Shown here: one piece after another, positions 1 through 49,917 of the stretch | How positions within the stretch are numbered: position 1 is the first letter of the stretch | Layout of the letters: each line of letters begins with the position of its first letter | IMG/VR virus record: IMGVR_UViG_2718218131_000006 | Source of the DNA: a virus | Lineage: Duplodnaviria; Heunggongvirae; Uroviricota; Caudoviricetes | Reading direction: 5' to 3' (one strand) | DNA: 49,917 nucleotides | Position numbers and translations under genes: made by a program | Notes under the pieces: generated by a model | Told to the model about the DNA's origin: nothing | Databases searched by the model: none | Seen by the model: the letters and a program-made list of their open reading frames with translations, nothing else

Positions 1-9995: not shown

Positions 9996-12571
9996 CGCCT
10001 GCCTCCGGAAAAGACGCCGCCATCACGCATCTGCGCCTGAATCTCATCCTGCGCCCCCTTGCGGGCCATGTCATACACCGCCTTCATCAGCTGCGGCCCC
10101 GCCTGTCCGTTGGTGCCGTCGTTCTGAATCACCACGTGATTGTTCTGATTAAAACTAATGCCTTCCGCCCGCCGCATCTGCGCCGGACTTCCGGCACCGC
10201 CCACATAACCACCTTCCGCATACCCGCGCATCAGACGATACAGGTTGCCGACGCCAATCCGGCTGGTTGCCTCCTTCGTGAAGACAAACTCCCCGCGGTG
10301 GACAATACCGGCAGGTTCGTATTTGCCACCGGTTCCCGTAAATCCTCCGGTCGCGAAATGGAAGTTCGCCGCCGCAGCCTGAATGGCCGTCCCCGTGGAG
10401 GCAGACGCCCCACCACCGAAAGCACCACCCATGGCGCTGCCAATACTCCCGACAATCCCCACCATGGCCTGCTTCAGAAAAATCTCTGTCAGCATGGAGA
10501 GCACAGAACGGGTGAAACCACGCCAGCTCTGTTCGCTGCCGGTCAGCATCGCTGCCATATTCTGTGCAATACCGTCAAAGGTCTGCGTGGCCACGCTTTT
10601 AACCTGCGAAAAACTGTCCGTCGCACTTTCTGCCCACTCGCCCCAGCCGGACTTCAGACCGGCCATCCAGCTTCCACGAAGCTGCTCCTCCGCAGACCAG
10701 GTGTTCTTCAGTGCAGATGTGGCCTTCGCCAGCGCATCCGGATTATCACCGTACACGTCACGAAGGCGCTGCTCTTCCGACTCCCGCTGCGCCTGACGGT
10801 CGGTGAGTCCGCGGGCTTTTGCGCTGATTGCCGCCTGCTTCGCACTCTGCTGCTGTTCAAACCGCGCAGCCTGCTGTGCCAGCTCATTCAGCCGTTTCTG
10901 GTGTTCAACTTTGTCTCCCAGCTCAGCCAGCTGGCGTTTGTACTCCAGCGTCTCTTTCTCATGGGTCAGCAGGGATTTTTCCTGCTCAGATAACTGCCGT
11001 TTCGTGGCTGCCTCTTTCAGGACCGCATACTGATTTTCCGCTTTCCATAAATCGCGACGCTGCTGGCTGATTTTCTCATTCGCACCGCTGTGTTTTTCCA
11101 GCGTCCGGAGCTCGGTTTCAAGCGCCAGCAGGGCAGCATGCGCCTGGTCTTCCTGACGCTCACCGGCTGACACTTTGACTCCTGACGACTTCGGCTTTTT
11201 CAGCGTCGATTCATAATCCTTTTTCGCCGCCGCCATCAGCGTGTTGTAATCCGCCTGCAGGATTTTCCCGTCTTTCAGGGCCTTATTCAGTTCTTCCTGA
11301 CGGGCGGTATATTTCTCCAGCGGCGTCAGCAGACGCTCATACGCCTTCTGCGCCTCTCCGGTATACTTCAGCTGTGATGCGTCCCGTTCGGCCCGGTCCC
11401 TGGCGGCCAGTTCACCGGCTTTTTCCATATCCGACTGCAGCGTGGCCGCTGCCAGCCCCAGACGGGCATTTTCCCGGTCATTCCATGCGCCCTGAAGGTT
11501 GGCCCGGAAAGAGGCGGTTTTTCCCCGGCGCTGGCTCCGGCTCTGGTACCACTGCCATTTTTTATCCGCCTCATCAAATGCCTTCTGTGCACTGGCGAGC
11601 ATATCCGCTGAGGACTCAGGACGACCGATATCCAGAATGGCATCCCACATCGATTTGAATGCCTTCCCTGTTTTATCCGCCCAGGTCTCCAGTGTTCCCA
11701 TGTTTTCTTTCAGGCGACGGGTCTGCTCATCAAAGCCTTTCGTGGCGATATCGTTCGCCGCCTGCAATGCCCCGGCCTCGTCTCCGGAACGCTGCAGCTG
11801 TGCAACATACGCAATCTGCTCTGCCGTCACGTTACGGAACTGGCGCGCCATCGCCATCAGTCCCGACGTCGGGTCGGTGGTCAGTTTTCCGAAAGCCTCT
11901 GCAACCTTGTCCACCTCCACACCGGATGCAGACGCAAAACGCGCGACACTCTGGTTGATGGCATCAAACTGTTCACCACCACGCACACCGGCATTCACCA
12001 GGGCTGCCAGTGACTCACTCGCCTGGTTAAACGTCAGCCCTGCGGCCTGTCCGGCTCTGGAGAGCGTCAGCATGCGATCGGCAGTCAGTCCGGACTGATT
12101 ACCGGAAAGAACCAGGGTTTTATTAAACGCTGAAAGCGTGGAATCCCCCTGGTACCAGGCGTACGCCAGCGCACCTGTCGCCACCGCCAGCGAGGTGACC
12201 CCGACCATCGGCAGGGTGATCGCACCGGCAAGTCCCCTGAACATGGGGATCATCCCGCCGAAGGAGTCCTTCACCTGACCGCCCTGTTGCAGCAGGATCA
12301 GCCAGGGATTCTGACCACCGGCAAGCTGCGTGGCGATATCCGTAAACTGTGCGGGCAGGGTTCGCATGGCCGCTTTATACTGCCCGACGGAAATCCCGGC
12401 TTTTTGTGCAGCCAGCGCCTGACGACTCAGGTTCTGCTCAACAACACCGGCGGTTTTTCTGGCGTCGGTATCCAGTCCGGAAAAATGACTCCTTACCCGG
12501 CTCATCTGCTCATCGAAACGGACCGCATCCAGACTCAGGTCAATAACAAGATCACCAACCGGCTGGGACAT
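9992..12571 (-). CDS. H: Tail tape measure protein H
   Basis: 859 aa; N-terminus MSQPVGDLVIDLSLDAVRFDEQM and long stretches match my memory of lambda H. Confidence 0.92.
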   Translation of the reverse strand: MSQPVGDLVIDLSLDAVRFDEQMSRVRSHFSGLDTDARKTAGVVEQNLSRQALAAQKAGISVGQYKAAMRTLPAQFTDIATQLAGGQNPWLILLQQGGQVKDSFGGMIPMFRGLAGAITLPMVGVTSLAVATGALAYAWYQGDSTLSAFNKTLVLSGNQSGLTADRMLTLSRAGQAAGLTFNQASESLAALVNAGVRGGEQFDAINQSVARFASASGVEVDKVAEAFGKLTTDPTSGLMAMARQFRNVTAEQIAYVAQLQRSGDEAGALQAANDIATKGFDEQTRRLKENMGTLETWADKTGKAFKSMWDAILDIGRPESSADMLASAQKAFDEADKKWQWYQSRSQRRGKTASFRANLQGAWNDRENARLGLAAATLQSDMEKAGELAARDRAERDASQLKYTGEAQKAYERLLTPLEKYTARQEELNKALKDGKILQADYNTLMAAAKKDYESTLKKPKSSGVKVSAGERQEDQAHAALLALETELRTLEKHSGANEKISQQRRDLWKAENQYAVLKEAATKRQLSEQEKSLLTHEKETLEYKRQLAELGDKVEHQKRLNELAQQAARFEQQQSAKQAAISAKARGLTDRQAQRESEEQRLRDVYGDNPDALAKATSALKNTWSAEEQLRGSWMAGLKSGWGEWAESATDSFSQVKSVATQTFDGIAQNMAAMLTGSEQSWRGFTRSVLSMLTEIFLKQAMVGIVGSIGSAMGGAFGGGASASTGTAIQAAAANFHFATGGFTGTGGKYEPAGIVHRGEFVFTKEATSRIGVGNLYRLMRGYAEGGYVGGAGSPAQMRRAEGISFNQNNHVVIQNDGTNGQAGPQLMKAVYDMARKGAQDEIQAQMRDGGVFSGGRR

Positions 12572-13016
12572 ATCTCACACCTCCTGGAATCCCCGCTGAA
12601 GCCATCATTAATGCGGCATCATCCACCATGACATCCGCCACATCCGCAGACGATAAAATATCGCCCCCTCCGTCCCCACCGAACCGGACGCCTCCGGCAA
12701 GTCCTGCCGCTTTCTGCATCAGCATTTTGTCCTCATCCAGCCTCTCCACCTGCTCTTCCTCATGCCGGGGGACAAGCAGACTGAAATCAGAGGGATGCAT
12801 ATCCGGATCGCAAAAAAACAGGCTGAGTACAGCGTACATCAGCCCGGAAAAATGCATATCCAGTTGGGTATCGAGAAAATAATGCGTACGGTAAAAATGT
12901 CGCCAGTCGGCATATTCGGTGGATGTCATCCCGGCAAGCATGGCGCGCCAGTCAGGCCTCCCCATCTCACGCGCCAGTCTGAGGGCAAAATTCAGCTCGC
13001 CGTCGAAGACTTTCCC
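12552..13016 (-). CDS. T: T portion of the G-T tail assembly chaperone, made by -1 ribosomal frameshift from G
   Basis: -1 frame stays open from the G GGA AAG slippery heptamer near the end of G down to the stop at 12552. Confidence 0.75.
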   Translation of the reverse strand, partial: GKVFDGELNFALRLAREMGRPDWRAMLAGMTSTEYADWRHFYRTHYFLDTQLDMHFSGLMYAVLSLFFCDPDMHPSDFSLLVPRHEEEQVERLDEDKMLMQKAAGLAGGVRFGGDGGGDILSSADVADVMVDDAALMMASAGIPGGVRYVPAGW

Positions 13017-13423
13017 GCAGAAAAATCATCATCAGTCAGCGCGTTATTTTTCGCCACTTCGGTGCTGTCAGTATCCGCATGAACAGCCCCGCTCATCCCG
13101 GACAGACGCAACACCACATCTTCCGCCCGGGCAATGGCATCCGCAGGCCAGGTGGTGAGCACCTCCTGTTCGATCTGCATCACAGCCTCATTCATTGACG
13201 GTGATGCCGTTTTCTGCGGATGGTTATGCCACAGGGACATCGCCACCAGAAACGCGCCGGTTCTGACGAGATCTTCCACGCTTACCTGCAGGTTGCCGCT
13301 GGATTCTGCCTGTTCTGCACGCCGTTTCAGGAGGGCAAGATGCTCAATACGCTGCAGCGCAGACAATTCGGAAAGCGTGACGGACACACCGTTATATTCA
13401 AATTGTTCTGTTTTCAGAAACAT
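12992..13423 (-). CDS. G: Tail assembly chaperone G
   Basis: From internal Met, MFLKTEQFEYNGVSVTLSELSALQRIEHLALLKRRAEQ matches my memory of lambda G. Confidence 0.88.
   Translation of the reverse strand: MFLKTEQFEYNGVSVTLSELSALQRIEHLALLKRRAEQAESSGNLQVSVEDLVRTGAFLVAMSLWHNHPQKTASPSMNEAVMQIEQEVLTTWPADAIARAEDVVLRLSGMSGAVHADTDSTEVAKNNALTDDDFSAGKSSTAS
13010..13016 (-). promoter_or_regulatory. Programmed -1 frameshift slippery heptamer GGGAAAG
   Basis: Minus-strand sequence GCG GGA AAG three codons before the G stop, identical to the lambda G-T slip site. Confidence 0.75.
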
Positions 13424-13436
13424 GTATGACCTCCGT

Positions 13437-14189
13437 TTACCCTGCAGCGCCCGCTTCAGTAACGGTGACTTCAGCCACTGCGGCGAACTGACCATTTCCG
13501 CTCACCACAGGGATCTGCACCTTACCTGTCGCCACGCCGTTTACCGTAATTGTCATATCTTTCACACTAATGGTGGCTTTCGACGGATCGGCGGAAACCG
13601 CTCTGAACGTCTTGTCGGTTGCACTTTCCGGCTCAAAAGAAACCGTCAGGGTGGTTGTTTTCCCTTTTGCCACCGTACCGGATGTCGGCGTCACCTTAAT
13701 CGCAGTGACCGGCGTAATTTTGCTGCGTTCTTCCGCTACAGAAGGTTTGCCCACGTTGGTCACTTTCACCGTGCGGGTGATCACTTCTTTCGCCGTCACG
13801 GCCTTACCGATACTGCTGACCCAGCCACGAAACACATCCACCGTGCCGTTCGGAAAACGGATTTTATAGGCCCGCACATCCCCGCTTTCAAACCAGCCTA
13901 TAAGCCCTTTCTGACCTTCTTCTCCCGGTTTCCAGGCCAGCGTAAAACTGGTATCTCCTGCAGACTTCTGCCCCTGCCCGGTCGCGGTCCAGTCCGCGTC
14001 TTCATCATCCAGGTAGTTATCATCGTAGGGTTCTGCCGTCATCTCGCCCGGCGTCAGATCCTTCACCTTAGCCAGTCGCAGCCAGTCATCGTCTGACAAC
14101 GGGTTTGCATAGGCGTCACCCTGACCGTTATAAACCCACAGGGTGGTACCGGCACCTTTTACCGGCTCAAGGGGATTTGGTGTTGACAT
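13437..14189 (-). CDS. V: Major tail protein V with C-terminal Ig-like domain
   Basis: 250 aa in the lambda V position between U and G, close to lambda V length; Thr/Val-rich C-terminal region consistent with an Ig-like domain. Confidence 0.88.
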
Positions 14190-14196
14190 ATCGTCC

Positions 14197-14592
14197 TCAC
14201 ATCTCGTATGTAATGGAATAAGTCAGATCCGCAGAACTCCATAACGCCATATCGTCATCACGACGATACTCATAGCCCTGCGTAACCATCGTGGTAATCA
14301 GGTCTGCCAGTGCCGGGATCGCAGTCATCGCCGGATAAATCCGGCTTTCCATCCACGAATCCAGCTCCGAATCCGGTACCTGTGCTGGTAAAAACACCTC
14401 AATATGCAGTGTGGCCCGCCAGGTATCTGCATCCAGCTCTTCACCGGTATACTCTGCATCCGTCAGATAAACCGCGACCGCGGGAAAATCCTCTTCGTCA
14501 AAAACAACGGGGCGACCATCAAACAGCGTCGCCCCGTGTTCATGCAGCTCCAGTGCATCCAGCACTGCAGCACGGATATCAGTATGTTTCAT
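14197..14592 (-). CDS. U: Tail terminator protein U
   Basis: 131 aa, same as lambda U, in the lambda U position between Z and V. Confidence 0.88.
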
Positions 14593-15122
14593 CGTTTTAT
14601 CGCAATCCTCAGTTGTTGTTTCAGCGCGTATGCCAGTTCTCCGGGCAGACGTTCACGCCGGATACGGTCAACATTCTCATCAAACGCCTGTTTCAGTGGG
14701 GCCGCCATCGGGATTTTCACCACATCAATGGGGTAACGGTTTTTCCCGACCACACGCTGCATGACATGCCAGCGACCATTTTTTAATCGCTGAATAAATG
14801 CCCGCTGATAACGATGCTGACCGGCTTTGAGTATGCTGTCCGGACGACGCCCCGGCATCCTGATCCCCAGCTTAATCACCGGGAGATCACCGCGGTTAAC
14901 GATAATTCTGGCATTCGGATTTCTGACCGTGGCCCGTTTCAGTCTGGACCGTTCCTTAACCAGTTTCCGTCTCACCCTGGTTTCCCGGGCAACCTGTGAT
15001 GAAGACTGATTAATCGCCGTTGTGGCCACGCGGTTAATGGTCATTGCAGAAGCCGCCGGAATGGCGTTTTTACGAACCCGGCTCAGATTATCAATCGCCT
15101 GCTCAAGCCCTTTTATCGCCAT
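14589..15122 (-). CDS. Z: Tail completion protein Z
   Basis: N-terminus MAIKGLEQA...RVATTAINQSSSQVARETRVRRKLVKER matches my memory of lambda Z. Confidence 0.88.
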   Translation of the reverse strand: MAIKGLEQAIDNLSRVRKNAIPAASAMTINRVATTAINQSSSQVARETRVRRKLVKERSRLKRATVRNPNARIIVNRGDLPVIKLGIRMPGRRPDSILKAGQHRYQRAFIQRLKNGRWHVMQRVVGKNRYPIDVVKIPMAAPLKQAFDENVDRIRRERLPGELAYALKQQLRIAIKR

Positions 15123-15137
15123 AATTTCACCCTGCGT

Positions 15138-15491
15138 TTATCGTCGCCGGTTAACGGCGGGTGGTTGCCCACGGTTGAGCCAGAGATAACAGCTGCCCCC
15201 GTCATCCGGAGAAACACGATCCACCCAGAATATCTCACCATTAATGGTCAGCGTGTCACCACGCCGCACAGCACGAACCGTATCCGTCCGCACAAATAAT
15301 GACGGGCTGCTTCCTTCAATACGGACCCCGCTACCGGCAAATCCCAGCGACTCCGGATCGTCAAAAACCCCCTGAACTTCTCCGCCACACTGTGCCCCCG
15401 AGGTGAACTGTGCACAGAGCCCCATCACTTCAACAATCGTACTGTCCACCCCGGCAAGGGCAGCATCAAAGGCATTCTGAAAATCACGCAT
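15138..15491 (-). CDS. FII: Head-tail connector protein FII
   Basis: Conserved VRIEGSSPSLFVRTD and WVDRVSPDDGGSC...PPAVNRRR as in lambda FII; start chosen at MRDF by alignment. Confidence 0.85.
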   Translation of the reverse strand: MRDFQNAFDAALAGVDSTIVEVMGLCAQFTSGAQCGGEVQGVFDDPESLGFAGSGVRIEGSSPSLFVRTDTVRAVRRGDTLTINGEIFWVDRVSPDDGGSCYLWLNRGQPPAVNRRR

Positions 15492-15858
15492 AAACAGCCA
15501 TTCCGCCATCAACGTGTGTTTTTGCATCTGAGGACATAATCAGAATCACCCGACCAACATCCGCAATCTCAACGGATTCCCCTGTTTCACCATCAATGCT
15601 ACAGAGATGGAGGCAGGTCAGAACTCTGATGCGCGTTAACGCACCGGATGTATCCTCACGAACATCATGAGCCGCGGTTTCCCGCTCCCGGATCACCGTA
15701 TCCCCAACCTGAACATCCTCGCCGGATGACTGTATTTCCTCTTCCCATTCCGCCACCCGCTGCGCTATCTCTGCGGCACTCCCGGATATATCCGGCTCAC
15801 GCCCCAGAATCAGGGCCAGTTCATCAAGCCGTTTCAGATTTTGCTCTTTCGTTGCCAT
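15484..15858 (-). CDS. FI: DNA packaging protein FI
   Basis: Position between E and FII; AGGGGG ribosome-binding site before ATG at 15858; acidic protein. Confidence 0.7.
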   Translation of the reverse strand: MATKEQNLKRLDELALILGREPDISGSAAEIAQRVAEWEEEIQSSGEDVQVGDTVIRERETAAHDVREDTSGALTRIRVLTCLHLCSIDGETGESVEIADVGRVILIMSSDAKTHVDGGMAVYA

Positions 15859-15909
15859 ATCAGCCCCCTGTGAAAAAAGACACGGGGGCATTTCGCCCCC
15901 GCTCACGGA

Positions 15910-16938
15910 TTATTTCACCTGTACCACCACAAACTCATCCGGGTCCGGCAACACCATCAGCGGCGCGGACTGCGTCATGGTAAATTCACGGGCGGGATCC
16001 CCCACCGTCAGCCAGTGTTTCGGATAACGGGAAGAGGCCACCACACCTTCGGACAACGCCTGCGCATCCTGAATGGCACCGTAACAACGGATCCCATCTG
16101 CAGCAGTATTCCCCAGAACCAGCATGCCCTCCGGCAGATAACGTTTTTCGATACCGTCTTCTGCTATATAAGACGTTTTCGCCACCACAATGGCCAGATC
16201 GCCGTAATACCCCTTGAAGGACACCACTGCGCCCAGATCTTTCACTGCCGTTTCGAGTTGAGAATTTGAACCGCGACGGGTATCCAGTTTTTCGCGGAAC
16301 AGCTTAAAACCATTCAGAAGACGCCAGACGGTACCGTCCATAATGGCAATATTCACAAGACCGCTGGCCTGGTCGCAGTAGAGGTCAAGATCATGTGTAG
16401 GATCGAACGTGTCACGATCCTGTTTTGACCACTCCTTACCACTACCCTGAGTGATGTTATTCTTCGTCGACCTGCCAAAATCGACCTCAATTTTCTCGAA
16501 CTGGTCTCCTTCCATCGTATATTTGCCATACAACACAGCATTTACCGCCTGTATTTCTTCCACCTGGACAATCGCGTGCTCTTCCTGTTTGAGGTTATCG
16601 GTAATGATACGCAGACGGCGGTAAGCCGGATCGTTCAGTTGAGCCGGATCTTCACCAGGAAGGCGCTCAACCGCCTGCTGGTAATTAAATTCGTGTTTCG
16701 GCTTGACGTAGCCCGGACGTAACACGCGGGTTTCACCACCACGATGACGCAGCACTTTTCCTTCAACAACCGGGGAGACATAGGCCGCCACCGGCGTTTT
16801 TCCGGTAATTTTGTCCAGCATCACCTCTTCGGTATGGAAATTCACCGTACGGCGGAAAAACAGCTCCAGAAACAGCGCACGAAATTTCACTTTTTGTTCG
16901 GTATAACCGAGTAACTGGCGGGTCGTAAACAATCCCAT
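15910..16938 (-). CDS. E: Major capsid protein E
   Basis: 342 aa; many blocks match lambda E (RPGYVKPKHE, DPAYRRLRI, KYTMEGD, DTRRGSNS). Confidence 0.92.
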   Translation of the reverse strand: MGLFTTRQLLGYTEQKVKFRALFLELFFRRTVNFHTEEVMLDKITGKTPVAAYVSPVVEGKVLRHRGGETRVLRPGYVKPKHEFNYQQAVERLPGEDPAQLNDPAYRRLRIITDNLKQEEHAIVQVEEIQAVNAVLYGKYTMEGDQFEKIEVDFGRSTKNNITQGSGKEWSKQDRDTFDPTHDLDLYCDQASGLVNIAIMDGTVWRLLNGFKLFREKLDTRRGSNSQLETAVKDLGAVVSFKGYYGDLAIVVAKTSYIAEDGIEKRYLPEGMLVLGNTAADGIRCYGAIQDAQALSEGVVASSRYPKHWLTVGDPAREFTMTQSAPLMVLPDPDEFVVVQVK

Positions 16939-16995
16939 AAATCAGTTCCTTTCATTCAGAAATCAGTCAGGCCACCGCGGTGGCCTGATAACGTG

Positions 16996-17343
16996 TTACG
17001 GCAGCGCCGCGTGACTCAGGGCACTGCCGGCAAAGGCATTTGCCTTTTTGTGTTCATCCACACTTTCAGGCCAGCGGATTGCCTCCGTCGCAAAGGTCCC
17101 CGACTTGTAATAGGTCAGTACCGTCTCTGTGCCTTCAAGCGGCAGTACCAGTATGCCAACTGCACTACCGGCTTTCTGTCCGTCCCAGACCACCAGTTTC
17201 CCGCTGGCTTCATCCAGCATCAGGGGCGTCAGTGCCGGTGTTGCCGAGGAAATCCCGCTGCTGCCTGTGGCGGTATGAGCCGGATCATTACCGGCAAAAA
17301 TACGTACTTCCGCACGCTGTTCAGTGATGGTTTTCGTTACCAT
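16996..17343 (-). CDS. D: Head decoration protein D
   Basis: 115 aa in the lambda D position immediately upstream of E, close to lambda D length. Confidence 0.85.
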   Translation of the reverse strand: MVTKTITEQRAEVRIFAGNDPAHTATGSSGISSATPALTPLMLDEASGKLVVWDGQKAGSAVGILVLPLEGTETVLTYYKSGTFATEAIRWPESVDEHKKANAFAGSALSHAALP

Positions 17344-17379
17344 ATTGTAAAAACCTCCTGTTGATGATCAGCACTGACT

Positions 17380-18885
17380 TCATGGCATGGCCATGAGCAT
17401 TTTCACGTCCGCATCACCGTCTGCTGACGTCTGTGGCACGCCACCCTGTACCGCTGCCGGTGAATGGTTCGCCATGATGCGTTCAAACAGGGCGGTTGTG
17501 GATGCAGAGACCGGTTCTGCCTTACCTGATCCCGCAGCCAGCACAGCCCGGGCGCTCTCCACAGTCATTCCCGGGCAGGCAGCCAGTTGTTCAGCCTGCG
17601 CCTCAGCCCCTTTTGCCTCATCCAGTGCCATGATCTGATCACGGAGTGAGGGTCCGGCATCCGCCTGCGGTGAAGCAGCCAGGATCGGGCGGGCTTTTTC
17701 CACCGTCATCTCCGGCATCGCCGCCAGCGTTGCCGCCAGTTGTTCACGACCGTTCGCTTCTTCACACGCCATAATGCGATCGGCTTCACTCTGCGTGGAT
17801 GCCACCGGCTGCTGCGGTGCCGCCGCGGCCAGAATCGCCCGGGCCTGTGCAACGCTCATGCCCTGTTGTCCTGCCAGCATCGTGGCAAGCTGTTCACGTC
17901 CTTTCGCTTCCTGGCATGTCAGGATCCCCATCACTCGCTGGTTCTCCTGCGCGGCGGCTTCCGTTGCAGTTAATTGCGGCATAGTGCCTCCTCTGACATT
18001 ACTGTTCAGCGCCGTGGCCATCACACTGATGGCATCCGACGCATTGACTAATTCATCCGCCAGCCCGGCCTCAATGCCGGACTGACCTTCAAAAACGGCG
18101 GCCTCTGTTCCCGTGACGGCATCAACAGACAGACCGGTAAACATCGCCACTTTTTCGGCAAACATCCGGCGCGCCGCATCAATGCGCTGCTGCATGTCCT
18201 GGCGAACCTCTGCCGGTAAGGCTTCAAACTGATTGCCATCCACCTTGTGCGCCCCTGAGTAAATCAGCGTGATATCCACACCGGCCTGCGCCAGATGACC
18301 GGCATAGCTGACATGGCTCATCATCACGCCAATGGAGCCGATACGGGATGTCTGGGTAACCAGCCGTCGGGAGCAGGCCGACGCCAGCAGCATGGCTGCA
18401 GAACAGGCCGTGTCATTGCACAGTGCCCAGACCGGCTTCTGCTGACGGAGGCGGTAAATCATGTCAGCGCAGTCAAACGCGCCGGCGGCCTGCCCGCCCG
18501 GACTGTCAATGTCCAGCAGTATGCCCCGCACCTGGCTATCTGCCATTGCCTGCTGAAGACAGGCGACAATGCCGTCATAGCCAGTCATTCCGGAAAATGG
18601 CCGCATCCCCCCCAGCCGGTGCACCAGCGTGCCGGTCACCGGCAGTACCGCAATACCGTTCACCACCCGGTAAACACGGGCCGGTCGTTTACCTCCGGCC
18701 ATGTACTCGTCCGTTTCAGCCAGCATTCCGGGAGCATCAAGCTGTACCTGCTGTTGTGGTACCGAAAGACTTGCTGCCCCCATCTCGCGCCCGAGCGCGC
18801 AAAAGAAAACCCGCGCATAGGCGGGCTCCAGAAGCAGCGGTTCATTGAATGCTGCGGCAATAATGTGTGAAAGATTACGTCTCAC
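17380..18885 (-). CDS. C: Head maturation protease C (S49/ClpP-like), probably with nested scaffold Nu3 in its C-terminal part
   Basis: Position between B and D; Ala-rich C-terminal region with three tandem roughly 37-aa repeats. Confidence 0.8.
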   Translation of the reverse strand: MRRNLSHIIAAAFNEPLLLEPAYARVFFCALGREMGAASLSVPQQQVQLDAPGMLAETDEYMAGGKRPARVYRVVNGIAVLPVTGTLVHRLGGMRPFSGMTGYDGIVACLQQAMADSQVRGILLDIDSPGGQAAGAFDCADMIYRLRQQKPVWALCNDTACSAAMLLASACSRRLVTQTSRIGSIGVMMSHVSYAGHLAQAGVDITLIYSGAHKVDGNQFEALPAEVRQDMQQRIDAARRMFAEKVAMFTGLSVDAVTGTEAAVFEGQSGIEAGLADELVNASDAISVMATALNSNVRGGTMPQLTATEAAAQENQRVMGILTCQEAKGREQLATMLAGQQGMSVAQARAILAAAAPQQPVASTQSEADRIMACEEANGREQLAATLAAMPEMTVEKARPILAASPQADAGPSLRDQIMALDEAKGAEAQAEQLAACPGMTVESARAVLAAGSGKAEPVSASTTALFERIMANHSPAAVQGGVPQTSADGDADVKMLMAMP

Positions 18886-20467
18886 GTGGTGTTGTCTCCT
18901 CTTCCGGCCTGCGACTCTCCGCTATCTGCTGCTGATACGCCTGCGCTATCCACACCGGACGTGAGAGTCCGGCTTTTTCCCGCTCTGCAGATTCCCTGAC
19001 CTGCTGGCGGAAAATGTCCTGATAATCCTCGCCCATCAGCGCCAGCTCTTTCTCATACGTGCTCAGTCCGGCCTCAATGCGCATCACTGATTCCTGAACC
19101 TCCTTGAGCCCGTCAATGGCCATTCTTCCGGCTCCAATCCACTCAGCCCGTGACCAGGCTGATCGCGCCTGATAAAAATCAAAACGTGCCCGTGGCGGAC
19201 GAATAATCCCCCGAAGAAGTGCCTCTTCCAGCCAGCAGGAAAACATCTGCGTGGCCAGCCGGGACGCAATAAATTTTCGCCGCCCCATAAAATAGCGCCA
19301 CGACTCATTGGCGGATGCGCGGGCACTTGAATAACTGACCTTCGAGTAATCACGGGACAACTGTTCGTAGGAAACGCCAAGACCGGCGGCGATATACCGC
19401 AGCAGCGCCTGTTCAAGCGCCGAAAATCCATTGTCTGAATCCTGCGCGGTCTGAAGTTTCAGATCATCACCGGGGAAAAGGTGCGGAATTTTGACACCGC
19501 CCAGCGTCACGCTATTCGTGTCATACCAGGTGGAGAACTTATCCAGAATATTAATAAGCGGATTATCCTTCTGCCCCTGCGGCGCACCGGCGATATATTC
19601 AAAGGCCTTTTCGGTATCAAGGTCACTTTCAATCGTCGCTGCATACATCGCCTTCACTATGGCCGACTGAAGCTGTGTTGCCTGCAGGGAATCGAGCATC
19701 TTCAGCCGTTCCATTACGCTGTAAAACTGATTGGCCCCACGGGTCTGCCCGTCCTCCACCGGCTCGAAAATATGCAGCATGGCCGGACGCCCGGTGGGAA
19801 GTTCACGCGGGATCCGTTCCCATCGTCCACTCCCAGAGAACGGAAAATCATCCTCACAGATATGGTACGCAACGGCACGACCATATCGATCGACCTCCAC
19901 ACCGGCCCGCAGAAAACGGTTCCCCATACCGTGTCCTGGCGTGTCCACCCGTTTCGGACTCACGGCTTTAAAACGCGTACGAAACAGTTGCGTGCTCTCC
20001 GTATCCCAGACCGGCTGCACAAAGATTTCGCCGTTAAACGCATGAACGCCCACACCTTCACGAATAAATTCCGTAAACGTGCGTTTCTCTTCCACGTCGA
20101 TCTCGCCAGACATCCCTTCGGCGTATTCCGACCAGGCCGCCTCCACCTCATCGACAAAACTTTTTGCCGCAGTCTCCCGCATCCCCAGCCAGCGCCAGTT
20201 CGGACGGTAGCTGATCAGAAACATATGCCCGACAATATGATCCTTATGCAGGGCCACCGCATTGGCCGCTATCCCGTTATTGCGCACCAGATCATCTGCC
20301 CGGGCATTCCCCAGACGCAACGCAGGCAGCAGGGCTGCATCGGCACTCTGCGCCGGTGGCAACCACTCCGCCATTTGCCCGCCAAATCCTGCGCCGCCCC
20401 CGTTGTAGCTGAGACTCTCACGAAGCGGAACGCCGTTCACATCAATCAGGACAGGCGTTCGTTTCAT
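18875..20467 (-). CDS. B: Portal protein B
   Basis: 530 aa in lambda position between W and C. Confidence 0.88.
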   Translation of the reverse strand: MKRTPVLIDVNGVPLRESLSYNGGGAGFGGQMAEWLPPAQSADAALLPALRLGNARADDLVRNNGIAANAVALHKDHIVGHMFLISYRPNWRWLGMRETAAKSFVDEVEAAWSEYAEGMSGEIDVEEKRTFTEFIREGVGVHAFNGEIFVQPVWDTESTQLFRTRFKAVSPKRVDTPGHGMGNRFLRAGVEVDRYGRAVAYHICEDDFPFSGSGRWERIPRELPTGRPAMLHIFEPVEDGQTRGANQFYSVMERLKMLDSLQATQLQSAIVKAMYAATIESDLDTEKAFEYIAGAPQGQKDNPLINILDKFSTWYDTNSVTLGGVKIPHLFPGDDLKLQTAQDSDNGFSALEQALLRYIAAGLGVSYEQLSRDYSKVSYSSARASANESWRYFMGRRKFIASRLATQMFSCWLEEALLRGIIRPPRARFDFYQARSAWSRAEWIGAGRMAIDGLKEVQESVMRIEAGLSTYEKELALMGEDYQDIFRQQVRESAEREKAGLSRPVWIAQAYQQQIAESRRPEEETTPRET

Positions 20468-20670
20468 AACCTCACTCCCAGCGGACGACGGCGACGTCGG
20501 GTTGTCCCCAGTACCGACTCCGCATCATTGATCGCCCGGTTAAGCTCATCCAGAGAAGCCGCCGTATATTCAATTCTGCGACCATCTTTCTGGACAGACA
20601 CCACCCGTTTACCGGTTAATAAATCAAGGCGCGCCTGACGTAGCGCCTGTAGTTCAGCGACTGTAACCAT
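20464..20670 (-). CDS. W: Head-tail joining protein W
   Basis: 68 aa, same as lambda W, in the lambda W position between A and B. Confidence 0.85.
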   Translation of the reverse strand: MVTVAELQALRQARLDLLTGKRVVSVQKDGRRIEYTAASLDELNRAINDAESVLGTTRRRRRPLGVRL

Positions 20671-22582
20671 TCACTCCTCCGGACAGCTTCGCTGCCAGTT
20701 CTTTCAGGGTTGGCCGGGTCGTCTCTTCTTCCCGGGATTTTGCCAGTACAGCCAGATCAAGCTGCCAGCGTTGCACGGACACACGTAATGCCGCGTAGGC
20801 ATACACCAGGCAGTCCAGCGCTTCGTTACGCCGCTTTTTGTTATCCCACAGCAGACGCATCTTTCCTTTTTCCCACTTCTCCACAAGCTCTTCCGCGACC
20901 AGTTGCTGCGCCTCTGTCTGCGAAAAAATCTCCGGATCATCAGGAAAACGGATGGCATACGACGTGGCTTCATCCGCAGGAGTGGGATCGGCTTTCATAC
21001 GGGCATAGAGAATTTCTTTTGCGGTGTCCGTCCCCACTTCACACAGATACACGCCCCGCTGATTGCGGGTTTTCGGCATGGTGATCACCGGCTTGCCATA
21101 GACAGATGCGCCTTTTACCGGCAGCACCCGGAAAACACCGTGTTTTTTTGACCTCTGATAGACAATTTCACCATCGATCCCCCCGGTGTCCCAGCAGACA
21201 CGGGAAATGGTCATTTCGGTTCCGTCTGCATGGCAGTATTTTTTGTTGATCGCCGCATCCACACGTAACAGCGTCTCTTCCTCATCGGGACGGCCCATAA
21301 TGATGATTTTATCCACCAGAAAGGCTTCCTCTCCCGGTGCCCATCCCCAGACATACATCTCAAAACGGTTTCGCTGCGAGTCAATGCCCGCCGTCAGATA
21401 AACCACCCGGGCAGGCACCGCCGCCGTGTAACGCACCACCTTATCCATCAGTACCTGGTGATCGAGTTTTTCGCCCACGGCCTCTTCCCAGGTCTCGCCC
21501 AGCGTGGTGTTCACAAAGGTTTTCAGGCCGTTGGGATCTTTCAGTGCATCCAGCCAGTCATAGACTATCTGTATCCAGGTGGTGAACGGACTGTACGCCG
21601 TCCAGATATGGAACGTGATGGAGCGCGGCGGCGGAATTTCATCCCCCCGGGCGCTGAAAAACGTCAGACCGTCACGGGTCCACATACCCGTGTTTTCACA
21701 GATCCAGCGCCCGTTACTCTGGTCAAGCTCAGACTGATGGATCACGCAGCCATGATGTTCACAGAGGTAGAAAACGCTTTCGGGGCTGTCCTTCTCCCAT
21801 TTAAGGCCAAAAGGCGTGGATTCATCGCCAAATTTCAGATACTGCGCCTCCCCACAGTGCGGGCAGGGCACATAGAAACGCATGAAATGCGCCGACTCGT
21901 TGGCCGCTTTTTCGATCTGGCAGGTACCTTTGATTTTAGGCGTCGAGCCGCGAATGGATTTTGGCCATACAGAGCCCTCAATACGCTTATCCCCCAGCAG
22001 GGTTGGCGAGCCCTCTTTTTCGACATCCGGCTCGAACGAGGAAAGCTCGTCATAGCAGACCACGTCCACGGATTTTTCACGGTAGTTTTTGGCGGCTGCA
22101 CCGCCCAGGCACCAGAAACCGACGCCCGATGAAAAGCGTTTCAGCGTGAGAGTATTGTCACGATGTTTACGACCCAGCCATGGGGAAAGGTCTTTCAGGC
22201 ATGGCACGTTCCGAATCGTCGCCTCCACGTGAGACTTCATAAAATCTTCAGCGGCAGAATCCGTGGGCTGAAAAAGCAGACTGTTTCGGGATTTATGCTC
22301 AATAAAATACCCGACCACCCCCAGCAACATCTTTGTATAGCCAACACGGGCAGATTTAATCAGGTTAACCGTGCGAACCTGGTCGTTACCCATACAGTTC
22401 ATAATGGCGATCTGGAATGGCAGCGTTTTCCATTCTCCCTCACCATATGAAGATTCTTTAGGCAGATAATAATTTTGATCAGCCCATTCAACTGCCGTCA
22501 TTGATACAACCCTGACCAGAGGCTGCAGCGCAACCGAAACGGCAGCCATCATATTATTCAGTTGTTGCTCTGATATATTCAT
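20654..22582 (-). CDS. A: Terminase large subunit A
   Basis: Start set at MNISEQQ by alignment to the lambda A N-terminus; conserved AVEWADQNYYLPKES; ATPase and nuclease regions. Confidence 0.9.
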   Translation of the reverse strand: MNISEQQLNNMMAAVSVALQPLVRVVSMTAVEWADQNYYLPKESSYGEGEWKTLPFQIAIMNCMGNDQVRTVNLIKSARVGYTKMLLGVVGYFIEHKSRNSLLFQPTDSAAEDFMKSHVEATIRNVPCLKDLSPWLGRKHRDNTLTLKRFSSGVGFWCLGGAAAKNYREKSVDVVCYDELSSFEPDVEKEGSPTLLGDKRIEGSVWPKSIRGSTPKIKGTCQIEKAANESAHFMRFYVPCPHCGEAQYLKFGDESTPFGLKWEKDSPESVFYLCEHHGCVIHQSELDQSNGRWICENTGMWTRDGLTFFSARGDEIPPPRSITFHIWTAYSPFTTWIQIVYDWLDALKDPNGLKTFVNTTLGETWEEAVGEKLDHQVLMDKVVRYTAAVPARVVYLTAGIDSQRNRFEMYVWGWAPGEEAFLVDKIIIMGRPDEEETLLRVDAAINKKYCHADGTEMTISRVCWDTGGIDGEIVYQRSKKHGVFRVLPVKGASVYGKPVITMPKTRNQRGVYLCEVGTDTAKEILYARMKADPTPADEATSYAIRFPDDPEIFSQTEAQQLVAEELVEKWEKGKMRLLWDNKKRRNEALDCLVYAYAALRVSVQRWQLDLAVLAKSREEETTRPTLKELAAKLSGGVNGYSR

Positions 22583-23063
22583 CGAGTAAATCCGGTAATT
22601 TATCCCCTGCCCGCGCACACTGATTTGCCCCCTTCGCAATAAGGGTTTTCAGATGGTCAAGATGGCGCGGTGTTAAATCAGGAAACTGTCGCTGCATGGA
22701 TAAAGGGATGGAATCAAGCGTACTGGATAACGCCATTGCCAGCTTACTGAGGGCAAAAATACAGAACCCGGTGTCAATCAGTTTTCCTTTTGACACCTCA
22801 TTTTTTAACTGCTGTGTAACAGCCTGTTCTGCTGTCAGTTCCCATCTGGCAATAAGCAATTTCTCCTCATAGTCGTCTTCGCTATCGCCATCAGGCACAT
22901 CGTTTTTACTTCTCCTCAGATACGATATGTAAAAATCGCGCCAGGCATCCAGATCCAGTTGCCCTCGCTTATTCGATATCGGGGCACCCGGCAATTTCTG
23001 CAATCTGCGAAGCTGGCGATCGGTCAGACTTAAATGCCTGGCAACTTCAGTCTGCGTAGCCAC
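22554..23063 (-). CDS. Nu1: Terminase small subunit Nu1
   Basis: N-terminal helix-turn-helix; C-terminal half resembles lambda Nu1; immediately downstream of cos. Confidence 0.85.
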   Translation of the reverse strand: MATQTEVARHLSLTDRQLRRLQKLPGAPISNKRGQLDLDAWRDFYISYLRRSKNDVPDGDSEDDYEEKLLIARWELTAEQAVTQQLKNEVSKGKLIDTGFCIFALSKLAMALSSTLDSIPLSMQRQFPDLTPRHLDHLKTLIAKGANQCARAGDKLPDLLDEYIRATTE

Positions 23064-23104
23064 TCCTCACCTCGCAAAAACTCTCACCTCACAATCACAA
23101 CAAA

Positions 23105-23212
23105 ACCGGTCATGTCCGGTTTACATGTCTGTTTTTTGTTCATGTCCGGTTCACAGAAGACCTGTTTTTATATTTTTCATATAGTTAACTTGAAGAGAAA
23201 CCGGACATGGAT
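23105..23212. promoter_or_regulatory. cosB-like region with three copies of the motif CATGTCCGGTT (two direct, one inverted)
   Basis: Motif at 23111-23121 and 23141-23151 (+) and inverted at 23199-23209, between cosN and the Nu1 start. Confidence 0.55.
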
Positions 23213-23246
23213 CCCGGAAAATTTTCATAAATAGCGAAAACCCGCG

Positions 23247-23258
23247 AGGTCGCCGCCC
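23247..23258 (-). other. cosN cohesive-end site (lambda-type 12-nt overhang GGGCGGCGACCT)
   Basis: Window reads ...ttttcataaatagcgaaaacccgcgaggtcgccgccc, the reverse complement of the lambda genome left end as I recall it. Confidence 0.85.
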
Positions 23259-23386
23259 CGTAACCTGTCGGATCGCCGGAAAGGACCCGCAAAATGATAA
23301 TAATTATCATCTACATGTCACAACGTGCATCTACGCCATCAAACTGAACCGCCCCGGGTTTCCTGGAGAGTGTTTTATCTGTGAAC

Positions 23387-23693
23387 TCAGGCTGCCAGAT
23401 CATCGTTTCCGATGGAAGCATAATAAGCTTTTTCTGCTTCTGCCGGTGGGATATGGCCCAGCCTTTCCAGCAATCGTCGATTGTTATACCAGTCCACCCA
23501 CGTGAGTGTGGCCAGCTCCACTTCTGTCCGGTTTTTCCAGCTCTTACGGTGTATTACCTCCGCTTTGTAAAGGCCATTGATGCTCTCCGCCATCGCGTTG
23601 TCATACGAGTCACCAGTACTTCCTGTTGATGCCAGTAATCCGGCTTCCTTAAGCCGCTGTGTGTAGGCCAGCGATACATACTGAGAACCTTTA
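23387..23693 (-). pseudogene. IS629 transposase orfB, C-terminal fragment (interrupted)
   Basis: GSQYVSLAYTQRLKEAGLLASTGSTGDSYDNAMAE...WYNNRRL is the IS3-family integrase core C-terminus. Confidence 0.8.
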
Positions 23694-23830
23694 TTGCAAA
23701 ATGGCATCTGAATCGATCGCAGTTTGGCATTCGAATCGATCATGATTTGGCATCCATCTCCGATCACAGTTTGGCATCACAATCGATCACGATTTGGCAT
23801 GCTTCCGATCATTGATTGGCATCCTGCCAG
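23694..23830. repeat. Multiple terminal direct repeats of the IS21-family element (left end)
   Basis: Five copies of roughly GATCANNGTTTGGCAT at about 23-bp spacing; related copies at the right end (26250-26342). Confidence 0.75.
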
Positions 23831-23896
23831 TCACTCCGGGAATTAACTCTTTTCACCACAGTCTCCATTGCCGTGTTTAAACCAGTGGAGACGTCA

Positions 23897-25462
23897 ATGT
23901 CCAGAAAGAGAAAATCCAGGAGCACTATGGAAACCTGTTTTAAGATTCTTCAGCTCAAGTTCGACAAGAAGCTGACTAACCGTTGTATCGGACTGACGTT
24001 ACACATCAGCGCCTCAACCGTTTTTGAGGTTCTTGCCCGCTTCAAAGCCTCTTCTCTGTCATGGCCATTACCTGCTGATATATCCCATGACACGCTGGAG
24101 AAACTCATTTTTCCGCCCAAAGACACCTTTGCATCAGAGCTTGTAATGCCTGACATGTTGTACCTCGATACGGAAATGAGAAAACCAGGTGTGACGCGGC
24201 AACTGTTGTGGATGGAATACAAGGCACAGGCGGGTAACAAAGCGATGGGATACTCGCACTTCTGCCGTTGCTACCGGGAGTGGAAAAAAACGCGACGTCT
24301 CTCCATGCGCCAGGAGCATCGTGCCGGCGAAAAGCTTTTTATCGACTTCTGTGGTCCTACGGTTCCTGTTATTAATCCGGACACCGGTGAGATACGCCGC
24401 GTGGCAATCTTCGTGGCCGTAATGGGGGCGTCCAACTATACCTACGTTGAAGCGTGCGAAGGTCAGGACATGATGTCATGGTTAAATGCCCACAGCCGTT
24501 GCCTGACCTTCCTGGGCGGCGTACCGAAGCTGCTCATCCCCGATAACCTCAGAAGCGCAGTGAAAAAGGCCGATCGATATGAGCCTGTCATCAACGACAG
24601 TTATCAGGCACTGGCTGAGCACTATGGCACGGTTATCATCCCGGCCCGACCACGCAAACCTAAAGATAAACCAAAAGCAGAAAACGGCGTCCTCATCGTC
24701 GAACGATGGCTTCTTGCCCGCATCCGTAATGAAACCTTCCACACGCTCAGGGCGCTGAATGCGCGCCTTAGGGAGTTACTGACAGACATGAATAACCGGC
24801 CAATGAAGGGGTACGGCAATCAAACCCGTGCAGAACGCTTCCGCATACTGGATGCGCCAGCACTCTCTCCGCTGCCTCTGGCACCTTATGAATACACGGA
24901 ATACAAAGCTGTGAAGGTTGGCCCTGACTACCACGTTGAATATGCCCGTCACTGGTACTCCGTTCCACACGAACTGGTCGGTCAGCGTCTGTCACTGAAG
25001 GCGGGGCAGTCGGTGGTACAGCTCTGGCACAAGGGGCAGTGTGTGGCGCAACATCCGCGCAGCACACATGAATATAAACACACAACCAATCCGCTTCACA
25101 TGCCAGAGCGCCACCGGCAGCACGGGACATGGACACCGGAACGCCTGATCGAGCAGGGAAAACGTACGGGCCCGTCCACAGGCCGGGTGGTTGAATCCAT
25201 GCTGAAGGCAAAACCCCATCCGGAACTGGCTTATCGTGCAGTTCTGGGGCTGCTGGCACTTCAGAAAAAATACGGCCCGGAACGGCTGGAAAAGGCCTGT
25301 TACGTTGCCCTGCACTATAACGCCCCTGACAGACGCTTTATCGACAATCTGCTGCGTCACCATCGGGAGAACCTGGAGCTTCCATTATCCCGCCAGGGCG
25401 AACAACATCCGGCATATGCTTCAGAGCATGAAAACCTGCGTGGTCCGGGCTACTACCACTGA
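23897..25462 (+). CDS. istA: IS21-family transposase IstA
   Basis: N-terminal helix-turn-helix followed by an integrase-like catalytic core; GGAG ribosome-binding site; followed by the IstB ATPase. Confidence 0.85.
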   Translation: MSRKRKSRSTMETCFKILQLKFDKKLTNRCIGLTLHISASTVFEVLARFKASSLSWPLPADISHDTLEKLIFPPKDTFASELVMPDMLYLDTEMRKPGVTRQLLWMEYKAQAGNKAMGYSHFCRCYREWKKTRRLSMRQEHRAGEKLFIDFCGPTVPVINPDTGEIRRVAIFVAVMGASNYTYVEACEGQDMMSWLNAHSRCLTFLGGVPKLLIPDNLRSAVKKADRYEPVINDSYQALAEHYGTVIIPARPRKPKDKPKAENGVLIVERWLLARIRNETFHTLRALNARLRELLTDMNNRPMKGYGNQTRAERFRILDAPALSPLPLAPYEYTEYKAVKVGPDYHVEYARHWYSVPHELVGQRLSLKAGQSVVQLWHKGQCVAQHPRSTHEYKHTTNPLHMPERHRQHGTWTPERLIEQGKRTGPSTGRVVESMLKAKPHPELAYRAVLGLLALQKKYGPERLEKACYVALHYNAPDRRFIDNLLRHHRENLELPLSRQGEQHPAYASEHENLRGPGYYH

Positions 25463-25478
25463 CAGAAGGAACAACAGT

Positions 25479-26234
25479 ATGAGTGATAACCTGTTAAACA
25501 AACTGACCCAACTGAAACTCCCGGCGATGGCCGGGAGCCTGATACGGCAGCGGGAAACGCCTCAGACCTACGACGAACTGTCGTTCGAGGAAAGGCTGAC
25601 GCTGCTGGTTGATGACGAGCTTCTGAGCAGGGAAAACAGCCGTGTGGCACGGTTGAGAAAAAATGCCGGCCTGAAATACCAGGCAACACCGGAAGGGCTG
25701 CGCTATCCGGCCTCAAGAGGTCTGCGGGCTGAACAGATGAGAGAACTGCTGAACGGCCACTACATAACCCACAGGAAAAACCTGCTGATAACCGGTCCGA
25801 CAGGATGTGGCAAGAGCTGGATAGCCAATGCGCTGGGCGAACAGGCATGTCGACAGAAACACAGCGTCCGGTACTGTAGAACCGGGCGATTACTGGAACA
25901 ACTGGCTCAGGGACGTGTTGATGGCAGCTGGCTGAAATATCTGAAACAGTTGCAAAAAATACAGGTTCTAATCCTGGACGATCTGGGGCTGGAACAGTTA
26001 AGTAACGCCCAGTGTAATGACCTTCTGGAGCTCATAGAGGATCGTTACGGACAAAGCAGCACGATAGTGGTAAGCCAGTTCCCGGTAGATAAATGGCATG
26101 GTCTGATGGAGAACCCAACAACAGCAGATGCCATCCTGGACAGACTGGTACATAACTCACACCGGGTGGTCCTTCAGGGAGAGTCACTGAGGAAAAATCC
26201 CCCGGTAGTGGAAAGCAGCGAAAAAACGCGTTAA
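25479..26234 (+). CDS. istB: IS21-family helper ATPase IstB
   Basis: Walker A motif ITGPTGCGKSW, Walker B LILDDLG; typical IstB length. Confidence 0.88.
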   Translation: MSDNLLNKLTQLKLPAMAGSLIRQRETPQTYDELSFEERLTLLVDDELLSRENSRVARLRKNAGLKYQATPEGLRYPASRGLRAEQMRELLNGHYITHRKNLLITGPTGCGKSWIANALGEQACRQKHSVRYCRTGRLLEQLAQGRVDGSWLKYLKQLQKIQVLILDDLGLEQLSNAQCNDLLELIEDRYGQSSTIVVSQFPVDKWHGLMENPTTADAILDRLVHNSHRVVLQGESLRKNPPVVESSEKTR

Positions 26235-26341
26235 AAAGCGGTAGAAAAAGTTAAGTTCCCGGTTGATCGAATGGATGCGAATCGCTGATCGGACTTCGAT
26301 GCCAATCCGTGATCGAATAGAGCGGAATACGCACCTTTATC

Positions 26342-26923
26342 ACTGTGATGGACTGTGCCGGACGGTCGACGGGCCCATAACGCCTGCTCCAGAGCATCCA
26401 GCACGAATGTCGTTTCCATAGACGATGAGACCCGCCACCCCACGATGTATCCGGCAAACACATCAATGATGAACGCCACATAGACGCCCCCCTGCCATGT
26501 GCTGACGTAAGTAAAATCAGCCACCCACAACTGGTCAGGACGTTCTGCCACAAACTGACGGTTTACGCGGTCGCCTGCGGCAACGGCTTTCCGGCTGACG
26601 GTAGTGCGGACCTTTTTACCCCGGAGAACACCGGCAAGTCCCATAACCGCCATGAGGCGCGCCACTGTACATCTGGCTACCCTGATTCCTTCCCGTAACA
26701 ACTGACGCCAGACTTTACGCACACCGTATACCTGATGATTCCCATCGTATACGCGCAGTATCTCTTTCTTCAGCCAGTCATCGCGCTGCGCACGGGCACT
26801 GCGTTTATCAGGATGATGTCGCTGTTGCTGACAGTGGTAATACGTTGACGGGGCAATATGTAGTTCACTGCATACCGGTCCGACCCCGTACAGCTTACGC
26901 AGCTTATCCAGCAGTGGCATCAC
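26342..26923 (-). pseudogene. IS629 transposase orfB, N-terminal fragment (interrupted)
   Basis: ...DQLWVADFTYVSTWQGGVYVAFIIDVFAGYIVGW...HHSDKG, then runs into IS21 end sequence. Confidence 0.8.
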
Positions 26924-27246
26924 TTTTTCCAGAGGCGGTCGAACTCCGCCTTTGCAAAATAAGCGGAAGCCTGGCGAAGGATATCGTTACTGCGGCGCAG
27001 TTCACGATTTTCACGTTCCAGCTCTTTCAGACGCTGACGTTCAGCGGTGGTGAGCCCGCCATCACCGCCTCCGGTATCCCGCTCATGCTGGCGTACCCAG
27101 ACACGCAGAGTCTCCGGTGTACAGCCAATCTTTGGGGCAATGGAACAAATTGCCGCCCACTGTGAGTCATATTCGCCCTGACTTTCCAGAACCATACGAA
27201 TCGCCCTCTGACGGACTTCGGGGGAAAAACGAGTATTTTTAGTCAT
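26920..27246 (-). CDS. IS629 OrfA (helix-turn-helix, leucine-zipper transposase subunit)
   Basis: [57 protein letters not shown] matches my memory of IS629 OrfA. Confidence 0.85.
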
Positions 27247-27416
27247 CCTGTTTACCTCTTTCTCAGGGAGTTTAGTCTCCAGGATTCCCGGGGCGGTTCA
27301 AACCACGTCAAATAATTAATTATGACGCAGGTATCGTATTAATTGATCTGCATCAACTTAACGTAAAAACAACTTCAGACAATACAAATCAGCGACACTG
27401 AATACGGGGCAACCTC

Positions 27417-27641
27417 ATGTCAACGAAGAACAGAACCCGCAGAAAAACAACCCGCAACATCCGCTTTCCTAACCAAATGATTGAACAAATTAACATCGCT
27501 CTTGATCAGAAAGGTTCAGGTAATTTTTCAGCGTGGGTTATTGAAGCCTGCAGAAGAAGATTAATTAATGAAAAACATGCTCAATTTGTACCCAACAAAG
27601 ACAAACACGACCAGAGCACCTGTTCAGACAGGTTTACTTAA
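27417..27641 (+). CDS. Small putative ribbon-helix-helix DNA-binding protein
   Basis: 74 aa with basic N-terminus; strand-helix-helix pattern IRFPNQMIEQINIALDQKGSGNFSAWVIEACRRRL; terminator follows. Confidence 0.45.
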   Translation: MSTKNRTRRKTTRNIRFPNQMIEQINIALDQKGSGNFSAWVIEACRRRLINEKHAQFVPNKDKHDQSTCSDRFT

Positions 27642-27659
27642 ACGACTTATATATGACAC

Positions 27660-27686
27660 AAAAAGCGACCACTAAAGTCGCTTTTT
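27660..27686. terminator. Bidirectional terminator between the convergent RHH-like gene and the pch-like gene
   Basis: GCGAC-cactaaa-GTCGC hairpin flanked by an A-run and a T-run. Confidence 0.65.
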
Positions 27687-27722
27687 CTTATGGTAACAGG
27701 CAATAACGCTCTCAGATATTTT

Positions 27723-28037
27723 TTAGCATTTTTTTGACCGCGCGTTTCCGGACGTATTCTGTTCTCCTGTCCCTTTATATCGTCGGAATACCCGCCGCTC
27801 TTCAAATCCCATTCCCAACTCAGAATGTAGTCTGTTGACCGCTTGTTTTATTTCGGTCAGGTTCACCGGTGAAACCGGAGTCCGGCGCGCCTTACGCAAA
27901 CACTCTGCTCGTTTCTGTGCCGCCACTTTTCTTTTCTGGTCATCACTTAGCTGTACCATCACTTTTGCCCATCGTTCAGCTGCTCTCCGGTACAGTCCTT
28001 TTTTCTCCAGACATTCTGCCACGTGATCATGTAGCAT
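27723..28037 (-). CDS. pch: PerC-family transcriptional regulator (Pch-like, the prophage-encoded activator of LEE in EHEC)
   Basis: 104 aa starting MLHDHVAECLEKKGLYRRAAERWAKVMVQ; GLYRRAAERW is the PerC signature as I recall it; long AT-rich upstream region. Confidence 0.6.
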   Translation of the reverse strand: MLHDHVAECLEKKGLYRRAAERWAKVMVQLSDDQKRKVAAQKRAECLRKARRTPVSPVNLTEIKQAVNRLHSELGMGFEERRVFRRYKGTGEQNTSGNARSKKC

Positions 28038-28502
28038 AAGTGACCTCCGATTATCTACAGACTGCCATCCTGAATTTACCTTCCCTTAATGAAATAACAA
28101 TAAAAAACAAACCACGCAAAAACAATAAAATAACACACAAAAAAAACTAAATAATAAACAAAAATAATCACCTTATTTTATTATTTTTTGAGGGGGCAAT
28201 TACTGAACAAAAAACGCTGACTATATACTCAAAACCAAACAACTATTCTGCCAATCAGGTATCATGGCAACACACGGAATTACCGTGTTTTTGCCTTCTC
28301 TGCCCATACAATACGGGCATATACTTCATACTCTATTGTAATATTTCTATCCATGCGCCCCACTCCATTTACCTGTAAATAATATTCAAAATATTTATCA
28401 CAGAAATCGTTTTTGTCCATGAACTGAGCACACTATAAAGTCCGGAACTGACTCTTTGTTAAATTACCTTAACGTTACCAGTAACACCTTCATAACAAAA
28501 CA

Positions 28503-28970
28503 TCACGGTATACACTGGGTACGGATATATTCCTGTGCTCCTTCCAGTTGCTTCTGCATTGCCATCAGCCGTTCTCTGAGGATGAAATAATCCCGTTCAG
28601 CGGCTTCTGCCAGTCGGGGACCGGTTGCATTATCCACGCCGGAGGTGATGGGGGCTTTACGCAAGGAGCCTGGACAGTTGGCGTTGATGCGCAGGCGCTT
28701 ACGACCAGCGGCAACATCAGCACGCAGAGTTTCATTTTCAGCTCTCGCATCGGCTAATTCCCTCGAGTATCTGGCATCAAGTGCAGCGACATCACGCTGG
28801 CGTACCTGCATATCAGTAATTGTCACGTTCGCCAGCTTCAGCTCACTGGCTTTTTTATCGCGTTGCGCTTTGTAGGTAATGGCGTTATCGCGGTAATGAT
28901 TCAGCCCCAGACTAAGCACACCACAGGCTACCAGCAGGACAATAATCACCACACACAGAACACGGTTCAT
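28503..28970 (-). CDS. Rz: Rz inner-membrane spanin
   Basis: N-terminal transmembrane helix then coiled coil; follows the endolysin; contains the embedded Rz1 frame. Confidence 0.85.
28565..28750 (-). CDS. Rz1: Rz1 outer-membrane lipoprotein spanin, embedded in Rz in the +1 frame
   Basis: 61-aa ORF wholly inside Rz; lipobox LVVSAC then proline-rich sequence. Confidence 0.8.
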
Positions 28971-29121
28971 ATCCCCCTCACCCCACCAGCCATGACAAAG
29001 TTAAGACGCGCCAGGCAGTGGAAAAGCAAATAGCAACCAGCATTAGTGAAAATGAAATGCCGACGATTACACAGAGGATCTTCGCCAGCGTTATGAGCTT
29101 GTCTGACATGCTTAATCCTCT

Positions 29122-29304
29122 TCACGATTTCAACGCAATGACCAGTTTTGCCAGCCCATACAGCATCGGAGACACAGCAATACCGACCGCCACCCACTTA
29201 ATAGCAAAAGCCAGCGCTCTGCTGACGTCATCAGTTACAGGCGCTTTCAGTTCAAGGCCGTTTTTCATAGTCAATCTCAACAGAATTCGTTTATACTTTC
29301 CCAT
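29122..29304 (-). CDS. Hypothetical small membrane protein between R and Rz
   Basis: 60 aa from MGKYKRILL with AAGGGAGAA ribosome-binding site; C-terminal hydrophobic helix; a hairpin lies upstream at 29337-29372. Confidence 0.35.
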   Translation of the reverse strand: MGKYKRILLRLTMKNGLELKAPVTDDVSRALAFAIKWVAVGIAVSPMLYGLAKLVIALKS

Positions 29305-29459
29305 GTTCTCCCTTGCCTTACTCAAGGTCAGAAACACAAAACCCCGTTTGCGGCCAACAAACGGGGTTTTACTTTTATTCACTTAGTTTTTGCCAGTTCG
29401 CAGGATTTCGTGTTATCCGCCCGCGTTGGCCAACGTCATTTTTCAGCAAAATATTCTGC

Positions 29460-29993
29460 TTATCTGTCAATTCCCCAGCACGCCAGTGCACTTTCCTGGT
29501 CTCGCCGGGATACCTGACCGTAGCAATTATTTGAGCGGATACGGCAGTCTCTGCCACCGTCCTTAATCCACCAGCGAATCGCTTCGCAGGCACCTTTTCG
29601 ATCACCTGCATTAATCCGTCTGTAAAACGTAGACGGGAAACACTTACCGGGGCCAATGTTATAAGGACAAAATGACGCGATACCCGCCTTCTGGGGTTCG
29701 GTCAGCGGTACTTTAATATTGCGCTCCACCCACTCCAGCGCCTTATCACGTTCAATGGCGTTAACCTGGTCGCACTTTTCCTTCGATAACTTCATACCCG
29801 GGACGACAGGCTTACCATCCACTCGGGTGGCACCGCGGCAGATGGTCCAGATCCCCGCACCATCACGGTATGCCGTGGTGTGGTTACCTTCTTTTTCGTC
29901 AAGAAACTGGTCGAGGATTTCAGGCGCAGACGTCCCTGCACCAATCAGCGCCAGAACGGCAGCCGACAGGCCGTATCTGATTTTTGCGTTCAT
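29460..29993 (-). CDS. R: Signal-arrest-release (SAR) endolysin, T4-lysozyme-like
   Basis: N-terminal weakly hydrophobic SAR segment LSAAVLALIGAGTSAPE; lysozyme-like core in the family of phage 21 R. Confidence 0.85.
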   Translation of the reverse strand: MNAKIRYGLSAAVLALIGAGTSAPEILDQFLDEKEGNHTTAYRDGAGIWTICRGATRVDGKPVVPGMKLSKEKCDQVNAIERDKALEWVERNIKVPLTEPQKAGIASFCPYNIGPGKCFPSTFYRRINAGDRKGACEAIRWWIKDGGRDCRIRSNNCYGQVSRRDQESALACWGIDR

Positions 29994-30364
29994 GGATATT
30001 TATCAGGATTTATCGGTTTCTGAACCCTGGATATGTTAAGCATTCAGCCCGTCAGTGGTAGGACACTGGCGCTCTGGTTAAGGATTATGGGGGATGCAGG
30101 CTGGGCTACCCCATCTGAGGATTTGATATGCAAAAAGAAGTTTTTATCAATATTACAGCTGACTGCTCATCTCCTGCATCAACAGCAAAAGAAATTGAAG
30201 CTCTTAAATATATGATTACAGTAATATTTACCGTATTGGACCAGAATGAAAAAAAATGGAATCATTCATCAATTAAATGAACATGTAAATAATCCATATA
30301 TCAAAAGCAATCTGGAAATGTTGCTACCAATGAAAGATATTGGAAAACCAACTGAAACAAAAGG

Positions 30365-30679
30365 CTAACAACCCGTAATCGAGTTATCTGAACTGTTAAT
30401 TTTTATGGTATACCGCGCCTCTGAACAGGGGCGCGTTTCTGGCAACAGCTCGTCCCCTTCACATAACCCGGCAGCAACATCCAGGAAGACCTGTCTGATG
30501 CTCCTTCTGGCTGCTGCCTCATAAAACTCCAGCGCGGCACCTTCAACACGGTCCAGCGAGATGTCCAGGTCAAAAATTTCACCGTCAAAGCATTTTTTGT
30601 CCCGTAACGCTAAAGTTACCGTAACTTTATTCTCAAAATTGCGGATCCCTTTCACAATCACTTCATAGTTTTGAGTCAT
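30365..30679 (-). CDS. Hypothetical protein between holin and endolysin
   Basis: 104-aa ORF with GGGGAGAG ribosome-binding site, starting 5 nt after the holin stop. Confidence 0.55.
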   Translation of the reverse strand: MTQNYEVIVKGIRNFENKVTVTLALRDKKCFDGEIFDLDISLDRVEGAALEFYEAAARRSIRQVFLDVAAGLCEGDELLPETRPCSEARYTIKINSSDNSITGC

Positions 30680-30683
30680 TGAA

Positions 30684-30899
30684 TTACTCTCCCCGTGCAG
30701 CCTTACGCTTGTCTTCTCTGATTTTGAAGTACAGATTTGTCAGATAAGTCAGGAAGCCTAGGACCAGACTCCCCAGTACACCAATCGCAGCCCACTGTGA
30801 CGGACTGACCTGATCAAGCCACTGTAAAAACCAGTAGCCAGCACTGCCTGCGGAGGTGCCATAGGCGACACCCGTTGTTAACTTATCCATGGATTTCAT
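30684..30899 (-). CDS. S: Class II pinholin (S21-like) with dual-start motif Met1-Lys-Ser-Met4
   Basis: 71 aa [45 protein letters not shown]...[13 protein letters not shown] matches my memory of phage 21 S; GAGGTGGGG ribosome-binding site. Confidence 0.85.
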
Positions 30900-30966
30900 A
30901 ACCCCACCTCGCAGATGCGGGTGCTGTGTAATGGAAATAAAAAGGCCACCTGACGTGGCCACCAGA

Positions 30967-32019
30967 TTATTTCCCCACCAGCTCGTTTATCTCTTTCACT
31001 GTCTGATTAAACCGCTCTGACTCAAGCTCAACACCTAAGGCCCGACGCCCCAGCGCCATTGCTGCTTTTATTGTGGAACCGGATCCCATAAAAAAATCAG
31101 CAACCAGATCACCTGGTCGACTACTGGCATTGATTATTTGCCTGAGCATATCCGCCGGTTTCTCACACGGATGTTTCCCCGGGTAGAACTGAACGGGTTT
31201 ATGCATCCAGACATCGGCATAAGGCACGGAGACTGATACGGAGAAATAGCGCCGGAGAGATTTAAACTCATCCAGCAATTCAGAATATTTACGATTCAGT
31301 GAATCATAAGATGCCACCAGCTGGTGGTGTGGTTGTTCCAGTTGTTGTTCCTGAAACTTCTCTGCCGCTATACGGGAAAACAGTGCCTGTAACTTCCGAT
31401 AGTCATCCTCATTCGGCAACTGCCACTGACTGGCACCAAACCAGTGGGAAACCATATTTTTCTTACCTGTGGCTTCGGCAATCTGTTTTGCCGTTATACC
31501 CAGTTCGGCACGAGCATCCCTGAAATACGATATCAGCGGTGCCATTATATGCTGTTTGAGTTCCCTTTCTTTTGCCGCATAGCCGTCATTTTTTGGCTGA
31601 TATGGCCCCTGATAATGTTCAGCAAACAGAATGCGCTCTGTTGCCGGGAAATACGCCCGCAGGCTTTCCTTGTTGCACCCGTTCCAGCGTCCGGACGGCT
31701 TCGCCCAGATAATGTGGTTCAGCACATTAAAGCGCTCACGCATCATGATTTCGGTGTCAGCTGCCAGGCGATGACCACAGAACAGGTAAAGACTTCCGGC
31801 AGGCTTCAGTACCCGCCAGAACTGCGCCAGACACTGCTCCAGCCATTTCAGATAATCATCGTCCCCCTTCCACTGGTTATCCCAGCCCTCGGGCTTCACT
31901 TTAAAGTATGGCGGGTCTGTGACTATCAGATCGACAGAGTTTTCCGGTAAGGTCTGGATAAATTCCAGGCAATCAGCGTTGATTAACTCACAACTGGATA
32001 TTTTTACAGTATTAGCCAT
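30967..32019 (-). CDS. DNA N6-adenine methyltransferase
   Basis: 350 aa with catalytic motif IV DPPYF (LIVTDPPYF). Confidence 0.85.
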
Positions 32020-32172
32020 AGATCAATAAGCACTTCTCTGATAGGCTCATACCGCTTTTGCGCAAAGCAGATGGGCCTGAGGTTTGCTTGTGACCCCAAC
32101 GCATGAGCAGATGGCTGGCAGGTGCCGCTAACACCCACCAGCCGCCCATTACCACAAATTAAAAAGCCTTCA

Positions 32173-32367
32173 CTACGGAAGGCGTCTGTAACAACCGAAC
32201 TGATAATCTGCCAAGCCCGCCATAACAAGCTGGGTCAGTATTAACTGGCAGCGTTCGCGTGAAAGGTAAGTATTCTGCGCAATTTCCCCGACGGTCGCCG
32301 GTTCGGTGACGCTTAATTCATTAAACACAACTCTGGCAGTTTCAGTCATATCCTGCTGTTTTAGCAT
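32173..32367 (-). CDS. Hypothetical small protein (possible winged-helix)
   Basis: 64 aa with AAGGGAAAAG ribosome-binding site; lies between tR' and the methyltransferase. Confidence 0.45.
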   Translation of the reverse strand: MLKQQDMTETARVVFNELSVTEPATVGEIAQNTYLSRERCQLILTQLVMAGLADYQFGCYRRLP

Positions 32368-32489
32368 GTCTTTTCCCTTTTCTGGTTAACGTGACATACC
32401 AATAACTCTTGTCGAAAAAGCCAGCAAGCTGAAAGACCTGTATTCGCAACCACCAGCGCGTTTAACGTTCTGTGCTGTTTTTCGGACAC

Positions 32490-32515
32490 AAAAAAACCCG
32501 CCTGGTGGCGGGCTG
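32490..32515 (-). terminator. tR'-like rho-independent terminator downstream of the late promoter
   Basis: Minus strand: GCCCGCC-acca-GGCGGGT then TTTTTTT, about 80 nt downstream of the Q-like stop. Confidence 0.75.
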
Positions 32516-32594
32516 CAAAAATTCTTCTAACGTCAGGCATAAAACGCCCATCGTTAGGGCGAATTTACCACAGATTCCGGAAAAATCAACCTTG

Positions 32595-33416
32595 TTATCT
32601 GGTTACCTTTTTTAACTGTCGCTCCGCCCATGCCTCTTCAATGTCAAACCGAACCACCAGCTTGTCATAGAATTGCTTAACAGTTTTTTCCCATGACGCG
32701 CGTGTTATCTGATTTGTGACCTCGCATATGGCATTAAATGCCTCCGTTGATGGCAGTCTTTCATAGCCACGACCGCCACAACGCTGGCAGTCCCTGATAA
32801 CAGGCATACCACGTTTTACCGACTCTTCACGATGAATGGCGACACCACGCCCACGGCAATCCTTACAGGCGGTGGAGACCTCACCCTTTCCCCCGCATTC
32901 AGGACAGGCAACTTTTACCACTTCCCGGACTTTTTTCCATTCTTCCCAGTAAGACGGATACACACCCTTCGTACACTTTGCCCATACTGGCGGCTTGCCA
33001 TCCGGATACTGAACCTTGTTTGTAAAAACTACGCTTTCAATAAATTTTTCCCCATGGCAACAAGGGCACTGCTTTTTACTCGCTGCGCTGCGGGCATAAT
33101 CCTCAAAAGCATACGAAGCCATAATGCGCATCACTGCCGGTTTTATTTCTGCCGGAAGTTTTCTTAACGCCGCCACGCGATCGCACTGACTTAATGCATA
33201 ATCTGCCAGTAATTCTGTTGCCCGCGCCCTGTCATTCATACTAATGCCCATTTTCCCCAGGAACGCAGAAAATCCAATCTCAGCACGGTTTTGTGTCATA
33301 CCCTGCGCAGCCATCACATCAGTGATACTCAGCGTATCTTTTGACGTCGAGACGGATGCATCAGTCAGGCCAGGCGATTTTGGGGAGTAGTATTTCGGTA
33401 AATCTTCCAGTTTCAT
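32595..33416 (-). CDS. Putative late-gene antiterminator (Q-like), zinc-ribbon rich
   Basis: 273 aa with four CxxC pairs; placed immediately upstream of a promoter-plus-terminator and the lysis genes. Confidence 0.55.
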   Translation of the reverse strand: MKLEDLPKYYSPKSPGLTDASVSTSKDTLSITDVMAAQGMTQNRAEIGFSAFLGKMGISMNDRARATELLADYALSQCDRVAALRKLPAEIKPAVMRIMASYAFEDYARSAASKKQCPCCHGEKFIESVVFTNKVQYPDGKPPVWAKCTKGVYPSYWEEWKKVREVVKVACPECGGKGEVSTACKDCRGRGVAIHREESVKRGMPVIRDCQRCGGRGYERLPSTEAFNAICEVTNQITRASWEKTVKQFYDKLVVRFDIEEAWAERQLKKVTR

Positions 33417-33793
33417 TTTTTGACCTGCCCGTCATGCATTATTTCGTAAATCTTCACGCCCAGTCGCCCACCAGGAACGAGCTGACCGCGCACTATATTG
33501 ATTTCGTCAAACTGCTCGTCATCGATAAGCAGTCCTGCATGTGTCAGTGCATCCAGTGGTGCCTTCAGGATATTGTCCAGGTCGCGGCGGCGCTTATCCG
33601 GTGGCTCTGCAATAATCTTTATCGCCAGCCTTCCGGACAGGCTTAATTTCAGCCGCTGCTGGCGAACAATTAGCGCCACATCACGGCGATAACGCTTTCC
33701 GGCTTCCGAGATGAAATACGTATTGCCATGACGTCGCCAGTAGGTATTCACCGTCGGCGGGTAAGGCAAAACAAATTCTATGCGTTCAGTCAT
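33413..33793 (-). CDS. rusA: Holliday-junction resolvase RusA
   Basis: 126 aa with conserved RRDLDNILKAPLDAL, typical of lambdoid RusA. Confidence 0.85.
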   Translation of the reverse strand: MTERIEFVLPYPPTVNTYWRRHGNTYFISEAGKRYRRDVALIVRQQRLKLSLSGRLAIKIIAEPPDKRRRDLDNILKAPLDALTHAGLLIDDEQFDEINIVRGQLVPGGRLGVKIYEIMHDGQVKK

Positions 33794-34975
33794 TCATGCT
33801 TTCCACTTCAGGACACCCGAATTTCTCGCGTGCATTAAAAAACGAATCAGCAACAACAGCTGGCTGCCGTGTTTTTCTTCAAAATCTTTTACCCCGGCGT
33901 GCAGTTCGTTATGACATTTACGGCACAGCGGAATAACAAACAAATCATCAGCCTTTGTTCCCATCCCTCCCAGTCCATGACCAATGATGTGATGCGGATC
34001 ATCTGCCTGATTACCGCACGTCATGCATTTCTGCGTTTTTACCCAACGCGTGTATACAGGCATCTCTTCCCGTTGTGGTTTCTGGCGCTGGAGATACTGA
34101 GCCGGTGACTCCGGATCAACGGCAATGCTGACCACCGTCTTTTCCTGTGGCGGGTTTTGCTGGTGGGCGTGAGGCAGCGGCGCAAGATTTTTTGTGCGCT
34201 GCTTCAGTATGCTGGTGGCGGTCTGCTCTCCCGGTACGATGTCGCTTTCACGGTACATTGAGCGGATTTTTTCCGCACGCAACCCCAGCGAACGACGTAA
34301 TACCGCTTCCGGTAGCGCGTCCGCCACCTGATTGCGGACCGCCCACCAGGATAATTCAGCCAAAGATAATTCACGCTCCTGCGTACCGCTTATTGCGTGA
34401 CCGATGACGTCAATCATCCATGCTGACAGGTTTTGATGAGCAAGTTGCTCGAGTGATTCGGATGTCTGGTCACGCAGCTGGTTGTCACAGTGCCAGCACA
34501 ACACCATCGCGCCAGCGCCATAACGGTGAATGACGGTTTCACTGTGGTGATAATCGCCGTGTGGCCACTGGCAGGATTTAACATGGCGCAGTAACCAGTC
34601 AGACAATGCGCCAGCGCCACCAGCAGCACGAATCACCCGTTCGTCGCTGAAAAATGGCAGTAATGATTTATCCTCCGCCAGCGGCTGGCGAACGTCAGGG
34701 ACGATGCCGGACGGCAGACCGCGCATGCTTTTGGGTTCCGGCTCCACCAGCACTCGAGGATTGTGAAATACCTGCATGGATTCACGACCTGGCTTAAGGA
34801 CCACCAGCCCGAGTTCCGGTACCAGAACAGGTCGAAGTAATACCCGCACGTTACCTCCAGATCCGTTGCTGGAATGTGCGGGACGGACGCGGTGGGCGTT
34901 CAGAGTAAGGCAGTCTGACTGAGATGATCCAGTGTCGGAAGTCGAGGCTGAGGTCTTTCTGAAACTCGTAACCAC
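33794..34975 (-). CDS. DUF968-like phage protein with C-terminal HNH-like Cys/His motif
   Basis: C-terminus CMTCGNQADDPHHIIGHGLGG...CRKCHNELH; true start may be the internal Met at 34777. Confidence 0.6.
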   Translation of the reverse strand: MVTSFRKTSASTSDTGSSQSDCLTLNAHRVRPAHSSNGSGGNVRVLLRPVLVPELGLVVLKPGRESMQVFHNPRVLVEPEPKSMRGLPSGIVPDVRQPLAEDKSLLPFFSDERVIRAAGGAGALSDWLLRHVKSCQWPHGDYHHSETVIHRYGAGAMVLCWHCDNQLRDQTSESLEQLAHQNLSAWMIDVIGHAISGTQERELSLAELSWWAVRNQVADALPEAVLRRSLGLRAEKIRSMYRESDIVPGEQTATSILKQRTKNLAPLPHAHQQNPPQEKTVVSIAVDPESPAQYLQRQKPQREEMPVYTRWVKTQKCMTCGNQADDPHHIIGHGLGGMGTKADDLFVIPLCRKCHNELHAGVKDFEEKHGSQLLLLIRFLMHARNSGVLKWKA

Positions 34976-35129
34976 GTCTGCGGTAGTTCTGAATCAGCCA
35001 TTCGGCCTGTTCTTCAGTGCATGGATCATGCTGGAACCAGTCAGATTTGAATGCATGAGAACGCCGCCCGCGCCTGCTGGCAGGGACGGCGAGATTATCA
35101 GAATTGTGTAATTTGGTATCGTGCGCCAT
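34851..35129 (-). CDS. Hypothetical protein
   Basis: ORF only; weak ribosome-binding site; overlaps the upstream end of the DUF968 ORF if that uses its long start. Confidence 0.3.
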   Translation of the reverse strand: MAHDTKLHNSDNLAVPASRRGRRSHAFKSDWFQHDPCTEEQAEWLIQNYRRRGYEFQKDLSLDFRHWIISVRLPYSERPPRPSRTFQQRIWR

Positions 35130-35214
35130 CGGTTGTCTCTGCTGGCGCATCTTTGTCAGGTAAAATGGTGTTCAGCCATTTTGGGTGGCATTATTGTTGA
35201 TACATACAACTTGT

Positions 35215-35427
35215 TCAAGTCCGCATAAACTGATACACGATCTCCCTGAGCACTGTTTTCGATACAATTCGCTCATCAGCCCGCAAAGCTCTTACCCTAA
35301 GCATGTTCCCTTTTCGATGCCATACAGCTCTGGCTCCATCCGGAAAACAATCCATTTCAGCTACAACCGACATATCGTCACAACGAATAACTGCGTACTT
35401 ACAATTCGCGGCGATCAACTTCTGCAT
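35215..35427 (-). CDS. Hypothetical small protein
   Basis: 70-aa ORF in an AT-rich islet; no family recognised. Confidence 0.3.
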   Translation of the reverse strand: MQKLIAANCKYAVIRCDDMSVVAEMDCFPDGARAVWHRKGNMLRVRALRADERIVSKTVLREIVYQFMRT

Positions 35428-35656
35428 TGTAAAACCTCTGGTATTGGATAAAACATGGCTGGAATATATCCACTACAAATAACGATTTCACTCCCAAAAA
35501 ATGCGTATTTCATGAGAAAAAACAATGACTTTTTCTTTCTGTCATTTGTATACTCTAAAAATAGAGTGTTTTTTGAGCCGCCATTCCTTAGCAAGTCCTC
35601 TGTATGGATATTGCCTGCCCTATTTAATTGTGTCACACTATGTATTACACAACGGT

Positions 35657-36040
35657 ATGGAACCAAACATGCGCATTTTCAAAAATGCCTGGTTTGAACG
35701 CTTCGCACGAAAAAATCGGATTTCCGATAAAGCTCTGCGAGAAGTCGTGGAACTAGCTGATAAGGGACTCATATCCGCAGATTTGGGTAGTGGTGTCATT
35801 AAGCAGCGATTAGCCCGAAGAGGTGGCGGTAAATCAGGCGGTTATAGGACAATAATTTTTTACCGCGTCGCAGAAAAGGCTTTTTTCATCTATGCGTACG
35901 CAAAGAATGAGAGAGAAAATATTACAGCCATCGAGGAAAACGCATTTCGAAAAGCTGCGCATCACGTTCTCAATCTTACTGATGAACAACTGGCGCAATT
36001 GATCCTGCAAGGTCAGTTTACGGAGGTACCCAATGAGTAA
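35657..36040 (+). CDS. HigB2/Gp49-like (RelE/ParE superfamily) toxin
   Basis: GSGVIKQRLARRGGGKSGGYRTIIFYRVAEKAFFIYAYAKNE matches the HigB-2/Gp49 pattern; start could be 35669. Confidence 0.65.
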   Translation: MEPNMRIFKNAWFERFARKNRISDKALREVVELADKGLISADLGSGVIKQRLARRGGGKSGGYRTIIFYRVAEKAFFIYAYAKNERENITAIEENAFRKAAHHVLNLTDEQLAQLILQGQFTEVPNE

Positions 36041-36350
36041 AAATTACCGCAGTGATGCACTTGCATCCGTACATGAAATGATGGAGTCACTTCAGGATAT
36101 TGGCGCAGTTACAAAACAAACTATGAGAGAGTTTGATGAACTCTGTCTGCAACCAGCGCCAACAATGTCGCCAGAAAGAATCCGGGCACTTCGCGAGCGC
36201 GAGCATCTGTCTCAACCTGTTTTCGCCAGATATCTTAATGTCAGTAAAAACCTCATTTCAGACTGGGAAAGGGGAATAAAGCGCCCTGGTGGCCCTGCCC
36301 TTCGTTTGCTTTCTGTGGTTGAGAAAAACGGAATTCAGTCAATCTGTTAA
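36033..36350 (+). CDS. HigA2-like XRE-family helix-turn-helix antitoxin
   Basis: 105 aa with C-terminal helix-turn-helix LSQPVFARYLNVSKNLISDWERG; GGAGG ribosome-binding site; 8-nt overlap with the toxin stop. Confidence 0.65.
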   Translation: MSKNYRSDALASVHEMMESLQDIGAVTKQTMREFDELCLQPAPTMSPERIRALREREHLSQPVFARYLNVSKNLISDWERGIKRPGGPALRLLSVVEKNGIQSIC

Positions 36351-36371
36351 TAAAAATTCACCATGAACAGC

Positions 36372-36401
36372 AAAACCCCGGACCATCAATCCGGGGTTTT
36401 T
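36372..36401 (+). terminator. Rho-independent terminator after the toxin-antitoxin operon
   Basis: CCCCGGA-ccatcaa-TCCGGGG then TTTTT. Confidence 0.7.
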
Positions 36402-36486
36402 GTTTGTTATCCCCAGCGGCAAATCGAATACACCACCAGCGCCACCGCCATCGCAATTCCTACCATTGTGAATGCTTCAGGCCAGG

Positions 36487-37017
36487 TCATTGATTCACCT
36501 CCTGCGGTGGTTCCGGTAGCGGCATCCAGTGAGTTGCCTGCTCAATACCATTACCCGGCTTAATCGTTGCTTCTCCTCGCCGGAATGTGCTTCCTGTATA
36601 GCGTGCGGAGCATATTAGCGGTTCAACCAGAGAGCTATCGAAATTCACCGAAATAAGCACGTTCTGGTTCTTTTCAGGCATCCGCTCACTACAGCTTATC
36701 CAACCATCCGGAATTACCGGCGCTGACGGCGCTGCGTAAAGCGGTGTTATTTCTGCCCGAAAGTCACCTATTTCATGCAGTCGCACCCAGCGTTCGACTT
36801 CTGCTTTGTCAGAATACATAGTGGTGAACGTATTATATTTATTGTCAATTTGCGTGAAGGTTGCCTTCCACGCCACTGGCTCTGCTTCCAGCGATGCCAG
36901 TGCAATCCGTGCCAGTTCTTCTGCTTCTTCTGCTGGCAGTACAACGTTGCTACCCGGTCCGTATGTTTCGCGCCACTGCTTGATTGTCAGCAGTCGCCCT
37001 TTGGTTATAGTGGTCAT
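36487..37017 (-). CDS. DUF551-domain phage protein
   Basis: C-terminal WISCSERMPE...ATHWMPLPEPP is the DUF551 hallmark. Confidence 0.65.
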   Translation of the reverse strand: MTTITKGRLLTIKQWRETYGPGSNVVLPAEEAEELARIALASLEAEPVAWKATFTQIDNKYNTFTTMYSDKAEVERWVRLHEIGDFRAEITPLYAAPSAPVIPDGWISCSERMPEKNQNVLISVNFDSSLVEPLICSARYTGSTFRRGEATIKPGNGIEQATHWMPLPEPPQEVNQ

Positions 37018-37223
37018 TTGTTAATCCTCAAAACTTTATGCCCGGGCGCAAAAGCACGCGTTTTGTCTTTGCTTATTCGCCAGCCATCCTTGCGCGCCTC
37101 TTTTGCACAGCCAGCCCATGACGTACCGATATATTCACCGAAGTCTGGCGTTTGATATTTACCATTTGTACACTGGCGACAATCACAGTAGAGATGCATG
37201 GTGTAACTTGCGGCAATAGCCAT
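37014..37223 (-). CDS. Small cysteine-rich hypothetical protein
   Basis: 69 aa from MAIAASYTMHLYCDCRQCTNGKY; AGGAGA ribosome-binding site; ATGA overlap with the downstream gene. Confidence 0.55.
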   Translation of the reverse strand: MAIAASYTMHLYCDCRQCTNGKYQTPDFGEYIGTSWAGCAKEARKDGWRISKDKTRAFAPGHKVLRINK

Positions 37224-37224
37224 A

Positions 37225-37995
37225 TCACTCTCCTTTGATGCGAATACCAGCAGCGCGCTCGGCTTCACTTTGTTCCCAAAACCACTTGTGAAGCGCCATA
37301 AGCTTTTCGTCAATCGGTGCATATTTGCGATTAAAGTAGGCCTGAGCATCTTTCTCAGATTCGTCCGGTAATTCGCCAGGGCCAAACAGTGTGTTATAAA
37401 TCCATGCTAGTCCGCTCTTAGCGTCGCCAGTTGCCTGCCATTCGATAATGGCAGCCTGCATGACCAGAATGTTTTTCCCGATTAATAGGTCCAGTTCTTT
37501 GTACCGGTTGCGGATGTATGCATTCTCGCTTTGTAATTTTGCGTTGCGCTTTTCTGAGGCTTCAAGTAACGCCTGCTTATCGCGTAGCGCTTCTTCCAGT
37601 TCAGCAACATGGCATTCACTATCAATAAGGTTGTTCTCTGCTGCTTCAAGCTCAACACGCAGCTTCCCAACCGTAAGCGCAATCTCCTCGTTCTCCTGAT
37701 CGCGGCGTTTTATGTATTGCTGGTTTCTTTCCCGTTCATCCAGTAGTGCCAGCACGGTAGCCGGGTTAGCCTCTGCTATGAATTCAGCGTTTGCATAAGC
37801 CTGAGCATCTGTTTCAACCAGGCAGTTAACGTGACATTCTGCAATTACGCCACCGGGTTCTCCTTTCCATTTTTGACAAACAAAAACTCCTGTTAAATTG
37901 CCGTGCTGGTTAACAGATGTATGCCCTACGATGTAGCTTCCTTTAGTTGCTTTCTCTGCCTTTTCACGCAGTGCCTGAAAGTCAATCTTGCTCAC
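37225..37995 (-). CDS. Paralogue 1 of a mosaic phage protein family (possibly Ead/Ea22-like), GTG start
   Basis: AAGGAGG then GTG; begins SKIDFQALREKAEKATKG; coiled-coil C-terminus. Confidence 0.6.
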   Translation of the reverse strand: MSKIDFQALREKAEKATKGSYIVGHTSVNQHGNLTGVFVCQKWKGEPGGVIAECHVNCLVETDAQAYANAEFIAEANPATVLALLDERERNQQYIKRRDQENEEIALTVGKLRVELEAAENNLIDSECHVAELEEALRDKQALLEASEKRNAKLQSENAYIRNRYKELDLLIGKNILVMQAAIIEWQATGDAKSGLAWIYNTLFGPGELPDESEKDAQAYFNRKYAPIDEKLMALHKWFWEQSEAERAAGIRIKGE

Positions 37996-38675
37996 TGGTT
38001 GCCTCCTTTGCGAAGCTGTTCCGCACAATGCAGCAGGGCGTCCGTCGCTTCTTTCACCGTAACGATGTCGCCATCGTCCAGCCCGACAACCGTCGCGTCC
38101 TTAACGAACACCGAGCAAAGGTCATTAAACGCCTGCGCCCGCACTTCAGCCAGGAAAGCGTCGGTGGCTGGCGTTTCCCGTGAACGGTAAGACCAAACAA
38201 TGTCGTCTGTTTCACTGGGTTCTTCATGAGAGCAATTTGGGCAGACAGCAGTACAACCAGCATGATCTTCTATGAGCATCTTCAGCCACGAGTTCTCCTC
38301 CGCCAGCGTCACGCGACTGGCCTCCAGTTCTGCTACGCGCTGTTTTGCAGCATCCAGTTCAATCGACAATTTTTCCAACTGCTCTTTATGCTTTTTATAT
38401 TCCTGATATGCGTGCCAAGACTGACCTTTGCGCACACTATCAGTGATATCAGTAATCTGTTCTGGTGTTAGCGTGGTCAGTGGCTGTGATGGGAAAATAA
38501 GCACTTTCCCGGAATCCCAATCAAAACCAGCGTGAATTGACTGAACCTCAACTGAAGGTGTTGAACCAATGCTGCCAGGCGAATGAACAACGATTGTTAC
38601 ATCCATATCGCGACGATGGCTGTGGTTGTTGGACAAAATACGATTCACCAACTCAGAAAATTTGGAAAATTTCAT
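37992..38675 (-). CDS. Paralogue 2 (shares a C-terminal module with paralogue 3)
   Basis: ATG at 38675 with AAAGGGGAA ribosome-binding site; contains [19 protein letters not shown]; GTGA overlap downstream. Confidence 0.6.
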   Translation of the reverse strand: MKFSKFSELVNRILSNNHSHRRDMDVTIVVHSPGSIGSTPSVEVQSIHAGFDWDSGKVLIFPSQPLTTLTPEQITDITDSVRKGQSWHAYQEYKKHKEQLEKLSIELDAAKQRVAELEASRVTLAEENSWLKMLIEDHAGCTAVCPNCSHEEPSETDDIVWSYRSRETPATDAFLAEVRAQAFNDLCSVFVKDATVVGLDDGDIVTVKEATDALLHCAEQLRKGGNQ

Positions 38676-38962
38676 GCTGATTCCCCTTTCTCTGCTCTCT
38701 CCTGTCGGAACATCACTATCATCAGGTCGCCTTTTGTCGCTATCCTGGCTGTTGTACCTGGTTCAATGCGGCTAAGCTCAAATGCGTCATAGAACGCTTC
38801 TAATGCCTTCTGGCGTAGTTCCTGTTTGCGCCGTTTTTTCCACTGTTTTAGGAAAATGGAACCCAGCCATCGCCATGTGCGGGACATGATGTAAAGCCAA
38901 CCGAGAAGTGCCAGACCGGTATTTAGGAGCGCATCGATCGTTATTGTCGTGTCGATATTCAC
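38672..38962 (-). CDS. Small hypothetical membrane protein, GTG start
   Basis: AAGGAAG then GTG; hydrophobic helix ALLNTGLALLGWLYIMS; ATGA and GTGA overlaps with neighbours. Confidence 0.5.
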   Translation of the reverse strand: MNIDTTITIDALLNTGLALLGWLYIMSRTWRWLGSIFLKQWKKRRKQELRQKALEAFYDAFELSRIEPGTTARIATKGDLMIVMFRQERAEKGESA

Positions 38963-39660
38963 TGGCTGCTTCCTTTGCGAATCTGTTCCGCCCATTCTTC
39001 AAGGGATTTCTCCGCATATTCACCAGACAGGCCATCAATCGGATGCGCTTCATTAGCCAACTCTTCTTTCGCTGACAAAATCATGCGTGTAACGTCGAAA
39101 ACTTCACGCAAAGACTTATTGATAAATCCGTGATTGAACGCAGCAGCAAGACGGCTGGCGGTATAGTTAATCCCCTCGTTGCGTGCTTCCGCACGAATTT
39201 CAGCCAGAAAAGCATCGGTAGCTGGAGTTTCGCTGTGGTGTAGGGCATCGTTGATAATCATTGCAGCAACACCAGCCTGCCCTGCATCCGTGACCGACAC
39301 ATGATCAAGAGTTACAGCCATTGCGTGTTTCAGCCCGGCGTTCTCTGCCACCAGAGCCGCGAGCTTAGTCTCAAGCGGTGCTATTCGGCACATAGCATCA
39401 ATATTTGTGTCCTCCAGGCGCTTAATTTCACCAAGTAGCTCCAGTGCAACCTTTGGGTTGAATGCGGCAATATAACGAGCGTTGTTCTCTGCGTTTTTCA
39501 GTCCATCAAAGCCGGTCCATTTGATAACATCTTCACATCGTTTATCACCGGGCGTATGCACAGCATACGTACCTGTACCCGTCGAAATAAACGCGACCCA
39601 TTCGCCCTGTGTTGCCTGTTTTGCTATCTCACGTAGTGCCTGATAGTTAATTTTGCTCAC
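38959..39660 (-). CDS. Paralogue 3 (N-terminus like paralogue 1, C-terminus like paralogue 2), GTG start
   Basis: AGGAGG then GTG; [20 protein letters not shown] and [23 protein letters not shown]. Confidence 0.6.
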
Positions 39661-40399
39661 TGGTTGCCTCCTGGCAAAGCTGGGCGACAATATCGCGATA
39701 TTTATTCAGCTCCCGCAGCGCGACACAGACTCGCTCCCATTTCCGGATATCACTTTTCGCCCGACGCAGTTCGCGGTTTGCCTGTCGCAGCGATGGCAGA
39801 ACCAGATTATCCACTCGATTCTCAAGCGGCTGCACAATGTCTGCCACAGTTTCTGTTTTAATATCTTCCTGTGTTGCAGCTTCCTGTCCCGGTAACGCAA
39901 CACCTGCTGGTTGAGGAAAGGCCTTACCATCACTTTCCGTTACCAGCGCGGCTTTCGGCTCTGCTGGTAAATTATCGCCCGGCATGCAGTAACGAAATTT
40001 ACCGTTCTGATTAACGCGTGCCAGCCGCCCCGTTGCGGTTACCACCGCCAGCGTGGAAGCAACCTTGCGAGTACTGACACCGAACTTACCCGCCAGTTCC
40101 TCACACGTTTTAGCCCCATCCTGACCGATAAACTCAATCATCATGTCTGCGGTAACTTTTTGTTCGACCTCCCCGGTCAGCATATCCTGTGCTTCAGATT
40201 TTACTGGCCGCTCTTCGGTTACCCGGGATTCACCTTCGCCAGCCAGAGACCAGGTGTGACCAGTTTTATCAACAACGCCATTTCTTTTGAGTTCCCACAG
40301 CTCGTTGACAGCCTCTTCACGACTGATATCAAGTCGCGCAGCCAGTTCTACCGACGTGGCTTTTCCCATTGCTTTCAGTGCGTCAAATACAGTTTCCAT
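39647..40399 (-). CDS. Hypothetical protein with possible N-terminal winged helix
   Basis: GGGAGG ribosome-binding site before ATG at 40399; N-terminus [43 protein letters not shown]. Confidence 0.55.
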
Positions 40400-40421
40400 T
40401 AAAATTTCCTCCCGGTAAAAA

Positions 40422-41168
40422 TCACTTCGCAATTCCTGGCTGGACGACATTCGGACGCCAGCTCTCCCAGTTAAAATTCACCCATCGCCCGCCGTTCATG
40501 GTCATGCGATCCATAATCCGCTCGCCGAGCAATGTTTTCATGGCCTCATAGTTCAGGTTTGTCAGCATCCCCACGCTGCGCATCGACGCTGTCCGGCGAT
40601 CAACAATCTGGTGCAGCACCACCTGCTCGTTTTTTGTCTCGCGCTGAATGCCAATTTCATCAAGAACCAGCAGATCCACTTGGCACAGTTCCCGCAAAAA
40701 TTTTTCGCCTGATTGCCCGTCGTCATAGCTGGCGTGTAGAGCACTCATGACATCAGCCACGGTAACCACAATCACTGTCTGGCCATCTTTCAGCAGGCGA
40801 TTCCCGATAGCCGCCGCCAGATGGTTTTTTCCGGTACCAGGTTTTCCGCTGAACGCAAAATTTGTACACCCGGTCATCAGTTCATCAGCGATAGATTTCG
40901 CCTGGTTCAACGCGTATCGCTGACCGTCGTTCTGCACCTGGTAATTCGCAAACGAGCATTTGCGGTGCAATGGCTGGATGCCAGAGCGATTCAGAATTTT
41001 TTCCACCCGCAACTGACGATTCTGACGGTTGATCTCCTCACAACGTTTCTGGCCTTCGGAAAGTTGCCACTCGCGCCACTCCGCTACCGTTTTGAATGGG
41101 GCGGTTACATGTGGCGGGGCCAGTCTGCGGATACGTTCAAGAATGCCTCCTGCCGCAATATTTTTCAT
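40422..41168 (-). CDS. DnaC-like replicative helicase loader (AAA+)
   Basis: Walker [11 protein letters not shown], Walker [10 protein letters not shown]; follows the O-like gene. Confidence 0.85.
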
Positions 41169-41174
41169 GGTCAG

Positions 41175-42140
41175 TTACCCCCTGAAGCCCGGCGGAATTT
41201 CGGTATCCGGTTCAGAAATGTGATTCACACAACGCTGTACAGGCGAACGCCCCAGACGAATAACCAGCTCATCCCATTTTTCGCGAAGCTTTGACGGGCT
41301 CATGACGTTTTTTACCCAGAAGGGATCCCGCTGCACCCGACCAAACATTTCGCAAATTTGTCTGTGAGTTCTGCCATCCAGCATCCGCATTGTGCGCACA
41401 TCATTGGCCCATGCAGCCCAGTTGGGTTCTTTCGGTCGCATGATTTCGCCATCATCGCTGGCAGCCTGCTCGTAAAGACTCACGATTCGTCCCCAGATCC
41501 ACTGCGCACACGCTAAATCTTCCTGGCTACCCCACTGGCGTTTTTTCGCACTGAACACAACCGCGTCAGGGTGTCGGGTTAAAAAATCCTGTTCAGCCGT
41601 CTGCATGTCCGGTTGCGAAGCTTCCGGACGAGAAGTGTTTTTATTCTCTGTAGTGATCTCTGTTGTATTCTCTGTAAGATCATCAGGCCATTTTGACCCG
41701 ATGACATTGTGTCGTTTTGAACCAATGGAGCGTGTCATTTTGGCCTCTTCCATCGTGTCATTTTGACCTGATGGAGCGGCGCATTTTGACCTGATGGATT
41801 CGCTCACTTTGCCACCATCTAAAAGCTCGCTCTCGTAATTAATCGTGTAAAAATTAGTCATGTCACGCTTTGATTTGTTGAGCTTTTCGCAACGCAAAAG
41901 CCCCAGCGCTTTCAGACTTGCAAATGCGCGTTTTAACGTTGACTCTGACCAGAACGGGAACTGTTCCAGCCATTGTTCTGTTGTGTTATAAATCCAGCGA
42001 ACACCATCACATTCCATGCCGGAACCGGTATCTCTCAACCAGTAATGCAGCTGCTGCAACACGATGGCTTCGTTCAGACCAATTTTCATCGCCAGCTGCG
42101 TGTTAATAACCAGTGGGCGTTCAGCAAAAAGAAGACTCAT
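41175..42140 (-). CDS. Replication initiator (O-like organiser) with origin iterons inside the coding sequence
   Basis: Position between the cro-proximal gene and the DnaC-like gene; contains an iteron array; start set at MSLLFAERP. Confidence 0.7.
   Translation of the reverse strand: MSLLFAERPLVINTQLAMKIGLNEAIVLQQLHYWLRDTGSGMECDGVRWIYNTTEQWLEQFPFWSESTLKRAFASLKALGLLRCEKLNKSKRDMTNFYTINYESELLDGGKVSESIRSKCAAPSGQNDTMEEAKMTRSIGSKRHNVIGSKWPDDLTENTTEITTENKNTSRPEASQPDMQTAEQDFLTRHPDAVVFSAKKRQWGSQEDLACAQWIWGRIVSLYEQAASDDGEIMRPKEPNWAAWANDVRTMRMLDGRTHRQICEMFGRVQRDPFWVKNVMSPSKLREKWDELVIRLGRSPVQRCVNHISEPDTEIPPGFRG
41685..41805. repeat. Putative origin iterons: 5-6 copies of about CATTTTGACCTGATGGA at 23-24 bp spacing, with an AT-rich block at 41820-41870
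   Basis: Repeats read directly, for example ccattttgacccgatg, gtcattttgacctgatggagcg, gcgcattttgacctgatggattcg. Confidence 0.65.
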
Positions 42141-42642
42141 AATTCCATCCGACTTTTTGTTGATATTGCTGACGATACGCACGCTTGAAAGCAATGGCTT
42201 TTTCTATAAGCTCGTCAGTCTCACGTTCCACAACAGCTGGATCCGCAAAAAGCAGCCCGGACTCCACCACATCGCCATATTCTTTGTTTAACCCGGCGAT
42301 CATGTACGTAATGCTTTTTCCGTCAGTAATTTCACAATACAACCTGAAATCGCTGATCCGGATAGCCTCCATAATTGCCGGAATCAGCGCCGTGAATTTT
42401 TCACGCTTATCCCTGGTGTCGATAGCTTTCCAGCGTTCGAATATCTTCACCCTGTTAACGCCCAGCGCCCGTTGATCAACCGCGCCATCATCAAACGTGA
42501 CGCGATGAACATCGATGTTCGGGCGTTCTTTCAGAGCCCAGAATGCTTCCGTGATTAATATCGTCGCCTGCTCCTGCGTCATTCCTGGTCGGCATACCCA
42601 GGCATCCAGAGCCTCGCGAGCCTGCTCAGGAGTGAATATCAT
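42121..42642 (-). CDS. Hypothetical early protein (possibly YdaT/cII-like)
   Basis: 173-aa ORF between the cro-like and O-like genes; family assignment is a guess. Confidence 0.5.
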   Translation of the reverse strand: MIFTPEQAREALDAWVCRPGMTQEQATILITEAFWALKERPNIDVHRVTFDDGAVDQRALGVNRVKIFERWKAIDTRDKREKFTALIPAIMEAIRISDFRLYCEITDGKSITYMIAGLNKEYGDVVESGLLFADPAVVERETDELIEKAIAFKRAYRQQYQQKVGWNYESSFC

Positions 42643-42901
42643 TGTTCACCGCCAGTGATTCATTCGACATACACTTATTTTCACAAGGTAGTCCATCTGT
42701 TGGGTTGGGATAAATGTCAGGGCGAAGTTCGTGGGGAGTAATTTCCCAATTCAGTAATGCACAGAGTGACGACACGCGTTCAGCAGGAACCTTGCCTTTA
42801 ATGAACCACTTGCCTACGGCCTGGGAGCTAATGCCAAAGTGTTTGCCAATGTCAGTTTTCGACATTTTTTTAGAGATCTTATCGTGAATTTGATTACTCA
42901 T
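42626..42901 (-). CDS. Cro/DicC-like small helix-turn-helix regulator
   Basis: Divergent from the repressor; MSKTDIGKHFGISSQAVGKWF resembles the DicC/YdaS N-terminus; start could be 42864. Confidence 0.6.
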   Translation of the reverse strand: MSNQIHDKISKKMSKTDIGKHFGISSQAVGKWFIKGKVPAERVSSLCALLNWEITPHELRPDIYPNPTDGLPCENKCMSNESLAVNNDIHS

Positions 42902-42939
42902 ACTTTCCACCAGTACTATTAATTTCACCTACGCTACCA

Positions 42940-42980
42940 TCAAAAACTATAAGTTTCAACACAAAACCTATAGTTTTGCT
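42940..42980. promoter_or_regulatory. Two near-palindromic operator-like sites (AAAACYATAGTTTT type) between the divergent cro-like and repressor genes
   Basis: aaaaactataagttt (42942-42957) and aaaacctatagtttt (42963-42977); TATACT -10-like hexamer at 42991. Confidence 0.5.
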
Positions 42981-43013
42981 GATTGGTGAAACCTTTGGTT
43001 GTATACTTAAAAA

Positions 43014-43424
43014 ATGAGTAAAATAAACCATCCAATATTTGCTGAGAGAGTTCGGCAAGCAATGAGCGAACATGGCTGGTCGTTAGCCGGTCTGGCTAAA
43101 AAGGTTATGCTGTCCCATACCGCTGTGCGTAAGTGGGCAACAGGAGAAACCATTGCCAGCGGAGAAAGATTAAAAAGACTTGCCGCGGTAACAGGAAAAC
43201 CAGAACATTGGTTTTTTATGCCGCTAAATGAACATTCAAAGGAAGAAGATGCACCACCACTAATCCAGCTTGACGACAAAGAAAAGGCGCTATTGTCCCT
43301 TTTTAATCAGTTGCCAGAAACGGAAAAGCTGAGACTAATCATGCACACAAAAAGCATTCTTCATGAAATGGATCTTCTAAAAAACGATGTATACGACATA
43401 ATCAATGATATTCAAAAACAATAA
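43014..43424 (+). CDS. Prophage repressor (DicA/cI-like, XRE helix-turn-helix)
   Basis: N-terminal helix-turn-helix AERVRQAMSEHGWSLAGLAKKVMLSHTAVRKW; KALLSLFNQLPETEK resembles DicA. Confidence 0.75.
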   Translation: MSKINHPIFAERVRQAMSEHGWSLAGLAKKVMLSHTAVRKWATGETIASGERLKRLAAVTGKPEHWFFMPLNEHSKEEDAPPLIQLDDKEKALLSLFNQLPETEKLRLIMHTKSILHEMDLLKNDVYDIINDIQKQ

Positions 43425-43432
43425 GTTACATG

Positions 43433-43460
43433 AAAAAAGCGCCTCCCTGGCGCTTTTTTT
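43433..43460 (+). terminator. Rho-independent terminator after the repressor gene
   Basis: GCGCC-tccct-GGCGC then TTTTTTT. Confidence 0.75.
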
Positions 43461-43496
43461 ATCCTCACAAATAAAACTTTATGTTCCATTGCCTAT

Positions 43497-43525
43497 TGAC
43501 CAATAAAACCAATAGTTTTACCATT
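43497..43525 (+). promoter_or_regulatory. Putative early-left promoter with an operator-like palindrome in the spacer
   Basis: TTGACC, 17-nt spacer, TACCAT; spacer contains aaaaccaatagtttt, a third copy of the operator-like motif. Confidence 0.45.
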
Positions 43526-43602
43526 CATTCCATCAACAACGAACCGCATCGTTGTCAGGCTAAAGTTCCGCTACCCCGGCGTTAAGGGGAAATGAGGTCA
43601 GC

Positions 43603-43758
43603 ATGGATACTATCGATCTTGGCAACAACGAATCTCTGGTGTACGGCGTGTTTCCAAACCAGGACGGCACCTTCACCGCAATGACGTATACCAAAAGCAA
43701 AACGTTTAAAACCGAAAATGGTGCCCGTCGCTGGCTGGAAAGAAACTCAGGTGAGTGA
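43603..43758 (+). CDS. Small protein, YdfA-like by position and length (51 aa)
   Basis: Not in the ORF track because under 60 aa; GAGGT ribosome-binding site; MDTIDLGNNESLVYGVF... Confidence 0.5.
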   Translation: MDTIDLGNNESLVYGVFPNQDGTFTAMTYTKSKTFKTENGARRWLERNSGE

Positions 43759-43759
43759 T

Positions 43760-43888
43760 ATGGATTTTGACACAATCATGGAAAAGGCTTACGAAGAATA
43801 CTTCGAAGGCCTTGCCGAAGGCGAAGAAGCTCACAGCTTCAACGAATTTAAACAGGCGCTTTCCAGTTCGGCAAAATCTAACGGCTGA
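43760..43888 (+). CDS. Small acidic protein, YdfB-like by position and length (42 aa)
   Basis: ATG 2 nt after the previous stop with GGTGAG ribosome-binding site; MDFDTIMEKAYEEYFEGLAEGEE...; preferred over the overlapping basic 69-aa track ORF. Confidence 0.45.
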   Translation: MDFDTIMEKAYEEYFEGLAEGEEAHSFNEFKQALSSSAKSNG

Positions 43889-43917
43889 TAAGCGAAACAG
43901 CACCGCGAGGAATCAGT

Positions 43918-44124
43918 ATGCAGAAACGAGAACCCGTCATCATCGCGCCAGACTATACCGATGATGAACTTTATGAGTGGATGCGCGGGAAGATACGCGC
44001 CATTAATGACCTGAAGCAGGCCACTGATCACAAAGAGCGCCTCTCTGAAACACTGGCGTCAGTGACGCAGGATATTACCGCTCTGGCAAAAAGCGCGGCA
44101 TTAAACGTTTCGCGAGTGATCTAA
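43918..44124 (+). CDS. Small protein, YdfC-like by position
   Basis: 68-aa ORF with GAGGAA ribosome-binding site. Confidence 0.55.
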   Translation: MQKREPVIIAPDYTDDELYEWMRGKIRAINDLKQATDHKERLSETLASVTQDITALAKSAALNVSRVI

Positions 44125-44148
44125 AACCACCGACTGATGAGGTTGACT

Positions 44149-44787
44149 ATGGAATTTAAAGATTTACCAATTTCAATACAGGAAATGGCCGCTGATGTGA
44201 TTCGCTCGCAACTGGCGCGGAACCCAATGATATTAGTAGATAAACTGTTCATCAGAAATTTATCAAATCATGTCCGTAATTCTTTTACCGGACTGTATTC
44301 ATATTCGTTCACAAACAATCATTGTGTAGAAAATAAAGCAAAACTCATTGCAGAAACGACAGCGCAAAACATCAACACGAAACCAACGGAAGAAGAAATT
44401 GATCAGTTTGCTCATGATGCTGGTTTAAAAAACAAGGAAGAAAAATCGCCATATGCGGGAAACATGTTTGTTTATGACAACCTTATCCGAATTCGTGGCG
44501 AAATTCCGACTGAATACCTGGCAAAAATTCACCAGGCATTACTTAAAAATCTGGAAACGGAAGTATTTGATGGCAACACCAACGGCTCCTTCGTGGTGTC
44601 AGCTCTCGCAAAAGAGTGGGATAAAGATAATCGCTGGAATGTTGCTACATGGTTATTCAGCAACAAAGCTTCCGCCCTGGAAGCTGCGGCGTGTATTTGC
44701 GACCTGCTAAGGACAGACCGCAAATACAACCTGGATGTGTATAGCTATATTTATGCTGAACACTATCCGCTATGGATTAACTGGTAA
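44149..44787 (+). CDS. Hypothetical AT-rich 212-aa protein (moron of unknown function)
   Basis: GAGG ribosome-binding site; lower GC than its surroundings; no recognisable motifs. Confidence 0.6.
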   Translation: MEFKDLPISIQEMAADVIRSQLARNPMILVDKLFIRNLSNHVRNSFTGLYSYSFTNNHCVENKAKLIAETTAQNINTKPTEEEIDQFAHDAGLKNKEEKSPYAGNMFVYDNLIRIRGEIPTEYLAKIHQALLKNLETEVFDGNTNGSFVVSALAKEWDKDNRWNVATWLFSNKASALEAAACICDLLRTDRKYNLDVYSYIYAEHYPLWINW

Positions 44788-44997
44788 TTACAAAGCTGTA
44801 CCAGCAGGGCCACGACGACCAGCACCACGATTGTAATCAATGATGCCATTATAAAGCGCATTATTTAATTTATCGTCGAATGCCGATTCTGTGAGTCCTA
44901 GCTCTGAATGAGTTTTTAATAACCCTGATTGCCTGAGTTGATTAACCAGGCATTCAATCTGTTTTTCAATAAGCGGATGTATTGGCTTGTTTGGCAT
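44788..44997 (-). CDS. Hypothetical 69-aa protein, convergent with and abutting the 212-aa gene
   Basis: GGAGGA ribosome-binding site; MPNKPIHPLIEKQIECLVNQLRQSGLL...; stop codons of the two genes form TAATTA. Confidence 0.45.
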   Translation of the reverse strand: MPNKPIHPLIEKQIECLVNQLRQSGLLKTHSELGLTESAFDDKLNNALYNGIIDYNRGAGRRGPAGTAL

Positions 44998-45324
44998 TTT
45001 ATCCTCCATTGAGGTTCTGGGTTAAAAATGGAGACCAACACGCTGCCACGTGTGGTCGTGCGCCGGACACGGATAAGAATCCGGTACTGACAGTTTACTG
45101 AAAGGATATTTCCCTGAAAAGTCAGGGCATAACGCGAAAGCGCACGGCGGAGGTGTCTTTTCCTTAGAAGGCTTGTCGTTAGATTTCTTCGACCGTGCGC
45201 TTCCGGTTGTGGCAATCCGCGAAATGGCGCGGCGGTACGTATGGCGGGGTTATTCCTTCCCCCTGTTGAGGACACCGGGTTGTCAGGTTGACCATACGCC
45301 TGAGTGACAACCCCGCTGCAACAA

Positions 45325-45383
45325 CCCATGTTGATTACCTTTTGGCGGCATCAGTTTCATTGCTGGCTGATGTCCGCCCTTTT
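45325..45383 (+). ncRNA. dicF: DicF-like small RNA with intrinsic terminator
   Basis: TTTTGGCGGCATCAGTTTCATTGCTGGCTGATGTCCGCCCTTTTT resembles my memory of K-12 DicF; located just upstream of the dicB homologue as in Qin; 5' end approximate. Confidence 0.6.
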
Positions 45384-45387
45384 TAAA

Positions 45388-45550
45388 GTGAATTTTGTGA
45401 TGCGGTGAATGCGGCTCAGCGCACGCGGAACAGTTAAAAAGGCCAGTTGACTTCCGTATTGGTTCTTATGGGTGGGTTCTCTGTATCCGGCGTTAATTGT
45501 TAACTGGTTAACGTCACCTGGAGGCACCAGGCACCGCATCACAAAATTCA
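45388..45550 (+). promoter_or_regulatory. Perfect 19-bp inverted repeat enclosing about 125 nt, between the DicF terminator and the dicB ribosome-binding site
   Basis: TGAATTTTGTGATGCGGTG at 45388-45406 and its exact reverse complement at 45532-45550. Confidence 0.6.
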
Positions 45551-45567
45551 TTGTTGAGGACGCGATA

Positions 45568-45756
45568 ATGGAAACGTTATTACCAAACGTTAATACGTCT
45601 GAAGGTTGTTTTGAAATTGGTGTCAGTATCAGTAACCCTGTATTTACTGAAGATGCCATTAATAAGAGAAAACACGAACGGGAGCTATTAAATCAAATAT
45701 GCATTGTTTCAATGCTGGCCCGTTTACGTCTGATGCAAAAAGGATACTGGCAATGA
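45568..45756 (+). CDS. dicB: Cell-division inhibitor DicB
   Basis: 62 aa METLLPNVNTSEGCFEIGVSISNPVFTEDAINKRK...SMLARLRLM matches my memory of K-12 DicB; GAGGA ribosome-binding site. Confidence 0.8.
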   Translation: METLLPNVNTSEGCFEIGVSISNPVFTEDAINKRKHERELLNQICIVSMLARLRLMQKGYWQ

Positions 45757-45956
45757 ATACTGCTATTGCCCTCACTCTGACTGTTTTTCTTAACACTGGC
45801 GAGCCTGTTGACCTGGTTATTGACATTTACGGTTCGATGAAAGAATGCATGGCTGCCGCAGCAGAACAGAAAATTCCCGGTAACTGTTATCCGGTTGATA
45901 AAGTTATTCACATGGACAATAACGAAATCCCGGCAGGACTTAAACCAGCACCGTAA
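45753..45956 (+). CDS. Small protein, YdfD-like by position
   Basis: 67 aa; ATGA overlap with the dicB stop; hydrophobic N-terminus. Confidence 0.55.
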   Translation: MNTAIALTLTVFLNTGEPVDLVIDIYGSMKECMAAAAEQKIPGNCYPVDKVIHMDNNEIPAGLKPAP

Positions 45957-46033
45957 TAAATATCCGGTTTCATTTTTATATGCCAGCAATGACAGGGATT
46001 TGTTCACCCTTAAATCTATAATGAGGTTTATCA

Positions 46034-49917: not shown

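Follow-up and report, generated by a model that had tools for sequence, protein, structure and literature searches.

The window, the whole 49,917-nucleotide stretch of IMG/VR record IMGVR_UViG_2718218131_000006, carries a lambda-like E. coli prophage in which one insertion sequence lies inside another between the lysis genes and cos. An earlier note on this DNA had located the insertion there, about 90 bp from cosN and beside full-length structural genes; this location is confirmed, and the measured distance from the IS629-type end to the cosN cohesive end is 86 bp. No phage coding sequence is cut by the nested insertion. The phage features on either side of it are as follows.

22554 to 23063, minus strand: terminase small subunit gene, Nu1-type by domain and homology, the first head-side gene past cos
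23100 to 23215, minus strand: region equivalent to cosB, diverged from that of lambda and containing repeated ACCGGACATG-type motifs of putative function
23247 to 23258, minus strand: cosN, a cohesive-end sequence of 12 nt that reads GGGCGGCGACCT on this strand, the same as lambda bp 1-12
23282 to 23288, minus strand: cosQ heptamer, GGGTCCT as read on this strand, intact in alignment to the lambda right end
27417 to 27641, plus strand: YlcI/YnfO (DUF3950) gene by annotation, the nearest lysis-side gene, undisrupted

The outer element is of the IS629/IS1203 type and comprises the following.

23342 to 23344: AAC target-site duplication, cos-side copy (a single AAC at the empty site)
23345 to 27300, minus strand: IS629/IS1203-type IS3-family element, interrupted (1,310 bp when the inner insertion is subtracted)
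23345 to 23369: terminal inverted repeat at the orfB end (25 nt, 92% complementary to 27276-27300)
23387 to 23694, minus strand: orfB 3' part, with rve_3/rve_2 domain matches
26341 to 26923, minus strand: orfB 5' part, with HTH_21 and the first part of the rve catalytic core, broken in the ...HHSDKG... codons
26849 to 26965, minus strand: ALIL pseudoknot, the IS3-family programmed -1 frameshift signal (Rfam RF01497, 116 bits, E = 1.8e-30, full length)
26920 to 27246, minus strand: orfA, 108 aa, with an HTH_Tnp_1 domain match
27276 to 27300: terminal inverted repeat at the orfA end, pairing with 23345-23369
27301 to 27303: AAC target-site duplication, lysis-side copy (a single AAC at the empty site)

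The terminal repeats are imperfect, with 23 of 25 bases complementary and TG...CA termini. Once the inner insertion is deleted together with one of its two CCTTTAT copies, exactly 1,310 bp remain, with orfA (108 aa) and orfB intact. Uninterrupted copies occupy this same site in EC-107 and in Z1323CEC0005 (prophage B), and the reconstituted element agrees with them at 1310 of 1310 positions. In PGAP annotation the identical uninterrupted copy has a programmed frameshift, and the orfB 3' part in the window is called a partial 'integrase core domain-containing protein'. Nucleotide identity is 95.2-96.0% to the two phage BP-4795 copies annotated as IS629, and 94.6-95.0% to copies labelled IS3-family or IS1203 in other E. 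coli, including O157:H7. On these sequence comparisons the element is best called an IS629-group isoform, its identity being borderline for the term 'isoform'. Its length, the imperfect repeats of about 25 bp, the 3-bp duplication, the orfA and orfB arrangement with a -1 frameshift, the ALIL pseudoknot and the DDE (rve) core are all those of IS629/IS1203 (IS3 family, IS51 group; enterohaemorrhagic E. coli (EHEC) and Shigella), for which residence in lambdoid prophages is typical. Unlike those elements, the copy in the window is inactivated by a nested insertion.

The AAC duplication described previously is borne out, AAC being present at both ends of the element and single in empty sites. A synthetic empty site carrying one AAC matches 719 E. 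coli genomes with at least 80% coverage, and in three of these the match is 100% identical. The duplication is therefore real.

The inner element, which splits orfB, has the following parts.

23688 to 23694: CCTTTAT target-site duplication, left copy, flanking the element
23695 to 26333, plus strand: ISSso4 (IS21 family), complete, 2,639 bp with TG...CA ends, as defined by four independent copies of the same length and with the same ends
23714 to 23824, plus strand: five repeats of about 19-23 bp (CGATCNNNGATTTGGCAT) at the left end, detected as direct-repeat families
23927 to 25462, plus strand: istA, transposase of 511 aa with rve and Mu-transpos_C_2 domains (WP_023181050.1, identical in other copies)
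25479 to 26234, plus strand: istB, helper ATPase of 251 aa, IstB_IS21 (204 bits; WP_001282653.1)
26334 to 26340: CCTTTAT target-site duplication, right copy, flanking the element

The istA and istB ORFs are consecutive and both are intact. Inverted copies of the left-end repeats occur at the right end (26298-26316), and by analogy with other IS21-family elements the left-end repeats are presumed to be multiple transposase-binding sites. Plasmid pCT has one IS21-family element only, which has been listed as ISSso4 (PMC6361801), and the inner element differs from it at 7 of 2,639 positions (99.7% identity). All four independent copies, and likewise the one on pCT, measure exactly 2,639 bp and end as in the window. 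The pCT element also shares an identical IstB protein, the TG...CA ends, the sub-terminal repeats and a 5-7 bp duplication; nothing material separates the two beyond the 7 mismatches and the unusual target in the window, the catalytic core of another IS.

The nesting of an IS21-family element of about 2.65 kb in orfB was thus described correctly in the earlier note, while of the 7-8 bp duplication proposed there only the 7-bp length (CCTTTAT) holds. Target duplications in five other copies are 5, 6, 6, 7 and 7 bp. A duplication of 8 bp was rejected, as the last base of the element is A in all six copies.

All three evolutionary stages are present among public E. coli genomes. Besides the empty site, the state with IS629 only occurs at the exact right junction, as one aligned piece, in at least 11 genomes, all of them chicken isolates among the matches listed; the IS629-only records span 2,646 bp less than the query, which fits the absence of just ISSso4 and its duplication. 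Since this exact-site junction is seen in chicken isolates only among the matches listed, tolerance of it by an actively propagating phage cannot be claimed. The nested junction was found in three genomes only, each independent and complete. An assembly artefact was rejected, because the three independent assemblies share identical junctions. Matches in O157:H7, O26 and other strains were rejected as same-site insertions: there the IS is found within perC, between lysozyme and Rz, or at different offsets.

These stages suggest a simple order of events. An IS629/IS1203-type element would first have entered between cos and the ylcI/ynfO-like gene, duplicating AAC; a complete ISSso4 would then have jumped into IS629 orfB at the ...HSDKG... 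codons, duplicating CCTTTAT. By splitting the DDE catalytic core, the second insertion would leave the IS629 copy non-autonomous while retaining both of its terminal repeats. It is very probable that the structure represents two successive ordinary transpositions into a permissive site between genes of a lambda-like prophage, with a small expected effect on the phage.

The position of the insertion relative to the packaging signals is relevant to that effect. In lambda, cosQ is a highly conserved 7-bp sequence (PMC4669245), and a 238-bp plasmid insert, bp 48446-182, has been described as including cosQ, cosN and cosB (PMC4856287). The insertion site in the window corresponds to lambda bp 48417-48419, which is 27 bp outside this segment. 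Lambda cosQ is at bp 48473-48479 (after Wieczorek and Feiss); in the window, the heptamer is 56 bp from the IS, with sequence and spacing as in lambda. The cosN and I2 sequences are identical to lambda through bp 1-49, and four differences from lambda, none within cosQ, occur in the 57 bp that precede the cohesive end. The suggestion that the insertion lies close to cosQ is thus not upheld, the heptamer being intact and the equivalent of the whole 238-bp cos segment undisturbed. As cosQ, cosN, I2 and cosB are all on the undisturbed side and no gene is interrupted, the packaging signals are expected to work. In contrast to cosN, I2 and cosQ, the cosB region shows no relation to that of lambda, and neither does the N-terminal half of Nu1, which binds DNA; the homology of the window Nu1 to lambda Nu1 is solely in the C-terminal half. 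This sequence divergence suggests that packaging specificity differs from that of lambda and is of the Sp4/Sp14 type. A terminase with such differences in cosB and in the DNA-binding half of Nu1 could have requirements beyond the 238-bp segment.

A second route to impairment would be late transcription. Within the late unit the insertion is indeed placed between Rz and Nu1, and the added path for the late transcript is 3.96 kb, 2.6 kb of it antisense to istAB; a small number of hairpin-plus-T-run sites lie inside ISSso4 on the late strand. These features, together with the 86-bp distance from cosN, are what could be said for the view that the 4-kb insertion disables the prophage, by interfering with cosQ-dependent packaging termination, by terminating the late transcript or both, and so makes it non-inducible. 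The state of cosQ described above argues against the first of these routes. As to the second, the foreign DNA had been said to bring its own terminators, but the 10 terminator-like sites counted in 6.5 kb compare with 7.1 +/- 2.6 in shuffled sequence, and there is no enrichment. The window prophage also has an intact Q antiterminator (PF03589, 182 bits), and a Q-antiterminated polymerase would read across the added DNA, ignoring terminators. A strong polar effect is unlikely for this reason. Lambda itself has an Rz-to-nu1 interval of about 2.2 kb that is mostly antisense or non-coding, with bor and lambdap78 on the opposite strand, and its late transcript naturally spans this interval. In other lineages, IS3-family elements occur elsewhere in the same interval.

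Related prophages provide a further comparison. In Sakai prophage Sp5 an IS precedes the lysis genes within the late unit, and this phage still transfers to K-12; Sakai prophage Sp4 has ISEc8 within nu1 (PMC2669165). Like the window prophage, these are EHEC-type lambdoid prophages with an IS in or beside the late or packaging region, and in Sp5, as here, no coding sequence is hit. The site in the window differs from both in lying between Rz and cos and in holding a nested insertion of 3.96 kb, and, in contrast to Sp4, the terminase gene is spared. Phage BP-4795 was considered as a precedent for IS629 in a late operon and is a weak one only, both of its copies lying past the tail-fibre genes, among effector genes. 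Taken with the transfer of Sp5, the cosQ, terminator and Q evidence makes it very unlikely that the insertion disables the prophage through cosQ or late termination.

Genome length provides a separate means by which the insertion could affect packaging. The nested elements add 3,959 bp. In the closest sequenced relative, prophage A of Z1323CEC0005, the distance between the serU att repeats is 53,421 bp (53.4 kb), and would be 49,462 bp without the insertions. The ends of the window prophage are outside the window, and its length is estimated at about 51.6 kb. These two prophages are approximately 106-110% of the length of lambda. Lambda packages about 78-105% of its 48.5 kb, from the work of Feiss and colleagues and from lambda-vector practice, a range that may differ for the window capsid. 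The window's major capsid protein (342 aa) aligns with gpE (341 aa) from end to end at 61% identity, and if the lambda ceiling is assumed for this gpE-like capsid, the gain in length could reduce the yield of stable particles. Size is the sole plausible harm, the genome being at or above the lambda packaging ceiling at about 51.6-53.4 kb.

It is possible, although doubtful, that the insertion acts through length alone, the added DNA exceeding what a lambda-type T=7 head can hold, so that particles are few or unstable while cos and expression function normally. The lengths of the prophage with and without the insertions and the gpE-like capsid are consistent with this. However, 106-110% is borderline and is measured against the capacity of lambda rather than that of the window capsid, and modest oversize in lambda lowers the yield but does not abolish it. 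The length argument did not form part of the earlier note's reading. That reading, in which impaired packaging or late expression makes the prophage non-inducible, is mostly unsupported: it fails on its cosQ and terminator grounds, and what survives is a possible loss of packaging caused by the extra 3,959 bp alone.

The prophage also appears to have a mixed ancestry. From position 1 to approximately 30049, on the espJ/tccP side, the window follows the serU prophage of Z1323CEC0005, and from 26333 to 49917 it tracks the potC prophage of the same strain at 99.7%, the part from 26333 to 33400 being 100% identical. The late half thus follows one prophage and the early half the other, and the two are oppositely oriented on the Z1323CEC0005 chromosome. 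The ISSso4 end joined to a potC-type early region was found in no complete genome of the searched collection. If the prophage is locked in, the block might therefore be independent of the IS: a recombinant of two prophages could have mismatched att ends, at which Int-mediated excision would fail. However, recombination between phages before integration might have given the source strain matching att sites, and the Int protein (372 aa) is intact in the window. Failure of excision for this reason is rather unlikely. With 4 kb gained and neither a gene nor cos damaged, the case for any defect would need to rest on genome length or on recombinant history, and not on cosQ or terminators.

Two ordinary transpositions remain the preferred account, and the nested pair is ordinary mobile-element litter of a kind already known: each of the two elements has been catalogued, insertion of one IS into another is common, and three public genomes already contain this structure. 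In practice it is useful for marking the lineage of a group of E. coli isolates from chickens. It also calls for caution in judging prophage completeness, in that 4 kb has been gained here with no gene or cos broken. A broader proposal, which we consider improbable, is that IS3-family elements repeatedly land in the short non-coding stretch from the lysis genes to cos in lambdoid prophages of the EHEC/EPEC type, and that stacking of such elements 'grounds' prophages carrying effectors (here TccP-like) by taking them past head capacity with their genes undamaged. If true, this would be a form of size-based prophage domestication, reversible by loss of the IS or by recombination with a sibling prophage.

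The insertion occupies 23345–27300 and is bounded by 25-nt inverted repeats, TGAACCGCCCCGGGTTTCCTGGAGA and an imperfect complement (92% complementary), with AAC at either flank.

Components of the nested insertion
27246–26920, minus strand: IS629 orfA, 108 aa, HTH_Tnp_1
26849–26965, minus strand: ALIL frameshift pseudoknot, full-length match, 116 bits
to 26341, minus strand: HTH_21/rve part of IS629 orfB, parted from the rve_3 portion by inserted DNA
23694–23387, minus strand: rve_3 part of IS629 orfB, domain match
23695–26333, plus strand (coding): inner element, 2,639 bp, TG...CA ends
inner element, plus strand: IstA, intact, 511 aa, rve and Mu-transpos_C_2
inner element, plus strand: IstB, intact, 251 aa, IstB_IS21, 204 bits

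Excision of 23695–26340 in silico leaves exactly 1,310 bp, with orfA and orfB intact. Over its whole 1,310 bp this outer element shares 95–96% identity with the BP-4795 phage copies annotated as IS629; identity is ~95% to IS3-family copies from O157:H7 (where the label is IS1203 family) and from ECO2947, and 100% to intact copies of related strains from chickens. On sequence comparison it is assigned to the IS629/IS1203 group; the name IS629 is reasonable, and 'IS629-group isoform' is safer.

The left end of the inner element carries five 19–23-bp repeats with inverted counterparts at the right end, and CCTTTAT is present on both flanks. Copies from four independent sites (a porin gene, a permease gene, a colicin plasmid and another plasmid) share both termini and a length of exactly 2,639 bp, and have target duplications of 5–7 bp. 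Plasmid pCT has a single IS21-family element, listed as ISSso4 in a published analysis (PMC6361801), and it is 99.7% identical over the full length; the PGAP label on the identical IstB is 'ISSso4 family'. The inner element is ISSso4. The nested structure described in the earlier note was borne out in all structural detail bar the inner duplication, put there at 7–8 bp; it is 7 bp, not 8. Landing sites are T-rich in all six copies examined (CCTTTAT at window 23688–23694; CTTTTAT, TTTATAG, TCTTA, TCTGTT and AAGTAT among the four independent copies and pCT), and duplication length across the six is 5 to 7 bp, which may point to a loose preference for T-rich targets.

All three insertion states are present among 5,426 complete E. 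coli genomes. The empty site, represented by a synthetic query with one AAC, was matched at ≥80% coverage in 719 genomes, three of them at 100% identity. Among the matches listed, the exact IS629-to-ylcI junction occurs as one aligned piece in at least 11 genomes, all from chicken (EC-107 (O80:H26), PK8241 and nine Z1323CEC strains); the cos-side IS629 junction is covered at ≥80% in 19. In IS629-only genomes the match spans 2,646 bp less than the query, exactly ISSso4 plus the 7-bp duplication. Three genomes only, Z1323CEC0005, 0006 and 0013, gave the nested ISSso4-in-IS629 junction in one unbroken alignment. Since empty, IS629-only and nested states were all found, IS629 was inserted first and ISSso4 second. 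An assembly artefact as the source of the nested structure was rejected, the nested junction being present in three genomes. Both elements are known, as are nested IS insertions in prophages of EHEC/EPEC type in general, and the finding is therefore an ordinary one.

The minus strand across cos reads ...GGGTCCTTTCCGGCGATCCGACAGGTTACG/GGGCGGCGACCT... in the window.

Parts of cos nearest the insertion
23288–23282, minus strand: cosQ heptamer GGGTCCT, placed by alignment to the lambda right end
23258–23247, minus strand: 12-nt cohesive end of cosN, identical to lambda

Lambda bp 1–49 (cosN and I2) are identical in the window, and the lambda right end aligns without gaps over 86 bp upstream of the cohesive end, placing the AAC/GTT duplication at lambda 48417–48419. 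Counting back from the lambda end, the heptamer is lambda 48473–48479, which we take to be the published position of cosQ. This highly conserved 7-bp site was described by Feiss and colleagues (PMC4669245), whose plasmids contain a 238-bp insert, lambda 48446–182, said to include cosQ, cosN and cosB (PMC4856287). The insertion falls 27 bp beyond the lambda-equivalent of that segment. To put it near the expected site of cosQ, as had been done, overstates the risk: cosQ is present, unaltered and 56 bp from the IS. The cosB site and the gene for Nu1, the terminase small subunit, lie on the opposite side of cosN and are undisturbed. Compared with lambda, cosB is different and so is Nu1 in its N-terminal half; the window's Nu1 protein is also found in O157:H7 prophages. 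In the cosB-equivalent region (23100–23215), three ACCGGACATG / CATGTCCGGT motifs in mixed orientation replace lambda's R sites, which would fit a different Nu1 DNA-binding specificity.

The insertion cuts no phage coding sequence; annotation puts the empty site between genes.

Late gene order around the insertion
32595–33416, minus strand: Q, PF03589, first in the order
after Q, minus strand: holin
29460–29993, minus strand: lysozyme, after holin
28503–28970, minus strand: Rz, after lysozyme
27723–28037, minus strand: perC, after Rz and followed by the insertion, then cos
23063–22554, minus strand: Nu1, after cos

A consensus terminator scan of 22500–29000 returned 10 sites vs 7.1 ± 2.6 in shuffles, four of them weak ones on the late strand within ISSso4, and so gives no evidence that the elements bring their own terminators, as had been proposed. 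In lambdoid late transcription, Q-modified polymerase reads through terminators. The lambda Rz-to-nu1 interval is ~2.2 kb and its opposite strand carries bor and lambdap78; as it is mostly antisense or non-coding, a long stretch of this kind is normal at exactly that position. IS3-family elements also lie elsewhere in the lysis-to-cos interval of other lineages (O157:H7, O26 and others): within perC in O157:H7 strain Show KS 470-1 (locus positions 2697–3910), between the lysozyme and Rz genes in ECO2947 (locus positions 3815–5028), and at further offsets in O26 and O157. The interval has been struck repeatedly by such elements. In Sakai Sp5, an IS upstream of the lysis genes interrupts no gene, and a derivative of this prophage still transfers to K-12 (PMC2669165). 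These cases point the same way as lambda's antisense interval, against polarity, and a strong polar effect on the late genes is unlikely. The suggestion that impaired packaging or late expression could make the prophage non-inducible is largely unsupported, since cosQ is intact and distant, no terminators are demonstrated, and antitermination and natural precedent argue against polarity; a residual effect of size is possible.

Both elements and their duplications add 3,959 bp (1,310 + 3 + 2,639 + 7). The corresponding prophage of Z1323CEC0005, one of the closest complete genomes, measures 53,421 bp between serU-derived att repeats, or 49,462 bp without the insertions; the window's own prophage is estimated at ~51.6 kb (49,917 bp plus ~1.5 kb to a serU-type att and up to ~0.2 kb beyond int). 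The head genes are full length throughout and in lambda order, and the major capsid protein is homologous to lambda gpE over its full length (61% identity, 342 vs 341 aa). Lambda packages roughly 78–105% of 48.5 kb. At 106–110% of lambda length, the genome is at or over that ceiling. Any harm from the insertion is probably to particle yield or stability through oversize, rather than to cos recognition or transcription.

Compared with the closest complete genomes, window 1 to ~30049 tracks the serU prophage of Z1323CEC0005, which bears espJ and tccP, and 26333–49917 tracks that strain's potC prophage, at 99.7% (26333–33400 is 100% identical). The lysis-to-IS629 block is essentially identical in the two prophages, which lie in opposite orientation. 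The ISSso4 end joined to a potC-type early region was not found in any complete genome of the collection. Judged by these matches, the window is a hybrid, combining parts of two prophages that Z1323CEC0005 carries separately. This suggests inter-prophage recombination, possibly with a large inversion and possibly with mismatched att ends. Tail, head, cos and nested IS are of serU type, and the early region, Q, int and xis of potC type, with the crossover somewhere in 26334–30049.

The potC prophage of Z1323CEC0005 carries a second, intact IS629 (locus positions 1992–3301), 1310/1310 identical to the window's and placed identically with respect to cosQ/cosN; the terminase small subunit and cosB differ there, and homology with the window ends at 23214. 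It looks as if the IS-bearing block spread between prophages by recombination, rather than by a second transposition. About 280 differences separate the window from the Z1323CEC0005 serU prophage, all of them in the tail-to-head block, 13500–21500, with 1–13500 and 21500–30000 identical; the block reads as a recombination patch within the structural genes.

A 290-aa ORF at 1–873 (+), with five EspF-type proline-rich repeats (PF04806, 444 bits) and internal DNA repeats of 141-bp period, encodes a predicted TccP/EspF-like effector. The sodC gene (Cu/Zn superoxide dismutase; 6923–7450 (+)), on the opposite strand amid the tail genes, between J-like and I-like genes, is a moron-type insertion. In the early/nin region, also on the opposite strand (~35669–36350 (+)), a RelE/ParE-type toxin gene is followed by that of a DNA-binding regulator, likely the antitoxin; both genes are named after the annotation of the potC prophage, which is 99.7% identical.

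The window's int (372 aa) and Q are full length, as is every structural gene.

Head protease and integrase of the window
17380–18885: S49 head protease, full length
48799–49917: potC-type integrase, full length

The serU prophage integrase is annotated as frameshifted in Z1323CEC0005 and 0006 (locus positions 5540–6590 and 5601–6651), and the S49 head protease in Z1323CEC0005 only (locus positions 21128–22632). If the source strain arose via inversion between the serU and potC prophages, the att ends would be mismatched, and excision would fail independently of the IS.

What the first reader, a model, noticed from the sequence alone, without database searches (positions are those of the whole stretch)
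27417..28500. Regulatory moron between Rz and cos: PerC-homologue plus convergent RHH-like gene, with 460 bp of AT-rich upstream DNA
This is the position where lambda carries bor. The PerC-like protein is the kind of prophage-borne regulator that activates LEE in EHEC. The convergent 74-aa RHH-like protein shares a bidirectional terminator with it and is unassigned. The 28040-28500 stretch is extremely AT- and A-run rich, as expected for H-NS-silenced regulatory DNA.
Basis: partly seen in the sequence, partly recalled or inferred. Interest (0 to 1): 0.55.

Follow-up and report, generated by a model that had tools for sequence, protein, structure and literature searches.

The report
pchA virulence-regulator moron in a lambdoid prophage
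This is the well-known prophage gene pchA, a PerC-type activator of the LEE virulence island in EHEC/EPEC, with its AT-rich control region; the small gene facing it is an ordinary, uncharacterised phage-lambda backbone gene (YlcI/YnfO), so little here is new.

Summary
The sequence features are real and at the stated coordinates. The 104-aa protein (27723-28037, minus strand) is 100% identical to PchA (ECs_1091) of E. coli O157:H7 Sakai. Its 465-bp upstream region is about 99% identical to the Sakai pchA upstream region. That region is the lowest-GC stretch of the window (33% against 52%).

Gene and upstream region occur together in 672 of 5426 complete E. coli genomes, about three copies each. 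The module lies downstream of Rz, in the same orientation as the late operon, and replaces lambda's bor-p78-p79 segment.

The 74-aa convergent gene is not moron cargo and not unassigned. It is a YlcI/YnfO (DUF3950) gene that lambda itself (unannotated), DLP12 and Qin carry about 200 bp from cosN. It is found in 4172 of 5426 genomes. Only its last ~25 codons belong to the pch module.

An RHH fold is compatible with its predicted secondary structure, but no fold or profile search confirmed it. H-NS silencing of the AT-rich region is plausible but was not tested here.

An IS629 element, itself split by ISSso4, sits between this gene and cos.

Verdict: already known, low interest. The only open item is the function of DUF3950.

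The parts
27723..28037 (-). pchA: 104-aa PerC-family (PchABC group) transcriptional activator, same orientation as the phage late/lysis genes
   Evidence: ORF. Pfam PerC 149 bits, E 3.8e-44. 100% identical to Sakai PchA ECs_1091 and 98% to another O157:H7 pch copy. UniRef name 'PchABC family transcriptional regulator'. RefSeq WP_001303878.1 'PerC family transcriptional regulator'.
28038..28502 (-). AT-rich pchA upstream region (promoter(s) and leader). Shine-Dalgarno GGAGG at 28044-28048, 6 nt before the ATG. The T-rich tract 28090-28200 (as read on the pchA strand) is the most variable part.
   Evidence: 33.3% GC, the lowest of the window. About 99% identical to the Sakai pchA upstream region. 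Present in the same 672 genomes as pch, 1878 against 1875 places. No annotated feature in RefSeq. The distal ~300 bp is about 96% conserved in the most divergent allele (strain A25), while the T-rich proximal part has indels and many substitutions. No Rfam match.
27660..27686 (.). Symmetric hairpin between the two stop codons: candidate bidirectional intrinsic terminator
   Evidence: AAAAAGCGAC-CACTAAA-GTCGCTTTTT read. Folds on both strands, z -2.15 and -2.03. Identical in Sakai and ECP19-598. Not called by the pattern scanner.
27417..27641 (+). ylcI/ynfO-like gene (DUF3950), 74 aa. Codons 1-49 are lambda backbone; the C-terminal ~25 codons (27565-27641) belong to the pch module.
   Evidence: Pfam DUF3950 7.6e-20 and NCBIfam YlcI_YnfO_N. 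Homology to lambda, DLP12 and Qin runs over 27300-27564 and then stops. Over the first 49 codons, 12 variable codons are synonymous-only and 2 change the amino acid (window, lambda, DLP12, Qin), so it is a selected coding gene. AlphaFold2 model: extended basic N-terminus, helices 19-31 and 39-55, mean pLDDT 63.
27301..27416 (+). Conserved 116-bp region upstream of ylcI (lambda right-end DNA between cosQ and the ORF); presumed to hold the ylcI promoter and ribosome-binding site
   Evidence: One mismatch in 116 bp against lambda, DLP12 and Qin. No consensus promoter found by the scanner.
23345..27300 (-). IS629/IS1203 (IS3 family) inserted between cos and ylcI, itself split by an IS21-family ISSso4 (about 23695-26332). 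3-bp target duplication AAC at 23342-23344 and 27301-27303.
   Evidence: IS ends TGAACCGCCCCGGG read. ALIL frameshift pseudoknot, Rfam 116 bits. RefSeq annotation of identical DNA. Nested-insertion coordinates.
23247..23258 (-). cosN (lambda cohesive-end sequence), 86 bp from the IS insertion point
   Evidence: The one exact match to GGGCGGCGACCT in the window. Flanking sequence aligns with the lambda, DLP12 and Qin cos regions.
28503..28970 (-). Rz spanin gene (with Rz1 embedded at 28565-28750): upstream boundary of the pch module
   Evidence: Pfam Phage_lysis 2e-46. 83% DNA identity to lambda Rz over 28525-28907.
28280..28420 (-). 46-aa ORF inside the pchA upstream region; probably not a selected protein-coding gene
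   Evidence: Open in all 5 alleles and matches phrog_2157 (E 1.2e-36). But 8 of 10 variable codons change the amino acid. No Pfam or NCBIfam hit. Not annotated in most RefSeq genomes. Found in phage records only with pch.

Best explanation
The interval from about 27565 to 28524 is a single-gene moron, pchA with its own AT-rich control region and a downstream hairpin. It is inserted in a lambda-like prophage between Rz and the cos-proximal backbone gene ylcI/ynfO, in place of lambda's bor-p78-p79.

Shown by identity to the characterised Sakai protein: PchA is the PerC-type activator that binds AT-rich DNA at the LEE1 (ler) promoter and displaces the H-NS/StpA/Hha silencing complex. This turns on Ler, the LEE type III secretion system and prophage-encoded effectors.

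Taken from the literature for the near-identical Sakai locus: pchA transcription responds to LrhA, NtrC/sigma-S, and Lrp/butyrate with LeuO. Translation is held off by an anti-Shine-Dalgarno element inside the coding sequence, and the sRNA DicF relieves this under low oxygen.

Inferred from the anatomy:
- pchA points the same way as S-R-Rz, so it should also be transcribed by Q-antiterminated late read-through on prophage induction. This fits the reported strong SOS induction of pch genes.
- The 33%-GC upstream block is the kind of DNA that H-NS binds, so the gene is probably silenced until its activators act.

The convergent 74-aa gene is a conserved lambdoid backbone gene (DUF3950), transcribed away from cos and antisense to late transcription. 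It probably encodes a small dimeric DNA-binding protein with a basic N-terminal arm and two helices. Its function is unknown. The hairpin most likely keeps the two convergent transcripts apart.
For: - Identity to PchA and to its upstream region. PerC family. Cluster name.
- Module boundaries from homology to lambda, DLP12 and Qin.
- Lambda map of bor, p78, p79 and the unannotated 64-aa ylcI-like ORF.
- Co-inheritance of pch with its upstream region (672 genomes; 1875 and 1878 places).
- ylcI is far more widespread (4172 genomes, 9759 places). ylcI/ynfO lies next to nohD/nohA in K-12.
- Purifying selection on ylcI.
- Composition. Hairpin. Late-operon orientation.
- Literature: Pch counteracts H-NS at LEE1 (PMC4764244). 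pchABC, LrhA, Lrp/butyrate and LeuO (PMC4456613). NtrC/sigma-S (PMC10714755; PMC13012123). DicF and the anti-SD element (PMC7769764, PMC7873438). pch genes among the regulators most affected by SOS-inducing antibiotic (PMC6265319).
Against: - No experiment bears on this particular strain. Whether its genome carries LEE was not checked, and the window shows neither LEE nor dicF.
- The promoter and transcription start were not located.
- H-NS binding to this region is inferred from composition only. The published high-affinity H-NS motif has only one poor match here.
- The hairpin is short and was not called by the terminator scanner.
- My local fold of the leader did not give a significantly stable SD-sequestering structure (z -1.14).
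- The IS nest next to cos may have crippled the prophage, so induction-coupled expression is uncertain.
Confidence: 0.88

Rival explanations
1. One reading: pchA and the 74-aa gene form one two-gene regulatory unit. In this view the small RHH-like protein controls pch (or LEE), either as a DNA-binding repressor or through convergent transcriptional interference.
For: - The pair stays convergent and adjacent even in strain A25, where the packaging module is of a different (HNH plus terminase) type.
- The last ~25 codons of the 74-aa ORF are part of the pch module.
- The equivalent convergent pair ybcW-ylcI in K-12 DLP12 is listed as an 'excludon' with overlapping transcripts (PMC12288877).
Against: - The same gene with the same upstream DNA sits beside cos in lambda, DLP12 and Qin, which lack pch.
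- It occurs in about five times more places than pch.
- Its neighbour is unrelated in each phage: YbcW has no similarity to PchA.
- A hairpin separates the two genes.
- No literature links ylcI or ynfO to pch or LEE.
Confidence: 0.08
2. The AT-rich 'upstream DNA' is not purely regulatory. It carries a second small protein gene (46 aa, 28280-28420, minus strand) expressed with or ahead of pchA.
For: - The ORF is open in all five alleles examined.
- It matches a PHROG family over its full length (phrog_2157, E 1.2e-36).
- Some RefSeq genomes annotate a hypothetical protein in this interval.
- The DNA around it is better conserved than the T-rich tract nearer pchA.
Against: - 8 of 10 variable codons change the amino acid, against 8 of 18 for pchA and 2 of 14 for ylcI.
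- No GGAG-type ribosome-binding site precedes its ATG (sequence).
- No Pfam or NCBIfam family.
- Most PGAP annotations leave it out.
- It is never found apart from pch in phage records.
Confidence: 0.12
3. The 74-aa DUF3950 protein works in DNA packaging or packaging interference at cos, as a small DNA-binding partner or competitor of the small terminase, rather than as a transcription factor.
For: - It lies at the boundary of the packaging module in every locus examined here: next to lambda-type nu1/noh and next to HNH/terminase modules.
- In two distant homologues, DUF3950 is fused to the N-terminal HTH DNA-binding domain of a Terminase_2-type small terminase, in PICI-like satellites.
- cf-PICIs are reported to carry YlcI/YnfO genes (PMC13612085).
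Against: - It is transcribed against the late operon, so it is not co-expressed with the terminase in the usual way.
- There is no experimental evidence, and fusion and synteny are indirect arguments.
- Lambda packaging has been reconstituted and dissected genetically without such a factor (my own knowledge, not checked here).
Confidence: 0.1

Closest known systems
PchA (ECs_1091, prophage Sp4) and PchB/PchC of E. coli O157:H7 Sakai
   Same: - Protein 100% identical to PchA and 98% to a second O157:H7 copy.
- Upstream 465 bp about 99% identical; terminator hairpin identical.
- Same position directly after Rz.
   Different: - In Sakai Sp4, IS629 cuts the ylcI-like gene at the module junction (equivalent to window 27560) and the lysis-pchA block is rearranged.
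- Here ylcI is intact and the IS629/ISSso4 nest lies 117 bp upstream of it.
PerC of the EPEC pEAF plasmid (perABC operon), founding member of Pfam PF06069
   Same: Same family: the match covers the full-length PerC domain, profile positions 1-89 of 90. Same reported target, the LEE1/ler promoter (PMC4456613).
   Different: PerC is plasmid-borne inside the perABC operon. Here the gene stands alone in a prophage late region with its own AT-rich upstream DNA. Direct alignment to EPEC PerC was not done; membership rests on the Pfam model.
Lambda bor and lom (classical lysogenic-conversion morons)
   Same: Cargo inserted in the late region of a lambdoid phage. The pch module replaces the lambda interval that begins with bor.
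   Different: bor is transcribed against the late operon and encodes an outer-membrane lipoprotein. pchA has the same orientation as the late operon and encodes a regulator. There is no sequence similarity.
YlcI (DLP12), YnfO (Qin) and the unannotated 64-aa ORF of phage lambda (48109-48303, complement)
   Same: - Same DUF3950 family.
- First ~49 residues nearly identical.
- Same 116-bp upstream DNA, same distance from cosN and same orientation, divergent from nu1/noh.
   Different: The C-terminal tail (residues ~50-74) differs in each phage, because the recombination junction with the neighbouring cargo lies inside the 3' end of the ORF.
Arc/Mnt/CopG ribbon-helix-helix repressors
   Same: - Size, a basic N-terminal arm, the motif N-[IL]-R-[FW]-P followed by two helices with a G-x-x-[NS] turn.
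- hhalign places Arc, Mnt and CopG in the same register.
- Weak PHROG hit to a HicB-like family (E 0.009).
   Different: - Dimer formation and DNA binding are untested.

Membership tests
PerC / PchABC transcriptional activators (Pfam PF06069) | Full-length match to the PerC domain above the curated threshold | tested here: met
   149.3 bits against a cut-off of 22.6; E 3.8e-44; residues 1-89 on profile positions 1-89 of 90.
PerC / PchABC transcriptional activators (Pfam PF06069) | Group 1 Pch (PchA/B/C): about 104 aa, near-identical to the Sakai proteins that are required for ler/LEE expression | tested here: met
   104 aa; 100% identical to Sakai ECs_1091 'transcriptional regulator PchA' and 98% to another O157:H7 copy. 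Grouping of pch genes from PMC6265319.
PerC / PchABC transcriptional activators (Pfam PF06069) | Activates the LEE1 promoter by relieving H-NS silencing | not testable with these tools
   Shown for the identical Sakai protein (PMC4764244). Whether this host carries LEE was not determined.
Moron (self-contained cargo gene in a phage genome) | Present in some but absent from otherwise homologous phage genomes, with sharp homology boundaries | tested here: met
   Homology to lambda and DLP12 covers 27300-27564 and 28525-28907 only. The ~960 bp between them is pch-specific.
Moron (self-contained cargo gene in a phage genome) | Different base composition from the flanking phage genes | tested here: met
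   Upstream block 33% GC against a 52% window mean; lowest of the window.
Moron (self-contained cargo gene in a phage genome) | Own promoter and own terminator | tested here: inconclusive
   Hairpin with flanking A and T runs downstream. Promoter scan gave only weak sites at chance frequency. Independent regulation by LrhA and others is reported for the near-identical Sakai locus, but the promoter was not mapped here.
YlcI/YnfO family (Pfam DUF3950, NCBIfam NF041551) | Match to the DUF3950 / YlcI_YnfO_N models above the curated threshold | tested here: met
   Pfam 70.9 bits (cut-off 25); NCBIfam 34.8 bits (cut-off 30). phrog_949, E 2e-31.
YlcI/YnfO family (Pfam DUF3950, NCBIfam NF041551) | Cos-proximal position, divergent from the small terminase gene of a lambdoid prophage | tested here: met
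   Same arrangement and same upstream DNA as lambda, DLP12 (ylcI-nohD) and Qin (ynfO-nohA). Here it is interrupted only by the IS nest.
Ribbon-helix-helix (Arc/MetJ/CopG) DNA-binding proteins | Strand-helix-helix fold recognisable by structure or profile comparison | tested here: inconclusive
   [not shown]
Ribbon-helix-helix (Arc/MetJ/CopG) DNA-binding proteins | Homodimer with an antiparallel two-stranded sheet that inserts into the DNA major groove | not testable with these tools
   Only monomer prediction was available. Needs a dimer prediction or an experiment.
H-NS-silenced horizontally acquired DNA | AT-rich, A-tract-rich DNA | tested here: met
   33% GC and 13 A or T runs of 4 or more bases.
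H-NS-silenced horizontally acquired DNA | H-NS occupancy and de-repression in an hns mutant | not testable with these tools
   No ChIP table for this locus was accessible. Only one 2-mismatch match to the high-affinity H-NS motif lies in the region.

The most novel reading that the evidence does not exclude
The DUF3950 gene (YlcI/YnfO, also an unannotated ORF of lambda itself) may encode a ribbon-helix-helix-type DNA-binding protein made from the prophage, antisense to late transcription. It could act at or near cos: as a packaging or superinfection-interference factor that partners or competes with the small terminase, or as a brake on the convergent cargo gene (here pchA). The DUF3950 plus terminase-HTH fusions in PICI-like satellites would then be a satellite version of the same activity.
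Probability: 0.1. Interest if true: 0.5.

Novelty: already known. Interest (0 to 1): 0.12.

Why it matters
pchA is one of the master switches for attaching-and-effacing virulence, so finding an intact copy flags this prophage as contributing to virulence regulation in its host. That is useful for annotation but is not a discovery. The gene, its position after Rz, its regulators and its mechanism are all published, and the same module is in 12% of complete E. coli genomes. The one loose end with some general interest is that a gene present in phage lambda itself and in 77% of complete E. coli genomes (DUF3950) still has no known function.

Tried and rejected
- Rfam scans of the region and of the whole window found only the IS3 ALIL frameshift pseudoknot. 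There was no sRNA or riboswitch in the AT-rich block, and no DicF or tRNA in the window.
- YbcW/lambda p79, which occupies the pchA position in DLP12 and lambda, is not a hidden PerC relative: no BLASTP alignment and no PerC Pfam hit.
- A search for the H-NS high-affinity motif was uninformative.
- A sigma-54-like TGGCAG-N5-TTGT and the palindrome TGCCA-N11-TGGCA at about 28245-28270 were considered by eye as NtrC/LrhA-related sites. They were dropped because the TTGT element is not conserved in strain A25 and nothing supports them.
- Folding the pchA leader plus 190 nt of coding sequence did not give a significantly stable structure, so the published anti-SD mechanism is cited, not re-derived.
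- The primary papers on the pchA promoter and DicF (Honda 2009, Yang 2009, Melson 2019) and Abe 2008 could not be read.
- Mentions of ylcI in evolution experiments are single SNP calls with no functional content.
- Rpp proteins of E. coli PICIs are wHTH terminase mimics, not DUF3950 proteins.

Full report
**Observation.** They converge.

The 81 bp between their stop codons holds a symmetric hairpin at 27660-27686: AAAAAGCGAC, a 7-nt loop, then GTCGCTTTTT. It folds on either strand better than about 96% of shuffles (z -2.15 and -2.03). The simple terminator scanner missed it. My guess, not checked, is that the A and T runs count as part of the stem.

The stretch 28038-28502 has 33.3% GC against 51.8% for the window. 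It is the lowest-GC 465-bp stretch in all 49.9 kb and carries 13 A or T runs of four or more bases.

Rz lies immediately upstream at 28503-28970 (Pfam Phage_lysis, 2e-46). The window's one exact lambda cosN sequence lies at 23247-23258, next to the small terminase gene.

**What the 104-aa gene is.** It hits the Pfam PerC model over its full length (149 bits, E 3.8e-44). I fetched prophage Sp4 of E. coli O157:H7 Sakai, where ECs_1091 is annotated 'transcriptional regulator PchA'. The window protein is 100% identical to it and 98% identical to another O157:H7 pch copy. The 465 bp upstream and the downstream hairpin are about 99-100% identical to the Sakai pchA locus. The exact sequence is in a cluster that UniRef names 'PchABC family transcriptional regulator'.

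Across 5426 complete E. coli genomes:
- the gene is in 672 genomes, at 1875 places (median 3 per genome);
- the upstream block is in the same 672 genomes, at 1878 places.

So gene and AT-rich block travel together.

**What the 74-aa gene is.** It is not unassigned. It matches Pfam DUF3950 (E 7.6e-20) and the NCBIfam YlcI/YnfO model. K-12 carries two copies, each about 390 bp from the small terminase gene and divergent from it: ylcI beside nohD in DLP12, and ynfO beside nohA in Qin.

A tblastn against phage records showed the same gene in lambda, 434 and many Stx phages. In the lambda RefSeq record it is an unannotated 64-aa ORF at 48109-48303 on the complementary strand, about 200 bp from the right cohesive end.

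The window, lambda, DLP12 and Qin are nearly identical from the IS junction at 27301 through codon ~49 of the ORF. They then diverge completely. Within those 49 codons, 12 variable codons are synonymous-only and 2 change the amino acid, so it is a real, selected protein gene.

The conserved part (27301-27564) is found in 4172 of 5426 genomes at 9759 places, about five times more than pch. It also sits at the same boundary in phages with a different packaging module, HNH plus terminase. It is therefore lambdoid backbone, not moron cargo. Only its last ~25 codons come with the pch module.

**Boundaries and architecture.** Homology to lambda covers 27300-27564 and 28525-28907. The pch-specific insert of about 960 bp therefore replaces lambda's 1.7-kb bor-p78-p79 interval. 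'The position where lambda carries bor' is roughly right. One difference matters: bor points against the late operon, whereas pchA points the same way as holin, lysozyme, Rz and the terminase genes.

YbcW/lambda p79, which occupies the equivalent slot convergent with ylcI in DLP12 and lambda, is unrelated to PchA.

Between ylcI and cos lies an IS629/IS1203 copy (23345-27300) with a 3-bp target duplication AAC. It is itself split by an IS21-family ISSso4. The insertion point is 86 bp from cosN, so cos itself appears intact.

**How it most likely works.** For PchA the mechanism is published for the identical protein. It binds very AT-rich sites, reduces H-NS/StpA/Hha occupancy at the LEE1 promoter, and thereby activates ler, the LEE and non-LEE effectors (PMC4764244; PMC4456613).

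Reported inputs to pchA are:
- LrhA;
- Lrp/butyrate with LeuO;
- NtrC acting through sigma-S (PMC10714755; PMC13012123);
- at the translational level, an anti-Shine-Dalgarno element in the coding sequence that DicF sRNA neutralises under low oxygen (PMC7769764, PMC7873438).

The coding sequence and the proximal leader are identical to Sakai's, so these cis elements are present here. I did not re-derive them, and my own fold of the leader was not significantly stable.

Two steps are my inference:
1. The late-operon orientation should couple pchA to prophage induction. This fits the report that pch genes are among the regulators most affected by an SOS-inducing antibiotic (PMC6265319).
2. The 33%-GC block is probably H-NS-bound. 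No ChIP data for this locus were accessible, and the high-affinity H-NS motif is essentially absent.

Within the block, the distal 300 bp is about 96% conserved in the most divergent allele (strain A25). The T-rich tract next to the gene has indels and many substitutions.

**The RHH question.** The family is small: 110 representatives at 50% clustering. An AlphaFold2 model built on a 44-sequence alignment has modest confidence (pLDDT 63). It shows an extended basic N-terminus followed by helices 19-31 and 39-55, the layout expected of one RHH protomer.

**Side observations on DUF3950.** Two distant homologues (P0243, 120 aa; P0216, 129 aa) fuse DUF3950 to the N-terminal HTH DNA-binding domain of a Terminase_2-type small terminase. 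They lie next to the integrase of PICI-like satellites. This, together with the cos-proximal synteny, hints at a role in DNA recognition near the packaging site. The hint is indirect. The known PICI packaging-redirection proteins (Rpp) have a different fold. No paper gives YlcI or YnfO a function. The ybcW-ylcI pair of K-12 is listed as a convergent 'excludon'.

**The 46-aa ORF.** The ORF at 28280-28420 (minus strand) stays open in five alleles and matches phrog_2157. However, 8 of its 10 variable codons change the amino acid, and it is seldom annotated. I regard it as probably non-coding conserved regulatory DNA.

**Comparison and verdict.** This is pchA, an already known gene in its known genomic setting, beside an already catalogued but functionally unknown lambda backbone gene.

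- Not supported: bundling the 74-aa gene into the moron and calling it unassigned.
- Untested: the RHH fold and H-NS silencing.

Novelty is 'already known' and interest is low. The only reading with some novelty is a cos-linked or cargo-linked function for DUF3950, to which I give about 10%.

Noticed in passing
L009:6001-6363 (also L010-L012) and L013:4714-5103: DUF3950 is fused to the N-terminal HTH DNA-binding domain of a Terminase_2-type small terminase (similar to the SF6 terminase DNA-binding domain, PDB 2cmp, E 1.6e-4). These are 120-129-aa proteins encoded next to the integrase of PICI-like satellites. In L009 the satellite lies beside a truncated terS of a lambdoid prophage. They may be terminase mimics that redirect packaging, by analogy with Rpp.
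   Followed up: partly
L006:3110-3304 (-), i.e. lambda 48109-48303 complement: The phage lambda RefSeq record (NC_001416) does not annotate its own 64-aa YlcI/YnfO (DUF3950) ORF, which lies about 200 bp from the right cohesive end. The ORF is under purifying selection across lambda, DLP12, Qin and this window.
   Followed up: yes
window 23345-27300: Nested insertion sequences lie 86 bp from cosN, inside the late transcription unit. IS629/IS1203 has a 3-bp duplication AAC and is split by an IS21-family ISSso4 at about 23695-26332. This probably impairs expression of the head and tail genes from the late promoter, so the prophage may be defective.
   Followed up: partly
window 28280-28420 (-): A 46-aa ORF inside the pchA upstream region matches phrog_2157 over its full length, but mostly amino-acid-changing substitutions separate its alleles. 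A small hairpin (28272-28288) overlaps its stop codon and looks like a terminator only for plus-strand (antisense) transcripts.
   Followed up: partly
L003:17131-18203 and 21697-21849 (Sakai Sp4): In Sakai Sp4, IS629 abuts the pch module exactly at the junction inside the ylcI-like ORF (equivalent to window 27560). The 5' part of ylcI lies 3.5 kb away in inverted orientation. The same junction is therefore a rearrangement point in O157:H7.
   Followed up: no
L007:1473-2104 (E. coli A25): The ylcI-pch-Rz block (92% identical to the window) is joined to an HNH endonuclease plus terminase packaging module instead of lambda nu1. Homology starts exactly at the ylcI start codon.
   Followed up: partly
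[not shown]
   Followed up: partly
window 30100-30400: A second low-GC patch (30-32% GC) lies just beyond the lysozyme gene (29460-29993). It was not examined.
   Followed up: no

Follow-up and report, generated by a model that had tools for sequence, protein, structure and literature searches.

We conclude that the locus described here is most probably (roughly 80%) the lysis cassette in the late operon of a lambdoid prophage of E. coli, built like those of phage 21 and the Shiga-toxin phages; as a best guess, its accessory genes would act as late modulators. The window, by which we mean the whole stretch of viral DNA that was analysed (49,917 nt; IMG/VR record IMGVR_UViG_2718218131_000006), carries on its minus strand a pinholin gene (S), a SAR-endolysin gene (R) and the embedded spanin pair Rz/Rz1, with small genes between S and R and between R and Rz. 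A preliminary description had recognised a pinholin plus SAR-endolysin cassette, and every element that it named was confirmed. Its assignment to the phage-21 type of lysis likewise stands, as the locus combines an S21-family Met1/Met4 holin with a SAR endolysin resembling R21 and with a spanin pair in which Rz1 is embedded in Rz. Pfam matches with E values of 1e-19 to 1e-46, together with frame-specific purifying selection on both small ORFs of the R-Rz interval, make it clear that these elements are not chance occurrences.

The cassette is a textbook one and is already known. The region matches sequenced E. coli chromosomes at 100%, as with that of strain PK8241, where the identity is complete apart from an A8/A7 run and all ORFs of the region are annotated; in the window the exception is a plus-strand ORF, which a frameshift disrupts there. 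The core phage-21-type lysis set and the small genes interposed in it are ordinary, have been catalogued before, and the latter are common passengers.

Results

The core lysis genes

S (30684..30899, minus strand) encodes a 71-aa S21-type pinholin/antiholin. It matches PF04971, 'Bacteriophage P21 holin S', with E 3e-35, residues 5-67 aligning with profile positions 1-63 of 64, and its two PHROG matches (phrog_9876 and phrog_20) are both holins. The N-terminus reads MKSMDKL, with Met1 at 30899, Met4 at 30890 and Lys2 between them, and this dual start is predicted to give rise to an antiholin and a holin form. The S21 pinholin has the zipper motif G40xxxS44xxxG48 in TMD2 and a weakly hydrophobic, SAR-like TMD1. 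Reading the S sequence of the window we find G40, S44 and G48 all within TMD2, a 15-residue segment, and a 19-residue TMD1 that is weakly hydrophobic and SAR-like. Between the stop codon of a DNA methyltransferase gene and S lies a terminator-like GC-rich hairpin followed by a T-run (30944..30960, minus strand; GGCCACGTCAGGTGGCC TTTTTATTTC), and RNA folding predicts a second small stem near S that takes in the S Shine-Dalgarno (SD) sequence. The end coordinate 30962, given in the preliminary description, belongs to a GTG-extended form of the holin ORF.

R (29460..29993, minus strand) encodes a 177-aa SAR endolysin of the phage-21 type (PF00959, E 2e-25), with the catalytic triad E35-x8-D44-x5-T50 of a T4-lysozyme-like muramidase domain readable in the sequence. 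Residues 7-24, YGLSAAVLALIGAGTSAP, form a weakly hydrophobic SAR segment rich in Ala, Gly and Ser. R matches the full-length phage 21 lysozyme 3HDE with E 1e-17, the phmmer alignment setting in at residue 11 of R and residue 7 of 3HDE, and it also aligns with 4ZPU (DLP12 RrrD) from residue 11. There is no Cys in residues 1-30, and R is predicted to be activated by refolding and not by a disulfide isomerisation of the P1 Lyz type that involves a SAR Cys.

Rz (28503..28970, minus strand; 155 aa, PF03245, E 2e-46) is the i-spanin, with an N-terminal TMD. The o-spanin lipoprotein Rz1 (28565..28750, minus strand; PF06085, E 4e-19, lipobox VSAC) is embedded within Rz in the +1 frame, and the pair thus has the make-up of a two-component spanin.

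YdfR and a reverse gene between S and R

The 104-aa ORF between S and R (30365..30679, minus strand) encodes a member of the DUF1327/YdfR family (PF07041, E 1e-37), the match being of the kind that spans the N-terminal 85-95 residues. The protein is soluble, and an AF2 model (pLDDT 63) predicts a core of three strands and one helix followed by a disordered tail. An alignment of 30 homologues has 24 invariant columns and variable C-terminal tails, and used as a query it gave no significant match in a profile search of the PDB. DUF1327/YdfR is found in most E. coli genomes, K-12 included, where ydfR holds the equivalent place in the Qin prophage (essQ-ydfR-rrrQ), and both Stx2 phage 86 and PhiR12_2, a phage that forms plaques, have DUF1327 in the S-R interval as well. 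A 2026 study reports that K-12 YdfR binds the N-terminal, catalytic half of RNase E and co-purifies with RNA; the data are from overexpression, two-hybrid and pull-down experiments, and YdfR overproduction had little effect on the transcriptome (PMC13232886). The preliminary description assigned no role to the interposed ORFs, and in essence this still holds.

Between YdfR and R lies an AT-rich insert (30128..30368, plus strand; 30-32% GC), which had been overlooked in the preliminary description. In PK8241 it holds a reverse-orientation ORF of 79 aa (WP_032264896, phrog_21218). The window has A8 where PK8241 has A7 (A-run at about 30248-30255), and this splits the ORF into two frames, 30128-30280 and 30246-30368, so that the reverse gene is predicted to be inactive in the window. 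The ORF has no match in Pfam, NCBIfam or PADLOC, and unrelated reverse ORFs occupy the equivalent spot in other phages.

A hairpin and two small membrane proteins between R and Rz

Downstream of R we find a bidirectional intrinsic-terminator-like hairpin (29338..29370; stem of 13-15 bp, -20.7 kcal/mol) flanked by an A-tract and a T-tract, one at either end, so that both strands have a T-run; it lies 34 nt upstream of the start of a 60-aa ORF that we call o60 (29122..29304, minus strand; RefSeq WP_001303555, phrog_1115). The o60 protein consists of a basic N-terminal peptide, KYKRILLRLTMKNGLE.KAPVT, and one predicted C-terminal transmembrane anchor. A GGGAG SD sequence precedes it, and pN/pS is 0.17 in frame versus 1.05 and 3.09 out of frame. 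It is followed by o43 (28978..29109, minus strand; RefSeq WP_001280929, phrog_4906), a 43-aa single-pass membrane protein adjoining Rz that the preliminary description had also missed. o43 has its own SD sequence and a pN/pS of 0.40 in frame versus 0.66 and 1.80 out of frame, and with 7 nt between its stop codon and the start of Rz, o43 overlaps the SD sequence of Rz. Among 67 loci, 64 have the o43 stop either 2 or 7 nt away from the start of Rz. A homologue with 88% identity, unannotated, directly precedes Rz in Stx2 phage 86. The two extra ORFs noted earlier are thus both real, but their number was set too low: YdfR, the frameshifted reverse ORF, o60 and o43 make four extra coding features.

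The o60 family was gathered by single-protein scans, which also returned two false positives (L099 and L100, GC-rich and without an ORF of the family). The spacing from R over the hairpin to o60 is 154-156 nt in 76 of 77 loci. A hairpin, with a stem sequence that differs, precedes every o60 homologue examined, in four genomic contexts, and the o60 motif is retained across different contexts in homologues of down to 37-54% identity; tandem paralogues occur. Searching 1.84 billion representative proteins with an o60 profile gave 23 matches, all of them small proteins of the same family but for one weak repetitive match, and no link to any larger family. PHROGs 1115, 4493, 3246 and 4906 are all labelled 'unknown function', and the small proteins YnfQ, YnfR and YnfN of K-12 Qin show no similarity to o60. 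The literature that we searched offered no experimental support for o60/o43 translation or for an effect on lysis, and nothing specific on these small ORFs or on type I toxin-antitoxin candidates in the lysis regions of O157 prophages.

Two mosaic slots

The preliminary description had called the interposed ORFs unusual, a view that our survey does not bear out. We collected 80 related viral loci from IMG/VR, 71 of them with full-length S and R. In 48 of the 71 the S-R interval contains DUF1327, in 8 S abuts R, and 15 have other inserts. Of 5,426 complete E. coli genomes, 989, about a fifth, cover at least 80% of the R-Rz insert with o60 and o43, both of which are annotated in RefSeq. Both intervals are mosaic insertion slots that many relatives use; in the locus L092, for instance, a DNA methyltransferase gene is inserted in the R-Rz slot. 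The gene order recurs in Stx2 phage 86, vB_EcoS-783R2 and PhiR12_2, and, for ydfR, in K-12 Qin.

Discussion

Homology and the published phage 21 mechanism suggest that lysis would proceed in three steps. The S21-family pinholin, together with its Met1 antiholin form, would depolarise the inner membrane through small holes that do not let a soluble endolysin out; depolarisation would release and activate the SAR endolysin R, exported by way of Sec and tethered to the membrane; and the Rz/Rz1 spanin would then disrupt the outer membrane. The accessory genes are, judging from their sequences, genuine and under purifying selection, and they would be dispensable for these three steps, because there are relatives that lack them or have other genes in their place. 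In the S-R slot are YdfR, which as a best guess would be a late-expressed, cytoplasmic accessory modulator acting on RNA or RNase E, and the frameshifted AT-rich reverse gene. The R-Rz slot contains the terminator hairpin and then the putative tail-anchored inner-membrane proteins o60 and o43, each with its own SD sequence. As o60 and o43 abut Rz and have no sense promoter, the Q-antiterminated late transcript reading through the hairpin is most likely their only source. Our best guess for o60 is that it would expose its conserved 27-residue peptide on the cytoplasmic side of the membrane.

A more specific role for the interposed ORFs, implied by the preliminary description, would be that of dedicated regulators of lysis timing, in the manner of antiholin-, releasin- or spanin-modulating factors and comparable to T4 RI, P1 LydB or Mu gp25. 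We regard this as possible though on the whole unlikely. It would fit the position of the ORFs inside the cassette, in the same orientation and lacking promoters of their own, as well as the single-pass inner-membrane topology of o60 and o43, which known lysis modulators share; ydfR was moreover flagged in the Paradis-Bleau envelope screen, in so far as that screen is cited in PMC13232886. The tight o43-Rz junction and the constant place of o60 after the endolysin in most loci could likewise reflect a dedicated role in lysis rather than that of a passenger. On the other hand, one o60 homologue (L085) sits alongside a lambda-type holin and a soluble, non-SAR endolysin, and others lie outside lysis cassettes altogether, after tail-fibre genes or, as in L093, between the gene for the major tail (tail-tube) protein and that for the tail chaperone, which speaks against a function confined to lysis. 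Furthermore, YdfR is missing from many relatives whose S and R are the same, including those in which S abuts R, the antirepressor Ant or a methyltransferase replaces or adjoins o60 in others, and neither o60 nor o43 has similarity to holin, antiholin, releasin or defence families in Pfam, NCBIfam or PADLOC, the PHROGs giving no holin, antiholin or releasin match either.

Alternatively, o60 and its upstream hairpin may form a unit resembling a type I toxin-antitoxin system, with an antisense RNA of about 75-95 nt that ends at the hairpin, an idea that we consider doubtful. A constitutive promoter on the opposite strand, within the first o60 codons, would give an RNA perfectly antisense to the SD sequence and start codon; during lysogeny it would silence the potentially toxic o60, until the late transcript driven by Q swamps the antisense RNA. 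The window has a predicted sigma-70-like promoter, TAGTCA-18-TATACT, opposite to o60 (29268..29297, plus strand), from which a hypothetical RNA ending at the hairpin would be about 75 nt long. In all 12 diverse loci examined, a hairpin made up of A-tract, GC stem and T-tract precedes the position of a conserved Tyr codon by 29-60 nt; as the stems differ between loci and yet the hairpin is kept, compensatory changes must have occurred. On its antisense side the hairpin has a T-tract no poorer than the one on the sense side, and in L085, L092 and L098 it is the better of the two. An opposite-strand -10 hexamer (TATACT/TATAAT) is present in 11 of the 12 loci, namely those that retain the Tyr codon, and in 9 of these 11 a -35 hexamer (T[AGT]GTCA or TGGACA) lies exactly 18 nt away. 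The -10 hexamer is kept even though the neighbours of the Tyr vary (K/Q/N before, K/R/N/T after), synonymous divergence is lower in the N-terminal codons of o60 (pS 0.40 vs 0.71), and the predicted 80-nt RNA folds well (z = -3.9).

Several observations speak against such an RNA. The hexamers fall in the stretch of the protein that is best conserved (YKRILLRLTMKNG), so that codon constraint could account for their conservation, and the promoter of the window matches only 9 of 12 consensus positions, in a region where promoter-like sites occur at chance level. The -35 is absent from the o60 homologues found in the tail-fibre context, and in 783R2 the same hairpin precedes a different small ORF. 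An Rfam scan of 27000-33000 with E values up to 1 gave only two sub-threshold chance matches, both outside the cassette, and hence no AgvB, AsxR, Pas or other known sRNA within it; nor did we find a published sRNA at the R-Rz position.

A broader reading, which is speculative and to our mind rather improbable in its entirety, would join these elements: the o60 family would be a mobile 'late-gene cartridge', made up of a bidirectional terminator hairpin and a membrane-tethered, conserved 27-residue peptide, silenced in lysogens by the antisense RNA and inserted at four or more late-operon positions in enterobacterial temperate phages, and YdfR would be a phage-encoded modulator of RNase E or RNA inside the lysis operon. 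If this were true, o60 would be a phage-borne module of the type I toxin kind that acts as the lytic cycle ends, for example by modulating lysis or the membrane.

It is less probable still that o60 and o43 are morons expressed from the prophage for lysogenic conversion or superinfection exclusion, analogous to HK97 gp15. Their positions would be classic ones, the L093 homologue lying in the tail cluster as HK97 gp15 does, just upstream of the tape measure gene; the homologues of L086 and L098 have terminators on both flanks; and the family, found only in prophages, has a narrow and patchy distribution. Nevertheless, no convincing sense-strand sigma-70 promoter was found between the hairpin and the o60 start codon in any of five contexts, HK97 gp15 shows no sequence similarity to o60, and no defence family matched in PADLOC. 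Finally, that the small ORFs are not genes and the R-Rz spacer is non-coding mosaic filler, as their very short length, restricted taxonomic range and lack of a Pfam or NCBIfam family might suggest, is highly improbable in view of the frame-specific purifying selection, the SD sequences at the proper distance from both, the protein motif conserved across contexts and the tandem paralogues.

We point out that YdfR and o60/o43 are very common parts of the lysis operons of E. coli and Shiga-toxin phages. As the timing of lysis governs both phage yield and the release of Shiga toxin, any modulator in the operon would bear on pathogenesis; two concrete leads are the interaction reported between YdfR and RNase E and a possible control of o60 by antisense RNA.

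Comparison with known systems

With type I toxin-antitoxin systems such as hok/sok and zorO/orzO, o60 shares a small single-pass membrane protein and a predicted opposite-strand RNA that would run across the SD sequence and the start codon up to an intrinsic terminator. It differs in that its transmembrane segment is C-terminal, the conserved part being the soluble N-terminal peptide, and in that it lies in a late operon without a promoter of its own. HK97 gp15 is likewise a small single-pass membrane protein encoded in a late operon, but its transmembrane segment is at the N-terminus. HK97 gene 15 furthermore has an annotated downstream terminator and is described as having its own promoter, whereas in o60 the terminator lies upstream and no promoter is visible.

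The cassette as a whole resembles those of phage 21 and DLP12 (essD-rrrD-rzpD/rzoD) in its S21-family MKSM holin, in the alignment of R with R21 and RrrD including the SAR segment, and in the embedded Rz1. In phage 21 and DLP12, S, R and Rz are contiguous; in the window, 782 nt with YdfR and the reverse ORF separate S from R, and 489 nt with the hairpin, o60 and o43 separate R from Rz. K-12 Qin (essQ-ydfR-rrrQ-rzpQ/rzoQ) also has a DUF1327/YdfR gene between holin and lysozyme in the same orientation, and tblastn identities between the window and Qin are 64% for YdfR, 91% for R and 86% for S. In Qin, however, ydfR overlaps rrrQ with no reverse-strand insert, and R abuts a DUF2514 spanin without small ORFs.

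The order S, YdfR-family protein, reverse ORF, R, Ant, Rz/Rz1 is that of Shiga-toxin phages such as Stx2 phage 86, which have stx/nanS-p upstream of S where the window has the DNA methyltransferase gene. Stx2 phage 86 has the antirepressor Ant in the R-Rz slot instead of o60, and its YdfR-family protein is 268 aa long with another C-terminal part, compared to 104 aa in the window. These phages nonetheless share with the window the backbone and both insertion slots, as well as, in phage 86, the o43 homologue before Rz, and surveys find the combination of pinholin and SAR endolysin in about 99% of Stx phages (PMC8136144).

Organization of the lysis cassette

The lysis cassette (28503-30962, minus strand) is a standard lysis operon of the phage-21/Stx-phage type that has previously been sequenced and annotated, and its accessory genes are real genes that are common and carried in two mosaic slots. 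Upstream of it lies a gene for a 350-aa DNA methyltransferase with a DPPY motif (30967-32019, minus strand), and directly 3′ of the stop codon of this gene is a terminator-like GC hairpin, GGCCACGTCAGGTGGCC followed by a T-run (30960-30944, minus strand). In transcription order, and all on the minus strand, the cassette then contains the 71-aa holin S (30899-30684; PF04971 'Bacteriophage P21 holin S', E 3e-35), a 104-aa ORF (30679-30365; PF07041 DUF1327, E 1e-37), an AT-rich gap of 371 nt, the 177-aa lysozyme R (29993-29460; PF00959, E 2e-25), a 155-nt spacer with a 13-bp hairpin (29370-29338), a 60-aa ORF (o60, 29304-29122), a 43-aa ORF (o43, 29109-28978), Rz (28970-28503; PF03245, E 2e-46) and, embedded in Rz in another frame, Rz1 (28750-28565; PF06085, E 4e-19). 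Coordinates and Pfam matches agree with the preliminary description in that the holin, 104-aa ORF, endolysin, hairpin, 60-aa ORF and Rz are all present and were correctly identified; o43 and the make-up of the AT-rich gap had been overlooked.

S, which begins MKSMDKL, has the dual start Met1-Lys2-Ser3-Met4. Its first hydrophobic segment is rich in Gly/Ala/Ser and its second contains G40/S44/G48, the zipper motif described for the phage 21 holin. R contains E35-x8-D44-x5-T50 and an N-terminal segment, YGLSAAVLALIGAGTSAP, without cysteine; in phmmer comparisons with the solved full-length phage 21 lysozyme 3HDE (E 1e-17) and with DLP12 RrrD (4ZPU), R aligned from residue 11, which falls within its SAR segment. 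On these sequence features, we assign the core cassette to the phage 21 type. Such a pair of pinholin and SAR endolysin is found in ~99% of Shiga-toxin phages (PMC8136144; PMC10462455). By homology, the pinholin would depolarise the membrane, the tethered endolysin would then be set free and refold, and the spanin would finally disrupt the outer membrane.

The flank downstream of Rz holds a PerC-family regulator gene and an opposite-strand YlcI/YnfO (DUF3950) gene (27417-28037 and ~26030-27250, by identity with L001). In the identical record of E. coli PK8241, this flank includes a frameshifted IS3 transposase before the terminase gene.

The S–R interval

The 104-aa ORF is an ordinary member of the DUF1327/YdfR family. 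Among the IMG/VR loci with S and R of the window type (n = 71), the S–R interval holds a DUF1327 gene in 48 and another insert in 15, and S abuts R in 8. YdfR-family genes are found at the matching position in Stx2 phage 86, vB_EcoS-783R2 and the plaque-forming phage PhiR12_2. The homologues have an invariant core of ~85 residues and variable tails; the aligned proteins are ~100-176 aa long, and the one from Stx2 phage 86 reaches 268 aa. The AlphaFold2 model of the 104-aa protein (pLDDT 63) predicts three strands and a single long helix, with a disordered tail. The sole functional evidence on YdfR comes from a 2026 report (PMC13232886). There, RNase G was the bait of the two-hybrid screen that yielded the K-12 protein, which was also reported to bind residues 1-597 of RNase E, to co-purify with RNase E(1-598) and to pull down nucleic acid resistant to DNase; few transcripts were altered on YdfR overproduction. 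The gene ydfR was flagged in the Paradis-Bleau envelope screen, as cited in the same report.

The AT-rich gap between the YdfR gene and R, where GC falls to 0.30-0.32 (30100-30400), is a moron-type slot. In PK8241 a 79-aa protein (WP_032264896, phrog_21218) is encoded there on the plus strand, and unrelated reverse-strand ORFs occupy the matching spot in other phages. The homopolymer at 30246-30256 is A8 in the window and A7 in the otherwise 100% identical PK8241 chromosome, so that the ORF is frameshifted in the window and split into 30128-30280 and 30246-30368, which could reflect either a real pseudogene or a sequencing error.

The R–Rz insert

Both o60 (WP_001303555) and o43 (WP_001280929) were already annotated in RefSeq. 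Of 5,426 complete E. coli genomes searched by megablast with 28971-29459, 1,821 gave a match, 989 of these at a coverage of 80% or more; O157:H7 is represented, and certain genomes carry as many as 10 copies. Given this and the 48 of 71 loci with a DUF1327 gene, the arrangement is not unusual, contrary to what had been suggested. The module is rigid in its spacing: among 80 IMG/VR loci, 154-156 nt separate the R stop from the o60 start in 76 of 77, and the o43 stop lies 2 or 7 nt from the Rz start in 64 of 67 (7 nt in the window). SD-like sequences precede the ATG codons of o60 (GGGAG) and o43 (AGAGGA) in the window. Nei-Gojobori counts on distinct alleles gave an in-frame pN/pS of 0.17 for o60, vs 1.05 and 3.09 in the other frames, and of 0.40 for o43, vs 0.66 and 1.80, and these low in-frame values indicate that both act as genes. 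Each is predicted to be a single-pass membrane protein, o60 having a basic N-terminal peptide and a predicted C-terminal anchor; neither matched a family in Pfam, NCBIfam or PADLOC, and the PHROGs that they matched have no assigned function.

The o60 family is narrow, with 23 representatives among 1.84 billion proteins, members in 14 of 50,697 phage records and a range limited to Escherichia and Salmonella prophages, yet it is found in several genomic contexts. Divergent members follow a SAR endolysin (window, L092), a soluble endolysin with a lambda-type holin (L085) or tail-fibre genes, there in part as tandem paralogues (L086, L088, L091), or are flanked by the major tail protein gene on one side and the tail chaperone genes on the other (L093), which argues against a role bound to the pinholin/SAR mechanism. 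The N-terminal peptide, YKRILLRLTMKNGLE.DAPVT.EIS, is conserved and the anchor variable; past the Tyr codon, the first 45 nt show a nucleotide identity of 0.74-0.79, the TM part having 0.44 and the sequence immediately upstream 0.30-0.45. The rare Arg codon CGA (Tyr-x-Arg; window 29270-29300) is kept in 11 of 11 diverse sequences. Tandem paralogues are seen at L098 (2440-2900) and L088 (2805-3168), and near-identical hairpins (AAACGCCCCGGCAG...CTGCCGGGGCGTT) stand on both sides of the first copy in L098, in a cartridge-like manner.

The R–Rz slot is mosaic. In vB_EcoS-783R2 (L002, 1960-2480, locus minus strand) it holds four consecutive small single-pass membrane ORFs, namely a 31/44-aa ORF, an o43-like ORF, a 38-aa C-terminal half of o60 with a GTG start and a 28-aa o60-like ORF ending RWW, which suggests duplication and shuffling of small membrane genes. 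In L092 the slot contains an o60-like gene and a DNA methyltransferase gene. The latter is a relative of the window's methyltransferase, which occupies the moron site between Q and S, filled in Shiga-toxin phages by stx and nanS-p.

Possible antisense control of o60

It is possible that o60 is under cis-antisense RNA control. In 12 of 12 diverse loci the conserved Tyr codon is preceded, at a distance of 29-60 nt, by an A-tract/GC-stem/T-tract hairpin (-18 to -28 kcal/mol, with stem sequences that vary by locus), and no sense-strand promoter was found from this hairpin to the o60 start. On the opposite strand, the 11 loci with the conserved Tyr codon have a -10 hexamer (TATACT or TATAAT), and 9 of these also have a -35 (T[AGT]GTCA or TGGACA) exactly 18 nt off. 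The -10 corresponds, in reverse complement, to the codons around Tyr. Transcription from this putative promoter to the hairpin as its terminator would yield an RNA of 75-95 nt complementary to the SD and start codon of o60; the RNA predicted for the window folds with z = -3.9. In addition, pS is lower over the N-terminal 14 codons (0.40-0.45) than elsewhere (0.71). The case is, however, not made. The hexamers sit where the protein is most conserved, the window promoter agrees at 9/12 positions, and such sites occur at chance frequency in the region; the tail-fibre-context homologues lack the -35, and Rfam gave no match. The prophage sRNAs described in papers on EHEC map upstream of the holin and not at R–Rz, and the o60 family is absent from the Fozo type I survey. 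Beyond routine annotation, the cassette offers only this possible control and the YdfR-RNase E report.

Comparison with known systems

The o60-like gene of L095 (2465-2799) is preceded by a gene for a 283-aa endolysin and is overlapped at its 3′ end by the gene for a 59-aa lipoprotein with an LLTGC lipobox. This layout resembles overlapped i-/o-spanin pairs, although the o60-like protein is without a periplasmic domain. Upstream of S (30880-30975, minus strand; fold z-score -2.4), part of the S Shine-Dalgarno sequence is predicted to be paired in a second stem, which resembles the lambda 'sdi' structure that sets the antiholin:holin ratio. Stx phages have Ant where the window has o60 and retain an unannotated o43 homologue before Rz; in Stx2 phage 86 (L003, NC_008464; 1957-2085, locus minus strand) the homologue is placed between ant and Rz and shows 88% identity; the alignment opens with an Ile codon and not with Met, so that any start codon assigned to it would be tentative. 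Finally, the K-12 Qin prophage, with the order essQ-ydfR-rrrQ-rzpQ, carries its DUF1327/YdfR gene at the position that matches that of the window.

Follow-up and report, generated by a model that had tools for sequence, protein, structure and literature searches.

A HigB2/HigA2-family toxin-antitoxin operon, probably intact and self-contained, in a variable cargo slot of an Escherichia coli lambdoid prophage

The window analyzed in the present study, the whole of a 49,917-nucleotide stretch (IMG/VR record IMGVR_UViG_2718218131_000006), is a complete Escherichia coli prophage of the lambdoid type, and it contains two small overlapping genes that very likely (with a probability of roughly 0.8) compose an intact type II toxin-antitoxin (TA) operon of the HigB2/HigA2 family, a self-contained piece of cargo with its own promoter region and terminator. 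The operon anatomy, the family, the catalytic residues, the HigA2-like DNA-binding domain, a palindrome specific to TA-bearing loci, and the nature of the locus as cargo can each be read from the sequence, and the pair is probably functional. The HigB2/HigA2 family is already understood structurally and biochemically (PMC5416850, PMC10098735, PMC11006873), and the pair is an intact, ordinary, and uncharacterized E. coli prophage member of it, both proteins of which are already in RefSeq. Beyond what routine annotation would give, the sole addition is the recurrent TA-bearing slot in which the operon resides. No paper that deals with this E. coli module, or that treats the slot as a hotspot for TA modules, was found in a limited literature search.

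The toxin gene lies at positions 35669–36040 of the + strand and encodes a 123-aa protein, which by homology is expected to be a HigB2-like mRNA endonuclease with a RelE fold. The first-pass annotation had begun the gene 12 nt too early, at the in-frame ATG 35657; that start was rejected, as the Pfam match begins only at residue 5 of the protein read from it. The start at 35669 is preferred because of the onset of the Pfam match, because nearly all homologues of the toxin are 123–124 aa long and begin with MRIFKN, because PGAP places the start there in an identical record, and because megablast similarity to 85%-identical relatives begins exactly at this position. A 171-aa ORF starting from ATG 35525 was likewise rejected as a form of the toxin, from the Pfam match onset and the starts of the homologues. 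In the identical RefSeq record, the toxin is WP_001217946.1, named “type II toxin-antitoxin system RelE/ParE family toxin.” Its match to PF06296 (“RelE,” formerly DUF1044) has a bit score of 159.6, the cut-off being 27, covers profile positions 1–120 of 120, and has E-values of 4.2e-47 to 4.7e-47; because of the latter value, the pair cannot be taken for chance ORFs. The hmmscan search of Pfam-A at E ≤ 10 gave no other family, and no NCBIfam model matches the toxin. The first-pass annotation had proposed an HMM search against the HigB (PF05015) and Gp49 (PF05973) families, neither of which matches the toxin even at that threshold. Membership in the classical HigB family of plasmid Rts1 and E. 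coli K-12, or in the Gp49 family, was suggested only by the toxin-before-antitoxin order that is common to these families; it is refuted by the Pfam scan, PDB searches returned neither Rts1 nor K-12 HigB, and we consider it extremely improbable.

The HigB2/HigA2-like identity proposed earlier for the pair was borne out, since, among proteins of solved structure, Vibrio cholerae HigB-2 and HigA-2 are the closest to the two in sequence and also head the fold matches. For the toxin, the best PDB sequence matches are V. cholerae HigB-2 chains, the E-value being 2e-4 when a single sequence is searched and 6e-5 when a profile of 45 sequences is used, and a 61-residue piece of HigB-2, cut from the PDB alignment, likewise exceeds the cut-off of PF06296 (29.8 bits versus 27). 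The AlphaFold2 model of the toxin has a pLDDT of 74, residues 36–57 being poorly modeled, and a Foldseek search of the PDB with this model gave two HigB2 chains, 8a0x_C and 8a0x_D, as its top two matches, both of them weak (E 0.02–0.05, TM 0.36–0.41). The RelE-like active site of V. cholerae HigB2 was delineated through mutagenesis by Hadzi et al. as R51, R64, Y82, and K84 (PMC5416850), and a study of the Coxiella homologue added K49 (PMC10098735). In HMMER alignments with 5JA9 and 5JA8, K45, R47, R60, Y77, and K79 of the window toxin align to K49, R51, R64, Y82, and K84 of HigB2, respectively, the chain numbering of 5JA9 being that of native HigB2. Among 45 homologues, K45, R60, and K79 never vary, and conservation of R47 reaches at least 90%. 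Most family members have Phe at position 77, which aligns to Y82 and is Tyr in the window toxin, and Tyr75, two residues before it, is invariant in the same 45 homologues. The Gly-rich basic β2–β3 loop is common to the window toxin and HigB2 and is also conserved. On these sequence grounds, the toxin belongs to the family of V. cholerae HigB-2, PF06296.

The HigA2-like antitoxin gene (36033–36350, + strand) encodes a 105-aa protein composed of about 43 N-terminal residues and a C-terminal XRE helix-turn-helix, which is WP_000042399.1 in RefSeq, named “helix-turn-helix domain-containing protein.” It matches HTH_3 in Pfam with an E-value of 8e-8 and phrog_2104 with an E-value of 1e-40, while NCBIfam gave only sub-threshold matches to generic helix-turn-helix, MqsA, and NadS models. 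The best PDB match is HigA-2 (5jaa), which covers residues 44–99 (E = 9e-8 with a single sequence and 2e-8 with a profile), and the top Foldseek match is 5jaa_A, with a probability of 0.97; its alignment spans 57 columns, 37% of them identical. Residues 1–43 gave no alignment to the neutralizing segment of V. cholerae HigA2 (residues 1–36) in either sequence or profile searches. This 43-residue N-terminal extension is highly conserved within the family and is predicted to form helices at residues 8–22 and 28–37; these features fit a toxin-binding role, which they do not prove.

The two genes are arranged with the toxin first and the antitoxin second in one operon, and the 8-nt overlap described in the first-pass annotation is exact, given that the toxin TAA is at 36038–36040 and the antitoxin ATG is at 36033. 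The GGAGG motif reported as the ribosome-binding site is also present (36022–36026, + strand), but it is located within the toxin gene, at its 3′ end, and should be assigned as the Shine-Dalgarno sequence of the antitoxin, not of the operon, because it stands 6 nt before the antitoxin ATG. The start region of the toxin is weak, consisting of GGAA, 6 nt, and ATG 35669. The operon's own terminator was likewise confirmed: a hairpin at 36372–36400 is called as a + strand intrinsic terminator, the single one, downstream of the antitoxin gene, with an 11-bp stem that includes six G-C pairs and is followed by the T-rich TTTTTGTTTGTT. Its 71-nt context folds with -20.9 kcal/mol (z = -4.0), and none of 200 shuffled sequences was equally stable. 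The same hairpin faces the early-right transcript of the phage on the - strand, where its U tract, UUUUGCUGUU, is weaker; no terminator is called on that strand, and its stability is less exceptional (z = -1.75). As for composition, the operon had been regarded as distinct from the flanking phage genes, but it is only mildly so, with a GC content of 45.2% against a window mean of 51.8%, which corresponds to the 10.6th percentile in the window, and with flanks of 54% and 49% GC. The AT-rich sequence noted upstream does exist, although the spacer is 241 bp (35428–35668) rather than about 300 bp; with 35.3% GC, it ranks among the lowest 1.2% of windows of that size.

This divergent intergenic spacer probably holds the promoter and operator of the TA operon. 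An imperfect 25-bp palindrome, TTGTGTCACAC-TAT-GTATTACACAA, occupies positions 35628–35652 and ends 17 nt before the toxin ATG. It is unique within the window and is the sole upstream block conserved across three divergent loci, and its core, ACACTATGTRTTA, is found a single time, directly before the toxin gene, in all five fetched TA-bearing loci and in none of 11 TA-less loci. In V. cholerae, the HigA2 binding site consists of a single inverted repeat, which overlaps the promoter (PMC11006873). Because of the TA-specific conservation of the palindrome and this binding mode of V. cholerae HigA2, we propose the palindrome as the candidate operator of the antitoxin. A candidate σ70 promoter on the + strand (35525–35554), consisting of ATGACT and TATACT separated by 18 nt and recognized through its match to the consensus, was the only match in the scan and is situated ~115 nt upstream of the toxin ATG. 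It is kept as ATGACT...TACAAT in L004, a related locus with ~80% nucleotide identity, and is absent from phage PhiR12_3. Inspection of positions 35600–35668 by eye found no LexA box and no convincing proximal -35/-10 pair. A scan of positions 34800–36800 against Rfam at E ≤ 1 gave only chance-level matches, and thus no known sRNA or leader exists there.

The element that hosts the pair is a Rac/Qin-like lambdoid prophage of E. coli. Positions 34700–37300 are 100% identical to the sequence of strain Z1323CEC0005 (NZ_CP148474), and prophages of other poultry isolates are 99–100% identical to the window. The structural, lysis, Q, nin-like, replication, and cro-side genes are on the - strand, and the repressor, the early-left genes, and int are on the + strand. 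The gene neighborhood agrees with the nin-like location given by the first-pass annotation: the TA pair is on the + strand, opposite to all neighboring phage genes, convergent with a DUF551 gene (37017–36487) and divergent from the genes leading to DUF968-RusA-Q.

The islet of the earlier description is not a one-off insertion but an allele of a cargo slot that recurs among related prophages. Similarity to three related prophage loci (L002, L003, and L004) ends at about 35149 and resumes at 36404–36411, immediately past the TA terminator, which delimits a variable slot at 35150–36403. The slot contains an ORF of 70 aa without RefSeq annotation (35215–35427, - strand; phrog_1813, E = 6.9e-16), which is part of the cargo and was found only in loci with the window allele of the slot, followed by the AT-rich spacer, the TA operon, and the terminator. 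Its left border is a small phage gene of 92 aa (34851–35129, - strand; phrog_1212), located directly upstream of DUF968-RusA-Q. At its right border is a conserved hydrophobic ORF of 27 aa, MTWPEAFTMVGIAMAVALVVYSICRWG (36407–36490, - strand), the ATG of which overlaps the stop codon of the DUF551 gene; one copy has many nucleotide changes yet retains the protein sequence of this ORF, and the ORF is annotated in none of the records inspected. The slot of L002 holds hokD and a hypothetical gene, that of L003 holds ParD/ParE, also on the + strand, and that of L004 holds a relative of the TA pair with ~80% identity together with hokD and an ORF6N gene. For unbiased sampling, the 92-bp right junction alone was used as a query, so that the examples were not picked by similarity to the TA pair, and it was found in 1,631 of 5,426 complete E. 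coli genomes (~30%), at 3,106 places. Eight of these loci, spread down the ranking, were opened, and at least one annotated toxin gene was present in the slot of every one (8/8): Hok/Gef with a YgiW-like gene at two loci, ParDE at one, hokD with a 367-aa helix-turn-helix protein and a 216-aa protein at two, hokD with a 130-aa protein at two, and hokD with Doc at one. In the Qin prophage of E. coli K-12, the order of genes is Q(ydfT)-ydfU(DUF968), a phrog_1212-like sequence, and rem-hokD-relE-relB, and therefore relBE-hokD occupies the same slot. The + strand orientation, opposite to the phage genes, is shared by ParDE, and hokD, doc, and relBE are co-directional with the phage genes; orientation is, therefore, no rule of the slot.

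When a 991-bp query was used, matches of 98–99.9% identity over the full length were found in nine complete genomes, and the query or its relatives of ~80–85% identity were found in ~239 of the 5,426 complete E. coli genomes (~4%), including O157:H7, O145, O103, and O104:H21; in those of the ~239 genomes that were inspected, the TA pair is in the same slot. In several relatives, O104:H21 and others, a frameshift splits the toxin into two CDSs and the antitoxin is intact, so the function of the toxin is dispensable in some lineages. Splitting of the toxin with retention of an intact antitoxin is the usual route of decay of TA loci. Outside the E. coli genomes, homologues of the toxin were found in 327 plasmid records across Proteobacteria versus only two in the phage collection, and the sole close phage copy, that of PhiR12_3, is near int, outside the nin-like region.

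If the operon works as its relatives do, the 123-aa toxin would enter the ribosomal A site and cleave translated mRNA by means of its RelE-like Lys/Arg/Arg/Tyr/Lys site, and the 105-aa antitoxin would neutralize it with the N-terminal segment of ~43 residues. A dimer of the antitoxin would repress the operon through binding of its C-terminal XRE helix-turn-helix to the conserved palindrome upstream of the toxin start. We infer mRNA cleavage, N-terminal neutralization, and autorepression from the characterized homologues (PMC5416850, PMC11006873, PMC10098735). Synthesis is likely biased toward the antitoxin, an expectation based on the strengths of the ribosome-binding sites, weak for the toxin and GGAGG for the antitoxin, and on the overlap of the genes. 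The operon is transcribed against the early-right operon of the phage, so that its expression in the lysogen would come from its own promoter, independent of the repressed phage promoter.

As for the biological role of the operon, we favor, in this order, addiction, abortive infection, and selfish persistence. The most likely role, which we put forward tentatively, is that of an addiction module that penalizes the loss or decay of the prophage segment, because the family is rich in plasmid-borne members and these act in such a way; the characterized members, V. cholerae HigBA2 (PMC5416850) and ToxP/AntitoxP of a Coxiella plasmid (PMC10098735), take part in the maintenance of plasmids or in the response to stress (PMC5416850, PMC10098735). 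These roles speak against abortive infection, in which another phage would deplete the labile antitoxin or shut off host transcription, and the mRNase thus freed would abort the infection and protect the lysogen population. The residence of the pair in a variable slot that exchanges its contents as cassettes would suit such a module, as would expression independent of the early-right operon, from the opposite strand and with its own terminator. Cassette-wise exchange of cargo is typical of accessory and defense genes of prophages. PADLOC-DB 2.0, however, gave no match to the toxin and only generic helix-turn-helix matches to the antitoxin (RmrA, control protein, and capH; E ≥ 3e-5), no defense phenotype was found in the literature for PF06296 modules, and the toxin is frameshifted in several lineages, all of which makes abortive infection rather unlikely.

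The same frameshifts, in O104:H21 and other strains with an intact antitoxin, point instead to a decaying or neutral selfish passenger, which would persist because its deletion is harmful or by hitch-hiking with the prophage, without benefit to the phage or the host. The presence of any version in only ~4% of complete E. coli genomes and the acceptance of many unrelated TA types by the slot would also agree with such a passenger. The window, however, retains both ORFs at full length and the catalytic residues intact, and the 98–99.9%-identity copies in nine genomes are accompanied by differing right-flank genes, so we consider a passenger of this kind still less likely than a module for abortive infection. 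A more speculative reading concerns the slot itself, which might be a dedicated, exchangeable TA bay that the early-right transcript crosses en route to Q. Because that transcript would run antisense through the operon to reach Q, prophage induction could cut production of the labile antitoxin and thereby release the toxin, and occupants on the opposite strand would then act as a switch coupled to induction, for either shut-off of the host or punishment of abortive induction. The occupants of such a bay found so far are hok, relBE, parDE, doc, and the higBA2-like pair. If true, these opposite-strand occupants would be induction-coupled switches instead of simple addiction or defense genes, but we regard this as quite improbable. 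Whichever role applies, the slot is a defined natural system in which to ask why lambdoid prophages keep TA genes just upstream of the late-gene antiterminator, and also whether different TA families are interchangeable there.

Among known systems, K-12 Qin relBE-hokD has the same position in a prophage of the same kind, with the early-right accessory genes on one side and the small-gene/ydfU(DUF968)/Q block on the other, and RelE is, as the window toxin is expected to be, a ribosome-dependent mRNase of the RelE superfamily. The relBE operon differs in that it is antitoxin-first, employs a ribbon-helix-helix antitoxin (RelB), is co-directional with the phage genes, and encodes a toxin of another Pfam family. 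ParD/ParE, Doc, and Hok/Gef of other E. coli prophages are alternative occupants of the identical slot, but their toxins, a gyrase poison (ParE), a Fic-fold kinase (Doc), and a membrane peptide under antisense RNA control (Hok), are unrelated to that of the window. HigB/HigA of Proteus vulgaris plasmid Rts1 and HigBA of E. coli K-12 (PF05015) share with the window pair the toxin-first order and a helix-turn-helix antitoxin, and have the RelE-superfamily fold that is expected of the window toxin; their toxins belong, however, to a different Pfam family, to which the window toxin gave no match, and P. vulgaris HigB is without the C-terminal helix, while its HigA is fully folded and neutralizes the toxin in a different manner (PMC5416850).

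ToxP/AntitoxP of Coxiella burnetii plasmid QpH1 (CBUA0028/CBUA0027) is a homologue of HigB2/HigA2 with the same operon order, and Coxiella plasmids are among the tblastn matches of the window toxin. Toxicity, rescue, inhibition of translation, and promoter binding have been demonstrated for that pair (PMC10098735), which differs from the window pair in being plasmid-borne in an obligate intracellular bacterium. HigB-2/HigA-2 of the V. cholerae superintegron (PDB 5JA8, 5JAA, and 8A0X) resembles the window pair in having a PF06296 toxin, a toxin-first operon, and the five aligned active-site residues, and in having an antitoxin composed of an N-terminal extension and an XRE helix-turn-helix, with 37% identity over 56 residues. 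A single inverted-repeat operator by the toxin gene (PMC11006873) is a further likeness, for which the window offers only a candidate. The similarity of the toxins is, however, low, being detectable over ~58 residues with an E-value of 2e-4, and the N-terminal neutralizing segment of HigA-2 cannot be aligned to the window antitoxin. The operator sequences also differ, TGTACGC-N5-GCGTACA in Vibrio versus a core of ACAC-TAT-GT(A/G)T in the candidate of the window, as do the host elements, which are an integron cassette in Vibrio and a lambdoid prophage here.

Toxin-antitoxin genes recur in the cargo slot of the prophage (35150-36403), which lies 5' of the phrog_1212/DUF968/RusA/Q block. Across the window, three related E. 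coli prophages (L002-L004), the Qin prophage of K-12 (L007) and the slot loci sampled through the junction (L009-L016), the occupants were hokD, Hok/Gef, ParDE, Doc, relBE, which is the pair found in K-12 Qin, and the HigB2/HigA2-like pair. A toxin gene was found in the slot at all eight loci of a sample that was picked by junction sequence only. In two of these sampled prophages (L012 and L013), the slot also contains a pair of genes that adjoins hokD (937-2671 of each locus, minus strand) and encodes a 367-aa protein with an N-terminal helix-turn-helix and a 216-aa hypothetical protein, and this pair may be a further accessory or defence module made up of two genes.

On its right, the slot is bounded by a conserved hydrophobic ORF of 27 aa (36407-36490, minus strand; peptide MTWPEAFTMVGIAMAVALVVYSICRWG), the ATG of which overlaps the stop codon of the DUF551 gene. 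The ORF was unannotated in all records inspected. Its xWPEAF...ICRWG peptide is kept even where the copy differs at many nucleotides. Among 5,426 complete genomes of E. coli, 1,631 contain the 92-bp junction at the ORF. Inside the slot, a second ORF, of 70 aa (35215-35427, minus strand), matches phrog_1813 with an E-value of 7e-16. PGAP leaves it unannotated in the RefSeq records that are identical, and it is restricted to loci having the same slot allele as the window.

Relatives of the HigB2/HigA2-like pair are not always intact. In several of them, including E. coli O104:H21 CFSAN002236 (L008, 1501-1873), the HigB2-like toxin is broken into two CDSs (40 aa and 85 aa) beside an intact antitoxin, which indicates decay of the toxin in some lineages. 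The sole close copy of the pair in the phage collection is that of Escherichia phage PhiR12_3 (PV340552; L006, 4251-4973), where it is located outside the nin-like slot, near int in the early-left region, and both genes are labelled hypothetical. The tblastn match to toxin residues 15-123 in this phage lies in a frame other than that of the annotated 84-aa toxin CDS, and this mismatch suggests a frameshift or a miscall.

Other genes of the prophage lie apart from the pair. The YdaS-family HTH protein and the "toxin YdaT family protein," as they are annotated in the identical record, are encoded by genes on the cro side of the immunity region (42121-42928, minus strand), which head the early-right operon and are separate from the HigB2/HigA2-like pair. 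A gene for a PerC-family transcriptional activator (27723-28037, minus strand; PF06069, E-value 3e-43) is prophage cargo located 3' of the lysis genes. Between this gene and the terminase genes are nested insertion sequences (23387-27246), in which an IS21-family element, with an IstA-like gene at 23816-25462 and an IstB-like gene ending at 26234, is lodged within an IS3-family element. The orfA of the latter occupies 26920-27246 on the minus strand, and its integrase-core ORF appears to be split in two, at 26231-26923 and 23387-23767. The closest relatives have only the IS3 element at this site.

The 92-aa phrog_1212 gene, the left border of the slot, also has a counterpart in K-12 MG1655: a stretch of Qin that has no annotated feature in NC_000913.3 (L007, 3810-4085) matches it by tblastn with 75% identity and lies between ydfU and rem.

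Follow-up and report, generated by a model that had tools for sequence, protein, structure and literature searches.

Layout of the gene run

The window, that is, the whole 49,917-nucleotide stretch of viral DNA analysed here, carries on its minus strand an array of four genes (positions 37225–39660), all of which are present as first described. In the direction of reading, they encode P3 (39660–38959, 233 aa, GTG start), a DUF4752 protein (38962–38672, 96 aa, GTG start), P2 (38675–37992, 227 aa, ATG start), and P1 (37995–37225, 256 aa, GTG start). The RefSeq gene calls on a 100% identical E. coli chromosome are identical for all four genes, and P3 is labeled there as 'ead/Ea22-like family protein' (WP_059239302.1). 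Upstream lies a DUF1627 (YdaW-like) gene on the same strand (39647–40399; PF07789, E = 4e-85, and RefSeq), the last 14 nt of which overlap P3. Downstream of P1, the same run continues on the minus strand with the gene of a 69-aa phrog_926 protein (37223–37014), a homologue of 933W L0068, and with a DUF551 protein gene (37017–36487) that is homologous to a DUF551-containing block. Because a scan of the run for promoters and terminators found none above shuffled sequences within the array, we read the array as situated in one operon. The genes, their family, and the mosaicism of that family are already documented in RefSeq and in the Ea22 literature.

The junctions along the run comprise two GTGA overlaps, two ATGA overlaps (including phrog_926/DUF551), one TGAtATG, and one 14-nt overlap, with a GGAG-type core about 6 nt before each start. 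The GTG of the DUF4752 gene overlaps the P3 stop and the GTG of P1 overlaps the P2 stop, both as GTGA, and the DUF4752 protein ends in EKGESA*, its TGA overlapping the P2 ATG. From P1 to the next gene, the arrangement is TGA-t-ATG, with a 1-nt spacer and no overlap. The GTG of P3 also lies within a GTGA, but this TGA is not the upstream stop; the DUF1627 gene reads the junction in another frame (QEATSEQN*) and stops 11 nt further on. The preliminary description, which had proposed strong ribosome-binding sites combined with GTGA/ATGA coupling, holds for three of the four starts; at P3, the overlap is 14 nt.

Stop–start overlaps of the ATGA/GTGA type are an established layout of translational coupling in bacterial and phage operons. 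The junctions described here have the same four-base overlap, with a Shine–Dalgarno sequence that lies within the upstream gene, some 6 nt ahead of the start codon, and are in no way unusual except that the Shine–Dalgarno sequence imposes a K/R-G-E/G tail on otherwise unrelated proteins. On this layout, translation along the run is probably coupled.

Several of these junctions resemble one another. The P3 5′ junction (39611–39672, minus strand; CAGGAGGCAACCAGTGAGCAAAATT...), which holds a Shine–Dalgarno sequence, the GTGA, and the first codons, is a repeat of 37946–38007. The P2/P1 junction (37946–38027, minus strand; GCGGAACAGCTTCGCAAAGGAGGCAACCAGTGAGCAAGATT) combines the P2 tail codons with the Shine–Dalgarno sequence and GTG of P1, and matches both 39611–39672 and the P3/DUF4752 junction (38959–38994, minus strand; GCGGAACAGATTCGCAAAGGAAGCAGCCAGTGAAT). 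We refer to the latter type of 3′ linker as class B. The 3′ linker of P1 (37221–37251, minus strand; GCTGGTATTCGCATCAAAGGAGAGTGAtATG) belongs to a different type, class A, in which the codons of KGE* form the apparent Shine–Dalgarno sequence of the next gene.

Modular proteins of the Ead/Ea22 family

P1 and P3 match the Pfam family Ead_Ea22 (PF13935/IPR025153) with 121.7 bits (E = 4.4e-35) and 91.6 bits (E = 8.5e-26), respectively, against a gathering score of 27 bits. P2 has no PF13935 match at E ≤ 0.01 and no other match in the Pfam scan; it is tied to the family only via phrog_368, which P3 matches over its full length, and via shared C-terminal parts, and it additionally matches phrog_6026. 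The family assignment of the preliminary description is borne out by PF13935 for P1 and P3; P2 is left without a Pfam match. The 96-aa protein matches PF15944 (142.4 bits, E = 4.7e-42, profile positions 1–83 of 84; gathering score likewise 27 bits) and phrog_667. It had been described as a membrane protein separating the paralogues; it lies only between P3 and P2, and a membrane location is plausible, as it contains a single hydrophobic stretch (aa ~7–25) of borderline strength (Kyte–Doolittle 1.5 over 19 aa). An NCBIfam search returned nothing for any array protein, and PDB sequence searches with P1, P2, and P3 returned coiled-coil or repeat noise only.

Pairwise BLASTP aligns P1 with P3 over the N-terminal 131 aa (32% identity, E = 1e-7) and P2 with P3 over 84 aa (36% identity, E = 9e-8), and finds no significant similarity between P1 and P2. 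The modules that P1/P3 and P2/P3 had been said to have in common are thus seen by BLASTP and DNA self-comparison alike. P3 consists of an N-domain, a predicted coiled coil, a joint with the motif (V/I)RA, a C-terminal domain, and an RKGSSQ* tail. P2 comprises an N-domain (aa 1–~113), a long helix (aa 87–139), a variable middle, the (V/I)RA joint, and a short C-terminal domain with the tail AEQLRKGGNQ*; P1 ends in GIRIKGE*. The common 3′ end of P2 and P3, AEQ(L/I)RKGxxQ*, is a further repeat that had previously been missed. AlphaFold2 models show long helices in P2 (aa 87–139) and P3 (aa 87–119) followed by helical C-terminal parts, with a pLDDT of only 57 and 39, respectively; the underlying alignments have 19–20 rows, and the domain boundaries rest on secondary structure only. 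In these low-confidence models, the (V/I)RA joint of P3 (39185–39231, minus strand), which opens the C-terminal domain, marks the start of helix 147–176, and that of P2 (38131–38177, minus strand) the start of helix 169–196.

Taken together, P1 and P3 carry the canonical N-domain, and P2 a different one on the same chassis of coil, joint, and tail. This P2 N-domain has 531 representative relatives, and Pfam covers it in none of the 10 distant relatives scanned. In alignment A1, the P2 N-domain is invariant and the middle and C-terminal cassettes are swapped. A search of genome contigs with patterns from the P3 alignment, using narrow patterns and one genome per species, yielded only five loci.

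Relationship to Ea22 of lambda and Stx phages

P1 is 97% identical to L0069, the Ea22 protein of Stx phage 933W. With lambda Ea22 it shares a 48-aa coil segment (79% identity) and the GIRIKGE* tail. The lambda and 933W proteins are made up of an N-region, a coiled coil, and a C-terminal domain that varies, a plan that seems to recur here, and their genes likewise start with a GTG inside a GTGA, which there overlaps the stop of an orf73/TraR-like gene. The setting differs: lambda and 933W ea22 lie between exo and xis in the leftward (pL) operon, whereas the array belongs to a rightward operon, that of a Rac-like prophage, and comes there after the replication genes, behind ydaV-like and DUF1627 genes. 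The exo–xis position after an orf73/TraR-like gene, absent here, is a habit of the studied phages and not part of the Pfam definition. In further contrast to studied Ea22, three family genes stand in one run here, and the C-terminal domains and RKGxxQ tails of P2 and P3 are unlike those of studied Ea22 proteins.

A mosaic structure with different C-terminal domains has been described for the Ea22 variants V1–V3 of Stx phages and EHEC (Goddard, Nejman-Falenczyk & Donaldson, 2024; PMC10834534). The principle there is the same, namely a shared N-segment and coil with unrelated C-terminal sequences, and one short segment occurring in two variants as well as partial duplications in the region are found likewise. 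That work compares single ea22 genes between phages and, as far as it could be read, its variants include no protein of the P2 type, in which the N-domain is replaced.

The '+GE' tail and the start of the next gene

The C-terminal basic-Gly-Glu motif of Ea22, termed '+GE', is of unknown significance according to Dydecka et al (2020). P1 ends in this tripeptide (IKGE*), and P2 (RKGGNQ*) and P3 (RKGSSQ*) keep the K-G in a shifted position. At the DNA level, the class-A junction is ATCAAAGGAGAGTGAnATG, coding for IKGE*, and the class-B junction AAAGGAGGCAACCAGTGA, coding for RKGGNQ*. In both, the segment AAAGGAG(G)...GTGA/ATG appears to do double duty, encoding the tail of one gene and providing the Shine–Dalgarno sequence and start of the next, with a spacing to the start of about 6 nt in either class.

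We surveyed 167 unique 3′ ends of family ORFs from 241 IMG/VR loci. In 94 of the 167, the following gene starts at −1, as an xTGA overlap, and in another 39 at +4; no next start was found in nine. As the loci were picked by similarity to P1–P3 and are mutually related, codon and breakpoint counts drawn from them are not independent events; with this caveat, Gly after Lys/Arg is encoded by GGA at 131 of 140 junctions, compared with 20% for the remaining Gly codons of these genes, and the codon pair AAA-GGA occurs in 126 of the 140 K/R-G junctions. AAA and GGA hardly vary at their third positions, whereas the neighboring codons do. In class-A tails (n = 23 unique), ATT-CGC-ATC-AAA-GGA shows no third-position variation and GAG next to none. 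Most likely, then, the Ea22 '+GE' tail reflects the ribosome-binding site from which the next gene is translated. PMC8614690 and PMC10834534 do not treat the gene junctions as Shine–Dalgarno or linker elements; the word 'Shine' was found in neither, and 'ribosome binding' was not found in PMC8614690.

The main alternative is that protein function alone preserves the joints and, with them, the +GE/RKG tail, for instance as an oligomerization element, binding epitope, or degradation tag, any link to the next start or to recombination being incidental. In Dydecka et al, +GE is regarded as a protein motif, and lambda ea22 keeps AAAGGAGAGTGA, and thus IRIKGE, without a start or coupled gene after it (TGAGATC...), so that the tail can persist uncoupled, whether it is a relic or is retained for the sake of the protein. 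The (V/I)RA joint, too, is conserved at the amino-acid level with free third positions (entropy 0.28, 0.09, and 0.81 at codon positions 1, 2, and 3), which points to protein-level selection on this joint. The tail, however, is conserved at the nucleotide level, as the codon counts above indicate, and the same bases are used in a different frame after DUF1627. In the DUF4752 protein, the K-G-E is displaced by two codons further upstream and the spacing to the start is kept, and this spacing of about 6 nt is common to both linker classes. Unrelated proteins of these operons end in KGE as well, among them 933W L0068; the 933W version of the tail reads AGA-GGT-GAG-TAATG. A purely protein-level explanation is therefore unlikely in our view. 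If the tail is a Shine–Dalgarno sequence, as we favor, truncations, tags, and deletions of ea22 would also change how the downstream gene is expressed, so that phenotypes could be confounded. This simple reading of a tail listed as unexplained in Ea22 papers is one of two useful points of the locus, the discovery value of which is otherwise small: ordinary accessory genes of a heavily shuffled known family.

Possible role of the run

As a whole, the locus is quite probably a coupled accessory run of Ea22-family modulators, the joints of which act as ribosome-binding linkers and as exchange points. It would be carried by an E. coli lambdoid prophage of the Rac/Qin type, in the early-right operon, which is nin-equivalent and follows the replication genes. 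Three of the four genes encode modular coiled-coil proteins of the Ead/Ea22 family, and the junctions would provide stop–start coupling between successive genes. Ea22 of lambda and Stx phages is an early, non-essential protein that tilts the decision towards lysogeny, and lambda Ea22 forms a tetramer with a dimeric C-terminal domain (PMC7093339; PMC10834534). By analogy, the array would most likely represent a set of developmental or host-interaction modulators. The 97% identity of P1 to 933W Ea22, which is pro-lysogenic by experiment, suggests the same role, and perhaps the tetrameric state, for P1, the transfer of function being limited because the lambda/933W gene sits in a different operon (pL exo–xis). 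Our searches found no experimentally studied relative of P2, P3, or the DUF4752 protein.

The extreme diversity of cassettes between fixed joints, together with the variable content of the accessory slot among related prophages, could also be taken as the mark of a diversifying arms-race locus (defense or anti-defense), in which the variable C-terminal cassettes are target-recognition modules under selection for novelty. The C-terminal domain of P1 is in fact matched by the PADLOC model PDLC02890 'DpdH' (E = 1.6e-36). Yet canonical DpdH/I is a BREX-like, BrxC-type factor, no dpd genes lie nearby, and the 120 best relatives of this P1 domain are, without exception, prophage proteins of the Ead/Ea22-like kind. 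P2, P3, and the DUF4752 protein have no meaningful PADLOC match, and the family has a single tested phenotype, namely a shift towards lysogeny. We thus regard an arms-race locus as decidedly improbable.

P1 itself was considered as a DpdH and rejected: DpdH is a large BrxC-like ATPase from dpd clusters that contain 7-deazaguanine genes, whereas in P1 the 127-position PADLOC model covers only aa 145–243 (99 aa), and dpd neighbors are lacking. Based on the DpdH literature and the domain relatives, we judge the label to be a mislabeled or hitch-hiking model. A polymorphic-toxin-like organization, at which a conserved motif ahead of a variable C-terminus might hint, was likewise discarded, as the array shows no toxin/immunity signature and the cassettes measure 40–70 aa, each closed by a second conserved joint.

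A bolder extension of the modulator reading, to which we assign a similarly low probability, is that co-expressed paralogues, sharing coil parts, might form mixed tetramers that display combinations of cassettes. The cassettes would then be target-recognition modules diversifying in phage–host or phage–phage conflict, and the junctions, with their ribosome-binding sites, would act as a cassette-exchange system for either early operon.

Reassortment and the possible role of the joints

The coupled run of Ea22-family modulators would also have its mosaicism explained by the joints. The class-B linker occurs in 93 unique contexts, joining 14 upstream C-terminus/stop-offset types to 21 downstream N-termini in 37 combinations of partner types. 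Similarly, 72 unique motif-bearing proteins comprise 11 head, 11 middle, and 12 tail types in 36 combinations, including 14 four-combination sets, and reassortment is directly visible in alignments A1 and A2. The joints, which make up 22% of the array, contain 63% of 651 dereplicated internal similarity endpoints, where an HSP end marks the place at which similarity stops and not a crossover position. The p-value computed for this concentration should not be taken for a real probability, the loci being related to one another. Reassortment and the clustering of breakpoints together argue for recombination at the joints; for the (V/I)RA joint, the case for a role as crossover site is circumstantial.

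Lambdoid phages are known to recombine at short conserved flanks, and Red/RecT-type homeologous recombination is likewise a close known parallel. According to PMC2327257, which cites Clark et al (2001, J Mol Biol 311:657), short conserved boundary sequences flank non-homologous modules and, being common to a subset of phages, offer homology for exchange, as is the case here. The class-B junction has alternative non-homologous genes on both of its sides across phages, in keeping with such a boundary sequence. Here, the linker coincides with the ribosome-binding site and start of the next gene, and upstream genes translate it in two frames or more. The joints would thus offer short homology through which phage recombinases swap whole or half genes between lambdoid phages, yielding a mosaic across the population and not within this prophage.

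DNA self-comparison of the array gave exactly three off-diagonal matches: 39629–39672 with 37964–38007 (44 nt, 91%, 56 bits), 38959–38991 with 37992–38024 (33 nt, 91%, 42 bits), and 39199–39231 with 38145–38177 (33 nt, 88%, 34 bits). All exceed the best score from 100 shuffles (28 bits), so that the internal similarity expected of a dot plot is present. The preliminary description had taken this similarity as the record of module exchange in situ, which the comparison with other phages does not support, as the repeats are no closer here than between any members of the family. The P2/P3 (V/I)RA stretch has 77% DNA identity, against a median of 79% when 42 unique copies found in other phages are each compared with every other, and the P1/P3 5′ junction has 79%, against a population median of 77% (55 unique copies). 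Each paralogue has 96–100% identical copies elsewhere in other gene contexts. The shared modules are thus best regarded as family-wide conserved joints, with shuffling presumably taking place at the population level among lambdoid phages. Duplication within this prophage followed by module exchange or gene conversion between neighboring copies, for which the three direct repeats in register between neighboring genes and the physical closeness of tandem family genes might speak, is very improbable, given that the repeats are only 77–91% identical over 33–62 nt without detectable DNA similarity outside them, match the median of unrelated family copies, and belong to genes with near-identical copies in other orders and contexts, and that the block from P1 to DUF551 is ~95% identical to the exo–xis region of Stx phages.

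Spread of the region

The Ea22 block of the Stx exo–xis region thus travels in Rac-like rightward operons too, beside paralogues with other heads and tails. Of 5426 complete E. coli genomes, 4153 contain parts of this 4.1-kb region, so that several Ea22 paralogues per cell are to be expected in studies of Ea22 in EHEC.

Gene content and genomic setting of the array

The array consists of four minus-strand genes, which in transcription order encode P3 (39660-38959, GTG start, 233 aa), a DUF4752 protein (38962-38672, GTG start, 96 aa), P2 (38675-37992, ATG start, 227 aa), and P1 (37995-37225, GTG start, 256 aa). According to the ORF list and the sequence, it is preceded on the same strand by a DUF1627 (YdaW-like) gene (40399-39647) and followed by genes for a 69-aa protein (37223-37014) and a DUF551 protein (37017-36487). 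The E. coli strain Z1323CEC0005 carries a segment with 100% identity to 36400-40500 (4.1 kb), in which RefSeq calls the same seven genes with the same starts. Their RefSeq neighbours in this strain are dicB, ydfB, ydaS/ydaT-like genes, and genes for a YdaV-like ATPase, DUF968, RusA, and an antiterminator, which identify a Rac/Qin-like lambdoid prophage and place the array downstream of the replication genes in its rightward early operon.

The feature at 37225-39660 is real and was correctly spotted in the preliminary description, which had also proposed systematic start-stop overlaps. These exist at the starts of the DUF4752 gene (GTGA), P2 (ATGA), and P1 (GTGA), but not at that of P3: its GTG also sits within a GTGA, but the upstream DUF1627 gene uses a different frame there and terminates 11 nt later. 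P1 is separated from the next gene by a single base (TGAtATG). Promoter-like and terminator-like sites inside the run were no more frequent than in shuffled sequences.

Convergent to the array lies a plus-strand pair encoding a RelE/ParE-type toxin and an XRE-type antitoxin (35669-36350); a hairpin with an 11-bp stem and a T-run (36372-36400), beyond this pair, could serve as terminator for both converging transcripts. The DUF1627 protein (39647-40450) weakly matches winged-helix families at two places (HTH_11, MarR-like, FeoC, Crp-like) and, again weakly, a PHROG labelled as a Ren-like exclusion protein; it might bind DNA by means of two winged-helix units.

Domain composition of the encoded proteins

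The genes, the family, its mosaicism, and the coupling by overlaps are already known. Our additions are modest: a ribosome-binding-site account of the "+GE" tail, a junction used in several frames and with many partners, and a P2 head that lacks a Pfam family. The proposed Ead/Ea22-like assignment holds for P1 and P3, which score 121.7 and 91.6 bits against Pfam Ead_Ea22 (PF13935; cut-off 27). P2 has no match in Pfam; phrog_368 takes in P2, P3, and the head of P1. The 96-aa protein passes Pfam DUF4752 and has a single hydrophobic stretch of borderline hydropathy (1.5). P1 and the Ea22 protein of Stx phage 933W, L0069, are 97% identical; with lambda Ea22, P1 shares both a 48-aa coil segment (79% identity) and the ending GIRIKGE*. 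Ea22 is an early, non-essential, lysogeny-favouring protein of lambda and Stx phages (PMC7093339, PMC10834534), and the same group has already reported the family's mosaicism, in which a common head and coil carry C-terminal domains unrelated to one another. By analogy with 933W and lambda, a pro-lysogenic role might extend to the array, most credibly to P1.

The N-terminal domain of P2 (aa 1-100; 38376-38675) has 531 representative relatives at E<=1e-3, 247 of them at E<=1e-10, in proteins of 75-370 aa in which it is always N-terminal, and ten relatives that we scanned likewise lack a Pfam family. It is a real, uncharacterised phage domain family that merits a profile and a good structure model. 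PDB sequence searches with P1, P2, and P3 found nothing, and the AlphaFold2 models are poor (pLDDT 57 for P2, 39 for P3), so that we used their secondary structure alone. This predicts long helices at residues 87-139 of P2 and 87-119 of P3 and, in both proteins, a further helix starting exactly at the conserved (V/I)RA motif, which probably forms the first helix of the C-terminal domain.

In P1, this domain (aa 145-243; 37264-37563) matches the PADLOC model PDLC02890, labelled "DpdH", at E=1.6e-36. We rejected this identity: canonical DpdH/I is BrxC-like, and the domain's listed close relatives are all Ead/Ea22-like prophage proteins. The label looks either wrong or derived from a hitch-hiking prophage gene, and the model could produce false Dpd calls in prophages.

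Shared modules and their origin

DNA self-comparison of 37225-39700 bears out the proposed internal similarity, yielding three off-diagonal matches of 56, 42, and 34 bits against a top score of 28 bits in 100 shuffles. One (56 bits) covers the 5' junction and first codons of P1 and P3, and another (34 bits) the (V/I)RA stretch of P2 and P3; a further match (42 bits), absent from the preliminary description, joins the 3' ends of P2 and P3 (AEQ(L/I)RKGxxQ*). Outside these three stretches, the self-comparison detected no DNA similarity among the paralogues. At the protein level, BLASTP aligns P1 with P3 across the N-terminal 131 residues (32% identity, E=1e-7) and P2 with P3 across 84 residues (36%, E=9e-8), with no significant similarity between P1 and P2.

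The sharing had been taken as a record of module exchange in situ. However, among 240 IMG/VR loci with relatives of P1, P2, or P3, the shared stretches resemble one another within this prophage no more than they resemble any other copies: the (V/I)RA-motif 48-mers of P2 and P3 are 77% identical (median of all pairs among 42 unique copies, 79%), and the P1 and P3 5' junctions (62 nt) are 79% identical (population median 77%, 55 unique copies). Moreover, all three paralogues have near-identical copies elsewhere in other contexts, and in-situ exchange is therefore unsupported. The P1 C-terminal domain, for example, is 98-100% identical in 120/120 proteins among the matches listed (lengths 144-223 aa). 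Of 243 loci, 158 have arrays of two to four family genes, arranged in many different orders, and the slot between DUF1627 and DUF551 has quite different gene content in related Rac-like prophages.

The shuffling is instead best read as population-level cassette reassortment at conserved joints. Alignments of P2 and P3 relatives reveal invariant heads, alternative middles, the conserved motif, alternative C-terminal cores, and a conserved tail, with one middle cassette common to P2-type and P3-type heads. The 72 unique motif-bearing proteins fall into 36 combinations, built from 11 types of head, 11 of middle, and 12 of tail; 14 sets of two heads and two tails show every one of the four possible pairings, a pattern that cannot arise unless they recombine. 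Joint segments, 22% of the array, contain 63% of 651 dereplicated endpoints of similarity to the other loci, a clustering that is descriptive and not a probability, since the loci are related and were chosen by these proteins.

The depositors of Stx2 converting phage I (AP004402) had marked repeats ("arrangement cde", regions II and IV; 3873-4452 and 10212-10458 of the locus examined) overlapping ea22-like and EaA-like genes; internal repeats among such genes were thus noticed two decades ago in Stx phage genomes. Relatives of the C-terminal part of P3 appear in records labelled Chryseobacterium sp. 18061 (799-kb contig, 52% identity) and Actinomycetes (MAG, 3.2-kb contig, 77%); as the family is otherwise enterobacterial, this suggests contamination or mislabelling.

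Conserved joints and the "+GE" tail

Within the (V/I)RA motif, the entropies at the first, second, and third codon positions (0.28, 0.09, and 0.81) bear the signature of protein-level selection. At the gene junctions, conservation is of the nucleotide sequence: in each tail class, IKGE* (class A, as in P1) and RKGxxQ (class B, at P2/P1 and P3/DUF4752), AAA and GGA have (nearly) invariant third positions, while those of nearby codons vary. Of 167 unique 3' ends of family ORFs, 94 have a downstream start at -1 (xTGA overlap) and 39 at +4, counting starts that open an ORF of 40 codons or more; 9 have none.

The significance of the Ea22 "+GE" tripeptide was unknown to Dydecka et al. From the sequences, we read it as the putative footprint of the next gene's Shine-Dalgarno element, because several features converge on this account besides the third-position conservation. 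The glycine codon after Lys/Arg is GGA in 131/140 junctions (AAA-GGA in 126/140), against 20% of other glycine codons in the same genes, and in both classes a GGAG(G) core lies ~6 nt upstream of the start. The same bases are used in another reading frame at the DUF1627 end (QEATSEQN*); in the DUF4752 tail (EKGESA*), K-G-E stands two codons earlier with the spacing to the P2 ATG retained; and the unrelated 933W protein L0068 also ends in KGE. The Ea22 gene of 933W itself ends AGA-GGT-GAG-TAATG, in which AGA codes for Arg. This account was not found in the part of the Ea22 literature examined.

Lambda ea22 (1040-1060 of the lambda locus; lambda ~29840-29860) retains the AAAGGAGAGTGA tail and has lost the coupled start. 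Its relatives show TGAGATGAAC and then a 63-aa ORF; lambda has TGAGATCGG instead (TGAGATC rather than TGAGATG). Similarity to the relatives stops exactly at the missing start codon, which suggests that the gene boundary is an old rearrangement joint, with the lambda tail apparently left behind there as a relic. This exception leaves room for a protein-level role of the tail.

Portability of the junctions

We found 93 unique contexts, in 37 combinations, for the class-B junction (A[AG]GGA...CAGTGA). It is preceded by 14 C-terminus/stop-offset types, whose stops fall at three offsets from the GTG, and followed by 21 N-termini, among them those of Ead/Ea22 heads, of DUF4752, and of several unrelated genes. 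The junction resembles the short conserved flanking sequences that Clark et al (2001), as cited in PMC2327257, proposed as mediators of module exchange in lambdoid phages, and its portability fits the use of short or diverged homology by Red-/RecET-type recombinases. Portability is not limited to a single operon. The segment from P1 through the 69-aa protein to DUF551 (~36494-37996) matches the 933W exo-xis region (2501-4958 of the 933W locus) at ~95% identity in three pieces, and this match to the pL region recurs in Sakai and other Stx phages. The block belongs to the leftward operon in 933W-type Stx phages, whereas here it lies in the rightward one, after the replication genes; it has therefore moved between the two early operons.

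Follow-up and report, generated by a model that had tools for sequence, protein, structure and literature searches.

Organization of the locus

The locus lies within a lambdoid prophage in a 49,917-nucleotide stretch of DNA, hereafter the window, which spans most of the prophage. An initiator gene on the minus strand (41175–42140) encodes a protein of 321 amino acids from an ATG at 42140, and the same 966-nucleotide coding sequence is annotated in relatives. Immediately downstream, in the place of lambda P, is a gene on the minus strand (40422–41168) for a DnaC-like helicase loader, which matched NCBIfam PRK12377 (1.4e-152) and DnaC (1.1e-91), and also Pfam IstB_IS21, Bac_DnaA and PHROG 50. 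Pfam, PHROG and the annotation of relatives identified a cII/YdaT-like gene (42121–42642, minus strand), a cro/YdaS-like gene (42626–42928, minus strand) and a divergent cI-like repressor gene (43014–43424, plus strand). Because the cro- and cII-like genes lie upstream on the same strand as the initiator gene, the equivalent of the lambda rightward operon would be transcribed through the features described below. Promoter and terminator scans of 41100–43200 returned nothing, and Rfam contained no RNA family in the region. The prophage also encodes an EspF/TccP-like effector.

Six abutting 23-bp iterons lie within the initiator gene at 41681–41819 on the minus strand. Along the direction of transcription, units 1 to 6 occupy 41819–41797, 41796–41774, 41773–41751, 41750–41728, 41727–41705 and 41703–41681; on the plus strand they begin at 41681, 41705, 41728, 41751, 41774 and 41797, giving spacings of 24, 23, 23, 23 and 23 bp. 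The ideal unit is a near-palindrome centred on an A-tract, CATCAGGTCA-AAA-TGACCTGATG, in which 10-bp arms flank the AAA. Units 3 and 6 are the best, with arms that are complementary at 8 of 10 positions, and units 1 and 4 are degenerate; overall, two units have 2 mismatches to the ideal palindrome, three have 5–8 and one has 10. An earlier note on this DNA had reported five to six copies of a 17-mer, CATTTTGACCTGATGGA. The repeats are where it placed them and its count is a fair one, because unit quality varies so widely (2 to 10 mismatches); two copies of the 17-mer are exact, at 41759 and 41782. Self-identity at a lag of 23 nucleotides was 61/92 over 41705–41796, the top value in the whole 49.9-kb window (window-wide mean 23.1, sd 4.5), and Tandem Repeats Finder reported periods of 23 and 46. 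When the window was searched for the iteron core at up to one mismatch, matches were confined to this array. We also considered a second array with a 23-bp period, at 23702–23823, as a second origin and rejected it, as it consists of the terminal repeats of an IS21-family element. No DnaA box was found within about 900 bp of the iterons at up to one mismatch, a result that we regard as neutral rather than negative.

Along transcription, the iterons are followed by an AT-rich block of three tandem 12-mers, ACAGAGAATACA, ACAGAGATCACT and ACAGAGAATAAA (41640–41675, minus strand; nucleotides 466–501 of the gene), which encode TENT-TEIT-TENK. Tandem Repeats Finder detected a period of 12 at 41645–41676. 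The wider AT-rich stretch around the 12-mers extends over 41636–41680 (GC 0.325 for 41630–41680), just left of the interval 41685–41870 to which the earlier note had assigned the repeats and an AT-rich segment. The 12-mer block is the least stable 45-bp stretch of the gene and falls within the least stable 1% of the window. Directly after the 12-mers is an inverted repeat, GTCCGG-N11-CCGGAC (41607–41629), which is less well supported than the other parts and has perfect arms of only 6 bp. In relatives, the inverted repeat reads GGTTGC-N3-GCAACC, and compensated variants of it occur (GGTTTC/GAAACC, GGTTCC/GGAACC and GGCTCA/TGAGCC).

The initiator protein

From its N terminus, the initiator comprises a winged-helix domain, a linker specified by the DNA of the candidate origin, a C-terminal domain of the lambda O type and a DnaT-like tail. 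The protein matched PHROG 391, 'replication initiation O-like', at 3.7e-96, and searches of Pfam and NCBIfam gave no family for it. BLASTP aligned residues 147–294 with residues 135–270 of lambda O (36% identity over 148 amino acids, E = 3e-28) and detected no similarity in the N-terminal domain; tblastn found 41% identity to lambda-type O genes over residues 201–312 of a 339-residue open reading frame. The linker and C-terminal domain (residues 147–294; 41259–41702, minus strand) presumably recruit the helicase and its loader. The description of the gene as O-like in the earlier note is thus accurate from about residue 147 onward, but not for the N-terminal DNA-binding domain, which has neither similarity to lambda O nor a Pfam family.

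The N-terminal domain (residues 1–110; 41811–42140, minus strand) is predicted to be an iteron-binding winged helix. An alignment-based structural model of this domain had a pLDDT of 86, whereas a single-sequence AlphaFold model of the full-length protein (pLDDT 40) was of no use. In the domain model, the fold is closest to winged helices of the RepA_N/DnaD type, and the predicted recognition helix comprises residues 66–79, near the start of which is Ser67 (codon 41940–41942). Across the initiator and 68 relatives of its N-terminal domain, we found no match to RepA_N (Pfam PF06970) at E-values up to 1 and no match to Phage_rep_O, the Pfam family of the lambda O N terminus. Only weak, generic winged-helix matches were obtained from Pfam for these sequences (PadR, HTH_36, Cdc6_C, and DnaD_N at 0.17), and a profile search of PDB sequences likewise gave weak PadR-type winged-helix matches only.

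The C-terminal 21 residues, VQRCVNHISEPDTEIPPGFRG (41178–41240, minus strand), resemble the extreme C terminus of Escherichia coli DnaT. In phmmer searches against PDB chains 2ru8_A, 6aep_A and 9zbt_D, 15 of 21 residues were identical (E = 0.012–0.041), and NCBIfam gave a weak DnaT match. A similar tail ends relatives whose C-terminal domains are unrelated. We found no role for this tail in a 2026 preprimosome paper.

Constraint on the DNA

We measured diversity by codon position among 57 unique close relatives, a recombining sample, using a sliding 10-codon analysis. This revealed a zone of suppressed synonymous diversity at 41586–41825, where 11 of 63 third codon positions vary compared with 146 of 259 outside it (Fisher p = 1.8e-8). 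Third-position diversity, at 0.133 for the N-terminal domain and 0.181 for the C-terminal domain, drops to 0.023 over the iterons and 0.012 over the 12-mers (0.011–0.021 across the 12-mer block); diversity at positions 1 and 2 rises in the iterons and 12-mers, where third-position diversity falls. The suppressed zone marks the extent of constraint at the DNA level and hence the functional limits of the candidate origin. Consistent with constraint on the nucleotides themselves, Glu codons inside the 12-mers are almost exclusively GAG (86 GAG, 2 GAA), and those outside are not (379 GAG, 470 GAA; p = 1e-25). The same 12-mers come after the iterons in relatives ranging from Enterobacterales to Firmicutes. 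We propose that they constitute a DNA-unwinding or single-strand-binding element.

The AT-rich segment singled out by the earlier note (41826–41870, minus strand) flanks the array at its opposite end and codes for the wing of the winged helix, KRDMTNFYTINYESE. Its composition is real, with a GC content of 0.30–0.35 at about 41820–41880; an equally AT-rich stretch, to which the note made no reference, is present at 41630–41680, and the AT-rich block that carries constraint on the DNA is 41640–41680. The origin might nonetheless open here, with the block at 41820–41870 as its unwinding element upstream of the iterons in the gene, and in some iteron origins opening does occur on either side. The block is the second least stable 45-bp stretch of the gene, and nearest-neighbour duplex stability does not separate the two flanks (-51.6 versus -52.8 kcal/mol over 45 bp). 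What distinguishes these two low-stability flanks is that constraint on the DNA is present at 41636–41680 only. At 41826–41870, third-position diversity is normal (0.17–0.19), with none at positions 1 and 2, an ordinary coding pattern from which we conclude that the block is AT-rich simply from its codons, those of the conserved wing KRDMTNFYTINY being necessarily AT-rich. No DNA motif in this block was found to be conserved in the way that the 12-mers are. Its position also argues against it: because the gene is on the minus strand, an AT-rich block 3' of the repeats on the plus strand precedes them in the gene, whereas the AT-rich tract of lambda comes after its iterons along transcription. 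The lambda-like arrangement claimed by the earlier note is therefore present with the 12-mers at 41640–41675 and is reversed with the block that the note had chosen. We consider opening at the wing-encoding block improbable and favour the 12-mers as the unwinding element.

Co-inheritance and a possible specificity rule

Two relatives show which parts of the module travel together. Klebsiella phage Kp4886-3 retains the N-terminal domain, iterons, 12-mers and inverted repeat; its C-terminal domain is unrelated and it has no DnaC gene. Shigella phage VIT_AJPSC retains the C-terminal domain and has a different N-terminal domain, and the array at the same place is also different, consisting of 15-bp units, GTCAAAATCTGAC. 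The module boundary with relatives is at about 41641/41642. More broadly, GnnCAAAwTGnnC arrays with a spacing of 22–24 bp directly follow the N-terminal domain in Enterobacterales, Pseudomonas, Acinetobacter and Campylobacterales, and likewise in Staphylococcus, Anoxybacillus, Limosilactobacillus and Lachnospiraceae; one Staphylococcus phage shares the core GGTCAAAATGAC letter for letter. The array is absent in some Bacillus and Neobacillus relatives of the N-terminal domain, so this domain does not always carry an origin within its gene. The earlier note would have been refuted by repeats that were not conserved with the initiator gene across homologues; we found that they are conserved with it, and that a different type of repeat occurs where the N-terminal domain differs.

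Residue 67 of the initiator covaries with the base before the CAAA core of the iterons. Among loci that are not phylogenetically independent, Ser is paired with T at 31 of 32 loci (16 genus-level labels), Asp with G at 17 of 17 (11 genus-level labels) and Lys with A at 3 of 3, plus 3 further loci. Both the Ser/T and Asp/G types are present within Citrobacter, and both within Raoultella. Residue 67 thus tracks one iteron base, and we propose a base-reading role for it on the basis of its predicted position at the recognition helix. The covariation lends support to the suggestion in the earlier note that the iteron sequence sets replication specificity. The note's further suggestion of incompatibility with co-resident prophages is not evident, as E. 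coli genomes hold up to 4 copies of the module. The N-terminal domain and origin together are present in 1,866 of 5,426 complete E. coli genomes (about 35%), and the RefSeq label of the initiator gene is mostly 'hypothetical protein'.

A period of 23 bp is not divisible by 3, and the iteron units accordingly fall in all three reading frames (0, 2, 1, 0, 2 and 2). Together, the use of three frames, the low synonymous diversity, the co-inheritance with the N-terminal domain and the residue–base covariation indicate that selection acts on the DNA of the array and not on the peptide that it encodes.

A probable replication origin

From these sequence comparisons, we conclude with a probability of roughly 85% that this lambdoid prophage has its vegetative (theta-type) replication origin at 41586–41825, inside its own initiator gene. 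In the mechanism that we envisage, dimers of the N-terminal winged-helix domain would bind each iteron, with residue 67, where the recognition helix begins, reading the base pair beside the CAAA core. The bound and bent sites may then form a nucleoprotein complex like the lambda O-some or a RepA_N–origin complex, which would destabilize the neighbouring 12-mer block. The lambda-O-type C-terminal domain, possibly together with the DnaT-like tail, would recruit host DnaB and the phage DnaC-like loader. As in lambda, transcription from a promoter on the cro side probably runs through the origin.

Binding-site arrays can also serve copy control in iteron plasmids, and the array could in principle be a regulatory site only, at which the initiator acts in autoregulation, titration, handcuffing or as a roadblock while replication initiates elsewhere in the prophage. 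The least stable DNA nearby is the cI–cro intergenic region at 42860–43040, which would suit such a separate start site; this is, however, the immunity operator and promoter region. Within the window, which spans most of the prophage, the iteron motif occurs nowhere else, the conserved 12-mers and AT-rich tract always come after the array, and the homologous layouts in lambda (PMC7466680) and pSK41 (PMC5703833) are experimentally defined origins. We therefore regard a purely regulatory array as very unlikely. A further reading, that the repeats have no function at the DNA level and simply encode a repetitive linker or are left over from slippage or recombination, has a negligible chance of being correct. 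The region does encode a low-complexity linker (SIRSK/SGQND/SIGSK), which joins two domains and tolerates amino-acid changes. Against this reading, the 23-bp units use all three frames, conservation is stronger at synonymous than at non-synonymous sites, and the DNA motif persists across phyla and changes in step with a residue of the recognition helix.

Beyond the assignment of 41586–41825 as an origin, we tentatively put forward a broader idea, which we hold to be rather less probable than its converse. The locus may exemplify a portable 'origin cassette' that is shared across phyla and has not been described before. Such a cassette would combine a RepA_N/DnaD-like winged helix missed by Pfam, A-tract palindromic iterons with a one-residue/one-base code (Ser, Asp and Lys corresponding to T, G and A) and a sequence-specific 12-mer, ACAGAGAnTACn, serving as a recognized single-strand or unwinding signal (compare DnaA-trios). 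Recombination at a fixed joint, at about 41641, would have linked it to exchangeable domains for helicase recruitment (the C-terminal domain of lambda O, DnaD-like C-terminal domains or a DnaT-like tail). Our searches of the literature on the iteron and 12-mer sequences and on mEp460, and of reviews of replication modules, found no description of or experiment on this origin type, and the papers on Eru typing of Stx phages contain no analysis of origins. The Eru2 type, which we considered as a possible match to this module, was ruled out because it is a P22-like initiator with a DnaB-helicase module.

A defined origin and domain map should help in annotating prophages and in typing the replication modules of pathogenic E. 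coli. The residue–base covariation provides a testable rule for replication specificity, which is relevant to cross-talk between co-resident prophages.

Comparison with known systems

The order of elements along the lambda O gene is iterons, AT-rich tract and inverted repeat (PMC7466680). Along transcription the same order is found here, with the 12-mers as the AT-rich tract and 41607–41629 as the inverted repeat; in lambda (layout read from NC_001416), the inverted repeat at the equivalent place is GTCAGAG-N14-CTCTGAC. Both origins occupy almost the same site in the middle of the initiator gene, the iterons spanning nucleotides 349–433 in O and 322–460 here, and in both the iterons have dyad symmetry about a CAAAA-type centre. 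The initiator gene is likewise downstream of cro-like and cII-like genes, and the linker and C-terminal domain are homologous to those of lambda O. The origins of the Stx phages 933W and P27 have six iterons, the same number as here. The N-terminal DNA-binding domain of lambda O is unrelated in sequence to the one here, and its iterons are ATCCCTCAAAACGAGGGA-like and 18–19 bp long, whereas those here are abutting, 23 bp long and CATCAGGTCAAAATGACCTGATG-like, with only the CAAAA centre alike. Unlike in lambda, the AT-rich tract here consists of sequence-conserved 12-mers, the partner protein is DnaC/IstB-like rather than P, and the initiator ends in a DnaT-like tail.

The DNA-binding half instead resembles the initiators of Gram-positive plasmids and phages, which is unusual. 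RepA_N iterons are direct, semi-palindromic repeats whose inverted sub-repeats converge on a poly-A tract (PMC7145576), and the iterons of pSK41, pTZ2162 and the Vibrio cholerae PLE RepA have arms that meet at an A-tract, as here. In pSK41, the Rep boxes are central in the rep gene, the origin encodes the central linker, and the protein, of about 320 amino acids, has a swappable, host-specific C-terminal domain (PMC5703833); RepA_N replicons thus share with this locus a central in-gene origin that encodes a poorly conserved linker between an N-terminal and a swappable C-terminal domain. The likeness of the winged-helix fold is seen in the structural model, and the initiator here has no detectable PF06970 membership. 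In contrast to RepA_N replicons, the element here is found in a lambdoid phage of Enterobacterales, its initiator has a lambda-O-type C-terminal domain rather than a DnaG-binding one, and the right arm consists of conserved 12-mers and an inverted repeat. A similar layout is seen in Bacillus phage SPP1, in which oriL is inside gene 38 for the replisome organizer G38P and a helicase-loader gene comes after it (PMC5499656). G38P, and by proposal ORF20 of 80alpha, has its binding sites and origin within its own gene, as here, a likeness of layout; SPP1 has a second origin copy, oriR, whereas a second copy of the motif is absent from this window.

Taken together, these comparisons point to a probable origin of a known kind that is a hybrid, in which RepA_N-style iterons are joined to a right arm in the style of lambda. 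Two textbook systems thus meet in one locus: the left arm and binding domain look RepA_N-like, and the right arm and the domain for recruitment have their homologues in the lambda origin and O. The locus makes modular origin evolution directly visible, down to the recombination joint at the unwinding element.

Anatomy of the array within the initiator gene

The window covers most of a lambdoid prophage, and among public sequences E. coli O80:H26 EC-107 matches it best (99.4%). The minus strand carries lambda-like genes for terminase, portal, tape measure and J, the plus strand carries a RecE-like exonuclease gene, and the immunity region lies at ~42.6–43.4 kb. The initiator gene (41175–42140, minus strand) encodes 321 amino acids counted from ATG, and the same 966-nt coding sequence is annotated in relatives. 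It lies downstream of genes resembling cro/YdaS and cII/YdaT and of a divergent cI-like repressor gene, and upstream of a DnaC-like ATPase gene (40422–41168). At the window edge, an open reading frame (1–873, plus strand) adjoining the side tail-fibre gene (1271–2590, minus strand; collagen-like repeats) encodes prophage cargo, an EspF/TccP-like type III secretion effector. It has five 47-amino-acid EspF repeats (Pfam PF04806, 3.7e-136) and contains a 141-bp tandem repeat (253–852, 4.3 copies).

The repeat array reported in an earlier note was borne out: six 23-bp iteron units start at 41681, 41705, 41728, 41751, 41774 and 41797 on the plus strand. Lag-23 self-identity across the array was 61/92, the top value in the window (mean 23.1, s.d. 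4.5), and Tandem Repeats Finder gave periods of 23 and 46. In gene orientation the ideal unit is CATCAGGTCA-AAA-TGACCTGATG, with 10-bp inverted arms meeting at the A-tract; mismatches to this palindrome number 2 in units 3 and 6, 5–8 in units 2, 4 and 5, and 10 in unit 1. The window's other 23-bp-period array (23702–23823, five copies of GATCAyrrTTTGGCAT) was rejected as an origin, being the multiple terminal repeats of an IS21-family element (IstA, 23816–25462; IstB, 25236–26234), at its left end. That element splits an IS3-family element into transposase halves at 23387–23767 and 26231–27246 (minus strand), whose frameshift signal is an Rfam ALIL pseudoknot (26849–26965, minus strand). The nested insertion sequences (23387–27246) sit inside the prophage, with the Nu1-like terminase gene on one side and the late region on the other.

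Selection acts on the DNA of the array

A 23-bp period is not divisible by 3, so the iteron units fall in differing reading frames (0, 2, 1, 0, 2 and 2). IMG/VR, genome contigs, phage mEp460 and EC-107 together supplied 57 unique close relatives of the initiator gene; codon-position diversity was first computed on 55 of them. Third-position diversity was 0.133 in the N-terminal domain (positions 1 and 2, 0.014 and 0.010), 0.181 in the C-terminal domain (0.023 and 0.025), 0.023 in the iterons (0.031 and 0.047) and 0.012 in the 12-mer block at 41640–41675 (0.000 and 0.047). Normal codon periodicity is therefore lost in the iterons and 12-mers, where diversity at positions 1 and 2 is at least that at the third because the linker encoded there tolerates amino-acid changes. 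Low synonymous diversity extends from gene nucleotide 316 to ~555 (41825–41586), with 11/63 third positions variable inside this zone versus 146/259 beyond it (Fisher p = 1.8e-8). Selection on the array targets DNA rather than peptide.

The array is AT-rich on both flanks (GC ~0.30–0.35), with nearly equal duplex instability. The flank at 41826–41870, which the earlier note took for the AT-rich element, has normal third-position diversity (0.17–0.19) and unchanged positions 1 and 2. It codes for the wing (KRDMTNFYTINY), a conserved part of the DNA-binding domain that only AT-rich codons can specify. In the flank at 41640–41675, third-position diversity is 0.011–0.021, and Tandem Repeats Finder identified three tandem 12-mers (ACAGAGAATACA, ACAGAGATCACT and ACAGAGAATAAA). 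The lambda-like order of iterons and AT-rich DNA that the note described is thus reproduced; on the plus strand, though, the AT-rich element lies left of the array, outside the segment that the note proposed. The same 12-mer follows the iterons in 2–5 copies in Enterobacterales, Pseudomonas, Campylobacterales, Anoxybacillus, Limosilactobacillus and Staphylococcus relatives. Glutamate codons in these repeats are GAG 86 times and GAA twice, versus 379 and 470 in the rest of the same genes (p = 1e-25), and threonine is ACA or ACT in 164/166 cases. Directly past the 12-mers is an inverted repeat, GTCCGG-N11-CCGGAC (41607–41629); relatives have GGTTGC-N3-GCAACC, with variants compensated.

The N-terminal domain and the iterons vary together

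The N-terminal domain is predicted to adopt a fold nearest the RepA_N/DnaD winged helices; Foldseek was in accord, and we count this modelled fold among the established results. Residue 67, which opens the recognition helix directly before the invariant Thr68, tracks the base on the 5′ side of the CAAA core, along with that base's symmetric partner. Serine accompanies T at 31/32 loci (16 genus-level labels), aspartate accompanies G at 17/17 (11 labels), and lysine accompanies A at 3/3 (2 labels) and at 3 further loci. Ser/T and Asp/G types both occur in each of Citrobacter and Raoultella, and Asp/G and Lys/A types in Pantoea. Of the indirect evidence that the N-terminal domain reads the iterons, this covariation is the strongest, and it supports the earlier proposal that iteron sequence sets replication specificity. 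It is a strong lead and no proof, because the loci are not phylogenetically independent.

Sequence comparison shows iterons and N-terminal domain to be inherited together. Klebsiella phage Kp4886-3 has the N-terminal domain, iterons, 12-mers and inverted repeat in common with the prophage, and an unrelated C-terminal domain. Shigella phage VIT_AJPSC shares the C-terminal domain and has a different N-terminal HTH domain. Its intragenic array at the equivalent place (locus L007, 2141–2290) consists of five or six 15-bp units, GTCAAAATCTGAC, and precedes the same inverted repeat as in the window, TCGTCCGG...CCGGAC. This Rac/YdaU-like initiator type is annotated 'helix-turn-helix domain-containing protein' in many E. 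coli genomes. Megablast break points among phages and E. coli genomes and prophages fall at ~41641/41642, which separates the 12-mers from the inverted repeat, and coincide for relatives sharing the N-terminal half alone and those sharing the C-terminal half alone; this points to a joint, at the presumed unwinding site, where recombination has recurred. In a set of 80 species-level genome loci, GnnCAAAwTGnnC arrays at 22–24 bp spacing follow the N-terminal domain in many genera, and the core GGTCAAAATGAC is identical in a Staphylococcus phage. Some Bacillus and Neobacillus relatives (L133, L137, L138, L140, L146 and others) have no iteron array and no 12-mers, their N-terminal domain running straight into a DnaD-like C-terminal region; the domain therefore does not always come with an origin inside the gene.

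Loader partner, co-residence and proposed mechanism

The initiator's final 21 residues (VQRCVNHISEPDTEIPPGFRG; 41178–41240, minus strand) are identical at 15/21 positions to the extreme C-terminus of E. coli DnaT. Relatives whose C-terminal domains are unrelated end in a similar tail, (I/V)P(P/A/H)GFR(G/S). The tail hints at a common docking peptide and is probably why database labels include 'Primosomal protein I'. The order of initiator and DnaC-like genes mirrors the dnaT–dnaC pair. In phage mEp460_ev081 (L001, 2559–3966) the same initiator gene (at 91% nucleotide identity) has a small 'LygF' gene next in line in place of a DnaC-like loader; in Kp4886-3 a methylase gene follows, with no DnaC gene there. 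This origin type would therefore operate both with a loader encoded by the phage and in its absence, and loader-less phages presumably use host DnaC.

The module at 41590–42140 (coverage ≥ 80%) was found in 1866/5426 complete E. coli genomes, its gene mostly annotated 'hypothetical protein'. It occupies up to four places per genome, so identical origin types co-reside as prophages; we saw no sign of exclusion, and the incompatibility that the earlier note raised as a possibility is not evident. Contigs (L090, L091 and L144) assigned to Veillonella parvula, 'Bacillota bacterium' and Collinsella MAGs carry a gene 97–98% identical to that of the E. coli prophage, and are probably mis-binned Escherichia prophage.

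We count the anatomy, the DNA-level constraint, the joint inheritance of iterons and N-terminal domain, and the residue–base covariation as established, unlike the steps of the following mechanism. Dimers of the N-terminal domain would bind each iteron unit, and the bound, bent array would destabilise the adjoining 12-mer block, whose sequence conservation suggests that it is recognised, as opposed to simply melting easily. Host DnaB would be recruited by the O-type C-terminal domain together with the phage's DnaC-like loader, and transcription from the cro side would cross the origin, as in lambda.

Comparison with lambda and RepA_N origins

The kind of element is well known from lambda, RepA_N plasmids and SPP1; a literature search, mostly of content outside subscription journals, returned no account of this particular origin. 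Lambdoid origins combine iterons with an AT-rich tract, centrally within O (PMC7466680). Lambda gene O (NC_001416) has four iterons (O nucleotides 349–433), an AT-rich tract and GTCAGAG-N14-CTCTGAC, and the lambda arrangement is reproduced here because the order of elements along the gene matches. The initiator matches PHROG 391, 'replication initiation O-like' (3.7e-96); a Pfam search of the protein matched no family. The description 'O-like' holds for amino acids 147–294, which BLASTP aligned to O amino acids 135–270 (36% identity, E = 3e-28), but not for the N-terminal 146 residues, which showed no BLASTP similarity to O. We also count as established that the right arm and C-terminal domain are homologous to their lambda counterparts.

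RepA_N iterons take the form of semi-palindromic repeats coming together at a poly-A tract (PMC7145576). In pSK41, four Rep boxes central in rep are bound by the N-terminal domain, the origin encodes the central protein region, and the C-terminal domain is host-specific (PMC5703833). The prophage initiator gene has this same design, although by Pfam its sequence falls outside RepA_N. We rate the element as a hybrid whose left arm is RepA_N-style and whose right arm is lambda-style.

Follow-up and report, generated by a model that had tools for sequence, protein, structure and literature searches.

Near-palindromic sequences of 15 bp that recur on both sides of a repressor gene are very probably the operators of a Gifsy/Qin-type lambdoid immunity switch, set over the promoters PR, PRM and PL. 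The window, by which we mean the whole analysed stretch of 49,917 nucleotides (IMG/VR virus record IMGVR_UViG_2718218131_000006), starts with a gene containing five EspF repeats (a TccP/EspFU-like type III effector) and ends on the int stop codon, and thus represents one whole lambdoid prophage. The original prediction had described three copies of the near-palindrome, and these are present: with 42963-42977 as the query they were the only matches with at most two mismatches on both strands of the 49.9 kb, three observed where dinucleotide-preserving shuffles lead one to expect 0.02. The three strong copies stood as described; as a total the number was too low, five conserved sites being found, three strong and two weak. 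The sites, with one doubtful further copy, are as follows.

42943-42957, no strand: OR1, AAAACTATAAGTTTC, strong site over the PR spacer and -35, matrix score 22.4
42963-42977, no strand: OR2, AAAACCTATAGTTTT, strong site, matrix score 23.7
42988-43002, no strand: OR3, GAAACCTTTGGTTGT, weaker site over the PRM spacer and first -10 base, rank 4, score 14.6
43473-43487, no strand: OL2, AAAACTTTATGTTCC, weaker site 8 nt upstream of the PL -35, rank 8, score 10.7
43505-43519, no strand: OL1, AAAACCAATAGTTTT, strongest site, in the PL spacer and over the first -10 base, score 24.6
43415-43429, no strand: possible sixth copy, doubtful, AAAACAATAAGTTAC, over the repressor stop codon, rank 6, score 11.6

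The sites consist of AAAAC and GTTTT half-sites around a variable 5-bp centre, 15 bp in total, and OL1 differs from OR2 in only 1 of 15 bases. Three operator copies lie inside the 112-bp spacer between the repressor and cro genes. Scores were obtained with a symmetrised matrix built from the three strong copies only, with which the whole window (about 100,000 positions) was scored, and six of the eight top scores in the 49.9 kb fall inside 577 bp. The local expectation, computed for the AT-rich composition of 173 non-coding bases, is 0.0025 for a score of at least 14.6 and 0.02 for a score of at least 10.7. The sixth copy is considered doubtful because it runs over the stop codon and nothing corresponds to it in the relatives L017 and L018 or in Gifsy. 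Weak matches at 35431, 35519 and 35558 belong to the promoter region of a RelE/HTH toxin-antitoxin pair. This region is AT-rich and has a palindrome of its own, and the matches were treated as chance. No Rfam match was obtained in the region of the operators.

The operators overlap -35 or -10 elements of PR, PRM and PL, all of which are predicted promoters.

42931-42936, - strand: predicted PR -10, TAGCGT, with TGg ahead (extended -10), predicted on the basis of consensus and conservation
42954-42959, - strand: predicted PR -35, TTGAAA, 17 nt from the -10 and overlapping OR1 by 4 nt
43002-43007, + strand: predicted PRM -10, TATACT, with TA.A.T invariant in relatives and its first base covered by OR3
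43496-43524, + strand: PL-type promoter TTGACC-17-TACCAT, found by promoter scan, with the key bases of -35 and -10 conserved

PR and PL carry the strong sites, with scores of 22-25; the weak site on PRM scores 15 and the one upstream of PL 11. The PR -10 is poor and was missed by the promoter scan, and no good -35 is present at PRM. OR2 ends 1 base upstream of the predicted PRM -35, its centre at about -44 from the predicted PRM start, while OL2 is located 32 bp, or three helical turns, upstream of OL1. OR1 and OR2 are spaced by 20 bp in the window, and every relative has 23-24 bp instead. The ATG of the repressor gene begins 7 nt past the PRM -10 with no Shine-Dalgarno sequence, and the gap between -10 and ATG is 6 nt in the window and in 11 aligned relatives, five in L017 and 5-7 nt overall; in L048 and L068 the PRM hexamer reads TAAAAT-A. 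The preserved short gap and the missing Shine-Dalgarno sequence suggest that the repressor mRNA is leaderless, as is the case for lambda cI.

The genes and transcript features around the sites are these.

42121-42642, - strand: ydaT-family gene at the lambda cII position (Pfam YdaT_toxin; PHROG 163 'CII-like transcriptional activator', E 4e-40)
42626-42901, - strand: gene in the Cro position encoding a YdaS-family HTH protein of 91 aa (PF15943, 39 bits; PHROG 35 'transcriptional repressor', E 2e-21)
43014-43424, + strand: repressor gene, 136 aa (Pfam HTH_3 only, residues 14-67; no peptidase domain)
43430-43462, + strand: intrinsic terminator behind the repressor gene, made up of a 14-bp stem and a T-run (folding energy -19 kcal/mol, z = -7.7)
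43531-43602, + strand: conserved PL transcript leader ahead of ydfA, near-identical across heteroimmune relatives including K-12 Qin

Repressors of the GtgR/GfoR-DicA type are about 135-150 aa long, with an N-terminal Cro/C1-type helix-turn-helix and a conserved helical C-terminal part. The window repressor has the length, the N-terminal HTH and a conserved C-terminal part as in these short repressors together with similarity to GtgR, with 63% identity over 135 aa to the Gifsy-1 and Gifsy-2 repressor of Salmonella LT2 (GtgR = GogR). Against the NCBIfam DicA model NF007257 it scored 47.6 bits and did not reach the cut-off of 101; judged by its sequence, it is a relative of DicA and not a DicA orthologue. 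Pfam found no peptidase S24 domain in it, and its sole Ala-Gly lies inside the helix-turn-helix domain. The alignment of the repressor contains 33 invariant columns, including those of a C-terminal LFNQLPE.EK motif, and no relative with a solved structure was found by sequence.

The terminator behind the repressor gene was overlooked by a simple terminator scan because its T-run is absorbed into the stem. It is revealed by folding, and a hairpin with a T-run occupies this position in all relatives. For the RNA of the PL leader one compensatory pair only was seen, and a structure is not established. Behind PL follow ydfA, ydfB and a ydfC-like gene, then dicB, preceded by a DicF-like RNA that scores 34 bits with Rfam, under the gathering score, and finally an exonuclease VIII-like gene, xis and int. 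On the minus strand, a 339-aa ORF without a Pfam match is found beyond ydaT at the lambda O position, followed by a DnaC/IstB-type gene. The same 91-aa YdaS-family CDS is annotated in E. coli Z1323CEC0019.

This map bears out the places that had been proposed for the copies. Gene content, conservation and collinearity with Qin and Gifsy-2 agree with two of them lying in the divergent repressor/cro-like spacer, and the promoter scan, the folding and the conservation of the site agree with a third in the spacer of TTGACC-17-TACCAT past the repressor terminator. An early-left operon had been assigned to PL, which is supported by the gene content from ydfABC to int and by collinearity with Qin dicBp. 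The proposal of a lambda-style layout holds for the arrangement of OR and OL and does not extend to the lambda CI type of repressor, the S24 domain being absent and the switch of the Gifsy/Qin type.

Loci were gathered for relatives of the repressor (5 genome loci and the best 80 viral loci kept), and Gifsy-1/2, a Klebsiella phage, two alternative E. coli cassettes and K-12 Qin were also compared. One architecture is common to all collected loci. In alignments of the OR and OL regions across 13 relatives, the AAA and GTT half-sites of OR1 are invariant, the half-site columns of OR2 are conserved and OR3 together with the PRM -10 has AAAC...GGTTGTA.A.T invariant, and OR3 is the most conserved site. 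Among the same 13 relatives, the T, A and final T of TAnnnT in the PR -10 (alignment columns A33, T37 and A38), the TTG of the PR -35 (CAA on the + strand, 42957-42959) and the TG at 42980-42981, where a PRM -35 would be expected, do not vary. On the left side, AA and TT half-sites are invariant in OL2, AAC and G.T in OL1, and T.AC in the -35 and.A...T in the -10 of PL, again in all 13. Column conservation in OR is 0.85 inside the sites and hexamers versus 0.56 outside, with an identity to the window of 0.68-0.84 inside features and 0.29-0.46 outside; in OL column conservation is 0.78 inside versus 0.61 outside. The pattern is symmetric, with positions 2-5 and 11-14 conserved and the centre variable, and would be the expected trace of a dimeric HTH protein. 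Six further loci with the exact cassette were compared, namely five IMG/VR contigs with an identical repressor and E. coli Z1323CEC0019 (99.6% identical over a 1.2-kb region), and in this small sample there are 0 substitutions inside any site; the few changes, at 43447, 43491 and 43492, are all between sites.

These data also bear on whether the copies could be chance similarities or generic AT-rich promoter elements without a dedicated binding protein, a reading to which we attach next to no credence. The region is indeed AT-rich and the sites contain -10-like TATAGT strings. Furthermore, when IMG/VR was scanned with a degenerate OR1-OR2 pattern, 70 unrelated viral contigs matched, mostly at hairpin terminators. 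Chance would nevertheless have to account for three matches where 0.02 are expected, for weaker sites whose local-composition expectations are at most 0.02, for the same sequence recurring at three promoters and for symmetric half-sites that do not vary among relatives even as the spacers diverge. The same scan found the OR1-OR2 pair directly upstream of the gene in 8 of 8 viral contigs whose repressor reaches at least 76% identity, so that the motif search once suggested for finding prophages of the same immunity did recover the close relatives. On account of the 70 unrelated matches, the pattern alone is not a specific probe.

If a dedicated protein reads the sites, it could be the Cro-like YdaS only, the 136-aa protein recognising something else or acting indirectly. 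Clades with the AAC-N5-GTT core in common show almost no variation in the YdaS recognition helix SSQAVGKW, and the rank of OR3 as the most conserved site would suit a Cro-like protein. The recognition helix SHTAVRKW of the repressor is also conserved along with the operator core, and a helix of the form SHT(A/S)V(R/Q)(K/N)W is common, with the AAC-N5-GTT core, to several clades, Gifsy-2 included. The strongest sites are moreover placed on PR and PL, the promoters that a lysogenic repressor must close. In Gifsy-2, GtgR shifts its own right-operator fragment in gel-shift assays and is released from it by the antirepressor GftA (PMC3121763), and in CP-933P both proteins, PaaR2 and YdaS, footprint overlapping PR/PRM operators, with YdaS preferring PRM and acting like Cro, and both regulating PL (PMC8630535). 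Together these points make a role for YdaS alone very unlikely. Repressor and Cro always travel together, and comparative data are therefore unable to separate which of them reads the sites. A comparison of OL with own and foreign OR in 13 cassettes gave best 15-mer matches with a diagonal mean of 13.0/15 versus 12.0 off the diagonal, close clades being undiscriminated; this test is uninformative because the background is 10-12/15 and the core is common to close clades. The assignment of the sites to the repressor, in the first place, is taken by analogy from its homologues.

The operators and their repressor are part of a mosaic unit.

42735-43530, no strand: exchangeable immunity cassette, approximate mosaic bounds from the identity profile against the alternative cassette L001

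L001 is an E. coli prophage whose repressor is a different one; identity to it is at least 0.93 on the left as far as about 42730 and on the right starting at about 43540, and drops to 0.33-0.83 between these flanks. The cassette of about 800 bp comprises the HTH part of cro, OR, the repressor gene, the terminator, OL and PL, and all five conserved sites fall inside it. Homology to the widespread ydfA region begins at 43528, just past the PL -10. Other cassettes in the same place have their own repeats at both OR and OL: ACAAG-N5-CTTGT repeats in L005 and L008, a GTAC-type in L002, a TGAAAG-type in L001 and the TTGTTAG-type (Oc) in K-12 Qin. Among 5,426 complete E. coli genomes, 4 contain the whole cassette of the window; in IMG/VR it is present in 5 contigs of the best 80 loci kept. 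The sites had been proposed to define the immunity specificity of the prophage. Their place inside the exchangeable cassette agrees with this in part, and it is plausible that they set a unique immunity; however, Gifsy-2-type phages have the AAC-N5-GTT core and the recognition helix as well, and cross-immunity may occur.

The exchange of sites with the cassette is relevant to a further alternative, that they serve the CII-like YdaT or a host nucleoid protein (IHF, Fis, H-NS) instead of the immunity repressor. H-NS/Cnu modulates the binding of DicA at Qin (PMC3441716), and YdaT is reported to be a DNA-binding regulator in Rac (PMC11879457). The sites of the window change with the immunity cassette, whereas ydaT is situated in the shared flank with at least 93% identity, and a host factor would not need cassette-specific sequences. 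From lambda biology, CII-type sites would be expected at an establishment promoter and not in the PR and PL spacers. We hold this alternative to be extremely improbable.

The locus is a lambdoid switch by its organisation, having divergent genes, a shared operator at PL, operators that overlap promoters and an exchangeable module. By analogy with its homologues, the 136-aa HTH repressor would bind the 15-bp AAAAC / GTTTT sites as a dimer. Occupancy of OR1 and OL1 would shut off PR and PL. Closure of PR would silence the rightward lytic operon with ydaS, ydaT and the replication genes, and closure of PL would silence the leftward operon with ydfABC, the DicF-like RNA, dicB, the exonuclease gene, xis and int. 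It is from a centre at about -44 that lambda CI and DicA stimulate their own promoters, and repressor bound to OR2 may likewise activate PRM. The weak OR3 over the PRM spacer would limit repressor synthesis at high concentration, and OL2 could bind cooperatively with OL1, three helical turns apart. The YdaS-type Cro most likely uses the same sites with the reverse preference, OR3 first.

What emerges is a genetic switch of a common kind whose sequence variant is rare, with nothing conceptually new beyond the paradigm of lambda, Gifsy and Qin. Its value lies in a five-operator map for a rare immunity type, showing which bases to mutate in order to lock the prophage on or off. The prophage with this immunity type carries a TccP/EspFU-like effector gene as well as the cell-division inhibitors DicF and DicB.

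The repressor has no cleavage domain, as is true also of GtgR and DicA, and induction would therefore be expected to proceed via an antirepressor and not by the lambda cleavage route; GtgR, a short repressor, is not cleaved on induction (PMC3121763). Induction by an antirepressor rather than by cleavage is, on this analogy, probable for the prophage in the window. For short repressors of the GtgR/GfoR-DicA type, the expected inactivator is a small antirepressor, as a rule under LexA control and with its gene elsewhere in the prophage. When the whole prophage was searched by tblastn with Gifsy-2 DinI, GftA and their neighbours and with Qin Rem, nothing was found below E = 0.1 except an unrelated nin-region protein, and PHROG scans of 20 small or neighbouring ORFs revealed no antirepressor. 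A 70-aa ORF at the Qin rem position was considered and set aside; it matched phrog_1813 (BLASTP E 0.006, not convincing), while Rem belongs to phrog_340 and GftA to phrog_4847. The LexA pattern CTGT-N8-ACAG had 25 matches versus 14.9 expected, and among these no convincing LexA box was seen in the window, none being both AT-rich and well placed. The match at 53-68 lies inside the effector gene and that at 31994 over the start of a methyltransferase gene, and both were discarded.

An antirepressor may be present in an unrecognised form or be encoded in trans. It is possible, and we suggest it tentatively, that induction needs the antirepressor of another prophage or an undescribed antirepressor family, and cross-immunity or cross-induction could likewise occur. 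Since the recognition helix and the AAC-N5-GTT core are common to Gifsy-2-type phages of Salmonella, such cross-immunity or cross-induction might take place between genera. Spread of the effector gene and expression of DicF and DicB would, if this is true, be tied to an antirepressor acting in trans or of an undescribed kind.

In comparison with known systems, the switch resembles that of lambda CI/Cro in having strong sites on PR and PL, a weak one on PRM and a site in the activating position next to the PRM -35, as well as a presumably leaderless repressor mRNA and cII-O-P-type genes after cro. Unlike lambda CI, the repressor of the window is without a C-terminal peptidase S24 domain; each site measures 15 bp as against 17 bp in lambda, OL has two conserved sites as against three, and it is only about 0.5 kb from OR.

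CP-933P/Sp12 of E. coli O157:H7 (PMC8630535) similarly has a CI analogue divergent from ydaS (the Cro analogue) and ydaT (the CII analogue), operators overlapping PR and PRM, and more operators at PL. The repressor family and the operator consensus are different, CP-933P having four 18-bp repeats, and a toxin-antitoxin pair is there cotranscribed with the repressor.

In Qin of E. coli K-12 (PMC10448788, PMC3441716), ydaS-like/dicC, repressor, terminator and PL follow in the same order, one operator is situated in the PL spacer and a second upstream, and a near-identical leader precedes ydfA-ydfB-ydfC-DicF-dicB. The promoter dicBp, TTGACC-17-TAATCT, has the same position and the same -35 as PL of the window (PMC10448788). 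DicA, which binds Oc, is a repressor of dicC and dicBp and an activator of dicA (PMC3441716, PMC10448788), and the repressors of both prophages are short and non-cleavable. They are only distantly related, and the operator sequence is another one, Qin Oc being TTGTTAGTCATAACTAACAA; no homologue of the Qin antirepressor Rem was found in the window.

In Gifsy-2 and Gifsy-1 (LT2), the outer operator bases are GGTTCC / CGAAC as against AAAAC / GTTTT in the window, and OR1 and OR2 are spaced by 24 bp as against 20 bp. Gifsy also has a LexA-controlled dinI-antirepressor module, none of which was found in the window, and the downstream genes of the left operon and the host genus differ. Similarity is nonetheless apparent in the recognition helix, SHTSVRKW in Gifsy and SHTAVRKW in the window repressor, in the homologous PL leader, the YdaS-type Cro and the leaderless-type spacing, and in a layout of five sites with an AAC-N5-GTT core, in which OR1 is placed on the PR -35, OR3 abuts the PRM -10 and OL1 lies in the PL spacer.

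OR1 and OR2 (42943-42977), the two strong predicted operator sites between the ydaS and repressor genes, stand 20 bp apart from start to start in the window, whereas the distance is 23-24 bp in all aligned relatives. The shorter distance is a deletion of 3-4 bp between the two predicted sites, by which their helical phasing is altered. The repressor ATG lacks a Shine-Dalgarno sequence and begins 7 nt past the -10 hexamer (window 43002-43016), and TAAAAT-N6-ATG is found in most aligned relatives, two having TAAAAT-A and one a five-base gap. This arrangement, in the window and the related loci alike, suggests that the repressor mRNA is leaderless, as in lambda.

A repeat differing from OR2 by one base, GAAAACCTATGGTTTTT, occurs five times as direct repeats at 10440-10555 of IMG/VR contig 3300021431_000594, in the stretch that separates a repressor gene of the S24 type from an integrase-like gene. 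No homologue of the window's 136-aa repressor was present in this viral contig, which is unrelated to the window. The same repeat is also found in about ten further metagenomic contigs.

The leader of the transcript from PL, the predicted promoter of the left operon (leader 43531-43602), is nearly identical among heteroimmune relatives, including K-12 Qin and the Gifsy prophages, and contains two putative hairpins:
43536-43555, hairpin 1, ACAACGA/TCGTTGT
43574-43589, hairpin 2, CCCC-GGCGTTAA-GGGG, immediately ahead of the ydfA ribosome-binding site
Comparison across the relatives yielded only a single compensatory pair in the leader. Candidate roles for the leader are those of a nut-like site, a stability element and a processing site.

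The extremities of the window carry the following genes:
1-873, + strand, 290-aa protein containing five EspF proline-rich repeats of 47 aa each (Pfam PF04806, 444 bits)
48552-48830, xis
48799-49917, lambda-type int, closing the window
Since xis and int lie at its end, the window is one complete prophage. The EspF-repeat protein is a TccP/EspFU-like type III effector, and its gene sits at the prophage end opposite int.

Three genes lie in or next to the nin region:
35215-35427, - strand, 70-aa ORF (phrog_1813)
35525-36040, RelE-family toxin gene
36033-36350, HTH gene paired with the toxin gene
The toxin-antitoxin pair has its own perfect palindrome, ACTCTA-AAAA-TAGAGT (35552-35567), adjoining a TATACT -10; three weak operator-motif matches within 35431-36350 are probably due to chance. 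The 70-aa ORF occupies the position of the antirepressor gene rem in Qin, with a DUF968 gene on one side and a toxin-antitoxin pair on the other. Its resemblance to Rem falls short of convincing (BLASTP E 0.006), and the prophage yielded no further antirepressor candidate.

Two cell-division inhibitors are encoded in the PL operon:
45329-45379, DicF-like RNA (Rfam RF00039, 34.1 bits, under the gathering score of 48)
45568-45756, DicB gene (Pfam DicB, 129 bits)
The predicted operators would therefore govern both inhibitors as well, and operator control likewise extends to the two in Qin.
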